Origin: a virus
Taxonomy: Duplodnaviria; Caudoviricetes
DNA length: 64,000 nt
Reading direction: 5' to 3' (one strand)
Virus record (IMG/VR): IMGVR_UViG_3300042864_000640
Location: 1,394-65,393 of that record
Positions within the stretch are counted from its first letter, which is position 1; the number at the start of each line of letters is the position of its first letter. Shown in pieces: positions 1 through 64,000 of the stretch. The position numbers were made by a program, and so were the translations under genes. Under the pieces are notes generated by a model that searched no databases, was not told the origin of the DNA, and was given only the letters and a program-made list of their open reading frames with translations.

Positions 1-299
1 ACCCTTATAAATGGATTCATAGTAGGACTGTGTTTACAAAGTGGGGTAGTGGTAATTTAGAACATCTTCGTAGAGAAATTGGTAAGGATGGATATAAGCA
101 ATTTTGGAGAAGAGAAGAGCCACCAAAGCATAGATATCTTCAAATTGTTACGGCTGATAAGAAAGAAAAGAAAGCAATTATGAAAACGTTCAAACACGAA
201 ATCAGACCATATCCAAAAGATACTCGAGCTTTCAACAAAGATATTCAAGTGTGGGAAACAATTGCACCTGAATCAGAAATAGATACCAAATTTTGGTAA
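1..299 (+). CDS. C-terminal fragment of a Mom-like (GNAT-fold) DNA adenine modification protein, truncated by the window edge
   Basis: Frame is open from base 3 (PYKWIHSRTVFTKWG...). It carries the HSRT...KHRY...PYPK motifs typical of C-termini of phage Mom-like proteins. Confidence 0.6.
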   Translation, partial: PYKWIHSRTVFTKWGSGNLEHLRREIGKDGYKQFWRREEPPKHRYLQIVTADKKEKKAIMKTFKHEIRPYPKDTRAFNKDIQVWETIAPESEIDTKFW

Positions 300-327
300 T
301 TTAAAATTAATTAGTTATATTTGTAAT

Positions 328-1554
328 ATGAAATTTTGGAACACAGGCGAAGAAACAAACACAACCACATTTGATTATGATGTGATGAAAAGAAAGTTCA
401 TTGAAAATTTGGACTATCTTAAAGAAATGTCAGTAGAGCAACAAACTTTATATAAGAAGTGGATTGAATGGAATGCTGATAGAGTTTCTAATATGAAGAG
501 ATTACCTGCGTTACAATCATACTACGATTCATTGTGGAAGCCAGCTGATATTAATAATAAGGAATTGACTATTTCTGAAATAGAGCAATTAGACCCTTAT
601 GTGGAAATCGTTGAAGATGACCCAAAAGAATCTACTCGTTGGACTGAAATCCGTAAGTTAATACATACTATGGAATTTTCAGCAAATCCTGGCAGAAACG
701 TAAAAATATATGTTAAGGATAGAGTAAGTAATAAAATATTAGGGCAAATATGTTTAGGTTCTGATATTACATCATTGGGTGTTAGAGATGAATATATTGG
801 TTGGAGTAAAGAAGATAAGTTTGAAAAAGGTAAATTAAATTGTACATCTATTGCTACAACGATTGTATCTACACAACCATTTGGTTATAATTTTTTAGGT
901 GGTAAGTTAATCGCAGCATTAGCAACTGCACCCGAAGTTAGAGCATATTGGAAAACTAAATATGATAATCCATTAGTTGGAGTAGGCACAACATCCCTTT
1001 ACGGAATTCATTCACAATATAATGGTATTCCACATTTCAAAACATTGGGGGAATCCAAAGGTAAGATTTCTACAAAGCCAGATGATTCGGTCTACAATCC
1101 TTGGCATCAATGGATTAAAGAAAATCGTTCGGAATGGTATAAGACGCATATTATGGATGAAAGAGAACGTAATGGTGCTAATATGGGTTACGAAAAGAAC
1201 GGACCTGTAAGTGGAATTAAACAAAAGATTATTCAGGCAATTTTCAAAGAATTAGGAATCAAAGGAAACGCTTATGACCACGGATTTCAAAGAGGTGTAT
1301 ATTTTGCTCCAATATACCAAAATGGTAATGAGTTCTTAAAATCAAAAATCGAAGAAAAGGATTTAATTCTTAATGAAAAGTTTGCAAAAGGAAACGAATA
1401 TACCACTAAGTGGTGGAAGGATAAAGCCATCAAACGATATACAAAACTACACGATGAGGGTAGAATCAAACCCGAAGTACTATTCTACGTTGATGCAATT
1501 GGTATGACGTGGGAGCAAATGCAAGAAGCATATTTAAAAGAGGTGGGTAGATAA
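328..1554 (+). CDS. DUF4338 / Druantia DruA-like protein
   Basis: Motifs PGRN, LGSD..RD..IGW, QPFGYNFLGGKL, TTSLYG..SQY. Confidence 0.65.
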   Translation: MKFWNTGEETNTTTFDYDVMKRKFIENLDYLKEMSVEQQTLYKKWIEWNADRVSNMKRLPALQSYYDSLWKPADINNKELTISEIEQLDPYVEIVEDDPKESTRWTEIRKLIHTMEFSANPGRNVKIYVKDRVSNKILGQICLGSDITSLGVRDEYIGWSKEDKFEKGKLNCTSIATTIVSTQPFGYNFLGGKLIAALATAPEVRAYWKTKYDNPLVGVGTTSLYGIHSQYNGIPHFKTLGESKGKISTKPDDSVYNPWHQWIKENRSEWYKTHIMDERERNGANMGYEKNGPVSGIKQKIIQAIFKELGIKGNAYDHGFQRGVYFAPIYQNGNEFLKSKIEEKDLILNEKFAKGNEYTTKWWKDKAIKRYTKLHDEGRIKPEVLFYVDAIGMTWEQMQEAYLKEVGR

Positions 1555-1576
1555 CATATTGATTATCAACCTGTTA
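1552..1576. repeat. 25-bp palindromic element (single copy)
   Basis: TAACATATTGATTATCAACCTGTTA; same family as the copies at 43231, 45816, 61222 and 63576. Confidence 0.8.
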
Positions 1577-1595
1577 TATAAAATATCCCTAATTA

Positions 1596-1628
1596 TTTGG
1601 TAATTTGGGATATTTTTCGTATCTTTAC
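1596..1628 (+). promoter_or_regulatory. Bacteroidetes-type primary-sigma promoter (representative copy)
   Basis: TTTGG ... TTTTCGTATCTTTA. The same element recurs near 6897, 10047, 25501, 26620, 30933, 43396, 46042, 47379, 51167, 51615, 51851, 52005, 54504, 55396, 58628, 61337 and 63790. Confidence 0.8.
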
Positions 1629-1711
1629 ATAGTAAACAATTTATAAAGTGTTGCTAAATGTTGGGTTACTATTACTCAATTGACCAACGCTTTCACATTA
1701 AAACATAAAAT

Positions 1712-3196
1712 ATGTATTTAAACTGCGAAAACGCCGAAAAACAATTCGGACAAACACAAGACCCAATATCACACAATGGTGATATTTCAGTTCAATTTTT
1801 AAAAGATGCACATGGTGTATCATTAGAAACCGGTGCTAGAGAGTACCAAAGAGAGAAAGTTGCAAGGTTAGATTGGAAGCAAGCAATTATTCTTACAATT
1901 CTTTCAAAGAGCTACGCTCGTATTCCACAAATTCACATTAGAGTAGAACCAACCGAAGGTGGTGGTTTCAGATTTGAAATCGTTGATGGACAACAACGTG
2001 TTAGTGCTCCATTAGATTTTATTGATGGTAAATTTAAATTACCAACGGATGATGATGCATATATCATAGATGGTATGGATTGTCGTGGTTGTGATATTAA
2101 AAAAATTAAAAGTAAATTTCCAAAACTATATTCTAAAATAATGGAATATCGTATATCATGTTTGTGGTATGAAAATTTAGAAGATGATATGGTTTCAGAT
2201 TTATTTGTAAACATATTGAATAATGTGAATGATATGAAAGAGCAGGAAATACGAAACGCTGTTCGTGGTTTGTTATCATCTTATATTCGTGATACCGCTA
2301 GGTTTGAAGAAATGCATGATTTATTTGAAAGACAAACTATTATCACCGATAAGAGAGGTAATAAGACTAAAGATGTACTTAAACATTTTTCACCATCATT
2401 TGCTTTAAAAGGTAGAATGGAAGTTGATGAATGGTTTTCTGAAATCATATTTTTGAAAAAGCACGGATTTGAAAATGGCGTAACTCCTGCCGCACTTACA
2501 AAGTGGGTTAAAGATGTACAAAGAGGTAGTGGCGATTTTACAAAAAAAGTTTTATTCAATAAATTTAAGAAAGAAGTAGATGAGTTATTAGATTTTTCTT
2601 ATAAAGTAATTACATCAGTTGAAAAAATACACAAAGATAAGCTAACACCTTGGCTATCTATGATACTTGTACTTTACGCAGATTCATTGAGAAATCAATC
2701 ATATGCGGTTGATGTAAAAACATATACAAAGAAGTTTTTTGAAATATACAGAAAATGGAGTAATACGAATGATAAGTTGTATATGAATGAAACGATGTTA
2801 AATGGTAATCAAATGCAACCATTCAATGAGTTATTTGGTGGTAAAAACAAAAATGCAATTGGTACAATTTGTTGGGTTCTTAATAAAGAAAAAGAAGCTG
2901 ATAAAAACCAATTTGGTGATGTTGAATCATTCGGCTTGTTAGCATTAGACCCCAAAGAAACATTTAGTGAAGCTCAAATCTTACAAAAATGGGAAGAGCA
3001 AGATGGTAAATGCTTTTATACGGGTGAAGAACTTGAAAGAAATGAATTGGCAGGAGACCATCACATTCCTAGAAGTTGGGGAATCGCTAAGGGTGGCGTT
3101 ACCGAATATAATAATTTGCGTGTAACTTCAAAATCTTTAAATTTGAAGAAAGGCGCTAGGCATGGTGATGAGTTTTTATCCGAATTAAAAAAATAA
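1712..3196 (+). CDS. DUF262 + C-terminal HNH nuclease (GmrSD/SspE-like)
   Basis: N-terminal YQR...W...IPQI...IVDGQQR (DUF262); C-terminal DHHIPRS..GG.T...NL.......N..KG (HNH). Confidence 0.8.
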   Translation: MYLNCENAEKQFGQTQDPISHNGDISVQFLKDAHGVSLETGAREYQREKVARLDWKQAIILTILSKSYARIPQIHIRVEPTEGGGFRFEIVDGQQRVSAPLDFIDGKFKLPTDDDAYIIDGMDCRGCDIKKIKSKFPKLYSKIMEYRISCLWYENLEDDMVSDLFVNILNNVNDMKEQEIRNAVRGLLSSYIRDTARFEEMHDLFERQTIITDKRGNKTKDVLKHFSPSFALKGRMEVDEWFSEIIFLKKHGFENGVTPAALTKWVKDVQRGSGDFTKKVLFNKFKKEVDELLDFSYKVITSVEKIHKDKLTPWLSMILVLYADSLRNQSYAVDVKTYTKKFFEIYRKWSNTNDKLYMNETMLNGNQMQPFNELFGGKNKNAIGTICWVLNKEKEADKNQFGDVESFGLLALDPKETFSEAQILQKWEEQDGKCFYTGEELERNELAGDHHIPRSWGIAKGGVTEYNNLRVTSKSLNLKKGARHGDEFLSELKK

Positions 3197-3199
3197 TAA

Positions 3200-4312
3200 A
3201 TGAATTTTTGGGAAAGTATAGATTATAATAAAGCAAGGAAAGTGTTGGTGATACCTAATATCACCAACTCTTCCAATATTGAAAAGGATTCGTTTGTGGA
3301 TGTTATATACAACCATATCAAAGGATTAGAATCGGAGGGTGAATTCTTTTGGAATATTATATTGCCACAGCCTGTTAAGAAATTAAATCTAATAAATGTG
3401 AAGCAGCATATACTTCAATTTTCAGGCGATATGATTAAGATGAGAACGTATCCGCCGGATATGAATCGTTTGTTGGAAACATTGGAATATGATGTAATAT
3501 ATTCTCATTTGCCTGATTGGCCGCAAGTTGGCAGATATAAGAACGATTTCAAAACCAATGTAATTGGATATTGCCATTGGTGGGAAATGAAATCTTGTAA
3601 TGCAGAAGATAGAAAAAACAAATGGAGATGGATGCCGATTGAACTTTTGGGTGTATCTCAAATGGAAACTTGCTTCCTAAATACACAAGAACAAAAAGAT
3701 AGAGTTTTAGAAGAAGCAAAATTATGGTTCAATGATTTGTTTATTCAAAAATTAAGTAGTATATTAGTAGTGTGGAATTTAGGAATAGATGTTACAAAAA
3801 TTATCGAATCGCCTAAACCAAAAGAAAAAGTTATTGTATTCAATCATAGAGCAGCTGCATATAAAGGATATCCATCATTTATTAAGTTGATGGAAGAGTA
3901 TAGAGGACGTAGACAAGATTTCAAAGTTTGGGTGCCTCAATTGGATGGTAAGCCTGAATTTAATTGGATTGATAATACCAAAGTAGCTAAGCACGATTAC
4001 TATAAGAAATTACAATCTTGCTCCGTTGGAATTCAAATGAGGCAGACTAACTATGGTTGGAGTGTAGCAGCTACCGATTGTATGATGAATGGAACTACTA
4101 TGATATTTCAGGAATCAGATTGTTACAAAGAGATAGACCCAAAAGGGTTGTTCTTTAAATATAAAAAAGATTTGTTTGATATGCTTGATAAAATATTAGA
4201 TGATGAAAATCATAGATTAGAATTATCAATAAAAGCAATTGAAAGAGCAAAGGAACTATCTGAAAACGATAGTAGGATGATTAAAATATTAAACGAAAAA
4301 CTAAGAGCTTAA
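3200..4312 (+). CDS. GT-B fold glycosyltransferase (possibly DNA-modifying)
   Basis: VFNHR...YKGY motif and C-terminal GT4-like nucleotide-sugar lobe (YGWSVAATDCMMNGT); abuts the DNA polymerase gene. Confidence 0.65.
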   Translation: MNFWESIDYNKARKVLVIPNITNSSNIEKDSFVDVIYNHIKGLESEGEFFWNIILPQPVKKLNLINVKQHILQFSGDMIKMRTYPPDMNRLLETLEYDVIYSHLPDWPQVGRYKNDFKTNVIGYCHWWEMKSCNAEDRKNKWRWMPIELLGVSQMETCFLNTQEQKDRVLEEAKLWFNDLFIQKLSSILVVWNLGIDVTKIIESPKPKEKVIVFNHRAAAYKGYPSFIKLMEEYRGRRQDFKVWVPQLDGKPEFNWIDNTKVAKHDYYKKLQSCSVGIQMRQTNYGWSVAATDCMMNGTTMIFQESDCYKEIDPKGLFFKYKKDLFDMLDKILDDENHRLELSIKAIERAKELSENDSRMIKILNEKLRA

Positions 4313-6873
4313 TGTATCAAAACATTTATTACGAAAGACAGAAAAATTTAATCCATCTATGGGATGATAAGAGTGGATATCAAACATTCCCATATCGAAA
4401 GTATGCATACAAACGAGATGCATATGGTGAATACCTTTCTATGTATGGTGATAAATTGAGTAAAGTTGGTAAATGGGAAAAAGAAGATGCCGAAGATTTA
4501 TTCGAATCAGATGTTCCCGAAACAACGAGAGTATTGGTAGATATATACGAAAACGATTTACCATCAAATGGACATAGAGTTCTTACATTTGATATTGAGG
4601 TAGAAATGATAACGGGTCTACCAAATACAAAAGATGCAAAGAATGAAATTACGGCAATTGCAGCACATGATGGAGCAACAAAACTCTATGATGTGTTCGT
4701 ATTAGATAAGGAGAGAAAAGTAAAGAACAAAGCCAAAAACTTTAATAAAGATGGTAGAGAAGTTACTCTTCATATATTTGATAATGAACGTAATCTATTA
4801 CAGGCATTTCTTAACTATTACGAAGAAGTAAATCCAACAATCCTAACGGGTTGGAATATTGATTTCTTTGATATTCCATATTTGTATAACCGATTAAAGA
4901 ATGTATGTGGCGAAGGACATGCTAAACGATTATCACCAATAGGACAGGCATTCTGGTCTCCATATAGAGAGAAGTTTAGTTTTGGTGGTGTATCCATTTT
5001 GGATTATATCAATCTATATAAAACTTACACATATACGTTAGAAGCATCTTATACTCTAAACTATATCGCTACCAAAGAATTGGGTAGAGGTAAGATTGAG
5101 TATGAAGGAAGTTTGGATGATTTATTCGAAAATGATTTAGAAAAGTTTATTGAGTATAACATTGTCGATGTGGACTTAGTTGTATCGATGGATGAGAAAC
5201 TTCAATTCATTGAATTATGTAGAGCCGTTTGTCACGCCGGATATGTACCATATGAGGATTACATATATTCATCGAAGTGGTTGGAAGGAGCTTGTTTAGG
5301 GTATCTTAAAAAGAAAGGATTGGTAGCAACAAATAAACCACGAGATAGGAAAGAAAGGATGCAGGCTCTTAGAGATAATAACCAAGAGAAGTTTATTGGA
5401 GCTTATGTAAAAGAACCTATCGTTGGTAAGTATGATTGGATATATGATTTGGATTTAACTTCACTATATCCATCAATCATTATGACTCTAAATATTTCGC
5501 CAGAAACTAAAGTTGGTAAGATTACAAATTGGGATGCCGAAGCCAATATTAGAGGATTGGATACGACATATAAGTTAGTTGGTAAAGATGGTGATACATA
5601 CGAATATACGACTCAGGAGTTAACGGAAGTTATCAAAGATAGTAACTTGGGTGTTGCAGCAAATGGGGTTCTATATACACAGGATAAGAAGGGTCTTATT
5701 GCTGATATCTTAAATGATTGGTTTGAAAAGCGTGTTGAGTTCAGAAAATTAGAAAAACAATATGGTGAAGCGGGTGATACGGAGAAATATGACTTTTATG
5801 CTAAAAGGCAGCTTGTTCAGAAGATTCTTCTTAATTCTATGTATGGTGTTCTTGGCCTTCCTGCCTTTCGGTTTTACGATATTGATAATGCAGAGGCAGT
5901 TACGGTTACGGGTCAAACTGTTATTAAGAAAACGGCGGAGATGGCAAATAGAAAATATTGGAAAGAATTAGGAACAACTGATGACTACAATGTTTATATT
6001 GATACGGATTCAATTTATATGATGGCAGAACCATTGGTAAAACATAGATACCCAGAATATAAAACATTTGATGAAAAGAGAATGGCAGTTGAGGTGGATA
6101 ATATTGCAACCGAAACACAAACATTCTTAAATTCATTCTATGATATGTTGGCTGAAAGATTCTTCTTTATTCCAAAAGAGAAACATAGATTTGAAATCAA
6201 AAAGGAGTATATCAGTAAAGCAGGATTTTGGGTAGCTAAGAAACGATACGCACAATGGATGGTATTAAAGAATGGTATTCCGTGTGATAAGTTAGATGTA
6301 AAGGGATTGGATGTAGTACGTTCATCATTCCCCAAAGCATTTCAGGACCAAATGAGTGCTATGTTGAAGGATATTCTAATGGGTAAAGATAATGAATACG
6401 TTGATACAAAACTATTAGCATTTAAAGCTAGTATGGCTACTTTGCCTGTTAATAAGATAGCAAAGGGTGGAGCAATTAAAGAGTTAAGTAAATATGATAA
6501 TGGTACTTGGAGAAAAGATAGTGGGTTATCAATTGCATCTTTTGAGAAAGGAACTCCGGCGCACGTTAAAGCTGGGATTACTTACAATCGATTATTGAAG
6601 TTCTTTAATGCACCATATAAGCACGAACCAATTAGAGATGGTGATAAAGTAAAGTGGGTATATCTTAAAAATAATCCATTGGGATTGGATACTGTGGCAT
6701 TTAAGGATTATAACGACCCTAAAGAAATTATGGATTTCGTAGAACAATATATTGATAGAGATAAATTATATGTATCGGATATGGAAAATAAGGTAGATGA
6801 TTTCTATACCGCACTTAAATGGCAAAAGGCTTCAACTGAAGCTCTAACTGCCAAAAAGTTTTTCTCATTTTAA
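4312..6873 (+). CDS. Family B DNA polymerase (T4 gp43-like)
   Basis: Exo FDIE and GWNIDFFD; polymerase DLTSLYPSII, KILLNSMYG, YIDTDS, KKRYA. Confidence 0.97.
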   Translation: MYQNIYYERQKNLIHLWDDKSGYQTFPYRKYAYKRDAYGEYLSMYGDKLSKVGKWEKEDAEDLFESDVPETTRVLVDIYENDLPSNGHRVLTFDIEVEMITGLPNTKDAKNEITAIAAHDGATKLYDVFVLDKERKVKNKAKNFNKDGREVTLHIFDNERNLLQAFLNYYEEVNPTILTGWNIDFFDIPYLYNRLKNVCGEGHAKRLSPIGQAFWSPYREKFSFGGVSILDYINLYKTYTYTLEASYTLNYIATKELGRGKIEYEGSLDDLFENDLEKFIEYNIVDVDLVVSMDEKLQFIELCRAVCHAGYVPYEDYIYSSKWLEGACLGYLKKKGLVATNKPRDRKERMQALRDNNQEKFIGAYVKEPIVGKYDWIYDLDLTSLYPSIIMTLNISPETKVGKITNWDAEANIRGLDTTYKLVGKDGDTYEYTTQELTEVIKDSNLGVAANGVLYTQDKKGLIADILNDWFEKRVEFRKLEKQYGEAGDTEKYDFYAKRQLVQKILLNSMYGVLGLPAFRFYDIDNAEAVTVTGQTVIKKTAEMANRKYWKELGTTDDYNVYIDTDSIYMMAEPLVKHRYPEYKTFDEKRMAVEVDNIATETQTFLNSFYDMLAERFFFIPKEKHRFEIKKEYISKAGFWVAKKRYAQWMVLKNGIPCDKLDVKGLDVVRSSFPKAFQDQMSAMLKDILMGKDNEYVDTKLLAFKASMATLPVNKIAKGGAIKELSKYDNGTWRKDSGLSIASFEKGTPAHVKAGITYNRLLKFFNAPYKHEPIRDGDKVKWVYLKNNPLGLDTVAFKDYNDPKEIMDFVEQYIDRDKLYVSDMENKVDDFYTALKWQKASTEALTAKKFFSF

Positions 6874-6941
6874 TTTGGAACATTCGAAATATTTTCGTAT
6901 ATTTACACAATAACAATAAAATAAAATTTAAAAATTAGATT

Positions 6942-7655
6942 ATGAACAAACAAAATTTACAAAGATTCATTCAAAAGTATTCACTAGGTGGAGTTATTGA
7001 ATCAGTAGCATGGAATGCAGAAGGAAACAAACTATCTGTACGCTTCATTTCAGATGATAAGACTATGTTGGGTGAAGTGGATTTTAATGGCTTTACATCA
7101 AAACCATTCAATGTTGGTATTTACACTACATCATTGTTAAAAAATTTATTAGGCATTTTGGATAATGACTTATCTTTAAATGTTGACATGGTTGGCGATA
7201 GAGCAACTGTATTAAAGTTGAATTCAGATGAAACTGAAACTTCGTATCAATTAGCAGATTTAGGTGTAATTCCTGTTGTACCTGATTTGAAGCAAATGCC
7301 TGAATTTGGTATCTCAATCGAAATGGCATCTACTATGATTGATAAATTTATCAAAGCAAAAGGTGCATTATCAGATATCGATACATTCACTGTATTTACT
7401 GAAAATGGTGATTTGAAAATGGCTATTGGTTATTCAACTATTTCTACAAATAGAGTAACCTTCACTTGCCAGAAAGGATATGCCGGTGAAGTTAAACCAA
7501 TTTCTTTCTCCGCTAAGTATCTTAAAGAAATCTTAACGGCTAACAAAGAAGCAACATCTGCTAAACTTAACGTATCGGCTGATGGATTGGCGCACGTTGA
7601 ATTCATTATCGATGAGTTCGTATGTAAATATTATTTAGTAGAAATTTCAAATTAA
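6942..7655 (+). CDS. DNA sliding clamp (gp45/PCNA-like)
   Basis: 237 aa, follows PolB, PCNA-like FSAKYLKEIL and terminal KYYLV. Confidence 0.75.
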   Translation: MNKQNLQRFIQKYSLGGVIESVAWNAEGNKLSVRFISDDKTMLGEVDFNGFTSKPFNVGIYTTSLLKNLLGILDNDLSLNVDMVGDRATVLKLNSDETETSYQLADLGVIPVVPDLKQMPEFGISIEMASTMIDKFIKAKGALSDIDTFTVFTENGDLKMAIGYSTISTNRVTFTCQKGYAGEVKPISFSAKYLKEILTANKEATSAKLNVSADGLAHVEFIIDEFVCKYYLVEISN

Positions 7656-7661
7656 TAAAAA

Positions 7662-7970
7662 ATGGCAGAACAATTAGATTTATTTCCAGAAGAGAAATTA
7701 CAACAACAGGATGCAGGTAGTATTGGAGTACCTGAAGCAACCCCAATCTTAGATGCAGAATGGTGTTTTCAATTTTTTAATAATGAGCCGGTGGTATTTG
7801 CATTCTCAAATGAAGGCGAAACAGCTGCACCATTACAAATGAAAATTGAACCAACCGAAGGACAAGGATTGAACTTCCAACAAAATGGAATGGTATTCAG
7901 AGTGTTCCCAAGACCAATTTCGGAAGAAACAAAATTAGAAAGAAAAAAAGAAAATGAAAGTAAAGATTAA
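7662..7970 (+). CDS. Hypothetical protein
   Basis: Tightly packed ORF in the replication operon. Confidence 0.6.
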   Translation: MAEQLDLFPEEKLQQQDAGSIGVPEATPILDAEWCFQFFNNEPVVFAFSNEGETAAPLQMKIEPTEGQGLNFQQNGMVFRVFPRPISEETKLERKKENESKD

Positions 7971-8379
7971 AAAATTACATTCCGATGCCGTTATCCCCAC
8001 CTATGCAAAACGTGGGGATGCCGGTATGGATTTAGTAGCAACTGAAATACTATCCAATACAACATTTGATATTACTTATGGATTGGGCGTTGCATTAGAA
8101 ATACCTGAAGGATTCGTGGGATTGGTATTTCCTCGTTCATCAATTAGAAAATATGAATTAGCATTATCTAATTCAGTAGGGGTAATTGATAGTGGATATA
8201 GGGGAGAATTACAAGCTACATTTAAGAAAACAAATGGATTGGATTCATTATCGTATAAAGTAGGTGATAGAGTTGTACAAATTATGATTATCCCACATCC
8301 AACGATTGAATTTGAAGAAGTAAATGAATTAAATAACACCGAAAGAGGCGAAGGCGGATTCGGTTCAACAGGAAAATAA
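7954..8379 (+). CDS. dut: Trimeric dUTPase
   Basis: AGMDL, PRSS, GVIDSGYRGE, RGEGGFGSTG. Confidence 0.97.
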   Translation: MKVKIKKLHSDAVIPTYAKRGDAGMDLVATEILSNTTFDITYGLGVALEIPEGFVGLVFPRSSIRKYELALSNSVGVIDSGYRGELQATFKKTNGLDSLSYKVGDRVVQIMIIPHPTIEFEEVNELNNTERGEGGFGSTGK

Positions 8380-8385
8380 TATAAT

Positions 8386-9333
8386 ATGAGCTTTTTCGCA
8401 AACGATATAAATAAAAGAGAGCATAGTTTATGGGTGGAGAAATACCGACCACAAACATTAGCTGATTACGTTGGTAATGAAACCATCAAAGAAACTATCC
8501 AACAATATTTGGATAACAACGATATTCCGCATTTACTATTGTATGGAAAAGCGGGTACGGGTAAAACCACATTGGCTAAGTTAATCGTAAACACAATTAA
8601 ATGTGACCATATGATTATCAATGCATCGGATGAGAATAACGTTGATACAGTTCGTAACAAAGTAAAAGGATTCGCATCATCGGTAGGTTTCGCAGGATTC
8701 AAAGTTGTAATTTTGGATGAGTTTGATTATATGACTCCAAACGCACAGGCAATTCTTCGTAACTTAATGGAAACATTCAGTAAGCATTGTAGATTCATTT
8801 TGACGTGTAACTACATTGAGAAGATTATTGACCCGATTCAAAGTAGATGTCAATCATTTGCAATTACACCTCCAACTAAGAAAGATGTAGCAATTCAGGT
8901 TAGTAAGATTTTGGATACCGAAAAGATTACATATGATATTAAGAATGTAGCTGATATAGTTAGTTCATATTATCCAGATATCCGTAGAATCCTAAATACT
9001 TGCCAACTACAATCGGCTAAAGGTGAATTGAAAGTAGACCATGCAATTATGGTTGAATCTAATTTCCAAACTAAGTTGATTGACCTTCTTAAATCATCCA
9101 ATGATAAAAGAAACTTATTCATAAACATTAGACAGGCGGTAGCTGATAATCGATTAAATGATTATTCAGAAATGTATTCTATGTTATATGATAAGGTAGA
9201 TGATTACGCTGCTGGAAATACAGCAAATGTGATACTTACCATAGCAGATGGATTATCAAAAGATGCTTTAGTAGTAGATAAAGAGATAGTGTTTATGAGC
9301 ACAATTATTCAAATTTTAAATATTATAAAATGA
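8386..9333 (+). CDS. Clamp loader AAA+ subunit (RFC small / gp44-like)
   Basis: WVEKYRP, GKAGTGKTT, LDEFD, SRC. Confidence 0.95.
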   Translation: MSFFANDINKREHSLWVEKYRPQTLADYVGNETIKETIQQYLDNNDIPHLLLYGKAGTGKTTLAKLIVNTIKCDHMIINASDENNVDTVRNKVKGFASSVGFAGFKVVILDEFDYMTPNAQAILRNLMETFSKHCRFILTCNYIEKIIDPIQSRCQSFAITPPTKKDVAIQVSKILDTEKITYDIKNVADIVSSYYPDIRRILNTCQLQSAKGELKVDHAIMVESNFQTKLIDLLKSSNDKRNLFINIRQAVADNRLNDYSEMYSMLYDKVDDYAAGNTANVILTIADGLSKDALVVDKEIVFMSTIIQILNIIK

Positions 9334-9569
9334 TAAACGAACAATTTCAACAACCACAAATTGATTTAAAAGATACACGAGATGTAGCTTGTGAATGTGG
9401 TAATATTATTTTTATGCCAGGATTTAGATTTCGTAAGGCTTCTAAATTATTAACGGGTGGTGATAAAGATACCATTATGCCATTCGAAGCATTCTTATGT
9501 ACAAATTGTGGTAAACCATTGCAAGAGTTTTTACCCGATGAATTAAAAACTCCAAAAGAAGAAAAATAA
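9330..9569 (+). CDS. Small zinc-ribbon protein
   Basis: CECG...CTNCG. Confidence 0.6.
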   Translation: MINEQFQQPQIDLKDTRDVACECGNIIFMPGFRFRKASKLLTGGDKDTIMPFEAFLCTNCGKPLQEFLPDELKTPKEEK

Positions 9570-10021
9570 TGGCAGCTAAAAAGTTATTCGACCATCTTAA
9601 TGCAATTACGGCGGAGCAAGACCCTAAATATTTCGATAAGTTATCGGAAGAGGATTTGAAATCGTGGAGTAACTTTATGATTAATCGATTCCTGTCTATG
9701 AAGCCGGAATGGGTTGAACTCATTGCATCATTATTACCATTAACACAAACTCTTCAGCCAAAGGAGATGTACAAATTGTATATTGGTGTATTACCAAAAG
9801 GTAAGCAGTATTTAAAATATACTAAAGGTAAATCTGAAGATAAGTATGAGGAGTTTTTAGTTGAATTGGTTAAGAAAGAGTATTCGGTGCCAGAATCACA
9901 GGCATTAGAATACATAGATATCCTCTATTCGACTAGAGAAGGTAGAGAAAATATCAAATACATTTGCGAGATGTATGGCATAGAAAAAAAACAAATTACG
10001 AAACTTAAATTAAAGATATAA
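9569..10021 (+). CDS. Clamp loader accessory subunit (gp62-like)
   Basis: FMINRFLSM motif, size, and position after the RFC gene. Confidence 0.65.
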   Translation: MAAKKLFDHLNAITAEQDPKYFDKLSEEDLKSWSNFMINRFLSMKPEWVELIASLLPLTQTLQPKEMYKLYIGVLPKGKQYLKYTKGKSEDKYEEFLVELVKKEYSVPESQALEYIDILYSTREGRENIKYICEMYGIEKKQITKLKLKI

Positions 10022-10060
10022 TTCTTTGGTTTATTGAAATAAAATTCGTATATTTGTTAT

Positions 10061-10921
10061 ATGGCTAGAGTATCATTTTCACAATATAGTATGTGGAGTA
10101 ATTGTCCACAACAATATAAACTATCTTATATAGATGGTTTATCCACATCAAAATCCAATATACATTCTGTATTTGGTTCAGCAATGCACGAAACATTGCA
10201 AGAGTATTTAAGTAGATGCCTTCGTATCTCCAAATCACAAGCTGATAAGGGAATGGATACGAAGGCTTTTCTTAAAGAAAAGATGAGAGAATTCTTCATC
10301 AAAGAATCTAATGATGGTAAAGACCCGATATGTTCTAAGGAAGAGTTGGTAGAATTCTTAGAAGATGGGTATCTAATTTTAGATTACTTTCAGAAATCAA
10401 AAAACTTTAATAATTTCTTTTCTTTAAAAGATGATGAATTAGTTGCAATTGAGCAAGTGATTAATACTAAGATAGCCGAACACGTTAATTTTTTGGGATT
10501 TATAGATTTCATTGTTAGAAGTAAAGCAACCGGTAGATATCGTATTACCGATTTCAAAACATCTACAAAAGGTTGGAGTAAGTATCAAAAATCAGACCCG
10601 GTTAAAAATACTCAAATACTTTTATATAAGAAATTTTACGCAGAGTTATTAAATATTTCGCCTGATATTATTGATGTCGAATTTATGATTTTAAAACGTA
10701 AGGTTTCTGAAAATGCAGATTATCATATTCCTCGTATTAGTAGACACGTACCTGCTAGCGGTAAACCATCTATGAATAAAGCATGGAAAGGATTTACTGA
10801 ATTCGTTGATACGGTATTTAATGAAGATGGTTCATATAGAACCGATATAGAATTTTTCAAAAAGCCATCAAAACTTTGTAGTTGGTGTGAGTTTTTTGAA
10901 ACACATTGTGATGGAAAATAA
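10061..10921 (+). CDS. PD-(D/E)XK (RecB/Cas4-like) nuclease
   Basis: SFSQ...CP, GSAMHE, GFIDF, DFKT, Q..LY, CSWCEF...C. Confidence 0.85.
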   Translation: MARVSFSQYSMWSNCPQQYKLSYIDGLSTSKSNIHSVFGSAMHETLQEYLSRCLRISKSQADKGMDTKAFLKEKMREFFIKESNDGKDPICSKEELVEFLEDGYLILDYFQKSKNFNNFFSLKDDELVAIEQVINTKIAEHVNFLGFIDFIVRSKATGRYRITDFKTSTKGWSKYQKSDPVKNTQILLYKKFYAELLNISPDIIDVEFMILKRKVSENADYHIPRISRHVPASGKPSMNKAWKGFTEFVDTVFNEDGSYRTDIEFFKKPSKLCSWCEFFETHCDGK

Positions 10922-10959
10922 TTTTTTGTATATATATGTATATACAAATATTATCAACT

Positions 10960-11157
10960 ATGGCAGATTTAAAATTAACAACTGTTAAGGTTATAAAAAG
11001 GTTATACGATGAGGACTTTAAGATTATCACAATACATGGTGGTATAAATTTTCAAAAACTCGTTAATAGAACCTTAGACCTTTACACAAAAAACGAAGAA
11101 TTTAGAAAACAATTAAATGAATACACTATTTTACAAATAAGTGGTTCACAATTTTAA
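10960..11157 (+). CDS. Small hypothetical, possibly ribbon-helix-helix DNA-binding
   Basis: MADLKLTTVKV...FQKLVNRTLDLY; likely start at 10960. Confidence 0.5.
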   Translation: MADLKLTTVKVIKRLYDEDFKIITIHGGINFQKLVNRTLDLYTKNEEFRKQLNEYTILQISGSQF

Positions 11158-11172
11158 GAAACAAAATAAGTT

Positions 11173-12552
11173 ATGGCAAAAAAGAAGATTCTGTTACTTT
11201 CGGATGACCTTAGAATGACGAGTGGTATAGCTAATGTATCCAAACAATTAGTGTTGGGTACAGTAGATAAATACGATTGGGTTCAGTTAGGCGCAGCAAT
11301 TAAACATCCCGAAGCAGGGAAAGTTTTGGATTTGAATGATAGTGTTAGAGAGCAAACTGGCGTAAAGGATGCATTGGTTAAAATTTATCCATCGGATGGG
11401 TATGGTAATCCTGATATTATTCGTCAGTTATTAATGATTGAAAAGCCCGATGCTATTCTACACTTTACTGACCCGAGATATTGGTTATGGCTATATGATA
11501 TTGAGCATGAAATCCGCCAATCAGTTCCCCTTTTCTTCTATCATATTTGGGATGATTTACCAGACCCAAAATATAATCGAAATTATTACGAAAGTTGTGA
11601 TTGGATTGGGTGTATTTCAAAACAAACGTATGGTATTACCAAAAGAGTTTGGAGTTGGGATAAGGAAGCATATTGGACACCACCCGCTGATTGGCAAGTA
11701 AGCTATGTACCACACGGTATTAATGCAGATTTATATAAACCAGTAGAAGTTCCAAAGGAATTTAAACAATCTATTTTTGGTGATAAAGAATACGAATTTG
11801 TTCTATATTGGAATAATAGAAATATTCGTAGAAAACAACCAATGGATGCTATGTTGGCATTTGATAAATTTAGAGAAGCATTGCCTGAAGATAAGAGAGA
11901 TAAAGTTTGTATGGTAATGCACACTGCTCCGGTCGAAGAGCATGGTACTGATTTACCTACATTTATAGAACATTGTATTCCTGAATCTAATATTATATTT
12001 GCACCTAACAAATATACGGAGCAAGAATTAAACTATCTTTACAATATAGCTGATGTAACAATTAATATTGCATCTAATGAAGGATTTGGATTAGCAACTG
12101 CTGAATCAGTAATGGCTGGAACACCTATCATTGTAAACGTAACAGGCGGTATGCAAGACCAATGTGGATTTAGAGAAAGAGGTACAGGTAAATTATTAAC
12201 TGCAGAAGATTATGTTGAGATTGGTTCTTTACACGATAGACATAAAAAAGCAGGCGTAGTATATGGTGATTGGGTTAAACCAATTTGGCCAGTTCGTTCA
12301 ACAACGGGTTCAGTTCCTACTCCATATATTTTCGATGATAGAGTTGATTTTGAAGATGTTGCTCCTTTGATTATGGATTGGTATAAAATGGGTAGAGAAG
12401 AAAGAAAGATAGCTGGACTAAAGGGTAGAAATTTTTTCTTAGGAGAAGGAAAATTAAGTAAGGAAGCAATGTGTGATTCATTAGTTGAAGGTATGGAAGG
12501 GGCATTTGAAAATTGGAAACCAAAACAAAAATTTAAGTTAATAGAGTTATAA
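11173..12552 (+). CDS. Glycosyltransferase (GT4-like)
   Basis: YVPHG, NRNIRRK, NEGFGL..AE...AG.P. Confidence 0.9.
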   Translation: MAKKKILLLSDDLRMTSGIANVSKQLVLGTVDKYDWVQLGAAIKHPEAGKVLDLNDSVREQTGVKDALVKIYPSDGYGNPDIIRQLLMIEKPDAILHFTDPRYWLWLYDIEHEIRQSVPLFFYHIWDDLPDPKYNRNYYESCDWIGCISKQTYGITKRVWSWDKEAYWTPPADWQVSYVPHGINADLYKPVEVPKEFKQSIFGDKEYEFVLYWNNRNIRRKQPMDAMLAFDKFREALPEDKRDKVCMVMHTAPVEEHGTDLPTFIEHCIPESNIIFAPNKYTEQELNYLYNIADVTINIASNEGFGLATAESVMAGTPIIVNVTGGMQDQCGFRERGTGKLLTAEDYVEIGSLHDRHKKAGVVYGDWVKPIWPVRSTTGSVPTPYIFDDRVDFEDVAPLIMDWYKMGREERKIAGLKGRNFFLGEGKLSKEAMCDSLVEGMEGAFENWKPKQKFKLIEL

Positions 12553-12553
12553 T

Positions 12554-13822
12554 ATGAAACCAACATTAGTATTTCAAGCACCGGTAGCAACAAGAAGTGG
12601 ATATGGTGACCACGCGAGAGATTTATTACATTCTCTTTATAAATTGGATAAATTTGAAATTAAAGTTATTAGTACTCGTTGGGGACAAACTCCAATGGAT
12701 GCTCTTAATTATGATAGACCATTTCATAAATGGGTAGTAGATAATATCATACCCGGCATTCAACAAAAGCCGGATATATACATTCAGGTTACTGTACCAA
12801 ATGAATTTCAACCATTGGGACATTATAACATCGGAATTACTGCAGCAATCGAAACAACGCATTCTCCATTAGATTGGATACATGGTTGTAATAGAATGGA
12901 CTTAATCATAGTACCATCGGAACATTCTAAAAAGAGTTTAATTGATAGTGTATATAATGAAGCAGATAAACAAACTAACCAACTTATCAGACAATTTAAA
13001 ATCGAAAAACCAATTGAAATTTTATTTGAAGGATTTGATGAATTTGATTTCGGAACTGATGAGGTGGCGCATGTAACCGAATTAGACCAAATCAAAGAAG
13101 ATTTTGCATTCTTATTCGTAGGACATTGGTTAAGAGGCGATTTGGGAGAGGACAGAAAGAATGTGGGAATGATGATTAAAACATTCGCAATGGCTTTTAA
13201 AAACGAAAAGGTTAAACCCGCATTGGTTCTTAAAACATCATCAGCTGGATTTAGTGTTATTGATAGAGAAACCACAATTAAAAAAATCAAACAGGTATTA
13301 GGAAAAGATTATAAATCAGTTCCAATTTATCTTTTACATGGTGATTTAACTCCATCGCAAATGAATGGATTATATGAGCATAAAAAGGTAAAGGCAATGT
13401 TAAACTTTACAAAGGGTGAAGGATTTGGTAGACCACTATTGGAATTTAGTTTAACAGGTAAGCCTGTAATTGTATCCAATTGGAGTGGTCATATCGATTT
13501 CTTAAAGAAAGGTGCAGTATTATTGGAGGGTGAGTTAAAGCCAGTACACGAATCGGCAGCTGACCAATTCCTTTTAAAAGAAGCACAATGGTTTAATGTA
13601 AATGTTTCAAAAGCATTACCAATTATCAAAGATGTTTATAAAAATTATGATAAATATAAATCTGAAGCATCTAAGTTAGGTAAGCATAATTTGGCAACAT
13701 TTAGTTTAGCAAAAATGACAGAAGGATTTGATGGTATTCTAAATCAATATGGTATTTATACTAAAATACAACCAAAGTTTCAACAACTTCAGTTACCTAA
13801 ATTAAAAAGTTTAAATAAATAA
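12554..13822 (+). CDS. Glycosyltransferase (GT4-like)
   Basis: SGYG, VPSEH, GEGFGRPLLE. Confidence 0.88.
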   Translation: MKPTLVFQAPVATRSGYGDHARDLLHSLYKLDKFEIKVISTRWGQTPMDALNYDRPFHKWVVDNIIPGIQQKPDIYIQVTVPNEFQPLGHYNIGITAAIETTHSPLDWIHGCNRMDLIIVPSEHSKKSLIDSVYNEADKQTNQLIRQFKIEKPIEILFEGFDEFDFGTDEVAHVTELDQIKEDFAFLFVGHWLRGDLGEDRKNVGMMIKTFAMAFKNEKVKPALVLKTSSAGFSVIDRETTIKKIKQVLGKDYKSVPIYLLHGDLTPSQMNGLYEHKKVKAMLNFTKGEGFGRPLLEFSLTGKPVIVSNWSGHIDFLKKGAVLLEGELKPVHESAADQFLLKEAQWFNVNVSKALPIIKDVYKNYDKYKSEASKLGKHNLATFSLAKMTEGFDGILNQYGIYTKIQPKFQQLQLPKLKSLNK

Positions 13823-14295
13823 TGGTAAATTACAATCCAATATATCGTAGATTTATAGATGATAGAAATTCAGTTAGTCCATCTAGAATGGTTAGAGCAA
13901 AATTCTATCTTATAAAAGAATACGAATATGTGGATGGTACTAAAGGTAGATATACAGAAACTACTGCGCCTATAATTTATACATTGTTTGTATCTAAAGC
14001 TAAAAATATAGTACATGCTGTAAAAGTATCAAATGTTAACCCAAATTTAATAAAAAGGTTTTTTGGTAAGTTTGTAAACGAAGAAGAAGAAACATTACAA
14101 ATGAAAGGTGGAGCTAAGAAATTTTACACAAACGTTGTATCTAAAGTTCCGATAATAACAAATGATGCATATAGAACTTATAAAATTGATGGCTTTGGTA
14201 AAGTTATAGAATTGAATATGGATGTTAACGAACTTACACCTAAAAATGTAACTGTAACTGGTATAGATAAAAAATCACAAAAAGGAAATATATAA
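13822..14295 (+). CDS. Hypothetical protein
   Basis: Translationally coupled ORF. Confidence 0.6.
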   Translation: MVNYNPIYRRFIDDRNSVSPSRMVRAKFYLIKEYEYVDGTKGRYTETTAPIIYTLFVSKAKNIVHAVKVSNVNPNLIKRFFGKFVNEEEETLQMKGGAKKFYTNVVSKVPIITNDAYRTYKIDGFGKVIELNMDVNELTPKNVTVTGIDKKSQKGNI

Positions 14296-14732
14296 TGACA
14301 TCAAAAGAATTTGTCCTTTGGTTAAAAGGATTTACAGAGGGAGTACATGAGTTTAATATTACTCCTAAACAATGGGATTTATTAAAAGATAAATTAGCAG
14401 AGGTTAAAGATGATAGTACGTTATCACCATTTCCATTTGGAGTTCCAAATACTGCACCAATTGTAACATTACCACATATTACACCATCTCCCACATATCC
14501 ACATAGACCATATGAGGTTTATTGTGGAGATGCCAATGGTACAACAATAACAACAACACCAGGCGGTGGTTCTATTACAATTGGTAATCCACCATTTGGA
14601 TTTGGAAGTACATCAACTACATATAAATATCCTAGTGGTTCTGCATGGAGTTATACAAATGCAGGATATAACCCACCATACACAACAGGCGAAGGATTAG
14701 ATGATAATAAAAAACCACATAACGAAGATTAA
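14295..14732 (+). CDS. Hypothetical protein, Pro/Thr/Gly-rich tail
   Basis: Coupled ORF; N-terminal F..WL.GF motif common in phage small proteins. Confidence 0.6.
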   Translation: MTSKEFVLWLKGFTEGVHEFNITPKQWDLLKDKLAEVKDDSTLSPFPFGVPNTAPIVTLPHITPSPTYPHRPYEVYCGDANGTTITTTPGGGSITIGNPPFGFGSTSTTYKYPSGSAWSYTNAGYNPPYTTGEGLDDNKKPHNED

Positions 14733-15596
14733 ATGAAAAAAGTATTAGTTACGGGTGGAGCAGGGTTTGTAGGATATGCTCTTACATTGGAATTACTCAA
14801 ACGAAAGTATGAAGTAGATGTAATAGATAATTTATCAATTGGAGCTGAAGCAAAGATTTCTCCATTTGTAAATTTTTTAGGTGGCGATGTTAGGGCTATG
14901 GATAATATCAAAGATACTCCATATGAATACATCTTTCACCTTGCAGCATTAAGTAGAATACAACCATCGTTTCAGAATCCAACATTAACTTTTAGTTGTA
15001 ATGTGGATGGTACAAAGCAAGTTACCGAATATGCATATCGAAATAAATCCAAATTGATTTACGCAGGTTCATCATCCCGACATCATAATCCAATGCTATC
15101 ACCATACGCTTTAACGAAGCATATGGGAGAAGAATGGATAAAGATGTTTAAGGGGGTATATGGTTTGAATGCAGAGATAGCTAGATTTTATAATGTATAT
15201 GGTCCAGGTGAGTTGGTAGATAGTAATATGGCAGCTGTTATTGGTATTTGGAGAAATGCTATATCAAAAGAAGAACCAATTCTAATACATGGCGATGGTG
15301 AACAAAGAAGAGATTTCACACATATAGATGATATTGTTGATGGGTTAATTAGAATTGCTGAAACCGATGAAAAGCATGAAGATGCTTGGGAATTAGGAAC
15401 AGGTTGTAATTACTCATTAAATGAATTGGCTGATATGTTTAGTTACCCAAATATAAAATATGTAAATGATGTAAAGGGTAATTATCGAAAAACATTAAGA
15501 TTAAATAATGATGCGATTGAACGTTTAAATTGGAAACCAACAGATAAATTAAAAAGTTATATAGATGAAATTAAGTTACGCAATAACGGCTTGTAA
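14733..15596 (+). CDS. NAD-dependent sugar epimerase/dehydratase
   Basis: VTGGAGFVG, HLAA, YALTK, RFYNVYGP, RDFTH. Confidence 0.95.
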   Translation: MKKVLVTGGAGFVGYALTLELLKRKYEVDVIDNLSIGAEAKISPFVNFLGGDVRAMDNIKDTPYEYIFHLAALSRIQPSFQNPTLTFSCNVDGTKQVTEYAYRNKSKLIYAGSSSRHHNPMLSPYALTKHMGEEWIKMFKGVYGLNAEIARFYNVYGPGELVDSNMAAVIGIWRNAISKEEPILIHGDGEQRRDFTHIDDIVDGLIRIAETDEKHEDAWELGTGCNYSLNELADMFSYPNIKYVNDVKGNYRKTLRLNNDAIERLNWKPTDKLKSYIDEIKLRNNGL

Positions 15597-16191
15597 TGAA
15601 GTCGAAGAAACCATTCGTTTGGTTAATCAGTTATTAAACTACAAAGAAGAAAATTCTGAAATAGTAGTTCTATTGGATACACCCAAAGCTCCTACTGAAT
15701 TGGTAGAGTATTTAGAATTGCAAGCAAATGCAGACCATATTACTCTCATTGAATCCGAATTTGATAATGATTTTGCACAATGGAAAAACTTTTTAAATTC
15801 ACAATGTAAAGGTGAGTGGATATTTCAGTTGGATGCAGATGAATACCTTACTCCTGATTTAATTGTAAATTTAGAAGCATTATTGGAAGCCAACGCCGAT
15901 AAAGACCTTATTTTAGTTCCTCGTATCAATACAGTTGAAGGATTAACTGAATCACATATTCAAAAATGGAAATGGAATGTAAATGAAAAAGGATGGGTAA
16001 ACTTTCCGGATATTCAGACTCGTATTTACAAAAATAAACCAGAGCAAATTGGATGGAATGGGAAAGTACACGAACGAATTGGTGGATATGAGAACTATAC
16101 AAATTTTCCGATAGAAGAATTATATTGTATTATACATCCAAAGGTAATCGAAAGACAAGAGAAGCAAAATAATTACTACGATACTCTATAA
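15565..16191 (+). CDS. Glycosyltransferase family 2
   Basis: AITACNE, LDADE, KVHE. Confidence 0.88.
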   Translation: MKLSYAITACNEVEETIRLVNQLLNYKEENSEIVVLLDTPKAPTELVEYLELQANADHITLIESEFDNDFAQWKNFLNSQCKGEWIFQLDADEYLTPDLIVNLEALLEANADKDLILVPRINTVEGLTESHIQKWKWNVNEKGWVNFPDIQTRIYKNKPEQIGWNGKVHERIGGYENYTNFPIEELYCIIHPKVIERQEKQNNYYDTL

Positions 16192-16829
16192 TGGTACACA
16201 TTTATTATCACATATATGCAATAGAAGGCGTTGATGCGATAGTGAAAGAGCAATTGGCTTTAATAAAAACTAATTTTGATTTCCCATATAGGTTAAATAT
16301 AGGTATTTCAATTGCAAACGATAACACTCCAATCACCGATATACTTAGTTTGTTTAATACATCAAATTTGAGAGATGTTAGAGCAAAAGGAAATGAATTT
16401 GTAACATTGGATTTAATAGAAAAAGATAGAGATAAATTTGGTGATTCCGATTATATTTTGTATCTTCATACGAAAGGCGCATCAAAGCAAAGTAATGAAA
16501 ATGTTATCAGCTGGAGACAGTTAATGAATTATTTTAATATTGAAAAATATAAAAATATTTTTAAAATTTTTGAAAAAACCTCATATAATACATATGGTGT
16601 ATTATTGACAGATGTAGGAAATTTTAAATTACATTATTCTGGAAACTTTTGGTGGGCCAAAGCATCTTATTTGAAAACAATAGATATGGATGGAGTAAGG
16701 CTAAATAGATTTAATGCGGAAGTTAATTATATACAAAATGGAATAGATTGGAAACCATATTCGCCATATAATTCAGAAGTAACGAATCATTATCCGATTT
16801 TATTTAAAAGAGAAGAATATACATTATGA
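16191..16829 (+). CDS. Glycan-cluster protein (GT-like)
   Basis: YLHTKG, HYSGNFWW; context. Confidence 0.55.
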   Translation: MVHIYYHIYAIEGVDAIVKEQLALIKTNFDFPYRLNIGISIANDNTPITDILSLFNTSNLRDVRAKGNEFVTLDLIEKDRDKFGDSDYILYLHTKGASKQSNENVISWRQLMNYFNIEKYKNIFKIFEKTSYNTYGVLLTDVGNFKLHYSGNFWWAKASYLKTIDMDGVRLNRFNAEVNYIQNGIDWKPYSPYNSEVTNHYPILFKREEYTL

Positions 16830-17710
16830 AAATAACATTTTTGTACGCATACGATGGTGAGGAATGGTCTACACCAATGGCAATAGTTAAAGAATTTCAA
16901 CTAAGAGGTTGGCAAACCGAAATAGTTTCAATTGGTTCTAATAAAACAGGCAGCTACCACGATTTAAAATTACAAAGATGGTTAGAACTAAAACCTCAAA
17001 CCGATATAGTAATGTTTTTAGATTGGGGTAGATTCGATTCGCCATATTTAGATAAAGCATTATTGCCAAACGCATTTTGGATACAAGAAAGCGGAGATGA
17101 CCCTCAAAACTTTGAAAGAAATTTCCCAAAATCAAATAGATTTCATTACACAATTACCCCTGATAAACAATCTGCTGAAGAATATAGAAATAGAGGAATT
17201 AATGCGGAATGGATAAATCACTTTGCAGACACTATGGTTCAGTTTCCAATGAATATAGAACCTAAGTATGTAGCAGTTACAAGTAGAGGGGTTGGTAATT
17301 CTACATTTTTAGATTATTTAACTGAATGGGCAGAAGGTTCGGTTGGAAATAGGAATGGATTAAATGCAAAAGAACATACCGAATTTCTAAATAGTGGCTT
17401 AATGGTTATTCAGAATAGTAGATGGAAAGAAATAACTCGTAGAATATTTGAAGGAATGGCTTGTGGCAAATTAGTAATTACCGATAGATTACCGGAAGAA
17501 ACAGGTCTTTCTGAAATGTTTATAGATGGGGAAGATATTGTGTATTACGATGAGATGTTCGATTGTATAGAGAAAATGAACTACTACAATGAAAACGAAG
17601 AGGAGAGAGAAAGAATAGCACACAATGGGATGATGAAAGTATTACACAATTATACACAAATTCAATTAGTAGATAAATTAATAGCAGCATATGAAAGAAG
17701 TAGGAAATAA
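16826..17710 (+). CDS. Glycosyltransferase (CgeB / Glyco_trans_1_2-like)
   Basis: RRIFEGMACG...ITD...IA.NG...V...Y. Confidence 0.8.
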   Translation: MKITFLYAYDGEEWSTPMAIVKEFQLRGWQTEIVSIGSNKTGSYHDLKLQRWLELKPQTDIVMFLDWGRFDSPYLDKALLPNAFWIQESGDDPQNFERNFPKSNRFHYTITPDKQSAEEYRNRGINAEWINHFADTMVQFPMNIEPKYVAVTSRGVGNSTFLDYLTEWAEGSVGNRNGLNAKEHTEFLNSGLMVIQNSRWKEITRRIFEGMACGKLVITDRLPEETGLSEMFIDGEDIVYYDEMFDCIEKMNYYNENEEERERIAHNGMMKVLHNYTQIQLVDKLIAAYERSRK

Positions 17711-18209
17711 CACATACGGACACAATGGTATAAAAATAATAGAATCGGGAGAAGGTAAAACATTGAGAATTGGCAAATTTTGCTCAATAGCAGAAGGAGT
17801 TGTTGTATTTTTAGGAGCAAACCATAGAGTAGATTGGTTTACTACCTATCCATTTGGACATATACACGAAAATAAATTCCCAAAAGTAAGTAGGCACCAC
17901 GGACATCCCGCAACAAAGGGTGATGTTGTAATTGGAAATGATGTGTGGATTGCAACCAATGCGGTTATAATGAGTGGTATAACAATAGGCGATGGTGCAG
18001 TAATTGGGGCATATAGTATTGTTACAAAAGATGTACCACCATATACAATAGTTGCAGGAAATCCTGCAAAGCAAATTCGTAAAAGATTTAGTGATGAAAT
18101 TATTAATAAACTTTTAGAATTGAAATGGTGGGATATGGATGAAAATAGAATAAATGAAATTTCAGATATACTTTGTTCAAATGACTTAGAAAAATTAAAT
18201 AACATATAA
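17691..18209 (+). CDS. Hexapeptide-repeat O-acetyltransferase (CatB/Vat-like)
   Basis: IGKFCSIA, IGNDVWI, IGDGAVIG, VAGNPAK. Confidence 0.92.
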   Translation: MKEVGNNTYGHNGIKIIESGEGKTLRIGKFCSIAEGVVVFLGANHRVDWFTTYPFGHIHENKFPKVSRHHGHPATKGDVVIGNDVWIATNAVIMSGITIGDGAVIGAYSIVTKDVPPYTIVAGNPAKQIRKRFSDEIINKLLELKWWDMDENRINEISDILCSNDLEKLNNI

Positions 18210-18802
18210 TGAAAAGAACGGACATACTTAATATTTTAATCCAAAAATATGGATACAAATCTTATTTAGAAGTTGGAACGCAAGACCCGGCATCTAATTT
18301 TGATTTAATAAATACGGATTGTAAAGTATCAGTAGACCCATTTCCAAGAGGTGAGGTTACATTCGTTGGTACATCCGATGAATACTTTAAATCAATTACT
18401 GATGATGTAAAATTTGATATTATCTTTATAGATGGATTGCATCACGATGACCAAGTTTTGAAAGATATTGAAAACTCATTGAATCATTTATCAGAAAACG
18501 GAACTATCGTTTGCCACGACTGCTTACCAACAACCGAATTAATGCAAGCTAGAGATGACCACGGTGGAGAATGGACCGGAGATGTATGGAAAGCAATTGC
18601 CGAACTAAGAGTTGAAAGAATTGATTTGGATATTAAAGTAGTGAATACCGATTATGGATGTGGTATTATTCGTAGAGGAACAAATATACCATATGAAACA
18701 ACTGCTAATTATAAATCATATTATCATTACTCTACAAATAAATGGAATATGTTAAATGTTATATCACCCGAACAATTTATACAATGGATAAATATAGCGT
18801 AA
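18209..18802 (+). CDS. Class I SAM methyltransferase (Methyltransf_24-like)
   Basis: YLEVG, FDIIFIDGLH, IVCHD. Confidence 0.85.
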   Translation: MKRTDILNILIQKYGYKSYLEVGTQDPASNFDLINTDCKVSVDPFPRGEVTFVGTSDEYFKSITDDVKFDIIFIDGLHHDDQVLKDIENSLNHLSENGTIVCHDCLPTTELMQARDDHGGEWTGDVWKAIAELRVERIDLDIKVVNTDYGCGIIRRGTNIPYETTANYKSYYHYSTNKWNMLNVISPEQFIQWINIA

Positions 18803-19431
18803 TTATACCAACACTTTGGAAATCAAATAGAATTGGAAAGTTACTATTTAGTTTGATAGAATGTGAATTTGTTGATGAAATTATATTAATAGATAATGCT
18901 GGAAAGTTCTTTGAGTATTTCGAAGGATTAGATAAAGTTAAATTAGTTCAAGTAGAAGAAAACATTTATGTTAATCCTGCGTGGAATTTAGGAATTAAAA
19001 TTGCTAAAAATAATTGTATAGCAATATTGAATGATGATATAAATTTTAACCCAAATATATTTGAAGTGATAACCGAAGATATATTAAATCAGTTTGGCAT
19101 AATCGGTATGGGTGAAGGTAATTATAAATCATTAAACATAGAGGGCGACCCAATTTTGGAAGTATGGCAACCTGGTGTAAATGATTGGGGTTGGGGATGT
19201 TTTATTATGCTACACAAAAAGGATTGGATTGAGATTCCTGATAATATTAAAATATGGTATGGTGATAATTTTATTAAAGATGTAAATCCTGCACCAAAAG
19301 CATGTTTACGAAATTTTAGAGTTGATACTGAAATGAGTACAACTTCGGATGAAAAAGAATGGGATGAAATAAAAAAATTAGATTACGAAAACTTTATAAA
19401 TTATTTAAGAAATGCAAAAGCTACCAATTAG
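18784..19431 (+). CDS. Glycosyltransferase family 2
   Basis: SVIIPT, ILIDN, ILNDD; likely start at 18784. Confidence 0.85.
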   Translation: MDKYSVIIPTLWKSNRIGKLLFSLIECEFVDEIILIDNAGKFFEYFEGLDKVKLVQVEENIYVNPAWNLGIKIAKNNCIAILNDDINFNPNIFEVITEDILNQFGIIGMGEGNYKSLNIEGDPILEVWQPGVNDWGWGCFIMLHKKDWIEIPDNIKIWYGDNFIKDVNPAPKACLRNFRVDTEMSTTSDEKEWDEIKKLDYENFINYLRNAKATN

Positions 19432-20152
19432 TATAGGTATATTGGCTTGGAATAGTGGGCAAGTATTAGTGGATACATTAAGTACTTATCATCGGAATGG
19501 ATTGTTTGATATGGTAAGCGATACTACCATTTTATTCCAAGAGTTTTCGGAGCAAGATTATCAAATAGCAAAACACTTTGGATTAGATTTTATAGGACTA
19601 ACACAAAATGTTGGTATTGGCAAAGCATTTATAAAATTAACTGAAAATGCAGAATCTGAAAATGTACTAATATTAGAACACGATTGGAATCTAATAGAGA
19701 ATAAAGAAACCACATATCAAAGATTGGAATCGGGATTAGAATTATTGGGTGGTAGTGTTGATGTTGTAAGATATAGACATAGAGAGCAACCGGGTAATCC
19801 ACATTTCTCATTCAAATATCAAGGTAAAGAACTTACTTACTACGATGATGAAATTGGGTGTACTTCACCTCACCTATTAGATTCAGTCCATTGGTGTGAC
19901 CCTAAGAAATCATTTCCGGATTACATTGGACAATTTGGAGAATATTTTTTAACGGGTTCTAGATATGGTAATTGGACAAATAATCCTTGCTTATATAAAA
20001 AGCAATTTTACTTAGATACCGTTAAACCATTCGCAGGTGAGGGTATTGGATTGGAAGGAAATATCAGTAAATGGTGGGCACAACAAAACTATTCAGTTGC
20101 ACATGGTGAAGGATTATTTATGCATAACGATTGGCAAAAATACGGAAGATAA
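19412..20152 (+). CDS. GT-A fold glycosyltransferase-like
   Basis: ILEHDW, WTNNP; context. Confidence 0.65.
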   Translation: MQKLPISIGILAWNSGQVLVDTLSTYHRNGLFDMVSDTTILFQEFSEQDYQIAKHFGLDFIGLTQNVGIGKAFIKLTENAESENVLILEHDWNLIENKETTYQRLESGLELLGGSVDVVRYRHREQPGNPHFSFKYQGKELTYYDDEIGCTSPHLLDSVHWCDPKKSFPDYIGQFGEYFLTGSRYGNWTNNPCLYKKQFYLDTVKPFAGEGIGLEGNISKWWAQQNYSVAHGEGLFMHNDWQKYGR

Positions 20153-20907
20153 TGAAAGATTTAGTTATATCGGCAATAGCAAATTATTTGCCAGAAAAGA
20201 TTAAAATATATGTGGAATCCCTAAATGATAGTGGTTTCGATGGAGATAAGATAATGATATGTTATAATCTTCCAAATGAAACTATTGAATATCTTACGTT
20301 AAAGGGATGGGAATGTTATGGAGCCGAATTGGTGGGGCATCCGCATATGAAAAGATTGATTGATATTTGGTGGTTTTTACAAAATGATGAAAGAGAGTGG
20401 AATCATATTATAACAACCGATGTTAGGGATATTATATGGCAAACTAACCCATCAGATTGGTTAGGTAAAAATTTAAAAAAAGAAATATTATGCGCATCGG
20501 AATGTGTAACATATGAAAATGAACCATGGGGTCATAAAAACATACACGAAGGATACGGGCCAATGTTTTGGGAATGGATTAAGCCGAATACTATTGGTAA
20601 TGTTGGAGTAATAGCTGGAAAGTATAAATCGGTGAAAGATATGCTAATGTTAAATTGGTTAGTATCTCAATCGGGAGATATTAGACACTTTACTGACCAA
20701 AGTAGTTTTAATTTTATAATACACAACGAATTAATAAAAGATAAATTAGATATTAATTCAGAATTTGGATTACAAGTTGGAACTACAACAAAAGATTTGA
20801 AAATAGAAAATGATATAATTATGAATGGAGATGAACCATATGTATTAGTTCACCAATATGATAGAAACACAGAATTAAATAATTTAGTTATAAACAAATA
20901 CAAATGA
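20152..20907 (+). CDS. Glycosyltransferase-like
   Basis: TDVRD, NVGVIAG, DQ...N, HQYDR. Confidence 0.65.
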   Translation: MKDLVISAIANYLPEKIKIYVESLNDSGFDGDKIMICYNLPNETIEYLTLKGWECYGAELVGHPHMKRLIDIWWFLQNDEREWNHIITTDVRDIIWQTNPSDWLGKNLKKEILCASECVTYENEPWGHKNIHEGYGPMFWEWIKPNTIGNVGVIAGKYKSVKDMLMLNWLVSQSGDIRHFTDQSSFNFIIHNELIKDKLDINSEFGLQVGTTTKDLKIENDIIMNGDEPYVLVHQYDRNTELNNLVINKYK

Positions 20908-21803
20908 AAAAAATAGTTATTACAACATTTATAATGCCAAATGAAATTGATGATTTGGAAAGAATCTTAATGGATTTAAATAAAGCATCTAAATACGTTA
21001 AAGGTGAAAATTATGAATTATATTTAGCACTTACGGTATCTGATTTTTTAGTTGATTGGGATAATTCCAAATTAGATAAGCAATATTTTATTGATAGATT
21101 TAATAAACTAAAATCATTAACCGAATGGGCAGGTAAAACCTCATTTCATATCAGAGAGGATATAATGGGTTGTACATCATTAAGAAGAATTGCTCACAAT
21201 GAATGTACTGATGCAACTCATTTTATTTGGTTGGATACTGATATATGTTTTGATGATAGAATTTTATATTACATTGAAGCAAGTATTGATAGAATCGCTG
21301 AAACCGATAATTTACAAAAATACATTATCAGTCCCGAATGTGTTAAGATATGGGATACAACTTGGGATTGTTTAGTAAATGAAAATTTCCTAAATAAAGA
21401 AGTTGGATATTGCAGAATTAATAATCCATTTATAGATAGTGGTGAAGTTGGTGATGTTACATTGGAAACAGTATTAAATAATGTACCGGGTCAACCTAAG
21501 ATGAAATTTGGTGGAGGTTGGTTTAATTGTTTTTCGAAACCATTATTGGACAGAGCTCCGTTGCCAGAATCGATGGGACACTATGGACCGGATGATACAT
21601 TTATTATGTGGGCTTCTGAAAAGTTGAATCAAAATGGCGAACAAATGTATCAGTTTAAATTGAAAAACTATGTTGTTTGTGAAAATTATGTGTATAGAGA
21701 TAGAACACATTATGATACATTAATAAAGAGAATTGATAGAAAAGATGATTTTAGAAATCAAGCTAATAAATCATTTGAATTGGAAATTAATAAAATAGTA
21801 TAG
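20904..21803 (+). CDS. GT-A fold glycosyltransferase-like
   Basis: WLDTD (DxD), YGPDD. Confidence 0.6.
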   Translation: MKKIVITTFIMPNEIDDLERILMDLNKASKYVKGENYELYLALTVSDFLVDWDNSKLDKQYFIDRFNKLKSLTEWAGKTSFHIREDIMGCTSLRRIAHNECTDATHFIWLDTDICFDDRILYYIEASIDRIAETDNLQKYIISPECVKIWDTTWDCLVNENFLNKEVGYCRINNPFIDSGEVGDVTLETVLNNVPGQPKMKFGGGWFNCFSKPLLDRAPLPESMGHYGPDDTFIMWASEKLNQNGEQMYQFKLKNYVVCENYVYRDRTHYDTLIKRIDRKDDFRNQANKSFELEINKIV

Positions 21804-21831
21804 TAATTATTAACGGTTCTTATTTTTTTGG

Positions 21832-21840
21832 ATATTTATA
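21832..21840 (+). promoter_or_regulatory. Putative phage late-promoter motif ATATTTATA (representative copy)
   Basis: The same 9-mer lies shortly upstream of starts at 27794, 31171, 40009, 49268, 49685 and 60442. Function is inferred. Confidence 0.55.
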
Positions 21841-21866
21841 TCCGTATATATACAACTAATAGCAAT

Positions 21867-22274
21867 ATGAAATTTGAAGTAACCAACCCAAAAGCTTGGA
21901 AAGCTGTAAACGAGAAGAAAATTCCAATGAAACATAAAATTAAAGTTTATGAAAAATTGGGTGGAGCATATCGTTTAGGAGAAGATGGGGGAGAGCAAGT
22001 ATTCAACAAAATGACTGAATTACTTAAACATAGAATGCAAGAAGGCGATGATAATTCTTCACCAGAAGAAACATTGGCAGGATTGAAAGATATGGCAATG
22101 GGTAATTTAGAAAGAATTGCCGATTATGCGAATATGATTGAAACCAGAATGAAAGATGGACAGGAGTTAGACTCTTGGATGTACTCTCAACTTACAGTTG
22201 CATTGGAAAATCTAAATTCAGTACACGATGCAATGGATGGAGATGATGGTAAGCGTGAACCTTTTAAAATTTAA
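21867..22274 (+). CDS. Hypothetical protein
   Basis: ORF after the ATATTTATA motif; ATG at 21867. Confidence 0.6.
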   Translation: MKFEVTNPKAWKAVNEKKIPMKHKIKVYEKLGGAYRLGEDGGEQVFNKMTELLKHRMQEGDDNSSPEETLAGLKDMAMGNLERIADYANMIETRMKDGQELDSWMYSQLTVALENLNSVHDAMDGDDGKREPFKI

Positions 22275-22280
22275 TAATTA

Positions 22281-22598
22281 ATGGAAAATTTGTATTCAGT
22301 ATTAATTACGGCAATTACCGTATTAGGTGGGACAGGGGCTTGGAGATACTATGAAAAAAGAGCTTTAAATAAAGAAAGAGATGATGAGTTTATCAGACAT
22401 GATTGTAAAGACCGCATTTCTAAATTAGAAGGATTATTAGAATCATCATCGAGAGAAAAAGATGACCTTCGTCAAATGATTTTAGCTCTTACAAAAGAAG
22501 TAGCAGCACTATCTGTTAAAGTTGAATATCTTACAAAAGAAAACGAAGAACTTTATAAGAAAGCTAGAACTCCAAAGAAGCAAACATTAAATGGTTAA
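22281..22598 (+). CDS. Membrane-anchored coiled-coil protein
   Basis: N-terminal TM helix followed by heptad repeats. Confidence 0.6.
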   Translation: MENLYSVLITAITVLGGTGAWRYYEKRALNKERDDEFIRHDCKDRISKLEGLLESSSREKDDLRQMILALTKEVAALSVKVEYLTKENEELYKKARTPKKQTLNG

Positions 22599-23430
22599 TA
22601 ACTTTACATCTGGTATGTGGAATGGTATGAAAGTTGAGTTCGGAAAAGTATATTCGAACTTAAACGCTTTCGCATTTAATCCATTAAACGAAGCCGGTGA
22701 TAAAAAGTTAAGAGTATTCGATTTTGATGATACATTAGTTCAAACGAATTCACATATATACATTACAAATAAAAATGGTAAGGAATCAAAATTAACACCC
22801 GGTGAATATGCAATATATGAACCAAAAGAAGGTGATAAATTTGATTTTTCTGATTTTGAAAAAGTAAAGCAACCACAAGAAATCAAAGGTGTTACACGAT
22901 TACTCAAAAATATCGTAAGAGTGGGTGGTTCAGAAATTGTTATACTAACCGCTAGAGCCGCATATAAACCAATTAAGAAGTATTTATCGGATATCGGATT
23001 AAAGGACATATTTGTAGTAGCATTAGCCGATGCCAATCCACAAAAGAAAGCAGATTGGATTGAAGATAAAATAAAAGATGGAGTAAATGATGTATTCTTT
23101 ATAGATGATTCTCACAAAAATGTTGCAGCTGTAAAAGAATTATCTAAAAAATATCCAAAAATATCATTGAAGGTTAAGCATGTTCAACATACAACGCCGG
23201 CTTTACCTAAGAATAATGATAAAACTTCTACTCAATCTAAAAAAGAACCAACTAAATCAAATGATATGAGGGGAAACGATATGAAATTAAAATCACTACT
23301 TCCAAAAGATTTAGAAAAGAAAATTAAAAACCCAGAGACGGGTAAAATGATTAAAGTAACTTCGGCATTAAAATACGATAAAGATACAAAAGCATATAAA
23401 GCAGCTCAATTTGCATTAAAAAAGAAATAG
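22591..23430 (+). CDS. HAD-superfamily phosphatase-like protein with C-terminal repeat domain
   Basis: FDFDDTL, ILTAR, FIDD; the C-terminal KNPETGKMIKV domain is shared with 60468..61214. Confidence 0.75.
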   Translation: MVNNFTSGMWNGMKVEFGKVYSNLNAFAFNPLNEAGDKKLRVFDFDDTLVQTNSHIYITNKNGKESKLTPGEYAIYEPKEGDKFDFSDFEKVKQPQEIKGVTRLLKNIVRVGGSEIVILTARAAYKPIKKYLSDIGLKDIFVVALADANPQKKADWIEDKIKDGVNDVFFIDDSHKNVAAVKELSKKYPKISLKVKHVQHTTPALPKNNDKTSTQSKKEPTKSNDMRGNDMKLKSLLPKDLEKKIKNPETGKMIKVTSALKYDKDTKAYKAAQFALKKK

Positions 23431-23432
23431 TT

Positions 23433-23879
23433 ATGATATACCTTTTCACAGGTCAACCAGGTAGTGGTAAAACTACTTTGGCAAAAAAATTACAATACTT
23501 TCTTCAAACTGATAAGAAGAATTGGAGAAAATCGGTATTTCATATCGATGGAGACCAATTAAGAGAACTATTCCCAAATACCGATTATTCCAAAGAAGGT
23601 AGAGAACGTAATATTCAAAAAGCATTTGATATTGCTAAGTATTTGGATAGTAACAATAACGATGTTGTAGTATCATTAGTTTCTCCTTATAGAGATTTGA
23701 GAGAAAAGTTAAAATCCGAATGTAATGTTCAGGAAATATATTGTCATACTAAAAAAATGAGAGGGAGAGAAAGCTTCTTTGCATTAGACTATGAACCACC
23801 AATTGAGTTTTATATGGATTTAGATACATCCGATTCTCCAGATAGTACATTTAATAAACTAATAAAAATTTTGATTTGA
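23433..23879 (+). CDS. Adenylylsulfate kinase-like P-loop kinase
   Basis: GQPGSGKTT, IDGD.LR, SLVSPY, YEPP. Confidence 0.8.
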   Translation: MIYLFTGQPGSGKTTLAKKLQYFLQTDKKNWRKSVFHIDGDQLRELFPNTDYSKEGRERNIQKAFDIAKYLDSNNNDVVVSLVSPYRDLREKLKSECNVQEIYCHTKKMRGRESFFALDYEPPIEFYMDLDTSDSPDSTFNKLIKILI

Positions 23880-23913
23880 TATACTTATTAGTATAAAATT
23901 AAATGTTATTAGT

Positions 23914-24504
23914 ATGGAAAATGAAGAAGTAGAAGAATTCTTCCCAAACATAGAACCCAATAGTAGAACTACAAAACGAGGATTAGGCGCAAAGCCTCTA
24001 TTGGAATCTCAAATTAAAGCCGCACAAGAAAAATCACGATCTGCATTTGAAGCAGCGAGAACATTGGGTGTATCATATAACACCTATAAAAAATATGCTA
24101 AATTATATGGTTTATTTGAAGATTTAAAAAATCCATATGGTATTGGAATTGAGAAAGCTAAGAAAATAAAAAACAAAAAATATCATATAGATGATTTAAT
24201 TGCCGGAAAGCATATTAGATATCCATTGCATAAATTTAAAAATAAATTATTCGATAGTGGGTATGTGCCAAAAGTATGTGGTAGCTGTGGATTTGGCGAA
24301 GAAAGAGTTACCGATGGTAAAATGCCATTACTTATAGATTTTTTAGATGGGAACTTAAATAATAGAGTATTAGATAATATTCGACCTCTTTGTTATAATT
24401 GCTTTTTCCTATTAGTAGGTGATAGAAATGTAAAACATTGGTACGAAGAAAACGGATATGCAGATGAACAAAATATACAGGAGCAAAGTCCCGTTCAGGA
24501 TTAG
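23914..24504 (+). CDS. HTH + degenerate HNH/Zn domain protein
   Basis: AARTLGVSYNTY; CGSC...D..DG..NN...N...LCYNC. Confidence 0.6.
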   Translation: MENEEVEEFFPNIEPNSRTTKRGLGAKPLLESQIKAAQEKSRSAFEAARTLGVSYNTYKKYAKLYGLFEDLKNPYGIGIEKAKKIKNKKYHIDDLIAGKHIRYPLHKFKNKLFDSGYVPKVCGSCGFGEERVTDGKMPLLIDFLDGNLNNRVLDNIRPLCYNCFFLLVGDRNVKHWYEENGYADEQNIQEQSPVQD

Positions 24505-25495
24505 TTTAGGAGGTGGTGGAACTGATATGGTATCATATTCAAAAAACCACACCGGTGCCGTTATCAATGTAACTTTACATTTATTTACGCATACGTCTCT
24601 TCGATTGAGAGATGATATGTCGGTTACGTTTGAATGGGTAAATAAGAATGAAATAGAGGAGCATTCCTTTTCGAATGAGTTAGATTGTTCATATGGATTA
24701 AAGCTCTTTAAAGCAACGCATAATCACATATTCAAGCGTTTTAATTTAGAACCGATTGGATATGATATAGTTACATATCAAGATGTACCAACGGGTAGCG
24801 GATTAGGCACATCATCTACGCTTATAGTTTCTTTAATTGGGGTTTATCAGGAATTATTCAATCTACCATTGGGTGAGTATGATATTGCCGATATGGCAGT
24901 TCAAATTGAACGTAATGAATTAAAAGAGAATGGTGGTAAGCAAGACCAATACGCAGCCGCATTTGGTGGTTGGAACTATATGGAATTTAAAGGTGAAGAT
25001 GTTATTGTAAATCCATTACGGATTAAAGATAAAATACAAAATGAATTAGCAAATAACATAGTTTTATATTATACGAATTCATCTCGTAAAAGTACTGATA
25101 TATTAGAAGAGCAGATAAAACGAATTGAAAATAATAGTAAAACATCTTTACTTTCTTTACATGCATTAGTTGAACAAGCGAAAATGATTAAAGATTGTTT
25201 AATCAAAGGTAACATAGATGGATTGGGTGAAATATTAGATTATGGATTCAAACAAAAATCTCAATTAGCAAGTAATGTTATCAATCCAAAAATTAATAAA
25301 ATTTATGAAACAGCTATACAAGCCGGCGCAACCGGTGGTAAGATAAGCGGAGCCGGTGGGGGTGGGTTTATGATTTTCTATTGCCCGAATAATACAAAGT
25401 ATAAAGTTATAAATGAATTGGATAAATTAAACATTGGATATTATCAACCATTTACTTGGACACAATTTGGTCTTAGGACTTGGCAAATTGAATAA
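24464..25495 (+). CDS. hddA: GHMP sugar kinase (D-glycero-D-manno-heptose-7-phosphate kinase-like)
   Basis: PFRISLGGGGTD, PTGSGLGTSS, GGKQDQY, GKISGAGGGG. Confidence 0.85.
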   Translation: MNKIYRSKVPFRISLGGGGTDMVSYSKNHTGAVINVTLHLFTHTSLRLRDDMSVTFEWVNKNEIEEHSFSNELDCSYGLKLFKATHNHIFKRFNLEPIGYDIVTYQDVPTGSGLGTSSTLIVSLIGVYQELFNLPLGEYDIADMAVQIERNELKENGGKQDQYAAAFGGWNYMEFKGEDVIVNPLRIKDKIQNELANNIVLYYTNSSRKSTDILEEQIKRIENNSKTSLLSLHALVEQAKMIKDCLIKGNIDGLGEILDYGFKQKSQLASNVINPKINKIYETAIQAGATGGKISGAGGGGFMIFYCPNNTKYKVINELDKLNIGYYQPFTWTQFGLRTWQIE

Positions 25496-25516
25496 TTTTC
25501 CGTATATTTGTAAACT

Positions 25517-25840
25517 ATGATTACAGTAACAGAAACAGCAGCTAAAAAACTAAATTCACTCATTGAAGAAAGTGGGTTTAAAACGCCGTATGTTAGAGTA
25601 TCAGTAAAAGGTGGTGGATGTAGTGGTTTATCATATGACCTTTCATTTGATACCGAACAAAATCCGGCAGATACATTGGCAGAAGATAAGGGAGTAAAAA
25701 TATTAGTAGATAATAAATCATTACTTTATCTATTTGGAACTGAATTGGAGTTTTCGGATGGACTAAATGGTAAAGGATTTCAGTTTATCAACCCCAACGC
25801 ATCTAGAACATGTGGATGTGGTGAATCATTTTCATTATGA
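25517..25840 (+). CDS. iscA: A-type Fe-S carrier (IscA/HesB family)
   Basis: GGGCSG and NPNA..TCGCGESF. Confidence 0.92.
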   Translation: MITVTETAAKKLNSLIEESGFKTPYVRVSVKGGGCSGLSYDLSFDTEQNPADTLAEDKGVKILVDNKSLLYLFGTELEFSDGLNGKGFQFINPNASRTCGCGESFSL

Positions 25841-26400
25841 TATCTGATATAATAAAAAAATCAATAGAATTAAAGGAGAATATTTTATTGGATAAATCAT
25901 TACATACAATGATTTACAATTCAATAGATGTTATAGTAAACGCTTTTCAAAGTGGTAACAAAGTTATGTTTTGTGGTAATGGTGGAAGCGCAGCAGATGC
26001 ACAACATTTAGCAGCTGAATTATCTGGTAGATTTTATAAAGATAGAAAGGCATTACCTTCTGATGCATTACATTGCAACACTTCATATTTAACCGCAGTA
26101 GCAAATGATTATAGTTATGATGTTGTATATTCGAGATTAGTTGATGGTACTATGAATAGTGGTGATGTATTAATTGGATTATCAACATCAGGCAATTCTA
26201 AAAATATCATCAACGCATTCAAAACCGCTAAAGAAAATGGAATTATCACAATTGCATTGACAGGAGCATCCGGAGGTAATATGGGAACATTGGTAGATTA
26301 TTTAATAAATGTACCCAGCACCGATACACCGAGAATACAAGAAGCACATATAATGGTAGGACATATTATTTGTGAATTAGTAGAATTAAAATTATTTTAG
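25837..26400 (+). CDS. gmhA: Phosphoheptose isomerase
   Basis: CGNGGSAADAQH, STSGNS, RIQEAH. Confidence 0.93.
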   Translation: MISDIIKKSIELKENILLDKSLHTMIYNSIDVIVNAFQSGNKVMFCGNGGSAADAQHLAAELSGRFYKDRKALPSDALHCNTSYLTAVANDYSYDVVYSRLVDGTMNSGDVLIGLSTSGNSKNIINAFKTAKENGIITIALTGASGGNMGTLVDYLINVPSTDTPRIQEAHIMVGHIICELVELKLF

Positions 26401-26402
26401 TT

Positions 26403-26594
26403 ATGGCTAGATTAGAACCAAACGTTAAAGACAAACCACGTAAATTTGAACACATCTACAAAGATGATGATGGATGCGAATCGATTTGGAAATACGATTT
26501 AGATAAATTTCCAAATGGACCTATATCAGTAGAAAATAAATATCCTGCTGGTTATATTAAAGAAATGGAGTTGAGAAGAAAAAGAGGAAGATAA
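26403..26594 (+). CDS. Hypothetical protein
   Basis: Short coupled ORF. Confidence 0.55.
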   Translation: MARLEPNVKDKPRKFEHIYKDDDGCESIWKYDLDKFPNGPISVENKYPAGYIKEMELRRKRGR

Positions 26595-26649
26595 TTTGGA
26601 AATGAAAAAAAGTTTCCTTATATTTGTTTAATAATTAAAAACTTAAATT

Positions 26650-26823
26650 ATGGCTAAGAAGCAAGAATTGTTCGAACAAATGACCAAATTGTGGGTAACA
26701 TTTGTAGACGAACACAACAAAACAACAAAGGTATCTCAAAAGAATGCTAGAACAGCAATTGGCGACTTGAAAAAGTTGGTAACCGAATATCGTTCAGCTT
26801 CTGTAGAAGAAACCAAAAATTAA
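26650..26823 (+). CDS. Hc1/histone-H1-like small protein (57 aa; below the ORF-track cut-off)
   Basis: MAKKQELFEQMTKLW...NARTAIGDLKKLVTEYRSASV; has its own promoter and downstream terminator. Confidence 0.65.
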   Translation: MAKKQELFEQMTKLWVTFVDEHNKTTKVSQKNARTAIGDLKKLVTEYRSASVEETKN

Positions 26824-26826
26824 CCC

Positions 26827-26858
26827 AAAGGGGTGCATGAAAGTGTACCCCTTTATTT
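26827..26858 (+). terminator. Intrinsic terminator
   Basis: AAAGGGGTGCA-TGAAAG-TGTACCCCTTT followed by T-rich sequence. Confidence 0.7.
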
Positions 26859-26900
26859 TAAACAATTAATAATTATTTTAAAAACAAAAACAAAAAAGTT

Positions 26901-27107
26901 ATGGCAAAGTTTTATTCAGTATGTGTAGCAATCGAAGTAGAAGATGCTAAAGGTAAAATCAAAAAACAAAAGGAAAACTATTTAGTAGATGCGTTATCCG
27001 TAACGGAAGCAGAAGCTAAGTTAGTTAAGAAGTTCGTAGCAGAAGCAGTTAAGCTTGAATACGAAGTAGTAAAAGTATCAGAAACAAACATTATTGAAGT
27101 ATTCTAA
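26901..27107 (+). CDS. DUF4494-like protein
   Basis: KK.KENYLVDALSVTEAEAK motif of this Bacteroidetes family. Confidence 0.7.
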   Translation: MAKFYSVCVAIEVEDAKGKIKKQKENYLVDALSVTEAEAKLVKKFVAEAVKLEYEVVKVSETNIIEVF

Positions 27108-27108
27108 T

Positions 27109-27357
27109 ATGGAAAAAGAACTCAAAGAAGAAAAGATACTAGTTCTTAAAAGAGTTCCGCCAGGAGATAGATGGGTATTTGCCGATGGTAATCAGAAAGG
27201 CATTTACCCATCTCTTACTGATGCTTTAGAAGGTTGGTATCAAATCAATGGCGATACCAATTTTTACATAGAAGCAAGAAAGGGAACTGTGGAAATAGTA
27301 AAACAAGCTGAAGTGGAAAAGGTAGTAAAAAGATTCTCATTATATGGCGAAGATTAA
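27109..27357 (+). CDS. Hypothetical protein
   Basis: LKRVPPGDRW; ATG at 27109. Confidence 0.55.
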   Translation: MEKELKEEKILVLKRVPPGDRWVFADGNQKGIYPSLTDALEGWYQINGDTNFYIEARKGTVEIVKQAEVEKVVKRFSLYGED

Positions 27358-27772
27358 AAAATTAGTAATCGCAAGTGGATATTTCAATCCATTACATAAA
27401 GGACATATAGAATATCTTAAAAAAAGTAAAGAGTTAGGAGATTCACTTATAGTCATTATTAACAATGATATGCAAGTTGGGTTGAAGGGCTCTAAGGTGT
27501 TCCAAGATGAATTAGAAAGGAGGGATATTATTGATGAATTAAAATGCGTTAATTACACTCTAATATCGATAGATGATGATAGAAGTGTAAAACGCAGTAT
27601 AGAATTCATTTATAAATTCATAAAAGCTGATAAATACATATTTACCAATGGTGGTGACCAATTTGGTGATACCATTTTGGAAAAGGATTTATGTAATGAA
27701 CTTGGAATAGAATTAGTAGATGGGTTGGGTGATAAAATCCAATCTTCATCAGAATTAAAAAATCAACTCTAA
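27344..27772 (+). CDS. HIGH-family nucleotidyltransferase (RfaE/TagD-like)
   Basis: SGYFNPLHKGH, NGGD, terminal SSS. Confidence 0.88.
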   Translation: MAKIKKLVIASGYFNPLHKGHIEYLKKSKELGDSLIVIINNDMQVGLKGSKVFQDELERRDIIDELKCVNYTLISIDDDRSVKRSIEFIYKFIKADKYIFTNGGDQFGDTILEKDLCNELGIELVDGLGDKIQSSSELKNQL

Positions 27773-27829
27773 TCACTTAATCTAAAATTTTTTATATTTA
27801 TATTTAATTGTAAACAAAAACAAAAACAA

Positions 27830-28087
27830 ATGAGCACATTCGTATTATTAGTAGTTGCCGTAGCCGTAGCAGGCGCAGTTACTTATATCCTTATGAAGAA
27901 GGGTACAATCGCTGATGAAAACAACAACAACATTCCTGATGCAATCGAAGAGAAAGTTGAAGAAGTTAAGGTTGTAGTTAAAAAAGCAAAAGCTAAAGTT
28001 GAAAAAGCTAAAGAAGTTGTAGCAGAAGTTAAAAAAGTAGCTGATAAAGTTACAAAGCCTGCAACTAAGAAAGCCTCAAAAAAGTAA
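27830..28087 (+). CDS. Membrane-anchored Lys/Ala-rich protein
   Basis: N-terminal TM, DENNNNIPD, basic tail. Confidence 0.6.
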   Translation: MSTFVLLVVAVAVAGAVTYILMKKGTIADENNNNIPDAIEEKVEEVKVVVKKAKAKVEKAKEVVAEVKKVADKVTKPATKKASKK

Positions 28088-28123
28088 TTAATTACATCAA
28101 TCAGAGAATAACTTAATTTTTAC

Positions 28124-28252
28124 ATGGCAAAGGCAAAATCTGCGAATACCGCACAAAAGACTTCTTTTGGAAAAAAGGGAACTGGTAAAATTAAAAAAAA
28201 CTACGGCCCTAAAGAACAAAAGCCAAAAAGATATAGAGGACAAGGTAGATAA
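28124..28252 (+). CDS. Small basic protein ending YRGQGR (42 aa)
   Basis: MAKAKSANTAQKTSFGKKGTGKIKKNYGPKEQKPKRYRGQGR*, read directly from the sequence. Confidence 0.6.
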   Translation: MAKAKSANTAQKTSFGKKGTGKIKKNYGPKEQKPKRYRGQGR

Positions 28253-28253
28253 A

Positions 28254-29246
28254 ATGATAAAACTCAAATCATTATTAACGGAGGAAGATGTTGTAAAAAA
28301 CAAAAAAACGGGTAATGTTTACGTGGTTCAATCATTTGACCCATCTAAGCACGACAAACCATCTCCTGCTGAAATTGAAAAAACTAAGCAAGCTAATAAT
28401 GGAGTACTTCCAAAAAGTGAACCTCAACCAAAACAAATCCCACAAAATACTGCACCCCAAAATCCAAAACAGGGGCAAAAGTTAGGTGGTAGCGATTTGA
28501 AAACATCTGCTGAAAAAGATAGTGGAATGCCAAAATTGAAAGATTTGATGCCAGGAATGGATACATCATCAAAATCCCTTTCACAGGTAACCCCAATTGA
28601 AAGACAACAAATCTCTACTATTATAGATAAGTTGGCTGAATTGGGTAATCAGGCAAAAGCCAATGGTGAAAAAGCACCTAACTTTAATTTATGCCAGGTT
28701 TCAATTCCAGGTACTAATTTATATTGTGATGGTAACAAAGGAATTGAAAGAGCAGATATGCCTCAATTCAAAGGAACACCTCAACCTGGTTCACCGGCAG
28801 ATAAACTTCCAAAAGATGAAAGTGGGGAAGCTGATACTGAAGAGTTCTTCAAACAAATGTTGAATAAGAAAGGTATTAAAGTATCAGAACCAACATCAGT
28901 TCCACCAGATAGGTTAAAAGCGACACAAAGTGAGCTTGTAGGGGTTAAAGTAGCAGGTATGAGTAAAGTATTGGCTGATAAGAACCATCCTGCATACGGA
29001 AAGATTACCGCACCTATATACGTTTCAAACGATGGATATGTATTAGATGGACACCATAGATGGGCGGCAGTTGTTGCACATAACGCAGCAAATCCAAAAA
29101 ATCAAATTCCAATGAATGTTAGAGTTATCGATGAACCAATCATTCCGTTGGTGAAACGTTCAAACGCATTCGCAGAGCAAATGGGTATTAGAGCTAAAGC
29201 CGCTGATACGGGTGCAGCTGGAGGACCATCACCAATTACAAAATAA
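28254..29246 (+). CDS. ParB/Srx-like domain protein with N-terminal MIKLKSLL-E motif
   Basis: IYVSNDGYVLDGHHRWAA; true start is likely 28254. Confidence 0.7.
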   Translation: MIKLKSLLTEEDVVKNKKTGNVYVVQSFDPSKHDKPSPAEIEKTKQANNGVLPKSEPQPKQIPQNTAPQNPKQGQKLGGSDLKTSAEKDSGMPKLKDLMPGMDTSSKSLSQVTPIERQQISTIIDKLAELGNQAKANGEKAPNFNLCQVSIPGTNLYCDGNKGIERADMPQFKGTPQPGSPADKLPKDESGEADTEEFFKQMLNKKGIKVSEPTSVPPDRLKATQSELVGVKVAGMSKVLADKNHPAYGKITAPIYVSNDGYVLDGHHRWAAVVAHNAANPKNQIPMNVRVIDEPIIPLVKRSNAFAEQMGIRAKAADTGAAGGPSPITK

Positions 29247-29247
29247 T

Positions 29248-30018
29248 ATGTACCCAGTTAGAGGATATCAAAAACCAGAAGCAACTTTTCACACAATAAG
29301 TGAGTGGGAAGCAATTGCGAATGAGTTTTTGGTTTTACAAAAAAAAGGATACGATGTTAGAGGTGGTATGGTTGATGATAATGCCGAATTAGTTGGATTA
29401 ATAAACAAATATTTTGGATATCAATTATATATTGAAACCGAATTATATTCAGACCTTACAAAAAAGAATGTATTAGATTTCATAGAAGATTTCATAAACC
29501 ATAGAGTTTGGGGATTGGCTGATGAATTTGCGGAATACATTGTTAATATACAAAACGATAAGATAGCATTTTTTCAAAGTAGAGGGGCAATCGAACCTTA
29601 TATCTTATTAGATAAACAATTCACTAAAGATACATATGGTGATATTAATATGGAGGTTGTAACAATGCATTGGACTTCGCCGGAAGGTATGAAGAACTTA
29701 GTAGATAGTTTACAATCGGGTTACACTTATGCGTTATCAACTTTTACTGCACAACAAAAGGAGTTTTTTAGACCTGAAAGTAATGTTTTAGTAAAACTAA
29801 AAGGTAGGTTGGTAGCCGCTTTTCAATCGGATGTGAAATCTTTCGCAACCGATAAAGGAAATAGAGCAGCTAATTTATTTAGATTCTCTTATCCTGATAA
29901 TGAGAACAATCTTTGTAAGAATTGGAATGAATGTAAAGAAAATAAAACTTCTTTATGGAACGAAATCATCGTTCAACCAATATCTATACTTGATTATAAA
30001 ATAGTAACTAAATATTAA
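29248..30018 (+). CDS. Hypothetical protein
   Basis: Long ORF; ATG at 29248. Confidence 0.6.
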   Translation: MYPVRGYQKPEATFHTISEWEAIANEFLVLQKKGYDVRGGMVDDNAELVGLINKYFGYQLYIETELYSDLTKKNVLDFIEDFINHRVWGLADEFAEYIVNIQNDKIAFFQSRGAIEPYILLDKQFTKDTYGDINMEVVTMHWTSPEGMKNLVDSLQSGYTYALSTFTAQQKEFFRPESNVLVKLKGRLVAAFQSDVKSFATDKGNRAANLFRFSYPDNENNLCKNWNECKENKTSLWNEIIVQPISILDYKIVTKY

Positions 30019-30030
30019 ATTCAAAAAATT

Positions 30031-30873
30031 ATGCTACTTAAAAAAGGAGACAACAACGAAAACGTAAAATTAATGCAGCAAAAGCTTGGTATTGAGCCAG
30101 CTGTAACTAACTTTGGACCTAAAACTGAAGCAGCTGTAAAAGCTTGGCAAGCAGCAAATGGGTTAACCGCAGACGGTATCGTAGGACCGGCAACTTGGGC
30201 AAAAATAATGGGAGAATCTACGGTAGTAGTTCCTGAACCAGTAGCACCTGCACCAATAGCACCGATAGGTGGATTGAAATTAGATAAATTAAAGGGACAT
30301 ATTCCTGATGCAGTAATCGCAATGATTCCTGATACGGCAGCTAAGTTCCAAATTAATACTCCATTAAGATTAGCACACTTCTTAGCACAATGTGGACACG
30401 AAAGTGGTGGATTTAGAGCAACACAAGAAAACTTAAACTATTCAGCAAAAGGATTGGCGGGTATCTTTAAAAAATATTTCCCAACTGAAGCAGCTGCAGC
30501 TCCATATGCTAGAAATCCACAAAAGATTGCATCTAAAGTATATGGTGGTAGAATGGGTAACGGACCTGAATCAACGGGTGAAGGCTACAAATTCAGAGGT
30601 AGAGGATATATTCAATTGACAGGTAAAGAAAACTATACCGCATTTGGTAAATCAATTGGTGAAGATATGGTAGCAAATCCGGATAAGGTAGCATCTCAAT
30701 ACGCTTTATTATCAGCAGCGTGGTTTTTCTCTAAAAACGGATTGCATAAGATGGCTGATGAAGGAGCAAGTGATTTAGTTGTAACAAAGATTACTAAAAG
30801 AGTAAACGGAGGAACAATCGGATTACCTGACAGAATTAAACATTTTAAAGAATATTATCATTTATTAGCATAA
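30031..30873 (+). CDS. Endolysin: peptidoglycan-binding domain + GH19 lysozyme
   Basis: FGPKTEAAVKAWQ...DGIVGPATW; FLAQCGHES, YKFRGRGYIQLTG, RVNGG. Confidence 0.93.
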   Translation: MLLKKGDNNENVKLMQQKLGIEPAVTNFGPKTEAAVKAWQAANGLTADGIVGPATWAKIMGESTVVVPEPVAPAPIAPIGGLKLDKLKGHIPDAVIAMIPDTAAKFQINTPLRLAHFLAQCGHESGGFRATQENLNYSAKGLAGIFKKYFPTEAAAAPYARNPQKIASKVYGGRMGNGPESTGEGYKFRGRGYIQLTGKENYTAFGKSIGEDMVANPDKVASQYALLSAAWFFSKNGLHKMADEGASDLVVTKITKRVNGGTIGLPDRIKHFKEYYHLLA

Positions 30874-30877
30874 TAAC

Positions 30878-30910
30878 AAAAGGGAGAACATAAAAATTCT
30901 CCCTTTTTTA
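30878..30910 (+). terminator. Intrinsic terminator
   Basis: AAAAGGGAGAA...TTCTCCCTTTTTT. Confidence 0.75.
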
Positions 30911-30963
30911 TTTGGATTTGTAACAAACTTTTCGTATATTTGTTACAATATAAACTAAAAAAA

Positions 30964-31146
30964 ATGAAAGAAAGATTACAAATAGTTATCAATGTCACTT
31001 TAGTAACGTGTGTATTAGGGTTAGCATTATCATATCTTACACAAATAGTTCCAAACTTTCCAAAATTGAATTTTTTAGAAGCAATCGGAGTATATTGTAT
31101 TTGGACACCAATTCACAATTTTTTAATGAGAAAAGATGATGAATAA
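30964..31146 (+). CDS. Small membrane protein
   Basis: Two hydrophobic segments; has its own promoter. Confidence 0.5.
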   Translation: MKERLQIVINVTLVTCVLGLALSYLTQIVPNFPKLNFLEAIGVYCIWTPIHNFLMRKDDE

Positions 31147-31240
31147 TATTGTGGTTAAATAAAAATTTTTATATTTATATGAGTAAATAGTAAATAAATC
31201 AATTGGTTATGTATAAGTTAATGCAAAATTATCATAACCA

Positions 31241-31903
31241 ATGGTCACACAAGATGTTTATTCAGTAAACTTTGTAGAAAAGTTAAAACAAAAGTTATTA
31301 GGACTTTTTGTTTATTCAGTATTAGGATTTATAACTTTAGCGTTATTAACGCAAGTAACATTCTTAGTTCTTACCGCTTTAGATAAAGATGAAATTATCC
31401 AAAGAGCGGTTAATGCATTTGATTGGAAATTCGATGGAAACTTTAAAAACAGCCCAGGCAACATTATGTACGATGCCGATGAGCATGTTTGGGTTGAATC
31501 GGTAACTAATAACGTTAAGATTGGAAAATTGGCTGGAAACAGACAATTGGAATTTGGCGTTAAAAATGTATTGGAAGAATATTTGCAAGAAAAAGGATTG
31601 GATTTAACTCCAACCGCACAAAATAAATTACAAGTACAAATCGTATATTTGGATGTTTTAACAACAAAGAAAAACGTCTCTGTATTTCACAAAAACGAAG
31701 AAGAAGTTGTTATCAGAATGAAGGGTATCCTTTATAAAGATGGCAAAAAGACAAAAGAGGTTATGGTTGAAGAGTCATCATCTGAAATCTCTATGTCAAC
31801 TCTCATAGTGGATGAAGGTGGTAAGTTCAATCAAACTTCTTTAAGTAACGCATTAAAGAAAGCTTCAGAAAAACTTATAACCAAAATCTTTGAGGGAAAA
31901 TAA
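31241..31903 (+). CDS. Membrane-anchored CsgG/FlgT-like fold protein
   Basis: N-terminal TM; LEFGVKNVLEEYL resembles the CsgG-like paralog at 37828. Confidence 0.45.
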   Translation: MVTQDVYSVNFVEKLKQKLLGLFVYSVLGFITLALLTQVTFLVLTALDKDEIIQRAVNAFDWKFDGNFKNSPGNIMYDADEHVWVESVTNNVKIGKLAGNRQLEFGVKNVLEEYLQEKGLDLTPTAQNKLQVQIVYLDVLTTKKNVSVFHKNEEEVVIRMKGILYKDGKKTKEVMVEESSSEISMSTLIVDEGGKFNQTSLSNALKKASEKLITKIFEGK

Positions 31904-31904
31904 A

Positions 31905-33557
31905 ATGAAAAAAATCTTATTGTTTTTAGCGGTATTTTTAGTATCTCTATCATCATTTGCACAATTGACAATTAGTCAATCTTTAACACCTGCTACCGGC
32001 TTAAAAGTGGGTGATACTGTTACCGTAAAATACAATCTAACGAAAGGACAGGTAATCAAAAACCCTCGTTATCTTTGGTTTAGATACCAATTTAATAATA
32101 AGGCATTAACATATGTATCTACTACATTTAATCAAGGTGCATCGGCGCAGACATTCTATACTGGTTGGACTAATTATAAATTTACTCCAAATGGTACTGT
32201 AAGTGATAACGATTTAAGTGCTCAATACGGGTTAACACCTTGGGGATATGCGGTAAATGCAGATTGGAATGTTGGACAATTGACAGTTCAAAGAGCAGAT
32301 GCATCTATTAGTGGTCTAATTGCTACTCAAAAGTATATCTTAAAAGACCAGAATACTTATCCAAATATTTTTAAAATAGATATAGCAACTGGTACTGATA
32401 CTACCGGTGCAAATGTTGGAACTATTACAGGTGGTGGATTCTCATCTATAATAGGTGTAACAGGTAACACATCTCAATTTAAAGTAAAAGTTCTTTACCC
32501 ACAAGGATACACTATTACTGACCACAATGTTCAATTAATGAAATTGAAATCGGATGGTAGTGGTGATATAGATTGGTCACAAGCTCCAATTACACAATTA
32601 CCATTAGATGCTAGTGGTGAAGCACTTTTCACAACACAAGTTAAAGTTGGTGATTCAGTTGGCGTATTTGTTGGACCTGCAATGCAAAAAAGTTGGATGA
32701 ATAACATCGTAACTGTATCCGATGCATATAAAGCATTTTTAGGACATTCACAAACTGATATTAGTGGAACTACAAACTTCTTTACTTTACCTGCTTTAGA
32801 AAAGAAAGTTGGTAAGGTAACTAATAATCAAAACGCATTTGGTGAAGGAGATTCATACGCATTATTTGCGCATGTAATAGGACAAAATATGGATTCTAAT
32901 GCAATGATTCCTACATCAACTTCAACATCGGTAAGATGGTATAGTGGACTATTAAATCAAAGTTGGTTAGATGGTGTTGTTAAGAATAGAGTATTAATCG
33001 ATTCACCTGTAAAAGAAGTTTATGCAGTATTCGCATGGGGTGGCGATTTAAACTGGTCACATTCATCTGACCCGGCTGTAATTGCAACTAAAATAACGGC
33101 AGGACAATATACAAATGCAGTAAATGATAAAGCTACAAATTCAATCAAATCTATGAGTACTGCACCAATGTCTTATAAAACTCAAGCAGCTGAAATTGCT
33201 AAATTGAGTGTAACATCTACATTGGAAAATGGTAAGGTTGTATTAACTACAACTTTAACAAAAGAAGGTTTAGCTGGATTGCAAGTTATAATGAACTATG
33301 ATGAATCTAAATTATCATTAGATAATATAATGTTTGATTCGGGTTCTACAATTACCAACTTTTCAACTCACAAAGATGGTAGATTAACATTTGGTTCTAT
33401 TGACCAATTAAAAACTGCAAGAATTAAAGTTGGAACTCCTTATAAATTAATATTCACACCAAAAACAACTTTAACAAATACAGCAGGATTATTTTTCTTT
33501 GTTCTTTCAGATGCAGTAGATGCAAGTGGTAAGAAAATAGACTTAATAGTTGAATAA
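31905..33557 (+). CDS. Secreted protein with C-terminal cohesin-like domain
   Basis: Signal peptide MKKILLFLAVFLVSLSSFA-Q; C-terminal GLQVIMNYDESKL...NF.....LTFG. Confidence 0.6.
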   Translation: MKKILLFLAVFLVSLSSFAQLTISQSLTPATGLKVGDTVTVKYNLTKGQVIKNPRYLWFRYQFNNKALTYVSTTFNQGASAQTFYTGWTNYKFTPNGTVSDNDLSAQYGLTPWGYAVNADWNVGQLTVQRADASISGLIATQKYILKDQNTYPNIFKIDIATGTDTTGANVGTITGGGFSSIIGVTGNTSQFKVKVLYPQGYTITDHNVQLMKLKSDGSGDIDWSQAPITQLPLDASGEALFTTQVKVGDSVGVFVGPAMQKSWMNNIVTVSDAYKAFLGHSQTDISGTTNFFTLPALEKKVGKVTNNQNAFGEGDSYALFAHVIGQNMDSNAMIPTSTSTSVRWYSGLLNQSWLDGVVKNRVLIDSPVKEVYAVFAWGGDLNWSHSSDPAVIATKITAGQYTNAVNDKATNSIKSMSTAPMSYKTQAAEIAKLSVTSTLENGKVVLTTTLTKEGLAGLQVIMNYDESKLSLDNIMFDSGSTITNFSTHKDGRLTFGSIDQLKTARIKVGTPYKLIFTPKTTLTNTAGLFFFVLSDAVDASGKKIDLIVE

Positions 33558-33558
33558 T

Positions 33559-35847
33559 ATGAGAAAATTATTAGTTACTCTTTTATTATTAATAACATCA
33601 TTTTTAGGGTTCGGGCAGAGTATATCTGCTCCGGACTCTAAATCATTTATACCATCTACAACTGCACAAGATGCAAGTGGATTCCAATTGAGTGGTTTTA
33701 GTGCAACATCGACTTTATTAGCATCAATCAGTTTAATCAACCCATCAACAAATACTACATTCTATCTTAATGATACGAGAGGTTTAGTTGCTGCAAGTGG
33801 ATTTACTTTAAGTGGTAATAAAACTCGTTTGGTAGTAACTGGTACAATGGCTAGTATCAATACCGCTTTAGAAGCTTTAAAAATAAATACAGGTTCGGTA
33901 GTTGGAAATGTTCAATTATCAGTAGCGGCAACTGTTAATCCCGTTGGATATTTCTACAATGGTGTAAACGGACACTTTTATAGACCTATATCAACTGGGG
34001 CAACTTATACAAATGCAAGAACACTATCATCTCAACAAACATTCAAAGGACAAACGGGATATTTGGTAACGATAACATCAGCAGATGAAGATGCTTTTAT
34101 ATTTGCTAATGTTCCACAATCTAGTATTTGGTTTGCATTGACGGATGAAGTAGAGGAAGCTAGATGGACAATAGATGCTGGGCCTGAAAAGGGAACTTTA
34201 ATTAAAATAAATAACGGACAACTAAACGGAAACATTCCTGGTCAATATAATAACTGGGCACCGGGTGAACCAAATAATAGTGGTAACGAAGATTACGCAG
34301 TAACTAAATGGGGTGGAGGTTCTCAATGGAATGATTTACCTAATAATTTTAGTTGTGCTTATGTGGTTGAATTTGGAACTTGGAGTAATCCTGATGATGC
34401 TACATTTACTGAATTTTATAGTAATAGTGTAACTCACTCAAACGGAGAAGTATTAAGAGCTGCATTCAATGTTGATTTTGGTGGCAATGTGGATGAAACT
34501 AAATTTTCAGCAAAAGGATATACATACACAAATAATAATTGGAATATAGTAAATGGAACTGCTAAACAATTAAGTGGTTTGGGTAAAGTTGATTTGACAA
34601 GTTTGTTGGATACTGCAAAGGTTTCAGGTGGTGGGATTAGAGCAACAACATCCGCAGGACAAGTTGAATGGGCAATAATAAATCCATATGATGCAAATTT
34701 AGGTGGGCATCAATTGTTAATAGACGAAAGAGAATTTGATGGAACGGGAGTATCTCCAAACGATATAACATCAATTAAATTATTCGATATATACGATGGC
34801 CCAGTTACTGTTCATAGTGTAAGTGGTTGGTGGAAAACCTATGTAATGCCAGGCAATTTGACAACCAAAATAACTTCATCTACATTTCAAGCTCAATTAA
34901 GATTGCAAGATGGTTGGTATGGAACGAGAGCTGAATTTACTTTCTCACCAATATTAGCTTATAAACCACATGGAATAGAATTAACACATTCAAACCAAAC
35001 GGAACTAAACACATTATATAGTAGTATCGTAGGTGTATCGGATGTATATTTGGCATTCAAAGAATTGGCAGATAAAGGTATATTGGGAAATCAAAGTGGG
35101 TTGGGATTAACAAATGGTATTCAGTATTTAAATGCGGATGTGGATGGCAATGGTGTATTCAATGAGGCAGATACCTACAAACTATTACAACATCTTACAG
35201 GTGTTCAATCACTTTCACAATCTACGGCATTAACTTATTTGATGAAATTATACAATAAAGCAGATTACGATGCGGTAACACCATCAAATTGGGAAACTAA
35301 ATTTAATTCAACTCGTAACCTACTTCCATTTACATTGAGTAGTTTAAATAACACATACAATGTGAGTGTAACTTGGTTAGGAGATGTAAACTTATCACAT
35401 TCTGCACAACAAAGTGTAAGTAGTGTGGCTAGTAATTCAATTAGAACAATGAGTTTATCAACTCAATCAGTTTCAAATCAAATCAACGCATATCTAATGG
35501 GTGAAAATATTGGTGGTAAATTAGTAGTAACGATATCAGTAGACCCATTACAGCAAGAATTAGTAGGTACGCAATTCAATTTAAACTACGATAATACCGC
35601 TCTAAAATTTGAAAAGGTAGAATTCACTACAAAGGGAACTCCTACGAATTTTGGAACTAATAGGGGCACATATGTGACAGTGGGTTCATTGATAACTGAT
35701 GGCTCGACTACATTGGATAAAACGACTGAATATAAAATAACATTTTTACCATCAATCGGATTAAATGGTACATTGGGATTAACTTCAATTTCAAATACCG
35801 ATGCCGTTAATAAAAGTGGTACACAATTAAAAGTAAAGGTAAACTAA
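33559..35847 (+). CDS. Secreted C-type lectin + dockerin-like + cohesin-like protein
   Basis: Signal peptide; YNNWAPGEPNN...WNDL (C-type lectin); ADVDGNGVFNEADTYKLLQHL (dockerin); GTQFNLNYDNTAL.F (cohesin). Confidence 0.7.
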   Translation: MRKLLVTLLLLITSFLGFGQSISAPDSKSFIPSTTAQDASGFQLSGFSATSTLLASISLINPSTNTTFYLNDTRGLVAASGFTLSGNKTRLVVTGTMASINTALEALKINTGSVVGNVQLSVAATVNPVGYFYNGVNGHFYRPISTGATYTNARTLSSQQTFKGQTGYLVTITSADEDAFIFANVPQSSIWFALTDEVEEARWTIDAGPEKGTLIKINNGQLNGNIPGQYNNWAPGEPNNSGNEDYAVTKWGGGSQWNDLPNNFSCAYVVEFGTWSNPDDATFTEFYSNSVTHSNGEVLRAAFNVDFGGNVDETKFSAKGYTYTNNNWNIVNGTAKQLSGLGKVDLTSLLDTAKVSGGGIRATTSAGQVEWAIINPYDANLGGHQLLIDEREFDGTGVSPNDITSIKLFDIYDGPVTVHSVSGWWKTYVMPGNLTTKITSSTFQAQLRLQDGWYGTRAEFTFSPILAYKPHGIELTHSNQTELNTLYSSIVGVSDVYLAFKELADKGILGNQSGLGLTNGIQYLNADVDGNGVFNEADTYKLLQHLTGVQSLSQSTALTYLMKLYNKADYDAVTPSNWETKFNSTRNLLPFTLSSLNNTYNVSVTWLGDVNLSHSAQQSVSSVASNSIRTMSLSTQSVSNQINAYLMGENIGGKLVVTISVDPLQQELVGTQFNLNYDNTALKFEKVEFTTKGTPTNFGTNRGTYVTVGSLITDGSTTLDKTTEYKITFLPSIGLNGTLGLTSISNTDAVNKSGTQLKVKVN

Positions 35848-36188
35848 TGAAAAAGATAATATTAATATCATTGATTTTATTGGTAGGATGTACTAAACCT
35901 GAATTACCAACTCCAACTATGCCTGTTGAAAAAATATTTGAAGTAAAAGAAAGTAAGGTAGTAAACGGACAATCTATTTTCTTTGATTTACCATCAGCAG
36001 GTACATATACTCTAACTTTAATTGATAAAGAGAGTGGACAAGTAATCAGCAGAGAAAGATTTATTGGACAAACTGGAGAAAATATAAAAAAGATTTATAC
36101 GAATTCGATACAATATCAATATTTATATTTGTTATTGGAAGATGTTACTAAAAATCAAATAGGTAAAACAACAATAATAATAAAATAA
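35847..36188 (+). CDS. Lipoprotein
   Basis: Lipobox LVGC. Confidence 0.7.
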   Translation: MKKIILISLILLVGCTKPELPTPTMPVEKIFEVKESKVVNGQSIFFDLPSAGTYTLTLIDKESGQVISRERFIGQTGENIKKIYTNSIQYQYLYLLLEDVTKNQIGKTTIIIK

Positions 36189-36189
36189 G

Positions 36190-36567
36190 ATGAGAAAATT
36201 AATCGTATTAGCATTAGTAATTATTGGATTCGTGGGATGTACAAAAGATGATATATTCCCAGAACCAACAAACCAATTGATATCACCGGAACTTGCAATT
36301 GCAAATTCGGTTGGTATTAAATTGCAGACACCATTCGTAACATCGGAAGTTGCTATGAATGTTAAAATGGAAACCGCTCAACCGGTTACAATTAAAATAT
36401 TTGATATAGCTAATAGAGTTGTATCCAAAGAAACAGTGAATGTTAAAGCAGGTGATAATGTACTCAAAGTATATACATCAGCGTTACCATCATCAGCGTA
36501 TAGAATTGGATTATTTGATTCAAAAAATACGCAATTAGGAATAACGGATTTTAATAAAATAAACTAA
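36190..36567 (+). CDS. Lipoprotein with T9SS-CTD/FlgD-like Ig domain
   Basis: Lipobox FVGC; VTIKIFDIANRVV...AG.N.....SALPS..Y. Confidence 0.6.
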   Translation: MRKLIVLALVIIGFVGCTKDDIFPEPTNQLISPELAIANSVGIKLQTPFVTSEVAMNVKMETAQPVTIKIFDIANRVVSKETVNVKAGDNVLKVYTSALPSSAYRIGLFDSKNTQLGITDFNKIN

Positions 36568-36579
36568 AAATAAAAAAAG

Positions 36580-36897
36580 ATGTCAGAAGAAGTAGAAAAC
36601 TCAAATGATGGTACTCTATCAGGATTAAAGAAAACTATTATTGGTGTGGTAACAACCGCAGTAATGGGATTAGGAACTTGGGGTGTAACTCAATTAACAG
36701 GTGGCGATGAAGCTCCTGCTCCCGCCGCAGCACCAGTAATTAATATTACAAACTCTAACCAACAATCTCAAGCAGCAGGTGGTGGTAAGACTGTAATTAT
36801 TAAAGAAAAAGAAACTGTTAAAGAAAAAGCCGCTCCAGCGCCAGCACCTAAAAAGAAAGAAGGTGATGAGTTCAAAGAAGAAGCACCTAAGTGGTAA
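36580..36897 (+). CDS. Membrane protein with Pro/Ala-rich linker
   Basis: One TM helix. Confidence 0.6.
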   Translation: MSEEVENSNDGTLSGLKKTIIGVVTTAVMGLGTWGVTQLTGGDEAPAPAAAPVINITNSNQQSQAAGGGKTVIIKEKETVKEKAAPAPAPKKKEGDEFKEEAPKW

Positions 36898-36923
36898 TTT
36901 AAAATATAAAAAATTTATATAAA

Positions 36924-37520
36924 ATGGCAGAGCAACAACCGAGTGGTTTTAAAGATTTATTAAGTAATATGATGGCCAGAAGATGGTACATCACCGCATT
37001 GGTATTGGGTGGATTTATGTTAATTATAGGAGGAATGTTCTTCGCTATACTAAATAAATCGGATATAGCAGGAGAGTGGAAAGAACTTCTTCTATTATTA
37101 TTAGGAGCATTTATTGGTTCTTATGGTAAAATCATCGACTATTGGTTTAGTGATACCGATAAGGATAAGATGTTAGTTCAGAAAATGGATGAAGAAGATG
37201 GAACTTCATTATCAAATACTGCAGATTTACCAAACAATCCAATTATTCCAACTGATGTATCTCCATTAGTACTACCGATATCGGAAGTAGTTGAATCAGC
37301 TACAATCGTTGAAGTACCTAAAGCTAAAGTTGGTGTAGAAGTTGATGAGGATGGGGATGGTGTAATGGATGGTTTAGATTTTGATGGTGATGGTAAGATT
37401 GATGAATACTTCGCACATAGACAATGTGAGCACGTTTGGGGTGACTTAGATGGTGATGGCGATGAGGAGTGTTTGAAGTGTGGAAAAATTAAAGATGAAG
37501 ATGCTGAAATGGCAGGATAA
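36924..37520 (+). CDS. Two-TM membrane protein with DxDGDG Ca-binding-like repeats
   Basis: DEDGDG, DFDGDG, DLDGDG; C-terminal C.H.W...C..CG. Confidence 0.65.
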   Translation: MAEQQPSGFKDLLSNMMARRWYITALVLGGFMLIIGGMFFAILNKSDIAGEWKELLLLLLGAFIGSYGKIIDYWFSDTDKDKMLVQKMDEEDGTSLSNTADLPNNPIIPTDVSPLVLPISEVVESATIVEVPKAKVGVEVDEDGDGVMDGLDFDGDGKIDEYFAHRQCEHVWGDLDGDGDEECLKCGKIKDEDAEMAG

Positions 37521-37557
37521 ATAAGTTACATAGTATTAACAATTTAAATTAAAAACT

Positions 37558-37812
37558 ATGGGATTTTGGAAAGAATTATTTAGCGATGACAATCAAATAA
37601 ATGAAAAATCGGTTGTAGGTTTCGCAGCTTTTGCTGTAATGGTATTGGCAATGTTTGCCGATTTAGTAACCGGATATTTTGGTAAAGATTTAGTTATTAA
37701 TGAATTCATTTATAATTCATTTTTAGTTATTTGTTTGGGTTCATTTGGAATCGGTTCAATTGATAAGTTCATCAACAGCAAAAAGCCAACTTCAGAAGAA
37801 GAGGAAGGATAA
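37558..37812 (+). CDS. Two-TM small membrane protein (holin-like candidate)
   Basis: Two hydrophobic helices and a charged tail. Confidence 0.5.
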   Translation: MGFWKELFSDDNQINEKSVVGFAAFAVMVLAMFADLVTGYFGKDLVINEFIYNSFLVICLGSFGIGSIDKFINSKKPTSEEEEG

Positions 37813-37827
37813 ATAAATTATTTATGT

Positions 37828-38550
37828 ATGAAAAAATTATTCGTATTATTAAGTTTATTTTTGTTAAGCAGTGTTGTGGTTGTTGCTCAAACAATAGGAA
37901 AAACACAAACCGAACAATATAAAGCATCATTCGAAACTGCAATTGATATTTCTCGTTTTTTAGATTATGAGGGAAAGCAAATTCCTATTCAAATTCTAAA
38001 AGCAGGTATTTCGGATGAGATGTATGAAATGTATCCCGAACTCAAAGAAAAAAGAGTTGGATTGGGTGTTGCTAATATATCAATGGAATATTTGGAAAAC
38101 CTTAATCGTTTCAAATTCACCGAAGATAAAACGGAAATTAAGAATAGAATGGTTAAGCAATTCCAAGCATCGCAAGCTGGAATTTCCGAAAACAAATTAG
38201 ATGGTAGAGGAAAGATTAACTTAGCAGAATACTTTGTAACAATTGAATGTTATGATTATTCAGTATCGGAAGATGAGACAGTAAACCTTAAAGATGGTGT
38301 AAAGAACCTAATGGTAACTCGTATTGGTTTACAGGTTCGTTTCACAAATGCAGAAACTGGTGTAGTATTCGGAGCAAGTGGACTAGGTGAAGCAAAAACG
38401 ACTAGAGAACTAACACTATTATCAGATGCAACTGTAGATGAAATGAAATTCAATCAATCAACTATTTCAATCGCAACTAAGAAAGCATTGGATATTGCTT
38501 GTGCTAGAATTTTGGATAGAATGATTAAAAAAGGAATATTTGAAAAATAA
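37828..38550 (+). CDS. CsgG-like secreted/envelope protein
   Basis: Signal peptide; GLGVANI..EYL...NRF, IGLQVRFTNAETG.V...SG.GEA. Confidence 0.6.
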   Translation: MKKLFVLLSLFLLSSVVVVAQTIGKTQTEQYKASFETAIDISRFLDYEGKQIPIQILKAGISDEMYEMYPELKEKRVGLGVANISMEYLENLNRFKFTEDKTEIKNRMVKQFQASQAGISENKLDGRGKINLAEYFVTIECYDYSVSEDETVNLKDGVKNLMVTRIGLQVRFTNAETGVVFGASGLGEAKTTRELTLLSDATVDEMKFNQSTISIATKKALDIACARILDRMIKKGIFEK

Positions 38551-38574
38551 TATCTTAATAATTTATTAACATTG

Positions 38575-38602
38575 AAACCCCATCATTAAAATGGGGTTTT
38601 TT
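38575..38602 (+). terminator. Intrinsic terminator
   Basis: AAACCCCAT...ATGGGGTTTTTT. Confidence 0.75.
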
Positions 38603-38612
38603 ATTTATTACT

Positions 38613-39308
38613 ATGAAAGAACTACTAACTATTGTAATCCCTTGTAAAAACGAAAAGGATAATATTTACGAATGTGTTTCATTTATAGCGAAACAAATTG
38701 GTATAGCTGGAACTAGGATTATTATTGCAGATACTTCCGATGAGGGTGTTAGTTTAGATTTTTTAGAATATACGAAAAATGACTACCGATATTCATTAAA
38801 TATTGAACTAATCAAAGGTGGTTTTCCGGCTAAAGCCCGATTGGAGGGAAGTAAATTAGTAACTACTCCTTATATTCTTTTTTTAGATGCAGATATAATG
38901 TTATTCAACAAATTCCTATTAGGCGAATGTTTAGCATATAATACTGATTTAGTAACTGTACCATTCCAAACGGAAAAAGGATTTAATTGGATATTCCGTT
39001 TATTTGATATTCAACAAAGAATAAGTAATTGGATAGGAACTCCATTTGCAGTAGGTGGATTCCAATTATGGAAAACCGAAGCATATTGGAAAACGGGTGG
39101 ATATGATGAAACACATTTATTTGCAGAAGATTATTGGGTTTCTCAAAAAGCAGAAAGTATGAAGATACACAAAACAAAGGGTGTATGGACATCTGCAAGA
39201 AGATTTAAAAACAAAGGATTTCTTTACATGTTTATATTAAGTATCAAATGCTACATCAACCGAAACAATACAAACTTCTTCAAAAACCATCAAAATTATT
39301 GGATATGA
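38613..39308 (+). CDS. Glycosyltransferase family 2
   Basis: IVIPCKNE, FLDAD, GGYDE...AED. Confidence 0.9.
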   Translation: MKELLTIVIPCKNEKDNIYECVSFIAKQIGIAGTRIIIADTSDEGVSLDFLEYTKNDYRYSLNIELIKGGFPAKARLEGSKLVTTPYILFLDADIMLFNKFLLGECLAYNTDLVTVPFQTEKGFNWIFRLFDIQQRISNWIGTPFAVGGFQLWKTEAYWKTGGYDETHLFAEDYWVSQKAESMKIHKTKGVWTSARRFKNKGFLYMFILSIKCYINRNNTNFFKNHQNYWI

Positions 39309-40033
39309 AACATCAAGCAATAATAGTATCCGATTTACATTTGGGAACAAAAGATAGTAAAGCAGACGAGTTTATTGAATTTTTGGATTCACATCCAACC
39401 GATTTACTAATCCTTAATGGGGATATCGTAGATGGTTGGGCTTTAAGTAGAGGAACTAAGTGGAAAAAGCAGCATACTAAAGTTATATCAAAATTATTAA
39501 AATTATCAAAGAAAACCAAAATCATTTGGATAAGGGGAAACCATGATGAGTTTATACAAGAGTTCATTGGAACACATTTGGGAGCAATTGAAATTAGAGA
39601 AGATTATAAGTTGGATATCAATAATACTATGGAGAGTTACTATATTTTCCACGGAGATGTTATTGATGTTTTTATAACCAAATACAAATGGTTATCAAAG
39701 ATAGGTTCAGTAGGATATGATTTTGCACTCTGGTTAAACAGAGTATATAACACATATCGTAAATGGAGAAAGTTACCTTATATATCCATTTCACAAAAGA
39801 TTAAAGAAAGTGTTAAGGTAGCAACAAACTATGTAAACGATTTCGAAGTTACTGCATTATCTATGGCCGCTAAAAAAGGGTGTAATGGGGTGATTTGCGG
39901 ACACATTCACCAACCTGCGGATAGAGTTATTAATGGTAAAAGATATCTCAATAGTGGGGATTGGGTAGAAAATATGAGTGCTATTTGTATAGATAATATT
40001 GGAAAGATATATTTATATAAAAATAGATTATGA
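39305..40033 (+). CDS. LpxH-like metallophosphoesterase (UDP-2,3-diacylglucosamine hydrolase family)
   Basis: SDLHLG, GDIVDGW, GNHD, HGD, CGHIH, NSGDW. Confidence 0.88.
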   Translation: MKHQAIIVSDLHLGTKDSKADEFIEFLDSHPTDLLILNGDIVDGWALSRGTKWKKQHTKVISKLLKLSKKTKIIWIRGNHDEFIQEFIGTHLGAIEIREDYKLDINNTMESYYIFHGDVIDVFITKYKWLSKIGSVGYDFALWLNRVYNTYRKWRKLPYISISQKIKESVKVATNYVNDFEVTALSMAAKKGCNGVICGHIHQPADRVINGKRYLNSGDWVENMSAICIDNIGKIYLYKNRL

Positions 40034-40212
40034 ATAAAAGATTGTTATCAATTTTATTAACAACTGCTATATTATTATTAGTAATTGGAATTGGATATTT
40101 ATTTTATAATTTCCACAGTCAATCATTATCAGTATTAATAGGGATTATAGGTTTGTTGTTCATAAAACATATATACGTTGCAGTATATCATTCATTAGAT
40201 GACAAAGTGTAA
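40030..40212 (+). CDS. Small membrane protein
   Basis: Two TM segments. Confidence 0.5.
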   Translation: MNKRLLSILLTTAILLLVIGIGYLFYNFHSQSLSVLIGIIGLLFIKHIYVAVYHSLDDKV

Positions 40213-41612
40213 TGAATAAATGGCTATTATCCTTAACGATAATTGTTATATCATTATTCGCTGAACAAGCGATAGGGCAAACCTATACCCAAACATTCGT
40301 AGATAAGTGTACGGGTGAAAAAAAGATAGCCACAACTACGATAATAAATGGAAACGCAACTGTATCCTTTTATAATCAGGTCAGAACATTCACTCCATTA
40401 GAAGTACAAACGGGTTTAATTCAAAGTTGGTTACTAACAACTAAAACTACATACGAAGCATTAACTTGCCCCGTTATCAATAATCCAATAGTACAACAAG
40501 CCGTAGCAAATGCAGCTGCAACGGCAGCTAGTAGTGCAGCAGCTAGTGCGGCATCTTCGGCGGCTAGCTCAGCAGCTTCATCATCAGCATCTTCGGCGGC
40601 AAGTAGTTCAGCTAGTTCGGCTGCAGCTAGTTCGGCATCATCAACACCACCACCTACATCAACTCCACCGCCAGCAAGTGGTGGTTCATCACAAAGTGGG
40701 GGTAGTTCTTCATCATCTTCGTCACAAAGTTCGGGTAGTTCATCTGAAAGTAAAACGGAAGCAAAGACTGAAACCAAATCGGAAACAAAGAGTGAATCCA
40801 AATCGGAAAGCAAATCCGAAAGTAAGAGTGAGGAGAAAAAGGAAGAAGCTAAATCGGAATCCAAAGAGGAGAAGAAAGAAGAATCTAAATCAGAAGAAAA
40901 GAAGGAAGAGAAAAAAGAGGAGAAGAAGGAAGAAAAGAAAAAAGAAAAGCAAGCTGTATCTAATCCAATGTTATTATCATCAGATTTATCTACAATAGAA
41001 TCACCGGATGGTAGATGGTTACAATCAGCTACAATTGGTGTATCTAAAGCATCTATGGCTGGCGATGAAAGTTATACGGGAACTGCCGTTATTATGAGTG
41101 ATTTAAAAACATTCGTATTAAGTGGTGGATATACTAAGTTAGATTTTTCGGAAGGTAAATTAAACGCCATACATTCTTACTCATCTGCATTCGCATATTT
41201 GAATGGTAACTATATGAACTTATTAGGTTATACATGGATTAAACCAACTGCAAAGTATGGAGTATTTGGATATAATTTGGGGGTAATCAATTTACTGCTT
41301 GAAAATGGAAAAGGTGGATATGATTATAATATGTCAACATCAGCCGTAGCATTTTGGACAAAACCATATCAGTATAGTAAGAAACTAACGGTATCACCTC
41401 AAATATTTACAATGTTTGCTCCAATATCATATAATACAGTAGCAGGAATGACCACTGTGAATAGGCATATGGGATTCCTATTGGGTTCATCCTTTGATTA
41501 TAAAATCAGTAAAAGATTTGGACTTAGTATAAACTATAAGTTAAGTGGTAATACAGCACCCGGTTCACCATTCCTAAGCAACATTTTGATTGGAAGTAGA
41601 ATGATACTTTAA
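40212..41612 (+). CDS. Secreted protein with Ser/Ala- and Lys/Glu-rich linker and probable C-terminal beta-barrel
   Basis: Signal peptide, low-complexity middle, amphipathic beta strands at the C-terminus. Confidence 0.6.
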   Translation: MNKWLLSLTIIVISLFAEQAIGQTYTQTFVDKCTGEKKIATTTIINGNATVSFYNQVRTFTPLEVQTGLIQSWLLTTKTTYEALTCPVINNPIVQQAVANAAATAASSAAASAASSAASSAASSSASSAASSSASSAAASSASSTPPPTSTPPPASGGSSQSGGSSSSSSSQSSGSSSESKTEAKTETKSETKSESKSESKSESKSEEKKEEAKSESKEEKKEESKSEEKKEEKKEEKKEEKKKEKQAVSNPMLLSSDLSTIESPDGRWLQSATIGVSKASMAGDESYTGTAVIMSDLKTFVLSGGYTKLDFSEGKLNAIHSYSSAFAYLNGNYMNLLGYTWIKPTAKYGVFGYNLGVINLLLENGKGGYDYNMSTSAVAFWTKPYQYSKKLTVSPQIFTMFAPISYNTVAGMTTVNRHMGFLLGSSFDYKISKRFGLSINYKLSGNTAPGSPFLSNILIGSRMIL

Positions 41613-41653
41613 TTAATTTATGTTATATATATAGCTAAAATAAACGCAATCGG

Positions 41654-42256
41654 ATGAAGAAATTTTTATTATCAATTATCACTATTGTAGTGATATCGTT
41701 ATCAACATTCGCACAGGATGTTACAATTAAGAACCACGTATTTCAAGTGTTGTACTCACAAACATTAGAGCAACCATTAGTAATTAAATATCGTTCAACT
41801 AATAGACCAACTAAAGTTAATAGAGGGGCTATGGATTTCTATAAAGAAAAGGATATCAAAACATCTGATGCGGACGATTATAAGGCTAACATATATGATA
41901 AAGGACATGGTGCACCTGCTGCAACGTTTTCGGATAATATGGAAAACCTAAAACAAACCTTTTCATATTTGAATTGTATAATGCAAGACCAATACCTTAA
42001 CAGAGGTGAGTGGAGATTATTAGAAGAGCAAGAAAGAAAATGGGATGATACTGAAAACTTAACAATCATCATCAAATGTATATTCGATAAAACACCTAAG
42101 AGAGTACCAACGGGAGCAGCAATTCCATTGGTATTACATAAACATATCTATTTCGAAACACAAAAGAAATGGAAGTGTTATGTATTCTTAAATGAAAAAC
42201 CTAAATATAAGTGGGATGAGCTAGAAATGGTTTGCCCACCATCTGACCACCAATAA
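41654..42256 (+). CDS. DNA/RNA non-specific endonuclease (NucA-like) with signal peptide
   Basis: YDKGHGAPA, TF...N...Q...LNRG.W..LE. Confidence 0.85.
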   Translation: MKKFLLSIITIVVISLSTFAQDVTIKNHVFQVLYSQTLEQPLVIKYRSTNRPTKVNRGAMDFYKEKDIKTSDADDYKANIYDKGHGAPAATFSDNMENLKQTFSYLNCIMQDQYLNRGEWRLLEEQERKWDDTENLTIIIKCIFDKTPKRVPTGAAIPLVLHKHIYFETQKKWKCYVFLNEKPKYKWDELEMVCPPSDHQ

Positions 42257-42273
42257 AACAAAAATTAAAAGTA

Positions 42274-42687
42274 GTGTTTGTACCAAATCATTTACATCTA
42301 TTAGTAAAGGGGTATATGAGCAACCCACCAAAAGAAGAAGCTCGTTTGAATGAATTTTTCAAAAGTTTAGTAAATAAAGTTAGAATGGTAGTAGTTGCCG
42401 GCCCCACATCGGTGTATGTGAATGAGGAAGGTAATGAAGGAATTACGGGAACTGTAACATTGGCAACATCGCACTCATCGATACACGTTTGGGATGCACA
42501 AAGTCCATCGATGTTTCAGTTTGATTTATATAGTTGTTCGTGTTTTACGGCAGAAGAAGTATTAGAAGAATTAAATAGTTGGTTTCAGTTGGAATCGGCT
42601 AATTGGATTATGTTAGATAGAAATGGTGAAAACTTCTTATCAGCCGGTGCCGGAAAATGGGAAGGGGCTGGGGTAACGAAGTCGTAA
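42274..42687 (+). CDS. speD: S-adenosylmethionine decarboxylase-like proenzyme
   Basis: GITG...LATSHSSIHVW...DLYSC. Confidence 0.75.
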   Translation: MFVPNHLHLLVKGYMSNPPKEEARLNEFFKSLVNKVRMVVVAGPTSVYVNEEGNEGITGTVTLATSHSSIHVWDAQSPSMFQFDLYSCSCFTAEEVLEELNSWFQLESANWIMLDRNGENFLSAGAGKWEGAGVTKS

Positions 42688-42707
42688 CCTCAAAAATTTT
42701 TGATAGT

Positions 42708-43220
42708 ATGCGACCAATCAAGTTCGTAAGCCGTACCGAAGAGTTCGAGCTTATCGATGCATTAGGGGATGAGTTGTTAGAAGCCGGATGGAATGCTTTT
42801 AATTCTACTATCATAACGGTATCTACGGATTATTCGGCTATTGTTGGTCAAATCCTACGACATCACCTTTCATACGATGGTGAGATATGTGATGGATTCG
42901 GAATCGATGTTCCATACCCTGATGAAGAATGGGATGATAAATACATATTTGAAATGAGAACCGCCTTTCAAACCCATAAACACACATTTAGGTATAAGAC
43001 CCCTATATTGGTGGAAGCTGGGGTAATAAGGGGAGGGAACTACACATACGTTGTTGATTGGATGAGGAGGTATTTAGGTTACGACCAAAAGATAATTACT
43101 CTCACTCTATATGAGAACTTAGGGAGTAAGTTCAAATCCGATTTTGTGGGCGACTACTATGATGATACAATCCAAGACCTTACTTTTTGGTGGGAAAGGG
43201 ATAATAACCATTGGAAATAG
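42708..43220 (+). CDS. Phosphoribosyltransferase-fold-like protein
   Basis: ILVEAGVIRGGNY (PRPP-loop-like) and terminal FWWE. Confidence 0.5.
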   Translation: MRPIKFVSRTEEFELIDALGDELLEAGWNAFNSTIITVSTDYSAIVGQILRHHLSYDGEICDGFGIDVPYPDEEWDDKYIFEMRTAFQTHKHTFRYKTPILVEAGVIRGGNYTYVVDWMRRYLGYDQKIITLTLYENLGSKFKSDFVGDYYDDTIQDLTFWWERDNNHWK

Positions 43221-43230
43221 GGTATCTCGC

Positions 43231-43280
43231 TAACCCATTGATTTTTAACGACTTATAACTCATTGATAACCAATGGGTTA
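43231..43280. repeat. Tandem pair of 25-bp palindromes
   Basis: TAACCCATTGATTTTTAACGACTTA + TAACTCATTGATAACCAATGGGTTA. Confidence 0.85.
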
Positions 43281-43445
43281 TTTTTTTGCCCCATATTAAG
43301 GTTTTTTCTATATGTAACGGGTTGATGTTCTATAAAAAATTTTTGACTTTTACAACTTTTTTTTATAAAAAGCTTGTGCAATCCAATCTTTTTTTGTATC
43401 TTTACTAAGTAAATGAGAGACATTAATAATCTAAATCAATCAAAA

Positions 43446-45800
43446 ATGAGTAAAAGTTACATTAGTTCAGAAGAAATCTTAAAAGAAGTTTCAGAAATCG
43501 GTAATTTCAAAGGGTATATCGATAGTATGAGTGGTACATTGGAATGGTGGGATAAGGAAAACGATATTACTATATTAGCTACCCCAAATTGGGAAACCGA
43601 TGGTGAAGTACCTTTCGATGTAGATAGAGGTGATGGGATGGAAATATGGAATGTGTGTACTATTAAAATGATAGATGGTACTAAGGGTGAACAATTTACT
43701 CACTATCTTAATGTGTTAATGATGATAATGAATCATTACAAAAATATCAACGATAACAAATAATTTAACCTTAAAATTTAAAAATATGAGTTTACCATTT
43801 AATCTTAATTCAGTATTAGCAACCGCTTCTTTAATCGAAGGGTTCGATGTAGTTAGAAACGCTTTCCCTGTTGAAGGACGTTTTACTAAACGTGTTATCA
43901 CTTATTCAGATGCCGTATATGAGGCGTTGAATGATGTGATGGAAGATTATTCAGATTGGCCTGAAGACCAGGGGTTTGGTAGTTCCGATATGACTTACGT
44001 TCGTAAATCATTCGTTGATTCAATGATTAGTTTAGCTAATCTTAATGGTTATTATATGACCGATTTCAAACCCTACTTAAAAGTGGTTGAGTATTCGGAA
44101 ATTGAGAAGGAAGAATATGACCTTCGTAGAGAGCAGGGATTGTAATTATTAAACTTAAAACTTAAAAGATATGAAAATTAGAGAATTTTATTTAGAGGCT
44201 TACCCAACCGATGAATTGGGATTAGAACTTAACGAAACCCCAACGTTTCCTGGTTTATTAAATCAACTGATTGTTGATGGTGATGTGTATAGATACATTG
44301 GTGTTAGTGATAGTATTGTTAGAGAACGATTGTTTGAAAAACTGGCAGAGACTTTGAATGTTAGTTATGATTATATTTACAATTTATGGTTAAACTAAAC
44401 ATATGAGTAAATTACCTAAACATCGTATTTTAATGATGGAATCATTAGAATTGTTATTCAGCGGTAAGAAAGCTGAATTTAAAAAGAAACTTACAAAGGC
44501 TAAAGCCGAAACCAACAAATTTTATTCAATCAAATCTAAAACTAAATAACTATGGCTACTTCAAATTTCCACAATGTAAATGCTACTCACATATTCGCCG
44601 TTCAATTAGAAGATGAATGGGCTTATGATGACTTAGTAGAAAACTTAGAATCAGAATTCAGTAAACATTCCGACTATTATGATTATGGTAAAAGTGACCC
44701 GAATGAATTACGTTCGTTTCCATCCAAATCATTAGGTTCATTCAGTAATTCAGTAACCATCGAAGATGATGAAATTGAAATATATGTTACACCTGTTATT
44801 CGTAGTGGTTACTATGAAGGTGTTAACTTAGATTGGCATGTTAGATTGTATGTAAATGGATACGATGATGATACATACTCGGATGATGCCAGAGTGAGTG
44901 TAATCGCTAATGATTATATAGAGTTCATCGAAGATATCTTTGAGCAATATTCACAACCATTGGGAGTTACTGCCAGATTCAGTAACGGAGAAACTATTTA
45001 TCACGCTATAAAATAATAAAATATGAATTTAAGTATCAGAGAATTAAACGAATTAATTTATTCGTTAGGTATTACCGCACATCACGGTATGTTAGTAAAT
45101 AAAGAATTAAATGAATCTTTATTGGAAAAATTGTATGGAGAATTAAATAGTAAGTTATCCGAAGAAGATGATGATGATGGGAATTATCTTACTATACCAT
45201 CGGAAGATGAAATTCGTTCTCACTATGTAAGTAACGAAGAAGCTGATGAAGATTATCGTTCTACATTAGTACAAGATGAGGAAAGGTATGAAAAAAGTAA
45301 AGTTAATAAAGGTGTTACACAATCTATTTTGGATGTGGTAGAAATATTGGGCGAAATGTCACATACTGATATGCACAATTTTTATAGAAATACATTTGGT
45401 TCAAATAGTTTCTCACATATATTGAAAAGTTTGATTATACCTTATAAAAATAGACCTACTCGCCGTTATTTACATAAAGCTGCAAATGGAAAGTATGTAG
45501 TTAAAATAGCGGGGTTACATAATTGGGTAGTAAATGAATATTAAAATTTAATTTATGAAAGTAATAGAAATGATGCAATGTGTAAAATGTAATGGACATA
45601 TGCCATTATTACGTTTTACTAAATATGGCTATCGTAGTTGTGTTAATTGTTCTACTACACAAAAAGTAGGAGGAGTTCCAATTACGAATCATAAAACGGG
45701 TAACGAAATTCAGATAATGCCGATGGAAGATGCCCAACGATTATATAAATTATCCCAAAGGCAGGGATATGGCGTGTGTAAAGGAATGAAACATAACTAA
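43446..45800 (+). CDS. Run of small early hypothetical genes (43446-43763, 43786-44145, 44171-44398, 44403-44549, 44552-45016, 45023-45544, 45555-45800)
   Basis: Short, mostly acidic ORFs with A-rich starts after a host-type promoter; the last has CxxC...CxxC. Confidence 0.65.
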
Positions 45801-45815
45801 AAGTTAAATAGGTTA

Positions 45816-45865
45816 TAACCCGTTGATTATCAATGAGTTATAACCTATTGGTTTTCAACGAGTTA
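45816..45865. repeat. Tandem pair of 25-bp palindromes
   Basis: TAACCCGTTGATTATCAATGAGTTA + TAACCTATTGGTTTTCAACGAGTTA. Confidence 0.85.
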
Positions 45866-46092
45866 TGTATATAAACCGCTATAATATACCGGGTGGATTT
45901 GGGACCTGATTGGGGCATTTGAGGGGGATTTTGGGGTGTTTCTGTACGTTTTAGACCCCCTTATATCTAACTACACTATAAAAATATTTTGATATTTCCA
46001 AAAAATAATTGAAAAAATCCATTGCTATATCGGGAATATTTCGTATATTTACTAAGTAAATGAGAGACATTATTAATCAAATCAAATAAGTT

Positions 46093-49000
46093 ATGAGAAC
46101 TACAAATCAAAAAGCCATCGATTATTTAGAGGCTAATCCAATCGTTAAAAACTTCTTAGATAAGGTAAACGCTGAACGTAAAGAGTATTACGAAAAAGCT
46201 GATATGCCGAATCAATACAAAGAACTGACTGTTGAAATCGGTAACAAATTTATCCGATTATGGCAGGGTACAGGTTGTTGGGGATTCATCAGTAGAGTTG
46301 ATGATGTATTAAAAGGTTCACCGATTAAGAAAGGTGACTTGTTAAAAGCAGCAACGTGGAAAGCTCCGGCAAAGCATGCTAGAGGTAATATCATTGATGG
46401 TAGTGCCCGCTTTGGTGTTTATGGTCCTGAATATCTTTAATCTTTAAATTAAGAGTTATGAACAAAATAGAAGAATTAAAATCAGTAGTTGGTAAGGATG
46501 TATCGGAGAATCGTTCGCCAACATTAAGAGCTAAATTAATTAAAGTTAATAAAGCAACGTGTTTATTTGAGGTGGTACAATCACCTTATCGTAGTGGTGA
46601 TGAAAGTAGAATAGGTGAGCGGTATAGAGTACCAAATGCATGGGCTTGGAACGCATTTTTCTTTTAATCTTTAAAATCTAAAACAATGATAAAATCTAAA
46701 AAAAGTACAGGCATTGAAATTGACCTTACAGGCCCACAGGGTAACGTATTCTTTCTTATAGGTACGGCTAAAAATTTGGCTAAACAATTGGGAATGGATG
46801 CATCTGAAATTCAAAAACAAATGATGAGTGGTGATTATGAAAATGCAGTAAATGTATTTGATAAAAACTTTGGTAGTTTTGTAACCTTATATAGATAAAC
46901 ATATGAAAGCAATTCAATTACCCGAATCCTTTTACAAAGGTTTAATTTGTAAAATACACGTTTCTCTTAATGGTAAAAAAGCCACTAAGGAATTAAAAGT
47001 ATGTATGGTTAAAGCCCGTTCAATTACTTTTATAGAAGTTGATAAGGCTAATCGCCAAAACATTTTCCGTAAAGTTGATAGAAAGGATATCGTAGGATTT
47101 TCACCTACGGCTATTTGTGAAATTACTGTTAGGGATGGTATTTTGCCTGTTAGGTGGGAAAGTGCTTGGGATAGTATCGGACAACCATCTAATTCAGTAA
47201 AAAGTTATGGTAGGTTTGCACAAGCAGCTAAACCGTTTAGTAATCATTCAAAGGGATGGAGTGCAAACGCACCCCAATATCGTTCAACGGTAAACATCAA
47301 TGGATTTCCAATGGTATAAAAAATAATCGATATTTCCAAAAATAATCGATAAAATATTTGGCAATATCAAAACTATTTCGTATATTTACTATGTAATAAA
47401 AATGAGAGATATGAAAAATAAAATGAAATTTAACTACGCTGGGATGATTTGTGAAGTACCATCCAATTGTTTAATCACTACCAATCATTGGGGTGAACCA
47501 ATAGAAACTCCTTACATCCGTATCGGACGTAAAGAAGTTGCTTCCATTTCAAAGCAATTCGTTAAGAAAAACTTCCCTAACTTATTAGTATGGGCTAGTT
47601 CACAAACCTTCGCTAATGGTAATTCAGTTTCAATCGATGTGTGTAACGCCGATGGTACTGACTTAGATAGAGGTAGTGTCGAATGGAACAAAATCAGTTC
47701 GTTTGTTAATTCACTTAGTGGTGGTCGTTATAATGGTTACGAAGATATCTACGAATATGGTACAGGCAATGTAACTGAAAATGGTACTAAGATAGAATCT
47801 TACGCTAAGTATGTTCATTGTAACAACGCCGCTCCGCATGGAACTTGGCCATCGGCAATCAAAACTCTTAGAGGGTTAGTTGCTGGTGAGTATGTGTTTG
47901 GTGTGTTATCCTTAGAGAAAGCAATTGAGAAAGCTAAAACGTATGGTTATTCAGAAAGTAATATTGAAAAAGCAATAGCTTGTTTGTAATTAGTTAAACC
48001 TTAAAATTTAAAATATATGGATATCAGAGAAAAATGTAGAGAGCGAGCTACTAAATTCGCTATTGAGTATGGATTCACAAATGTAAGTGAACATATTCTG
48101 GATATTATGGTTTCTATTATGTGTACGCGTGATAAGAGTTCTTACGCAGGTGGTGGGTTCGTTGAAGCAGTAATTGCTAACAACTTATACTTAGCTCTTA
48201 GTAGAGCAGATACCGATTGTAGAAACAATATTTTCCTATTGGCAATGTGTAAACAAAATTGTTTCTTAAATGAATACGATTACTAATAAAAATTAAAACT
48301 TAAAATTTAAAACTATGGGATTTTTCAGTTGGAAAACACAAGATACAGATAGAAGTATCGCTAACACTTACTCTAATACTAAAACGTTTAGAGTACAAAT
48401 GATTGATAATAAAGGTAATGTATGGACTGAAACACAATACGATGGATATGGTGTATTTGGTGGTAAAGATTACTACGAATTACTTGCTGAAATGAATGGA
48501 TTCACATCCGATAAAACAGGTGATGAATATACTGATGAGGCGAGAGCATTTGGTATTAACATAGCATTCAAAGATAATGATAGTGGTGTAGGTACTGAAG
48601 GTGTTTACTATCCTAACTTAATTGAATTAGCTGATGGTTGGGTATATGAAATGGCTGGACCGGATAGCTGTGATTATCAGGGTTATTTCTATGATGAAAC
48701 GGATTACGATGATGAGGAAGATACTGAAGATGAATATTAAAAATTAATTATATAAACTTTAAAACTTAAAATTATGGGATTAGACATGTATTTAGACAAA
48801 CGTAGTTACGTTAGACAATGGGAACACATTGATGCTGATAAGCAATACAATGTAGAAGTTACGAGAGGTGGTGAACCTACAAATATTAACCCTAAAAAGG
48901 TTAAATATATTATCGAAGAAGCTGGATATTGGCGTAAGCAAAATCAAATCCATCGTTGGTTCGTTGAGAATGTACAAAAAGGTATCGATGATTGTGGTGA

Positions 49001-49226
49001 TTACTATGTGGATAGAGAGGCATTAAAAACTTTATTGGAATTGTGCCAGAAAGTTAAAGCTGATAATTCATTAGCAGATGAGTTATTACCTTCCGCTAGT
49101 GGGTTCTTCTTTGGAGGAACTGAATATGATGAATGGTATTTTAGTGGTATTGATAATACAATTGATATCTTAAAAGAAGCATTAGAAGATGAGAATGCTG
49201 ATTATTATTATTCATCATCTTGGTAA
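46093..49226 (+). CDS. Run of small early hypothetical genes (46093-46440, 46458-46667, 46686-46898, 46903-47319, ~47411-47989, 48017-48286, 48315-48740, 48774-49226)
   Basis: Common phage family motifs: KAATWKAPAKHARGNI; IDLTGPQGNVF; MGFFSW; MGLDMY...YWRK.NQIHRWF...YYSSSW. Confidence 0.7.
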
Positions 49227-49297
49227 AATAATTTAAATAAAGCTTTGATATATCAGATATATTATGTATATTTATAGTCAATAAAACGATAAGAGTT

Positions 49298-49675
49298 ATG
49301 AGTGAGAAAAATGTAAAAACTATCTTTTGTGATATCGATGGAACTATTTTAAGACAAGTAGATTTCAACGAATTAAATGAAAACAATTTTGAGGTTCTGC
49401 CAGGTGCTAGAGAAAAGTTTAGAGAATGGATTACCGCCGGACATCATATTGTAATCACTACTGCACGACCCGATTCTTTGAGAGGGGTGACCGTTAGACA
49501 ATTAGGAAACGCGGGATTTCAATTCCATCAATTAGTAATGGGTATTGGTAGAGAGGAACGTATCCTAATCAATAACAACTCTTCAAAAGATGAAGAACGT
49601 AATAGAGCATTGGCGGTATCAGTTAAAAGAGATGCCGGATTTAATAATTCTAATTGGGAAGAAGTAGGATTATAA
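49298..49675 (+). CDS. Small HAD-family phosphatase
   Basis: CDIDGTI, ITTAR, LVMG. Confidence 0.8.
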   Translation: MSEKNVKTIFCDIDGTILRQVDFNELNENNFEVLPGAREKFREWITAGHHIVITTARPDSLRGVTVRQLGNAGFQFHQLVMGIGREERILINNNSSKDEERNRALAVSVKRDAGFNNSNWEEVGL

Positions 49676-49708
49676 TATTATCTTATATTTATAATAAACT
49701 TTCGAATA

Positions 49709-50402
49709 ATGATAACATTAAAATCAATTATAGCTAATTCAAAATCTAAATCAGTTTTGAATGAAGCAGCTAAATTTGAAACATATCATAACACATATAC
49801 TTCAGCTATTAACGCAGCTAAAGCATACGCAGAAAAGCAAGGATATGAAATTAACGATGATGATTCTTTTAGAAAAATAGGGATGGGACCAAAACGACCA
49901 TCGGAAGGTAAGACTAATAGATTTAGTATTGAGTTATCTAAAGATGGTAAAGTTCAGAGAAAGCAACTTCACATTCAAGTGTATGGTATGAAAAGTAAAT
50001 ACGAATTAAACTGCTATATAAACTAATGAAACTAAAAGAACTTTTAAAGAAACAACCTACTAACGAAGCTCTAATGCATAATATGACTAGAGAAACTTCT
50101 TTGGATAGATTAAAAGAAGTTAGACATAATATAGTACCTTATAGTAAAGAAGCAGTTAAACATATTGATGCGGCTATTAAGCTTATAGAAAAATTTGATG
50201 TAAGATGATAAAATTAAAAACTTTAATAAAAGAATCAGCTCAATCTGATAAATTGGCATCTGAAATAAATAGAGCAATATCCAGAATAGATGATTCGATG
50301 TCATATGTTGATTTTGCTCATGCAGTAGGAAAAGTATTAAAGGATGAATATGGTTCTCACAACTATGAACTATTTATTAAAGAATTAAGAAAAAAATTAT
50401 AA
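49709..50402 (+). CDS. Three small proteins with an N-terminal M(I)KLK.L(L/I)...E motif (49709-50026, 50026-50208, 50205-50402)
   Basis: Coupled ORFs after an ATATTTATA motif; shared N-terminal signature. Confidence 0.6.
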
Positions 50403-51142
50403 TGATACGATTATCAGATTTATTGAATGAGGGTGTATATGACCCAGGTATCCTTAAATGTATATTTATGGCGGGTGGTCCTGGTAGTGGCAAATCTAAG
50501 GTAACCGAAGAAATATTTGGAATTGGTCACGGATTAAGTAGAGTAAACGCCGCCGGATTAAAGATTGTAAATTCGGATACTGCATTTGAAGCTCAATTAA
50601 AAAAGAGTGGTATTGATTCAAAAGATTTAGCAAGAATAGAGAAAGAAGAGCCTGAATTTTGGAAGAAAATAACAGAAGACCCTAAAGGTGTAAGAGAATT
50701 AGCTAAGCAAACTACTCAAAAAATTAAATCATTTTACGAAGAGGGTAGATTAGGAATGATTATTGATGGTACAGGCGATGATGTAGCTAAAATTCAAAAG
50801 CAAAAACAAAGAGCCGAAGCATTGGGATATGATACCTTTATGGTATTTGTAAATACTTCATTAGAAGTAGCTCAATATAGAAACTCTATGAGAGATAGGG
50901 TATTGCCTGATAATTTATTAATATCGAGTTGGAAAGAATGCCAAAACAATTTGGGTAAATTCCAAACAATGTTTTCATCAGCTAATTTTCGTATTGTAGA
51001 TAATAGTAAGAATGGAAATAATGTATCAAGTGATTGTAGAAAGCATGTTGATATGTTTGTAAACTCTGGCATTAAAAACGCAATTGGTAAAAAGTGGGTA
51101 ACCACACAATTGATGTTAAAAAATGCAAATATTATAAAATAA
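50402..51142 (+). CDS. Zeta-toxin/AAA_33-like P-loop kinase
   Basis: AGGPGSGKS, VNSD, IIDGTG, FVNTSLEVA..RN..R.R. Confidence 0.8.
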   Translation: MIRLSDLLNEGVYDPGILKCIFMAGGPGSGKSKVTEEIFGIGHGLSRVNAAGLKIVNSDTAFEAQLKKSGIDSKDLARIEKEEPEFWKKITEDPKGVRELAKQTTQKIKSFYEEGRLGMIIDGTGDDVAKIQKQKQRAEALGYDTFMVFVNTSLEVAQYRNSMRDRVLPDNLLISSWKECQNNLGKFQTMFSSANFRIVDNSKNGNNVSSDCRKHVDMFVNSGIKNAIGKKWVTTQLMLKNANIIK

Positions 51143-51195
51143 ATTTGGAAGTTTAAAAAACTTTCTGTATATTTGTAATAAGTTATTTGAAATAT

Positions 51196-51580
51196 GGGGG
51201 TGCCTGGTTTTGACAGGTACGATGAGTTAGTGATTTGATGCAAGCCGGGTTAGATGGAAATCCGTAAATACCTATCGAACAATAAACGCAGAAGAATTAT
51301 CTTCATTCACCTTCGAAGATGCTATGGCATTCGTAGGTGCTGATTACGCTGTAGCAGCCTAATCAAAACAATAGGGCCGGTGCACATACGCCTAGTAACA
51401 GAAGTGTTTACAAAGAGCTGGTTTTTGGTTCAGGCTCTAAAAGTTGAACCATCTAAGTTTAATAGTAGCAACGGGGAATTAGAAACTATTTATTTTGTTT
51501 GTTAAGAAAAACAAACTAAGCTTGTGAACGATGGTTATTAAATCCGTATTTGGACAAGGGTTCGACTCCCTTCACCTCCA
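51196..51580 (+). ncRNA. ssrA: tmRNA
   Basis: 5' GGGGGTG...TTGAC and 3' GGTTCGACTCC...CACCTCCA with a G3-U70 pair; tag ORF at 51288-51362 reads AEELSSFTFEDAMAFVGADYAVAA*. Confidence 0.95.
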
Positions 51581-51662
51581 CAAAAAAAATATTTTGTATT
51601 TTGGATTTTTTTCCGTATATTTGTATATATATAAATACAACGTAAGTTCTTTAAAATTATAT

Positions 51663-51734
51663 CGTGGCGTAGAGCAGTGGTAGCTCGTTAGGCTCATAAC
51701 CTAAAGGTCGGTGGTTCGAATCCATCCGCCGCAA
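51663..51734 (+). tRNA. tRNA-Met(CAT), initiator-like
   Basis: Cloverleaf; C1-A72 mismatch. Confidence 0.9.
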
Positions 51735-52089
51735 CAAATCTACACTACTAGAATTTTGTGAAAGTAGTATTCAGACGGTATCCTTAACAGGGCTTGGATG
51801 AGGTTCACAAAAAATATTTACAAATAAATTAGGAAATGTGAAAATGTTTTCGTATATTTGTAACAACAAAATGGGATGGTGGTTGAAGCCAACAACTAAT
51901 AAAACCGATTGTGTGACGCCCAGTCATATTTACTTATGACACGCTAAAAAGCCGGACACCACTAAAACATTTTGAAAAAAAATTTGGAAGTTTGAAAAAC
52001 TTTTCGTATCTTTACAATAAGTTTGAAACTTATAGGTGATGAAAGATACTCGGTATTCAAACGAAGAAGTTCTTTAAATTATTGAAAAG

Positions 52090-52958
52090 ATTATACATAG
52101 TAGATTCGTTCTACATAGTATAACAACGGCCGCCTATGGTCGTGAAATAAACTACGAAAGTAGGATAAAGTGATTGTATTGGTTAATACGATTGCGGCTA
52201 CTCCCCCGTAAGGGAGATAAGCTTGAGTAGGCAAATGGGATATCATTGTGGCTTTGTATGTGAGGGTAACACTTTAGCAGAAGAGTTGGAATGACTGGGC
52301 AACCATAGATTGTTCAGTTGAGGTAGGAATACCAATAAGAATAACCCATAGGATTATTGTAAGAAGTAAGGACTTAATCTCTCCTTATCATTGCGTGATT
52401 CAATACCAAAGTGGTCTTAAAATCAAGCTATACGAAAGGTAGTAAGATAAGACTGTGTACGCGTGGTGGCGTTACTATCCTTCAATGTAGGACACCAATC
52501 CTTATTGATGAAGATGACTTGAAGTATGGTGTTAGGGATAACACATCGGGTAGTTAAGTATTCTGTTGTTCAAAAGATAACGGAGCTTGTGGCAAACCAC
52601 TACCTGAATCCATCTATAAACCAAAACTCATTTTTGATAGGACATCAAAATCTTAAATTAAAAATAAGCATGAGTGTTTGCCAGTTTCAGACGAAAGGTG
52701 TGTACATAGTAGGGAGTTGTTCCCTGCCACGATACCTTCGCAAGAGGTCTGTGATTCTACTGAAAGGTTTCTAATTCCGCAAGAACTAATCAGGCTGCGA
52801 GGCTTGAAGAAAATGATTAAGTAGAGAGTAGTTTGAAACTCTATGAGTGGTTGGCATTACTAACCCACATTGAATTGGTACATCTCAAAAGGATGTGGAA
52901 ACGGAAGGAAACAAATAATCTTTCTAAAGCTGGTTCGCCGAAAGGAGTATTCTCATCC
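52090..52958 (+). ncRNA. Large structured ncRNA, probably GOLLD
   Basis: ~870 nt, GC-enriched, no credible ORF, many GNRA-capped hairpins, located among tRNAs. The 3' half has TTGCCAG..CAGACGAAAGGTGTG and AGTAGTTTG...GAGTGGTTGGCATTACTAACC, resembling GOLLD conserved blocks as I recall them. Ends are approximate. Confidence 0.7.
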
Positions 52959-52971
52959 TTTTTTTTTATAA

Positions 52972-53040
52972 GCGGTGTTAGTGTAACAGTAGCACACCTA
53001 TCGTCCAGATAGGAGGAGGGGGGCAGCACCTTTCACCGCT
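52972..53040 (+). tRNA. Non-canonical tRNA-Gly(TCC)-like RNA
   Basis: GCGGTG/CACCGC acceptor + U73; D-loop without GG; G33; T-loop GGCAGCA. Confidence 0.75.
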
Positions 53041-53140
53041 CTAAGTAATTTAATGAGGCTAGTATTAACCGGAGCATGACTTGACGTGGCGTATTTTGAA
53101 ATTAAATTACTATATTTTAAATATTAGATATATATTAACA

Positions 53141-53233
53141 ATGAAAACATCTTTAACACATACGATTTATAGCCAACCGAATCTAATTTGGGAAGGCAGA
53201 CGTGCGTTGTTAGAGGATACGGATGTAGGATAA
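53141..53233 (+). CDS. Putative attenuator leader peptide (30 aa)
   Basis: MKTSLTHTIYSQPNLIWEGRRALLEDTDVG*; A-rich start; overlaps the antiterminator strand. Confidence 0.75.
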   Translation: MKTSLTHTIYSQPNLIWEGRRALLEDTDVG

Positions 53234-53296
53234 AATGTAAATAACATTTAGATTATATAAACCCTCTAACAACAAAGTTAGGGGGTTTTTTGTTTT
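53206..53296 (+). terminator. Terminator/antiterminator switch upstream of the tRNA block
   Basis: Terminator AAACCCTCTAAC(53259-70)/GTTAGGGGGTTT(53277-88) + T tract; competing 11-bp helix GTTGTTAGAGG(53206-16)/CCTCTAACAAC(53263-73). Confidence 0.85.
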
Positions 53297-53368
53297 GGGG
53301 AATTAGCTCAGCGGTAGAGCAATAGACTGTTAATCTATTGGTCGATGGTTCGAATCCATCATTCCCCT
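53297..53368 (+). tRNA. tRNA-Asn(GTT)
   Basis: Cloverleaf; atypical U73. Confidence 0.9.
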
Positions 53369-53385
53369 CATAGGTTCTTTGAAAT

Positions 53386-53457
53386 GCGAATATCGTATAA
53401 TGGTCATTACTCCTTCCTTCCAAGTAGGAGATGTAGGTTCGATTCCTACTATTCGCT
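53386..53457 (+). tRNA. tRNA-Gly(TCC), canonical
   Basis: Cloverleaf, T-loop TTCGATT. Confidence 0.92.
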
Positions 53458-53463
53458 CAAATT

Positions 53464-53545
53464 GGGAGTATCGTATAGCGGCAATTACAACTGACTGTAA
53501 ATCAGTTCTCATTCGAGTTCGGAGGTTCGAGTCCTTCTACTCTCA
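53464..53545 (+). tRNA. tRNA-Tyr(GTA)
   Basis: Cloverleaf with long variable arm. Confidence 0.92.
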
Positions 53546-53625
53546 CAACTCAAGTACCCATACCGCCAACGATGGGCTAAGTAAGATACAATTCCGATTG
53601 CGGGGAGTAGAATGCTTGAGAATTT

Positions 53626-53696
53626 TGCCCGATGGTGTATCGGTAGCACAACTCCCTTTGACGGAGTTAGGGTTGGTTCGAATCCAGCTCGGGTAA
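53626..53696 (+). tRNA. tRNA-Gln(TTG)
   Basis: Cloverleaf, U1-A72. Confidence 0.92.
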
Positions 53697-53702
53697 CAAT
53701 AT

Positions 53703-53777
53703 AGGGTAATGGGCCAATGGCTAGGCCGCTTGCTTTGGGAGCAAGACATCGTGAAGGTTCGAGTCCTTCTTACCCTA
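53703..53777 (+). tRNA. tRNA-Pro(TGG)
   Basis: Cloverleaf. Confidence 0.9.
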
Positions 53778-53783
53778 CAATAT

Positions 53784-53857
53784 TGGTAATTAGCTCATTT
53801 GGTTAGAGCATCTCGCTGATACCGAGAAGGTGGCAGGTTCGAATCCCGCATTACCAA
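53784..53857 (+). tRNA. tRNA-Ile(GAT)
   Basis: Cloverleaf. Confidence 0.93.
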
Positions 53858-53862
53858 CAAAC

Positions 53863-53933
53863 ATCTCTTTGGTGCAATGGTAGCATATCGGTCTCCAAAA
53901 CCGCAGATGGAAGTTCGAATCTTTCAGGGGGTG
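53863..53933 (+). tRNA. tRNA-Trp(CCA)
   Basis: Cloverleaf; three G-U pairs in the acceptor stem. Confidence 0.85.
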
Positions 53934-53938
53934 CAAAT

Positions 53939-54011
53939 AGTTCTATGGTGTAATTGGATAGCACCTTTCACTACGGATGAAAAAGTTAGGGTTCGAGTCC
54001 TTATGGAACTA
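53939..54011 (+). tRNA. tRNA-Arg(ACG)
   Basis: Cloverleaf. Confidence 0.92.
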
Positions 54012-54073
54012 CAATGTTCACAAATTTAGAGTGTTCACTATCGGTGAACAAACAAAAAAAGTGAACAACAAAT

Positions 54074-54147
54074 GGTGTTTATAGTGTTAATGGTTAGCAC
54101 GTCAGTTTGTGGTACTGATAGTATGGGTTCGAATCCCATTAATCACC
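54074..54147 (+). tRNA. tRNA-His(GTG)
   Basis: Cloverleaf with G-1:C73. Confidence 0.92.
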
Positions 54148-54153
54148 CCCAAT

Positions 54154-54239
54154 AGAGAGTTACCCAAGTTGGTGAAGGGGCCTGTTTGCTAAACAGGTAG
54201 GATGTTAAAGTCGCGAGGGTTCGAGCCCCTCACTCTCTA
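54154..54239 (+). tRNA. tRNA-Ser(GCT)
   Basis: Type II cloverleaf. Confidence 0.9.
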
Positions 54240-54240
54240 C

Positions 54241-54381
54241 ATGAAAACAAATAAATTGGAATCTAATAGTCGAATAAATCGATTGATTAGAATCAGAAAA
54301 ATTATAAAAGAAAATGGAGCTTGTTTAATATGTGTTAGACGTTGGAGTGGAAGCGTTAAAAGATATAGAACAAGTTGCTAA
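54241..54381 (+). CDS. Small basic CxxC protein (46 aa) inside the tRNA array
   Basis: MKTNKLESNSRINRLIRIRKIIKENGACLICVRRWSGSVKRYRTSC*; fills the gap between two tRNAs. Confidence 0.45.
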   Translation: MKTNKLESNSRINRLIRIRKIIKENGACLICVRRWSGSVKRYRTSC

Positions 54382-54384
54382 AAT

Positions 54385-54458
54385 ACCCGTATGGCGGAAT
54401 TGGCATACGCACTGGCTTTAGACCCCAGGTTTTGAAGGTTCGAATCCTTCTATGGGTA
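54385..54458 (+). tRNA. tRNA-Leu(TAG), short variable arm
   Basis: Leu-type D arm; variable loop only ~5 nt. Confidence 0.85.
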
Positions 54459-54537
54459 CTGAAAAAAATATATAGAAATAGTTGTTATTATAAAAAACTT
54501 TCTGTATATTTGTATAAGTTCTTTGGAAGATAGAAAT

Positions 54538-54609
54538 GCTCGGTTGGACTAGGGGTTAGGTCACATCCCTTTCACGGATGTAGCACGGGTTCGAATCCCG
54601 TACCGAGTA
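54538..54609 (+). tRNA. tRNA-Glu(TTC)
   Basis: Cloverleaf; first gene after a new promoter. Confidence 0.93.
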
Positions 54610-54683
54610 CAAAAAGTTCCGAGCTTTGCAAGGCTGAAGTAATGATGTACACATTACACGATAGGAAGGGAAACCTATCAATT

Positions 54684-54756
54684 GCCTCCTTAGCTCAGCA
54701 GGTAGAGCAACTGATTTGTAATCAGTAGGTCGTTGGTTCGATTCCGACAGGAGGCT
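54684..54756 (+). tRNA. tRNA-Thr(TGT)
   Basis: Cloverleaf. Confidence 0.95.
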
Positions 54757-54760
54757 CAAT

Positions 54761-54834
54761 GGATTGTTGGTGAAGTTGGTTATCATGCTACCCTGTCACG
54801 GTAGAGTTCACGGGTTCGAGTCCCGTACAGTCCG
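54761..54834 (+). tRNA. tRNA-Asp(GTC)
   Basis: Cloverleaf, G73. Confidence 0.93.
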
Positions 54835-54838
54835 CAAT

Positions 54839-54912
<74 letters not shown>

Positions 54913-54934
54913 CGTTAAACTATAAAACAATATT

Positions 54935-55381
54935 ATGAAAAGAAATTGGATTTTTATAGCTATATTATGTTTTTTTCCGTATAATCTAATAACATCAGCT
55001 TCAGATACAAAGAAGTTTGTTATACATACGGAAAAGAAAGTAAAAGTTAAAATTGCTGATGAGTTTGAAAAGATAGTAACCTTAACAACTTATTCTACTT
55101 CAGCAGAAGAAACGGATGATTCGCCAAACATTACCGCAAGTGGTTTTGAAATTGATGAAGATAATCCAAAAAAGCATAGAATTATAGCTGTTAGTAGAGA
55201 TTTGAAACGAAGGCTCAGATTTGGTGAAAAAGTAGTATTGAGTAATGCCGGAAGGTTTAATGGAGTTTGGTACGTTAGAGATTTAATGAATAGTAGATTT
55301 AAAAACAAAATCGATGTATTGATTAATCAGAATGAAAAACATACAAAATTGCATAAAGTAATTATAAAAAAGCTTGATTAA
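54935..55381 (+). CDS. 3D-domain (MltA-like) cell-wall enzyme
   Basis: Signal/TM; T.YS....TD..P.ITASG, IAVSRD, V.D.M, IDV. Confidence 0.8.
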   Translation: MKRNWIFIAILCFFPYNLITSASDTKKFVIHTEKKVKVKIADEFEKIVTLTTYSTSAEETDDSPNITASGFEIDEDNPKKHRIIAVSRDLKRRLRFGEKVVLSNAGRFNGVWYVRDLMNSRFKNKIDVLINQNEKHTKLHKVIIKKLD

Positions 55382-55421
55382 TTCAAAACTTTTTTGTATA
55401 TTTGATTTAGTTATTTGAAAT

Positions 55422-55506
55422 GCCGGAGTGGTGGAATGGTAGACACGAAAGACTTAAAATCTTTTGAGCAGAAACGCTCGTGTGGGTTCGACTCCCACCT
55501 CTGGTA
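55422..55506 (+). tRNA. tRNA-Leu(TAA)
   Basis: Type II cloverleaf. Confidence 0.95.
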
Positions 55507-55608
55507 CATTGTAATGATTCGGAAACGAATGACGGAACAGACGCTAAGAATGAAATGGAAACTAGGGCTTGCCCGGACACAAACCGTACAGACATTACAA
55601 CCTTATAT

Positions 55609-55724
55609 GCCGGAGTGGCGGAATAAACAATGTAGATTGACGAATCACATTGAGACGTGCCTGATTCGAAGTGGTGCAGTGACCGAAAAGGACTGCGTGA
55701 AGTTAATCAATACTTCCTCCGGCA
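55609..55724 (+). ncRNA. Expanded tRNA-Leu-derived RNA
   Basis: GCCGGAG/CTCCGGC-A acceptor; hairpin inserted in the D-loop; weak anticodon arm; T-loop TAATCAAT. Confidence 0.65.
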
Positions 55725-55779
55725 CCTTATTATCGTTGAAAGAAACGATATTAGATTTTATCGTTAGATTAAACGATAT

Positions 55780-55853
55780 GGACTTGTAGCTCAGTTGGTT
55801 AGAGCGCCTGACTCATAATCAGTAGGTCCCTGGTTCGAGCCCAGGCTGGTCCA
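55780..55853 (+). tRNA. tRNA(CAT), Ile2- or elongator Met-type
   Basis: Cloverleaf, paired 1-72. Confidence 0.88.
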
Positions 55854-55865
55854 CTTAAATGTAAA

Positions 55866-56396
55866 ATGATGAGAAGAAAAATAATATTCATAGATGTAGA
55901 TGGTCCTTTGGCTTGGGCAACATGGGATGATGGTTGGGTAACTATTAATGAAGATTCTACCAAAGAATTTGGAATACCATATGCTTGGGTTAAAGAAGAT
56001 TGTGAGGCACTACAAAAGATATGCAATGAAACAAACGCTGAGTTAGTAGTTAGTTCAGATTGGAAGATGCACTTTTCATTTTTACAACTGAAACAAATAT
56101 TTCTACACTATGGTATTACTGCCAGAGTATTGGATATAACCACACATCAAAATTTGTGGAATAAGATGAGTAGAACATCTTTAGAACATGAGAGAGCATT
56201 GCAAATTGCTAAATGGGCTAAAGATAATAAAATATCTAATTGGATAGCAATTGATGATTTAAAATTATCAGACCCGTTCAAATGGATGAAGCCTCGTATT
56301 CCAATGTGGAGACATGTATCGGTAGATGGCGACCACGGATATGGCGGGAGATTGCGAGATAAGGTCGATGAGTGTATTGAAAAATTAAATAGATGA
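55866..56396 (+). CDS. HAD domain protein (Swiss-Army-knife RNA-repair type)
   Basis: FIDVDGPL, VVSSDW, WIAIDD. Confidence 0.8.
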   Translation: MMRRKIIFIDVDGPLAWATWDDGWVTINEDSTKEFGIPYAWVKEDCEALQKICNETNAELVVSSDWKMHFSFLQLKQIFLHYGITARVLDITTHQNLWNKMSRTSLEHERALQIAKWAKDNKISNWIAIDDLKLSDPFKWMKPRIPMWRHVSVDGDHGYGGRLRDKVDECIEKLNR

Positions 56397-57046
56397 AACT
56401 AAATTTAAATAAAGGACAGAGGTTATGGTTTACAAGTGATACCCACTATAACCATGCCAATATATGTTCATCTACAACTCAATGGTTAGACCCCGTAACA
56501 ATAAGAGAGTTTAAATCATTAGAGCATATGAACGCCCACCTTGTTGGTAACATCAACGAATTGGTCGGACAAGATGATATTCTATTTCATTTAGGTGATT
56601 GGAGTTTTGGTGGGTTTGAACAAATACAAAAGTTCAGAGACCAAATCGTATGTAAGAATGTTCATCTAATATTAGGTAATCACGACCATCACATTGCTAA
56701 TAACAAAGATGGTATTCAATCCTTATTCAGTTCAATAAACAAATATTTGGATTTGATTGTGAAGTATAATGTGGGTACTCCATTGCAGGGTGAAGCTCGT
56801 TTTGCTTTAATGCACTTTCCAATAGCAAGTTGGGATAATATGGCTAGAGGAGCAATCCATTTACATGGACACGTTCACTTTAATCCATCAATGAGATTAC
56901 AACAAGGTAAGATGATGGATGTGGGATGTGAAGGAAATAACTTATACCCAATTGATATGAGTGAAATATTATCCATTATGAGAGATAGACCTGTAAAAAG
57001 TTTGTTTAGTAAAGACCATCACGAAATAGTTGAAAATTATAGATAA
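56393..57046 (+). CDS. Calcineurin-like phosphoesterase
   Basis: SDTHYNH, LGDW, LGNHD, HFP, HLHGHVH, DVG. Confidence 0.9.
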   Translation: MKLNLNKGQRLWFTSDTHYNHANICSSTTQWLDPVTIREFKSLEHMNAHLVGNINELVGQDDILFHLGDWSFGGFEQIQKFRDQIVCKNVHLILGNHDHHIANNKDGIQSLFSSINKYLDLIVKYNVGTPLQGEARFALMHFPIASWDNMARGAIHLHGHVHFNPSMRLQQGKMMDVGCEGNNLYPIDMSEILSIMRDRPVKSLFSKDHHEIVENYR

Positions 57047-57459
57047 TGAATAAGATATTAACATTAGTAAGAGGATTGCCAGGAAGTGGTAAATCAACAT
57101 TCGCCAATTTTATTTGGAATGATTACGCAATATGTGAAGCTGATAAGTTTTTCTACGATAAAGAAGGAAACTACAACTATGATGGAACAAAGATAACGCA
57201 GGCACATAAATGGTGTAGAGAGCAAGTGGAAACTCGTATGAAAGATAACGAAGCTAATCCACAATTCTATCCTGAAATTGTAGTATCAAATACATTCACA
57301 AAGGAATGGGAGATGGCTGAATACTTTGATTTAGCTAAAAAATATGGCTATACTGTATTCACTATTATAGTAGAGAATAGACATGGTGGAGTAAATCAGC
57401 ACGGAGTTCCTGCTGAAAAAATAGAACAAATGAAAAATAGATTTGAAGTAAAATTATAG
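57046..57459 (+). CDS. P-loop polynucleotide kinase-like (AAA_33)
   Basis: RGLPGSGKST, EAD.FF, VSNTF, HGVP. Confidence 0.85.
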   Translation: MNKILTLVRGLPGSGKSTFANFIWNDYAICEADKFFYDKEGNYNYDGTKITQAHKWCREQVETRMKDNEANPQFYPEIVVSNTFTKEWEMAEYFDLAKKYGYTVFTIIVENRHGGVNQHGVPAEKIEQMKNRFEVKL

Positions 57460-57462
57460 AAT

Positions 57463-58599
57463 ATGGAAAATAATAATTCAGTTTGCTATATGGCAACAAT
57501 CAATGAAATCAAACCAATTGAAGGAGCTGATAACATTGAATTAGCAGTAGTTGGTGGTTGGAATTGTATTGCCCAAAAGGGTGTACAAAAAGTAGGCGAT
57601 GTAGTTATCATTGCTACAACTGATGCCGTTATACCGGAAGCCTTATCCGATGAAATAGGAGTAACTAGCTATCTTCGTAAAGGTGGTAGAGTTAGGACTG
57701 TAAAGTTAAGAGGTACATATTCAGAATGTTTAATCATTCCAGATAAATACTTACATGGTAGAGCTACTATCGGAGATTGGGATTTGAAAGATGGTTCTGA
57801 TTGTATGCACATCTTTAATATCTTTAAATATGAGCCACCTGTTAAGATGGTTCAGCTATCGAATGGTAAGAAGATTCGTTATCAAACAAATCCAAACTTC
57901 CACGTTTACTATAAGTTTCCTAACTTAAAGAATGTGCCGGATATGTTTACCGAAGAAGATGAAGTAGAAATTACTCGTAAAATTCACGGAACAAATGCAA
58001 GATATGGTATTATCAAAAAGATTAGATTATCATTTTGGGATAATGTTAAGGACTTCTTTGGATTTGGTGATAAATGGAATTGGTACGAATTCGTAGTTGG
58101 TTCACATAATGTAGAGAAGGGCTCTGATTCTAATGGATTCTATGATACAAATGTTTGGTATGATATTGAAAAGAAATATGATATCAAAAATAAATTGTGG
58201 GAGTATGTTAAATCCGGTGCAGATATCGGCGATGGTATTACCTTATATGGTGAGATTTACGGCGCCGGAATTCAAAAGGGATATGATTATGGGTTGAAGG
58301 ATATTGAGTTCGTAGGATTCGATGTAAAGGAGAATGGTGAGTATTTAAGTCCTAATGTAGCTAACTTACAAATTTCTGAAGTATTGGGATTACCATATGT
58401 TGATGTTTTACATTTTGGTAATTGGTCACAAGAAGTACAAGATAAATATGTATTCAATAATTTCATTCCAAATACAAAAGTGCCAGAGGAAGGAATTGTA
58501 ATCAAACATTATACAGGTGTTAGGGAGAAGGTAGCAAAAGTTATCAATCCCGATTATTTAATCTTCGCTGAAAAACATAACGTTGGCGATTCGCATTAA
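57463..58599 (+). CDS. RNA ligase, DRB0094/Rnl5-like
   Basis: N-terminal OB (PIEGADNIE, LRG..SE); KIHGTN, YGE, FD, EGIV, KVINP.Y. Confidence 0.9.
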   Translation: MENNNSVCYMATINEIKPIEGADNIELAVVGGWNCIAQKGVQKVGDVVIIATTDAVIPEALSDEIGVTSYLRKGGRVRTVKLRGTYSECLIIPDKYLHGRATIGDWDLKDGSDCMHIFNIFKYEPPVKMVQLSNGKKIRYQTNPNFHVYYKFPNLKNVPDMFTEEDEVEITRKIHGTNARYGIIKKIRLSFWDNVKDFFGFGDKWNWYEFVVGSHNVEKGSDSNGFYDTNVWYDIEKKYDIKNKLWEYVKSGADIGDGITLYGEIYGAGIQKGYDYGLKDIEFVGFDVKENGEYLSPNVANLQISEVLGLPYVDVLHFGNWSQEVQDKYVFNNFIPNTKVPEEGIVIKHYTGVREKVAKVINPDYLIFAEKHNVGDSH

Positions 58600-58656
58600 A
58601 ATAAATTTGGAAAATTGAAAAAGTAATCGTATATTTAAAAACTAAATGATAAAACT

Positions 58657-59085
58657 ATGAACGTAAAGCAGGCATTAAAAGTAAAGAACAAATTGGTTAC
58701 TGATTTAAAGACTCAGTATCAAATCCTTCAAAAGTATAACTCAATTGAGGAAGGCAATACTCGTAGATATTCTATGACGAATGCTTTAGCTAAAATCAAA
58801 ACTCTACAAACGGAGTTAGTGGGATTGAAAACACAAATCCATAGAGCAAACGCTCCGGTGTATGATAAAATCTTCGCATTGGCAGAATTGAAAGGAATGA
58901 TTAAGGAATTGAAAAAAATTCCAACCGATGAAGGAAAGCAAACCGAAAGGTATGGCAGTGTTCAATCCATTAAAGAAGTAGAATTAAATGTAACCGATAT
59001 CGATAATAGTATTTCAATATTGGAAACGCAAATTGAAGAACTTCAAAATGAATTGGATGTTCATAATGCAACAACCAATATCTAA
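58657..59085 (+). CDS. DIP1984-like coiled-coil protein
   Basis: MNVKQAL...I.RAN...LD.HNATT pattern; has its own promoter. Confidence 0.55.
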   Translation: MNVKQALKVKNKLVTDLKTQYQILQKYNSIEEGNTRRYSMTNALAKIKTLQTELVGLKTQIHRANAPVYDKIFALAELKGMIKELKKIPTDEGKQTERYGSVQSIKEVELNVTDIDNSISILETQIEELQNELDVHNATTNI

Positions 59086-59316
59086 AAATATTGAGTGAGT
59101 GGGGGTGATGAAGTTTATTTAATATGGTCTTACAAGACAACTATGATGCCAAATAGCGGATGAACGAATAAGATAATGAAAATTAACAAACTTCAACAAT
59201 ATTAGGGTCTCATGTCGGCGATTTCAATACAATCAAAACTCTCTGAAACTTGGCTATCTTATTTAAACGGATTCATTCTCACAAACTCATTTTTATTAAA
59301 AATTAAAAAATAATTT

Positions 59317-59574
59317 ATGTTTTGGACTTATTACGCAATTTGTGTTATCTATTGTTTCTATCAGCTATTCACAAAATATCAGGATAGATATAACGATGGT
59401 ATGATTGGGTTATCACCCGGCTTAGATTCTATTATGGTAGTTATGATGGCTTGGGTATTAGCACCTATCGATGTATCATTGACCTGGGTTCGTTGGTATA
59501 AAGAAGCCGAAGAAGCTAGAAGAAGGCAGAATGTTTTAAATACCAAAGATTTTGGTGATGAAAAAATATTTTAA
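59317..59574 (+). CDS. Small membrane protein
   Basis: Hydrophobic segments. Confidence 0.5.
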
Positions 59575-59598
59575 TATATACATATAGGTATATATAAA

Positions 59599-59683
59599 GG
59601 AAGAATGGCAGAGTGGTTGAATGCACCGGTCTTGAAAACCGGCATACTGAAAGGTATCTGGGGTTCGAATCCCTGTTCTTCCG
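59599..59683 (+). tRNA. tRNA-Ser(TGA)
   Basis: Type II cloverleaf, G73. Confidence 0.95.
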
Positions 59684-59688
59684 CATAT

Positions 59689-59837
59689 TGTTAAGTGATG
59701 AAATTGGCAGACGTGCCCTCCTGTCTCGGGGGTGATGAGTACGAAATAGGTAAGTAATATGGGGTAGACCACCAGCCGGCCGGCGAAAGTGTTACTTACT
59801 GAATCGCATCGTGGTGGTTCGAATCCATCCTTAACAG
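59689..59837 (+). tRNA. tRNA-like RNA, anticodon GTC, with an 80-nt variable arm
   Basis: TGTTAAG/CTTAACA-G acceptor, CCCTC-CTGTCTC-GGGGG anticodon arm, canonical T arm. Confidence 0.8.
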
Positions 59838-59860
59838 CAAATAAACTATTATACTAAACT

Positions 59861-60438
59861 ATGAATATTAGCAAATTATTGAAACCGCTTACTATGATTT
59901 TTCAAATGATATTAATTTATTTGATATTTTCATTTATAGAAGCAAATTTTAATCCAACTCAATGGACTTGGTGGGAACGAAGTATAGCAGTATTATGGTT
60001 ATTTTATGCTTGGAATAACACACTCAACGAAAAATAAATATGGAACGGTCTCCCGCCGCTAGACGAAAATCATTAATAGCTCTATTTCTATCTAATGTTT
60101 TGAATAAACGAATTCTTAATAAGAGAAAAAAATATCACAATTATAATAAGAAAGATATTTTTTCAAGTTGGGATGATGATGCTCACCGAAGAGCTGCCGC
60201 TGGTAGAGATGGGTGGGATGAAGATTGGTTTCCACATGAAACATTTTAAATAACATATATGGAAGTTGAACAATTTACAATCATTAAAACTCTATTAGAA
60301 GAGATTAGAGATGCTATAAAAGAGCAACAATCCAATCAGCAACCAACAACTAAGATTACAGTAGTTGGAAATAAACCACAAACTAATTCTCCAACTAAGG
60401 CAAAGGGGTTCAATCCAACCGATGATTTTCAGTTTTAG
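59861..60438 (+). CDS. Three small hypothetical ORFs (59861-60037, 60040-60249, 60259-60438)
   Basis: Consecutive ATG-started short ORFs. Confidence 0.45.
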
Positions 60439-60467
60439 TTTATATTTATACAAAAGATACTATACAA

Positions 60468-61214
60468 ATGATAAAAGCGGGCAGATACGATTTAGATGAA
60501 TCATCAATAGGTAGAATACATCAACACGTTGTTTCCAATCCAAAAGTAAAAAATTGGGGAGTAGTAACGGCAAGTAGAGGTGAATTGACACCTGCTGAAA
60601 ACAAACAAAGAAACAAAGAGTTAGAAAACGATTTGCGTAAAATGGGATATGGATTTGTTCACGTAGATGGTATGTGGCAAGAATGTAGAAAGCCCGATAC
60701 TGAATACAAAGATTGTCCAGATGATATGAAAGTACCAACAACAGAGAAATCTCTTTTTGTTCCAAACATATCACAAGAGCATATTCAATCATTGGGTAAG
60801 AAGTATCAGCAAGATAGTGTACTATTCGCTGATGAAGAAACTAAAGCAAAAGGTGAAGCAACTTTTATTGATTCAAAATCAGGCGAAGCATTTAACATTG
60901 GAAAGTTCTCACCTGGAAAAGTAGCACAAGGATATAGTAAATTGAAAGGTGGGCAAGTATTTACATTTGAACCAAAAGATGAACCACAAAAAGTTGATGA
61001 ACCAAAAGTTCAAACAAAAGCTGAGCCGGGTTCTCAAAAGATGGTAACAAACCCAACACAATTAAAATCACTATTACCAAAAGGTATAGCTGATAAGTTG
61101 GTTAAGAACCCTGAAACGGGTAAAATGATTAAAGTAAAATCTGCTTTGAAGTATGATAAGGAATCGCCGGTATATAAAGCAACGGTGGCTATGATAAAAA
61201 ACACTAAAAAGTAG
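60468..61214 (+). CDS. Conserved T4-like phage protein (DUF3293-like) with C-terminal repeat domain
   Basis: VTASR...EN..RN..L..DL...GYG; YQQDSVL; KNPETGKMIKV tail. Confidence 0.6.
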   Translation: MIKAGRYDLDESSIGRIHQHVVSNPKVKNWGVVTASRGELTPAENKQRNKELENDLRKMGYGFVHVDGMWQECRKPDTEYKDCPDDMKVPTTEKSLFVPNISQEHIQSLGKKYQQDSVLFADEETKAKGEATFIDSKSGEAFNIGKFSPGKVAQGYSKLKGGQVFTFEPKDEPQKVDEPKVQTKAEPGSQKMVTNPTQLKSLLPKGIADKLVKNPETGKMIKVKSALKYDKESPVYKATVAMIKNTKK

Positions 61215-61221
61215 TATTTCA

Positions 61222-61295
61222 TAACTAATTGATAATCAAAGACTTACATATGTAGGTCTTTTTTTATGCGTAACTAATTGATAATCAATCTATTA
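61222..61295. repeat. Two 25-bp palindromes flanking a terminator hairpin
   Basis: TAACTAATTGATAATCAAAGACTTA (61222) and TAACTAATTGATAATCAATCTATTA (61271); hairpin AAAGACTTACA-TA-TGTAGGTCTTT + T run. Confidence 0.8.
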
Positions 61296-61373
61296 AAAAA
61301 TATTTCAATAAATGCTTGGCAATACCGATTATTTTTCGTATATTGTAGAACAATTAAGAGTTAAACTATAAAA

Positions 61374-63557
61374 ATGAGTAATATGAGTTATCTATCTAAA
61401 TTTAGTTCCAACAAAAAATCCAAAGTATCCTCCGCATCATCCTTTTGGGCTGATGAATGGAGTAACTACGATGACGAAATGTTTACCGAATCTTACTATG
61501 ATGCGGAAACGGATTCATTTCAAACAAAAAAATTATCATCTTCACAATCATCGACTGTGGAAATGTTAAGGTTATCCGCTCACCGAAGAGCAATTGGTAA
61601 CTTCGTTAATATCTTAACCAATAAAAACATCCCTGTTAAGTTTTACAAAAAAGGTGATTCTTATACCGATGGTAAATCGGTAGTATTATCAGCCGAAGTT
61701 AAGCCAGAGAAATTTGATGTGGCTGTTGGGTTGGCATTGCACGAAGCATCCCACATTAATCTAACAAACTTCGATACGTTTAGTAGTTATTCAGTTCCTC
61801 AAACTTTGAGAGAATTGTTTGAATCAAAAAATGTTCATAATTCTGATGCTTGGAGTTTGATTAAAAACCTTACCAATTGGATTGAAGATAGACGTATTGA
61901 CCAATACATCTTCAATACCTGTCCAGGTTATAGAGATTACTATCGTGCATTATACGATGAATACTTCAATGATAAAGTAATTGATAAGGGTATTGTTTCC
62001 GATGAATTTACCGATGAAACAATTGATTCGTATATGTTCCGTGTTATCAATCTTACAAACCCTAATACTAAGTTAAATAAACTTAAAGGTTTGGCTAAGA
62101 TTTATTCATTGGTTGAACTTAAAAACATTAGTAGATTGTTATCTACATATGATAGTTTGATGATAGCTGAACAAATAGCTGAAATCATTGGATTATCAAT
62201 TGATACACTCCCACAATCACAACCAAACCCACAAGATGGTGGACAGGGTGAGCAAGATAAAGATGGTGAACCACAACAAACCGAAGGTAATGGTGGACAA
62301 GGTGATTCCGATGTAAACGAAGATATTGATAATGATGCTTCAGATGATGAACAATCGCCATCAACAGGCGGTGGTTCTATGAAGAATCAACCAAATATGA
62401 ATGGTAGTGAATCGGATAACGATAGTAATTCTGAAGCTGAAGGCGATAAGGATGATGCTAATGGTAAAGCCAAAGATACCTTATCCGATAATATTAAAAA
62501 GCAACTTGATAAAAAGATTCAGAATCAGAAAGATTTTATCAACAACCAAATCAAAAAGAAAGGTATCACCAAAAAAGATAGCCAATTGCTTGATTCGGTT
62601 GAAAAGAGTGGTACTGAAATGGTTAGTGTGGGTGGAGAAGTTCAAAGTAATGGTGTATATCTTAAAGGTACACAATGTATCGTATCAAAACGTATGACTG
62701 AAGAGTTGATGAAAGACCCGGCATTTCCATTCGCTCATTGGTATAAAGGATGGGGTTCGGATGACGAAGGTAAGTTTCACTCATACAATGAAGCAACTTT
62801 AAGAAAGGGTATTCAATTGGGTACACTATTAGGTAAACGTTTGGCAATTCGTAGTGAAGAACGTGTTACCGATAATCCTCGCCAAAAGAGTGGTAAGATT
62901 GACCGTAGATTGATTGCCGGACTTGGTTACGATTATGTAAACGTATTCAGTACTAAGGATGTAGATAAGTTTAAGAAAGCTAACTTACATATCAGTTTGG
63001 ATGGTAGTGGTTCTATGAGTGGTAGTACTTGGGATAAAGCACTTACAACTACAATCGCTATTTGTAAAGCAGCATCGATGGTTAGTAACTTAAATGTTCA
63101 GGTTACAATTAGAGGTATATGGGGTACAAAAGCTTATATCTGCCAGGCATATGATAGTAGAGTTGAAAAGTTTGATAAAGTAAAACGTTTATTTCCCGCA
63201 CTAACTGCCAATGGTACTACACCTGAAGGATTATGTTATGAAGCAACTATGAAATACTTCGTTCCAACTACTAAAGATATTGATTCATATTTCCTAAACA
63301 TATGTGATGGTGAACCAAACTTTAGTGAAGATGGTACTAATTACTATGGCGAGGTTGCACTACAACATACTCGTAAGATGGTTAAGAAAATCAAAGAGCA
63401 AGGTGTTAAAGTGATGGCTTACTTCGTATCTGATTACGACCACGATTCATCAAAACGTAAGTTCAAAACAATGTATGGCGAAGATAGCCGTTTTATTAAC
63501 ATTAACGATATCATTCCAATTACTAAGACTTTGAATGAATTGTTTCTTACAAAGTAA
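61374..63557 (+). CDS. CobT-like metallopeptidase-VWA domain protein
   Basis: YTDG, HEASH, NWIEDRRID, acidic linker, MIDAS DGSGSM, DGEP. Confidence 0.85.
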   Translation: MSNMSYLSKFSSNKKSKVSSASSFWADEWSNYDDEMFTESYYDAETDSFQTKKLSSSQSSTVEMLRLSAHRRAIGNFVNILTNKNIPVKFYKKGDSYTDGKSVVLSAEVKPEKFDVAVGLALHEASHINLTNFDTFSSYSVPQTLRELFESKNVHNSDAWSLIKNLTNWIEDRRIDQYIFNTCPGYRDYYRALYDEYFNDKVIDKGIVSDEFTDETIDSYMFRVINLTNPNTKLNKLKGLAKIYSLVELKNISRLLSTYDSLMIAEQIAEIIGLSIDTLPQSQPNPQDGGQGEQDKDGEPQQTEGNGGQGDSDVNEDIDNDASDDEQSPSTGGGSMKNQPNMNGSESDNDSNSEAEGDKDDANGKAKDTLSDNIKKQLDKKIQNQKDFINNQIKKKGITKKDSQLLDSVEKSGTEMVSVGGEVQSNGVYLKGTQCIVSKRMTEELMKDPAFPFAHWYKGWGSDDEGKFHSYNEATLRKGIQLGTLLGKRLAIRSEERVTDNPRQKSGKIDRRLIAGLGYDYVNVFSTKDVDKFKKANLHISLDGSGSMSGSTWDKALTTTIAICKAASMVSNLNVQVTIRGIWGTKAYICQAYDSRVEKFDKVKRLFPALTANGTTPEGLCYEATMKYFVPTTKDIDSYFLNICDGEPNFSEDGTNYYGEVALQHTRKMVKKIKEQGVKVMAYFVSDYDHDSSKRKFKTMYGEDSRFININDIIPITKTLNELFLTK

Positions 63558-63575
63558 TAAAAACTAATGGGTTCA

Positions 63576-63625
63576 TAAGTGATTGATTATCAACTACTTA
63601 TGACCCATTGATTATCAATAAGTTA
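63576..63625. repeat. Tandem pair of 25-bp palindromes
   Basis: TAAGTGATTGATTATCAACTACTTA + TGACCCATTGATTATCAATAAGTTA. Confidence 0.85.
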
Positions 63626-63851
63626 TGAATATAAACTATACTAATATGAAGAATGGAATACTGACCTTATTGGGTACAGATAATCGATTCCTGCCGGGTT
63701 TATGTGAGAATTTGACCCCTTATTTATGGTATATTTCTGAAATATTTTTGAAATAATTGATAATATATTTGGCAATACCGATTATATTTCGTATATTTAC
63801 AAAGTAATAACAATGAGAGTTATTATATTAATCCTTTAAAAAAATAGAGTT

Positions 63852-64000
63852 ATGAGAAATTCAAAAAAAGAAGTGTTAGTAGGTTACACTAATGAAATCT
63901 ACAAAGTTGAAAATGTTGGCAATCGTTTTAATTTAGTTAATACGGCCGGTGAAGTAGAAACCGATTCTACAATTGTTTCATCTTTCCTTAGAAAGAAAGC
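63852..64000 (+). CDS. 5' part of a gene truncated by the window edge
   Basis: MRNSKKEVLVGYTNEIYK..., open to the end; follows a host-type promoter. Confidence 0.6.
   Translation, partial: MRNSKKEVLVGYTNEIYKVENVGNRFNLVNTAGEVETDSTIVSSFLRKK

What the first reader, a model, noticed from the sequence alone, without database searches (positions are those of the whole stretch)
52972..53040. tRNA-Gly that looks built to avoid the ribosome: possible glycine donor for the Mom-like DNA modifier
Seen: all GlyRS identity elements are kept (G1-C72, C2-G71, G3-C70, U73, anticodon TCC in a perfect 5-bp stem). Features for translation are lost: G33 instead of U33, no GG in the D-loop, T-loop GGCAGCA instead of TTCRA, and a G-U-rich T stem. 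A normal tRNA-Gly(TCC) is present 350 nt away. Known: staphylococcal non-proteinogenic tRNA-Gly show similar D/T-loop changes. As I recall, Mu Mom was reported to use Gly-tRNA as its donor. Inferred: a dedicated, EF-Tu-evading Gly-tRNA feeds the Mom-like enzyme at 1-299 or another aminoacyl transferase.
Basis: partly seen in the sequence, partly recalled or inferred. Interest (0 to 1): 0.75.

Follow-up and report, generated by a model that had tools for sequence, protein, structure and literature searches.

The report
Private glycine tRNA for phage Mom
This odd glycine tRNA is a conserved member of a viral family of tRNA-like genes that look unfit for protein synthesis and that travel with, and often sit right beside, the phage enzyme Mom, which uses glycine-charged tRNA to modify DNA.

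Summary
Window 52972-53040 (+) is a 69-nt cloverleaf with the bacterial Gly identity set (G1-C72, C2-G71, G3-C70, U73, C35, C36). It also has G33, no GG in the D-loop, a non-TΨC T-loop and a G·U-rich T stem. ARAGORN and Rfam tRNA both miss it.

It is not a decaying pseudogene. It belongs to a family of at least 53 distinct viral sequences with strong stem covariation, frozen Gly identity pairs and an anticodon loop closed by C32-G38. Its odd D/T loops are one state of a three-state co-varying elbow (12 of 12).

- The record has two tandem Mom genes.
- In unrelated small phages, mom lies within 271 nt or less of such a gene in 32 loci.
- Mom occurs in 51 of 85 carrier records, against 2 of 50 carriers of the same tRNA body with ordinary A38.
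- Close relatives that swapped out the Mom cassette also lost the modules.

Exceptions exist: three near-complete Mom-less carriers.

Charging, EF-Tu evasion and donor activity are untested. I found no prior description of this family.

The parts
52972..53040 (+). Closed-loop tRNA-Gly(UCC)-like gene, here called the 'module'. It keeps Gly identity (G1-C72, C2-G71, G3-C70, U73, C35, C36). It has G33 with C32/G38 able to close the loop to 5 nt, and the A18/G19 with GCRR-type alternative elbow.
   Evidence: (68.5 bits to model R1, of which it was a training member).
52546..52959 (+). GOLLD RNA, conserved 3' domain. The whole RNA spans about 52100-52959, judged from what the RNA contigs cover.
   Evidence: Rfam RF02032, 301.3 bits, E = 3e-85, model positions 1-416. 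RNA contigs of 4 runs cover about 52097-52948.
52960..52971 (+). 12-nt T-rich linker (T8-ATAA) between the weak terminal GOLLD hairpin and the module. Relatives have an 8-13-nt A/T-rich linker ending in ATAA, and the T-run is not conserved.
   Evidence: Hairpin -6.2 kcal/mol with z = -0.09. Not called as a terminator, and no promoter-like site between GOLLD and the module.
53386..53458 (+). Ordinary tRNA-Gly(UCC) of the phage tRNA array, with the open loop CUUCCAA (C32.A38), a GG D-loop and a TTCGATT T-loop.
   Evidence: ARAGORN, Rfam 63 bits, alignment to R1 at 53.9 bits, fold. Orthologues occur in the sister clade.
3..299 (+). C-terminal 98 codons of the second of two tandem Mom-family genes, the proposed user of the module. 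The rest of the gene and the first paralogue lie just upstream of the window in the same record, about 52.7 kb from the module.
52023..52050 (+). Promoter-like site upstream of GOLLD (TTGAAA-16-GATACT). It is the likely start of a GOLLD-plus-module primary transcript. This is a consensus match only.
   Evidence: RNA contig cover begins at about 52097-52145.
53044..53111 (+). Conserved long hairpin element in the 'second slot' after the module. Function unknown; it is context and not part of the tRNA-like gene.
   Evidence: Fold -13.3 kcal/mol. Shared with L007, L232 and the sister clade, with a compensatory TTTAAT/ATTAAA to TTTGAT/ATCAAA change.

Best explanation
The element is a functional, non-decoding tRNA-Gly paralogue. 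It is made by the phage, probably from the GOLLD transcript, then cut out and given CCA like a tRNA. The host GlyRS charges it with glycine through the retained identity set. It is kept out of translation because C32-G38 closes its anticodon loop to 4-6 nt, position 33 is not U, and its elbow and T stem are remodelled. The resulting private pool of Gly-tRNA serves the phage's two Mom enzymes, which transfer glycine to N6 of adenine in double-stranded phage DNA without draining, or competing with, the tRNA-Gly that translation needs. SHOWN here: the structure, family membership, covariation, frozen identity pairs, the co-varying alternative elbow, and genomic linkage and co-variation with mom. 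ESTABLISHED elsewhere: Mom uses Gly-tRNAGly and discriminates against Gly-tRNAAla. INFERRED: processing, charging, exclusion from EF-Tu and the ribosome, and use by Mom.
For: (1) Family and structure. A3 holds 24 distinct sequences: 97.2% of cells paired against 77.8% in shuffles, 13 of 21 pairs with double changes, covariation 0.582 against 0.209 (0 of 500 shuffles), and slid controls 0.11-0.14. (2) Selection for Gly identity rather than decoding. Pairs 1-72, 2-71 and 3-70 are GC 24/24, CG 23/24 and GC 23/24, while pairs 4-7 covary freely. In 53 distinct sequences, pair 2 is CG in 52 and pair 3 is GC in 52 (G1 and U73 were imposed by my parser). The bacterial Gly identity set is U73, G1-C72, C2-G71, C35, C36 (PMC9976931, passages). 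Loops vary (CGTCCAG, CATCCAG, CCTCCAG, CTTCCAG, C-ATTCCA-G, CATCCG, ATTCCT) but always keep CC, and 51 of 53 have C...G ends. MFE folds close them to a 6-bp stem with a 5-6-nt loop, while the normal tRNA-Gly stays open. (3) Not decay. D-loop 18/19 and the T-loop co-vary in three states: GG with UUCRA 34/34, GA with UUURA 5/5, and AG with GCRR 12/12. The window has the third state. Its sub-lineage of 5 sequences is 79-96% identical, against 79-90% for the GOLLD 3' domain, and G103 shows a G.U to U-A double change in the T stem. (4) Mom link. The record has two Mom genes. Mom is present in 7 of 8 module-bearing GOLLD phages that are at least 90% complete, against 0 of 44 GOLLD records without modules. 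In G003 versus G025, which are 90-98% collinear, exactly the Mom pair is swapped for another cassette and exactly the two modules are deleted. G026 shares both derived states although it is the most distant of the four genomes. A tRNA-pattern scan blind to Mom found 85 tRNA-like carriers, 51 with Mom, and 8 chance loci, 0 with Mom. Mom lies within <=271 nt in 32 loci, in three arrangements. Those genes score 70-74 bits to a model built only from GOLLD-phage modules. The control with the same body but A38 gave Mom in 2 of 50 records and 0 of 11 near-complete ones. Fisher p = 7e-12, inflated because the records are related. By distinct sequence, 36 of 53 occur in at least one Mom+ record, and 9 of 12 for the window's CGTCCAG class. 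The cultured Psychrobacter phage vB_PmaS_Y8A has two tandem Gly-identity tRNA-like units starting 8 nt after its mom stop codon. (5) Biochemical plausibility. Mom transfers Gly from Gly-tRNAGly, all three E. coli isoacceptors work, and Gly-tRNAAla does not (PMC13219725). (6) No FemAB or Acetyltransf_6 family was found in 5 genomes, while control genomes ring.
Against: No biochemical step was tested. Three near-complete carriers lack Mom. G019 (221 kb, 100%, C33) is Mom-negative even with a clade-specific profile at E<=1, and it is also the one sequence with U2.G71. L224 (48 kb, 100%, C33) lacks Mom. L264 (164 kb, 90%) has the same AACAGTA/G33/GCAAATC type as the window and lacks Mom. Nine further carriers, all <=52% complete, show 0 of 9 Mom. 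Many Mom phages have no such gene: G113, G114, G115 and G126 have no model hit at E<=0.001, and so do Polaribacter phage P12002L and Roseobacter phage CRP-902. Mu Mom works with host tRNA. In the window's record Mom is about 52.7 kb from the module, and the module's fixed neighbour is GOLLD rather than mom. A related strain carries a copy with the anticodon arm deleted, and a sister clade keeps only an acceptor/T-arm minihelix, so part of the element may serve another role. A closed 5-nt loop might itself hinder GlyRS recognition of C35/C36. Many records are near-duplicates and related, so the counts overstate the number of independent events.
Confidence: 0.62

Rival explanations
1. It is an RNA-processing handle for GOLLD. 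The tRNA-like fold after GOLLD exists to recruit RNase P, RNase Z or the CCA-adding enzyme so that the GOLLD 3' end (or the downstream transcript) is matured, as with mascRNA after MALAT1 (recalled). On this view Gly identity is a leftover of ancestry and the Mom link is indirect.
For: A tRNA-like element occupies the same slot, 8-13 nt after GOLLD, in 13 of 19 GOLLD sequence clusters. This includes lineages whose element has lost Gly identity (L005/L043, L036/L057). The sister clade keeps only an acceptor/T-arm minihelix. A related strain has the anticodon arm deleted (record 14). No promoter-like site lies between GOLLD and the module.
Against: It does not explain frozen pairs 1-3 beside freely covarying pairs 4-7, or the conserved CC in the loop. 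It does not explain why the same family stands alone, with its own promoter-like region and terminator, next to mom in GOLLD-less small phages. It does not explain the G38 versus A38 contrast. It does not explain the clean loss of the modules in G025/G026, whose GOLLD is 98% identical to G003's and is retained. A handle role could still coexist with a donor role.
Confidence: 0.12
2. It is a decoy or evasion tRNA. The altered anticodon loop makes it resistant to, or a sponge for, host factors that target tRNA-Gly or Gly-tRNAGly, such as anticodon nucleases or TacT-type GNAT toxins.
For: Phage tRNAs with anticodon-loop changes that evade host nucleases are published (PMC10264068; search listing and start of abstract only). 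TacT recognises U73 plus G71, and both are conserved here (PMC9976931 passages). The island also holds a tmRNA and an RNA heal-and-seal gene set.
Against: Evasion tRNAs must still decode, and 4-6-nt closed loops and 6- or 8-nt loops should not. A normal tRNA-Gly is present beside it. Nothing in this model predicts adjacency to mom, or joint loss with mom.
Confidence: 0.1
3. It acts on mom expression or genome mechanics rather than as a donor. For example, it could be a structured terminator or antisense element for convergent mom, or a tRNA-derived attachment site.
For: In 26 of 32 loci the gene is convergent with mom and shares a terminator region.
Against: In 3 loci it follows mom on the same strand, and in the Psychrobacter phage two units follow mom. 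In GOLLD phages it lies 8-64 kb from mom. An attachment-site copy should match a normal host tRNA, not carry non-U33 closed loops. This model does not need Gly identity to be conserved.
Confidence: 0.05
4. It is a decaying tRNA-Gly pseudogene, a duplicate of the array's tRNA-Gly drifting after loss of function.
For: General tRNA finders reject it. It has a 1-nt-short T-loop and a 6-bp acceptor stem. A related strain has a 34-nt internal deletion. The modules are dispensable in G025/G026.
Against: All four stems are kept with compensatory changes. It is as conserved as GOLLD. Its unusual D/T-loop state recurs in 12 of 12 sequences of that class across two phage groups. It is not a recent duplicate of the array gene, because the D arm and body differ.
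Confidence: 0.04
5. It is an ordinary decoding tRNA-Gly(UCC) with tolerated oddities.
For: The anticodon UCC, A37, the cloverleaf and the Gly identity are all present.
Against: It has G33 and C32-G38 closure. Relatives have 6- and 8-nt loops. A canonical tRNA-Gly(UCC) lies 346 nt away. The association with Mom is specific to G38 and absent for A38.
Confidence: 0.04

Closest known systems
Non-proteinogenic tRNA-Gly of Staphylococcus (glycine donors for FemXAB peptidoglycan bridge synthesis)
   Same: Both are tRNA-Gly(UCC) paralogues that keep Gly identity but have altered D/T-loop and T-stem features. Both coexist with a normal tRNA-Gly and are tied to a non-ribosomal aminoacyl-tRNA transferase of the GNAT/Fem type. 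The review states that the S. aureus species lost EF-Tu determinants at pairs 49-65 and 51-63 (PMC9976931 passages). The window copy has G.U at 49-65, 50-64 and 51-63.
   Different: This family is viral rather than cellular, and its proposed acceptor is DNA adenine via Mom rather than peptidoglycan. Its hallmark is a closed anticodon loop (C32-G38, non-U33, or 6/8-nt loops), which is not part of what I read about the staphylococcal species. I have no evidence of common descent. Details of the staphylococcal D/T loops are recalled, not checked here.
Phage Mu Mom and its use of host Gly-tRNAGly (Silva et al., Nat Commun 2026, PMC13219725)
   Same: The enzyme family is the same (PF25680). The published co-substrate is Gly-tRNAGly, with discrimination against tRNA-Ala.
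   Different: Mu relies on host tRNA. The abstract, passages, Discussion and mining methods I read mention no phage-encoded tRNA; the supplements were not seen. In this case the phage appears to bring its own specialised tRNA.
tRNAs associated with GOLLD RNA (near tRNA islands; tRNAs embedded in the GOLLD linker, e.g. tRNA-Phe in J13/15 of Mycolicibacterium)
   Same: GOLLD sits in a tRNA island downstream of a tRNA-Met and has a tRNA-type gene physically attached to its transcription unit.
   Different: The module abuts the 3' end rather than the internal linker. It is a dedicated Gly-type, non-decoding paralogue. In the passages I read, neither the structure paper nor the review describes a conserved 3'-adjacent tRNA-Gly-like element.
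Phage tRNAs with anticodon-loop substitutions that evade host anticodon nucleases (eLife 2023, PMC10264068)
   Same: Both are phage-encoded tRNAs whose anticodon loops depart from the host consensus.
   Different: Those tRNAs remain decoders with 7-nt loops (from the search listing and abstract start, plus recall). The loops in this family are closed or of the wrong length, and the genes track mom.

Membership tests
Canonical elongator tRNA (Rfam RF00005 / ARAGORN definition) | Detected by general tRNA models | tested here: not met
   No RF00005 match at gathering score or at E<=10. ARAGORN finds nothing at default, 90% or 80% thresholds.
Canonical elongator tRNA (Rfam RF00005 / ARAGORN definition) | Four-arm cloverleaf with 7/4/5/5-bp stems | tested here: met
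   The arms are parsed, with a 6-bp acceptor stem. Family covariation supports all four helices.
Canonical elongator tRNA (Rfam RF00005 / ARAGORN definition) | U33 and an open 7-nt anticodon loop (non-Watson-Crick 32-38) | tested here: not met
   The loop is CGTCCAG, with G33 and with C32/G38 able to pair. The MFE gives a 6-bp stem and a 5-nt loop.
Canonical elongator tRNA (Rfam RF00005 / ARAGORN definition) | G18-G19 in the D-loop and T54-Psi55-C56 in the T-loop | tested here: not met
   The D-loop is AACAGTA and the T-loop is GCAGCA. G19 and C56 are kept, while positions 18, 54 and 55 are changed.
Bacterial tRNA-Gly as a GlyRS substrate | Identity set U73, G1-C72, C2-G71, C35, C36 (PMC9976931) | tested here: met
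   All are present in the window copy and are near-invariant in the family.
Bacterial tRNA-Gly as a GlyRS substrate | Is actually aminoacylated with glycine | not testable with these tools
   This needs a charging assay or charged-tRNA sequencing.
Mom-linked closed-loop tRNA-Gly-like family (defined here) | Body: GCG...CGC-U acceptor, D arm GTGT-7nt-GCAC, C32...UCC...G38 | tested here: met
   It scores 68.5 bits to R1 (training member). Independent members that were not used in training score 70-78 bits.
Mom-linked closed-loop tRNA-Gly-like family (defined here) | A Mom-family gene in the same genome | tested here: met
   There are two Mom genes in the record. Family-wide, 51 of 85 carrier records have Mom, against 2 of 50 for the A38 control.
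Mom-linked closed-loop tRNA-Gly-like family (defined here) | Serves as the glycyl donor for Mom | not testable with these tools
   Inferred from linkage together with the published Mom chemistry.
Staphylococcus-type non-proteinogenic tRNA-Gly | Weakened EF-Tu determinants in T-stem pairs 49-65 and 51-63 | tested here: inconclusive
   The window has G.U at 49-65, 50-64 and 51-63. The family has G.U at 50-64 in 21 of 24 sequences. No affinity was measured or predicted.
Staphylococcus-type non-proteinogenic tRNA-Gly | Common descent with the staphylococcal genes | not tested
   No staphylococcal sequence was fetched. The likeness is functional analogy only.
GOLLD-embedded tRNA | tRNA located inside the GOLLD linker (J13/15) and part of the GOLLD RNA | tested here: not met
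   The module starts 13 nt after model position 416 of 416 of RF02032. It lies 3' of the RNA rather than inside it.
tRNA pseudogene | Unconstrained drift: stems broken, no conservation beyond the neutral rate | tested here: not met

The most novel reading that the evidence does not exclude
Phages that momylate their DNA have evolved a private glycyl carrier. This is a widespread viral family of ribosome-incompetent, closed-anticodon-loop tRNA-Gly RNAs that co-evolve with Mom as an enzyme-cosubstrate pair. Such a pair could be orthogonal to host translation. In lake megaphage-like lineages the carrier is produced from the 3' end of the GOLLD transcript. This would be the first tRNA dedicated to DNA modification.
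Probability: 0.5. Interest if true: 0.9.

Novelty: new variant of a known kind. Interest (0 to 1): 0.85.

Why it matters
Mom's dependence on Gly-tRNAGly was only recently established, and the authors assumed the enzyme scavenges host tRNA.

If phages encode a dedicated, non-decoding glycyl carrier for Mom, three things follow. It would be the first tRNA specialised for DNA hypermodification. It would extend the 'non-proteinogenic tRNA' concept from bacterial cell-wall synthesis to viruses. It would explain a class of 'broken-looking' phage tRNA genes that standard tools miss or mislabel.

It also offers a natural enzyme-tRNA pair that may be insulated from translation, which would be useful for engineering. 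The simple sequence signature (Gly identity plus C32-G38 closure) could be used to annotate such genes.

The family gives one concrete functional partner for genes next to GOLLD RNA, whose own role is unknown.

A cultured system, Psychrobacter phage vB_PmaS_Y8A, makes the idea directly testable.

Tried and rejected
- **General tRNA detection:** Rfam at E<=10 and ARAGORN at relaxed thresholds find nothing at the site.
- **Close relatives among cultured or deposited phages:** blastn and megablast gave only a 240-nt GOLLD piece and shared tRNAs.
- **Exact 17-mer of the anticodon arm:** 4 loci were returned. Three were protein-coding chance hits and one (L074) was a true homologue.
- **RNA evidence for the module itself:** four metatranscriptome runs cover GOLLD heavily, but the bins over the module have little or no contig cover. 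tRNA-sized RNAs are poorly captured and contigs cannot show ends, so I draw no conclusion about the module's expression, its processing, or whether it is part of the stable GOLLD RNA. Raw reads were not available.
- **Sister clade (L088-L100, L111, L112):** no Mom in 15 records, but all are <=65% complete, so this is only suggestive.
- **Nine further carriers:** 0 of 9 have Mom, but all are <=52% complete. In complete relatives Mom lies 8-64 kb upstream of GOLLD, which would often fall outside these contigs.
- **G007 (L055):** the contig ends inside GOLLD, so its lack of Mom is uninformative.
- **AAA-ATPase anchor for G019:** using the gene to find a 'cassette site' failed because the synteny is lineage-specific.
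- **Longer relatives of the non-Gly post-GOLLD elements:** the search returned only the same 4 fragments.
- **Other aminoacyl-tRNA transferases:** FemAB and Acetyltransf_6 were not found, apart from one sub-threshold 15-bit hit in G006.
- **Cultured Polaribacter P12002L and Roseobacter CRP-902:** neither has an annotated tRNA near mom or a model hit at E<=0.01.
- **Errors of mine, corrected:**
  - The cloverleaf filter was too strict. I took 58 loci for chance matches, having expected about 50 by chance. Re-parsing and the covariance model showed that 85 of the 93 scan hits are real tRNA-like genes and only 8 are chance.
  - The intended 'chance-match control' was therefore not clean. Ten of its 30 records had Mom, and all ten carry model-positive genes. 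I replaced it with the A38 control.
  - My first statement that 'about 19 of 70' loci had an ARAGORN call in the slot was loose. At default thresholds it is 13 of 70 at +112 to +119. With inspection and relaxed thresholds it is 23 loci plus the window.
- **Subsampling:**
  - I scanned 50 of the 80 Mom loci kept (itself 80 of at least 556), choosing mainly the longer contigs, so 30 were not scanned.
  - I scanned the first 50 of the 90 A38 loci.
  - Alignment A3 leaves out the three CATCCG-loop sequences, which MAFFT shifted in A1, and L048, which has a long D-loop insertion. G122 is misaligned by one column in the anticodon stem, which lowers the apparent support.
- **Not used:** Complex prediction, structure prediction, the protein-homology searches, and the genome contigs and metagenome-contig scans.
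Full report
**What is at the site.**
Window 52972-53040 (+) reads as a 69-nt cloverleaf.
- Acceptor stem GCGGTGT/CACCGC (6 bp, beginning G1-C72, C2-G71, G3-C70), with discriminator U.
- D stem GTGT/GCAC with D-loop AACAGTA.
- A perfect 5-bp anticodon stem with loop CGTCCAG (G33, anticodon UCC, A37).
- Variable loop AGGA.
- T stem GGGGG/CCTTT with three G·U pairs, and T-loop GCAGCA.

General tRNA finders reject the element: ARAGORN at default, 90% and 80% thresholds, and Rfam RF00005 even at E<=10. The strand nevertheless folds well (-25.6 kcal/mol, z = -3.0).

- The element begins 13 nt after a full-length match to GOLLD RNA (RF02032, 52546-52959, 301 bits).
- It lies inside a phage island with a tmRNA, 18 tRNAs and an RNA repair gene set.
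- The window is part of a 65-kb fragment of a viral record.
- Fetching the 1.4 kb upstream of the window showed that the 'Mom-like' ORF at 1-299 is the end of the second of two tandem Mom-family genes (PF25680, E about 1e-42 each; PHROG 1384).

**A conserved family.**
- A GOLLD core motif retrieved 70 viral loci. They form 19 clusters at 90% identity, and in 13 of those clusters a tRNA-like element occupies the same slot 8-13 nt after GOLLD, sometimes with a second copy about 75 nt further on.
- Most have a canonical T-loop and a GG D-loop, and many have an encoded CCA. Their anticodon loops are abnormal: CGTCCAG (G33), CCTCCAG (C33), C-ATTCCA-G, CATCCG or ATTCCT.
- On 24 distinct sequences the cloverleaf is strongly supported. 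Cells paired are 97.2% against 77.8% in shuffles, 13 of 21 pairs carry changes on both sides, and covariation is 0.582 against 0.209 (0 of 500 shuffles) and 0.11-0.14 for slid partners.
- Within the acceptor stem, pairs 1-72, 2-71 and 3-70 are frozen (24/24, 23/24, 23/24), while pairs 4-7 covary freely.
- With the invariant U73 and the CC of the loop, this is exactly the bacterial glycine identity set (PMC9976931, passages).
- Selection therefore preserves recognition by GlyRS but not a decoding-competent loop. Nearly all members have C32 and G38, and thermodynamic folds close the arm to a 6-bp stem with a 5-6-nt loop. The ordinary tRNA-Gly genes of the same phages read CUUCCAA and stay open.

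**The window's copy is an alternative design and not a wreck.**
- Across 53 distinct family sequences, D-loop positions 18/19 and the T-loop co-vary in three states: GG with UUCRA (34/34), GA with UUURA (5/5), and AG with a GCRR-type loop (12/12). Two sequences are odd.
- The window has the third state. So do L009, L007, L248 slot 1 and G103 among GOLLD phages, and seven distinct sequences of unrelated small phages.
- The five GOLLD-phage members are 79-96% identical to one another, as conserved as the GOLLD 3' domain beside them (79-90%). G103 shows a G·U to U-A double change in the T stem.
- In L248 this type sits directly upstream of a canonical-elbow G33 copy.

**The Mom link.**
Mu Mom transfers glycine from Gly-tRNAGly to N6 of adenine in dsDNA, all three E. 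coli isoacceptors work, and Gly-tRNAAla does not (PMC13219725; abstract, passages and Discussion read). I ran the co-occurrence test in several ways.

1. *GOLLD phages.* Among module-bearing GOLLD phages, 10 of 26 records have Mom, and 7 of 8 of those at least 90% complete. None of the 44 GOLLD records without modules has Mom, but these are other clades and mostly fragments.
2. *A natural experiment.*
   - G003 and G025 are collinear at 90-98% identity over 16 kb.
   - In G025, exactly the two Mom genes are replaced, from the same start codon, by a weakly PLP-enzyme-like gene plus a weakly DNA-methylase-like gene. Exactly the two modules, 8 kb away, are deleted.
   - There is a third difference, an 0.8-kb insertion upstream of GOLLD.
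   - G026 shares both derived states although it is the most distant of the four genomes in every shared segment. G003 and G006 have both Mom and modules.
3. *Starting from Mom.* I scanned 50 of 80 retrieved Mom-bearing contigs. All 5 of those at least 90% complete have a model hit. This added G102, G122, G103 and G123.
4. *Blind to both GOLLD and Mom.*
   - A pattern for the family's D arm plus a C-N-UCC-A-G loop found 93 stretches.
   - After I corrected an over-strict filter, 85 are tRNA-like genes and 8 are chance matches.
   - Mom is present in 51 of the 85 and in 0 of the 8.
   - The largest new group (19 distinct sequences in 39 loci, loop CATCCAG) consists of stand-alone genes with promoter-like and terminator sequences on contigs of 4-30 kb. 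Complete genomes in this group are 28-34 kb.
   - In 32 loci mom lies within 271 nt or less: 26 convergent, 3 with the tRNA gene just downstream of mom on the same strand, and 3 overlapping on opposite strands.
   - In the six loci of this type without mom, the gene is 12-247 nt from a contig end.
   - These Mom proteins are only 24-31% identical to the window's. Their tRNA genes still score 70-74 bits against a model built only from GOLLD-phage modules.
5. *Control.* The same tRNA body with the ordinary A38 gives Mom in 2 of 50 records, and in 0 of 11 that are at least 90% complete, although the model confirms the genes. Fisher p is 7e-12 for all records and 1e-4 for near-complete genomes (11 of 14 against 0 of 11). 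Both are inflated because many records are related.
6. *By distinct sequence.* Thirty-six of 53 occur in at least one Mom-positive record, and 9 of 12 for the window's loop class.
7. *A cultured phage.* Psychrobacter phage vB_PmaS_Y8A has two tandem 68-69-nt units starting 8 nt after its mom stop codon. Each has a 7-bp acceptor stem with the Gly identity pairs, U73, an encoded CCA and a closed arm with a 5-nt UCC-containing loop. The two copies differ by compensatory changes.

**Evidence against, and limits.**
- Nothing biochemical was tested.
- Three near-complete carriers lack Mom.
  - G019 (100% complete) is Mom-negative also with a clade-specific profile at E<=1. Its module is the one with U2·G71.
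  - L224 is 48 kb and 100% complete.
  - L264 (164 kb, 90% complete) has the same elbow and loop type as the window.
- Nine further carriers are Mom-negative but at most 52% complete.
- Mom phages without any such gene are common, so the RNA is not required by Mom in general.
- In the window's own genome the module is tied physically to GOLLD and lies about 52.7 kb from mom.
- A sister clade keeps only an acceptor/T-arm minihelix after GOLLD.
- One RNA-run contig from a related strain bridges GOLLD and the downstream region with the module's anticodon arm deleted. A processing-handle role may therefore coexist with, or in some lineages replace, the donor role.

**Transcription.**
There is no promoter-like site between GOLLD and the module. 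The terminal GOLLD hairpin is weak and the T-run is not conserved in relatives. Co-transcription with GOLLD followed by tRNA-type processing is the simplest reading, but it is an inference. RNA contigs of four runs from four studies cover GOLLD at great depth. They say nothing reliable about the module.

**Comparison with what is known, and novelty.**
- The closest analogue is the set of non-proteinogenic tRNA-Gly species that feed FemXAB in staphylococci (PMC9976931 passages). The logic is the same, but this is a virus, the acceptor is DNA, and the signature is a closed loop.
- GOLLD papers note nearby tRNA islands and tRNAs embedded in the linker, not a dedicated 3'-adjacent Gly-type element (passages).
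- The Mom paper attributes supply to host tRNA and late expression. Its main text has no passage on tRNA genes near mom homologues, and I could not see its supplements.
- The searches 'momylation' with 'phage-encoded tRNA' (0 papers) and 'non-proteinogenic tRNA' with 'tRNAGly' and 'bacteriophage' (2 reviews) found no prior description. Within these limits the family and its link to Mom appear to be unreported.

**Verdict.**
My confidence that it is a dedicated glycyl donor for Mom is 0.62, and the interest score is 0.85.

Noticed in passing
window 52100-52959: GOLLD RNA of this phage lineage is held in 18 RNA runs from freshwater, riverine and estuary metatranscriptomes (35-44% of the sampled words of a 1.5-kb query). 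In 4 laid runs from 4 studies it is covered by contigs at summed depths in the thousands.
   Followed up: partly
window 53044-53111: A conserved hairpin of about 68 nt sits in the slot where relatives carry a second module. It is shared with L007, L232 and the sister clade, with a compensatory change in its long stem. Its function is unknown.
   Followed up: partly
L088-L100, L111, L112 (about 15-55 nt after the GOLLD 3' end): The sister clade has a 40-nt minihelix after GOLLD: an acceptor-like stem plus a canonical T arm (TTCGATT loop), with no anticodon arm and no Gly identity. No Mom was found in its 15 incomplete records.
   Followed up: partly
L078 (G025) 11692-13702, against L077 (G003) 3403-4957: There is a cassette swap at an identical start codon. 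The two Mom genes are exchanged for a 255-aa protein with a weak PLP-dependent-enzyme match and a 410-aa protein with a weak N6/N4 DNA-methylase match, possibly an alternative DNA-modification system.
   Followed up: partly
L304 2144-2284 (Psychrobacter phage vB_PmaS_Y8A, OQ059336.1, about 7786-7926): Two unannotated tandem tRNA-like units with Gly acceptor identity and encoded CCA lie directly downstream of the mom homologue of a cultured phage.
   Followed up: partly
G221 (L290) and G224 (L299): The Mom matches in these two records contain 10 and 6 in-frame TGA codons, which suggests phages that read TGA as a sense codon. Both also carry a family tRNA-like gene.
   Followed up: no
L048 9863-9956 (G021): This module has an insertion of about 24 nt that forms its own hairpin inside the D-loop. 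The rest is intact, and the genome is Mom-positive.
   Followed up: no
L283 1193-1457: Three tandem family copies (two with the CTTCCAG loop and one with C-ATTCCA-G) sit on a 67-kb contig that is 29% complete and shows no Mom in the part held.
   Followed up: no
window 328-3196: Directly after the Mom pair come a DruA-like protein (PF14236, E = 1e-22) and a protein with a sub-threshold GmrSD_N match. This is a cluster of DNA-modification or anti-defence flavour.
   Followed up: no
window 51196-51581 and 55866-58599: The phage encodes a tmRNA (tag ending in AA) and a four-gene RNA heal-and-seal set (HAD_SAK_2, metallophosphoesterase, AAA_33 kinase, RNA ligase). They flank the tRNA island.
   Followed up: no
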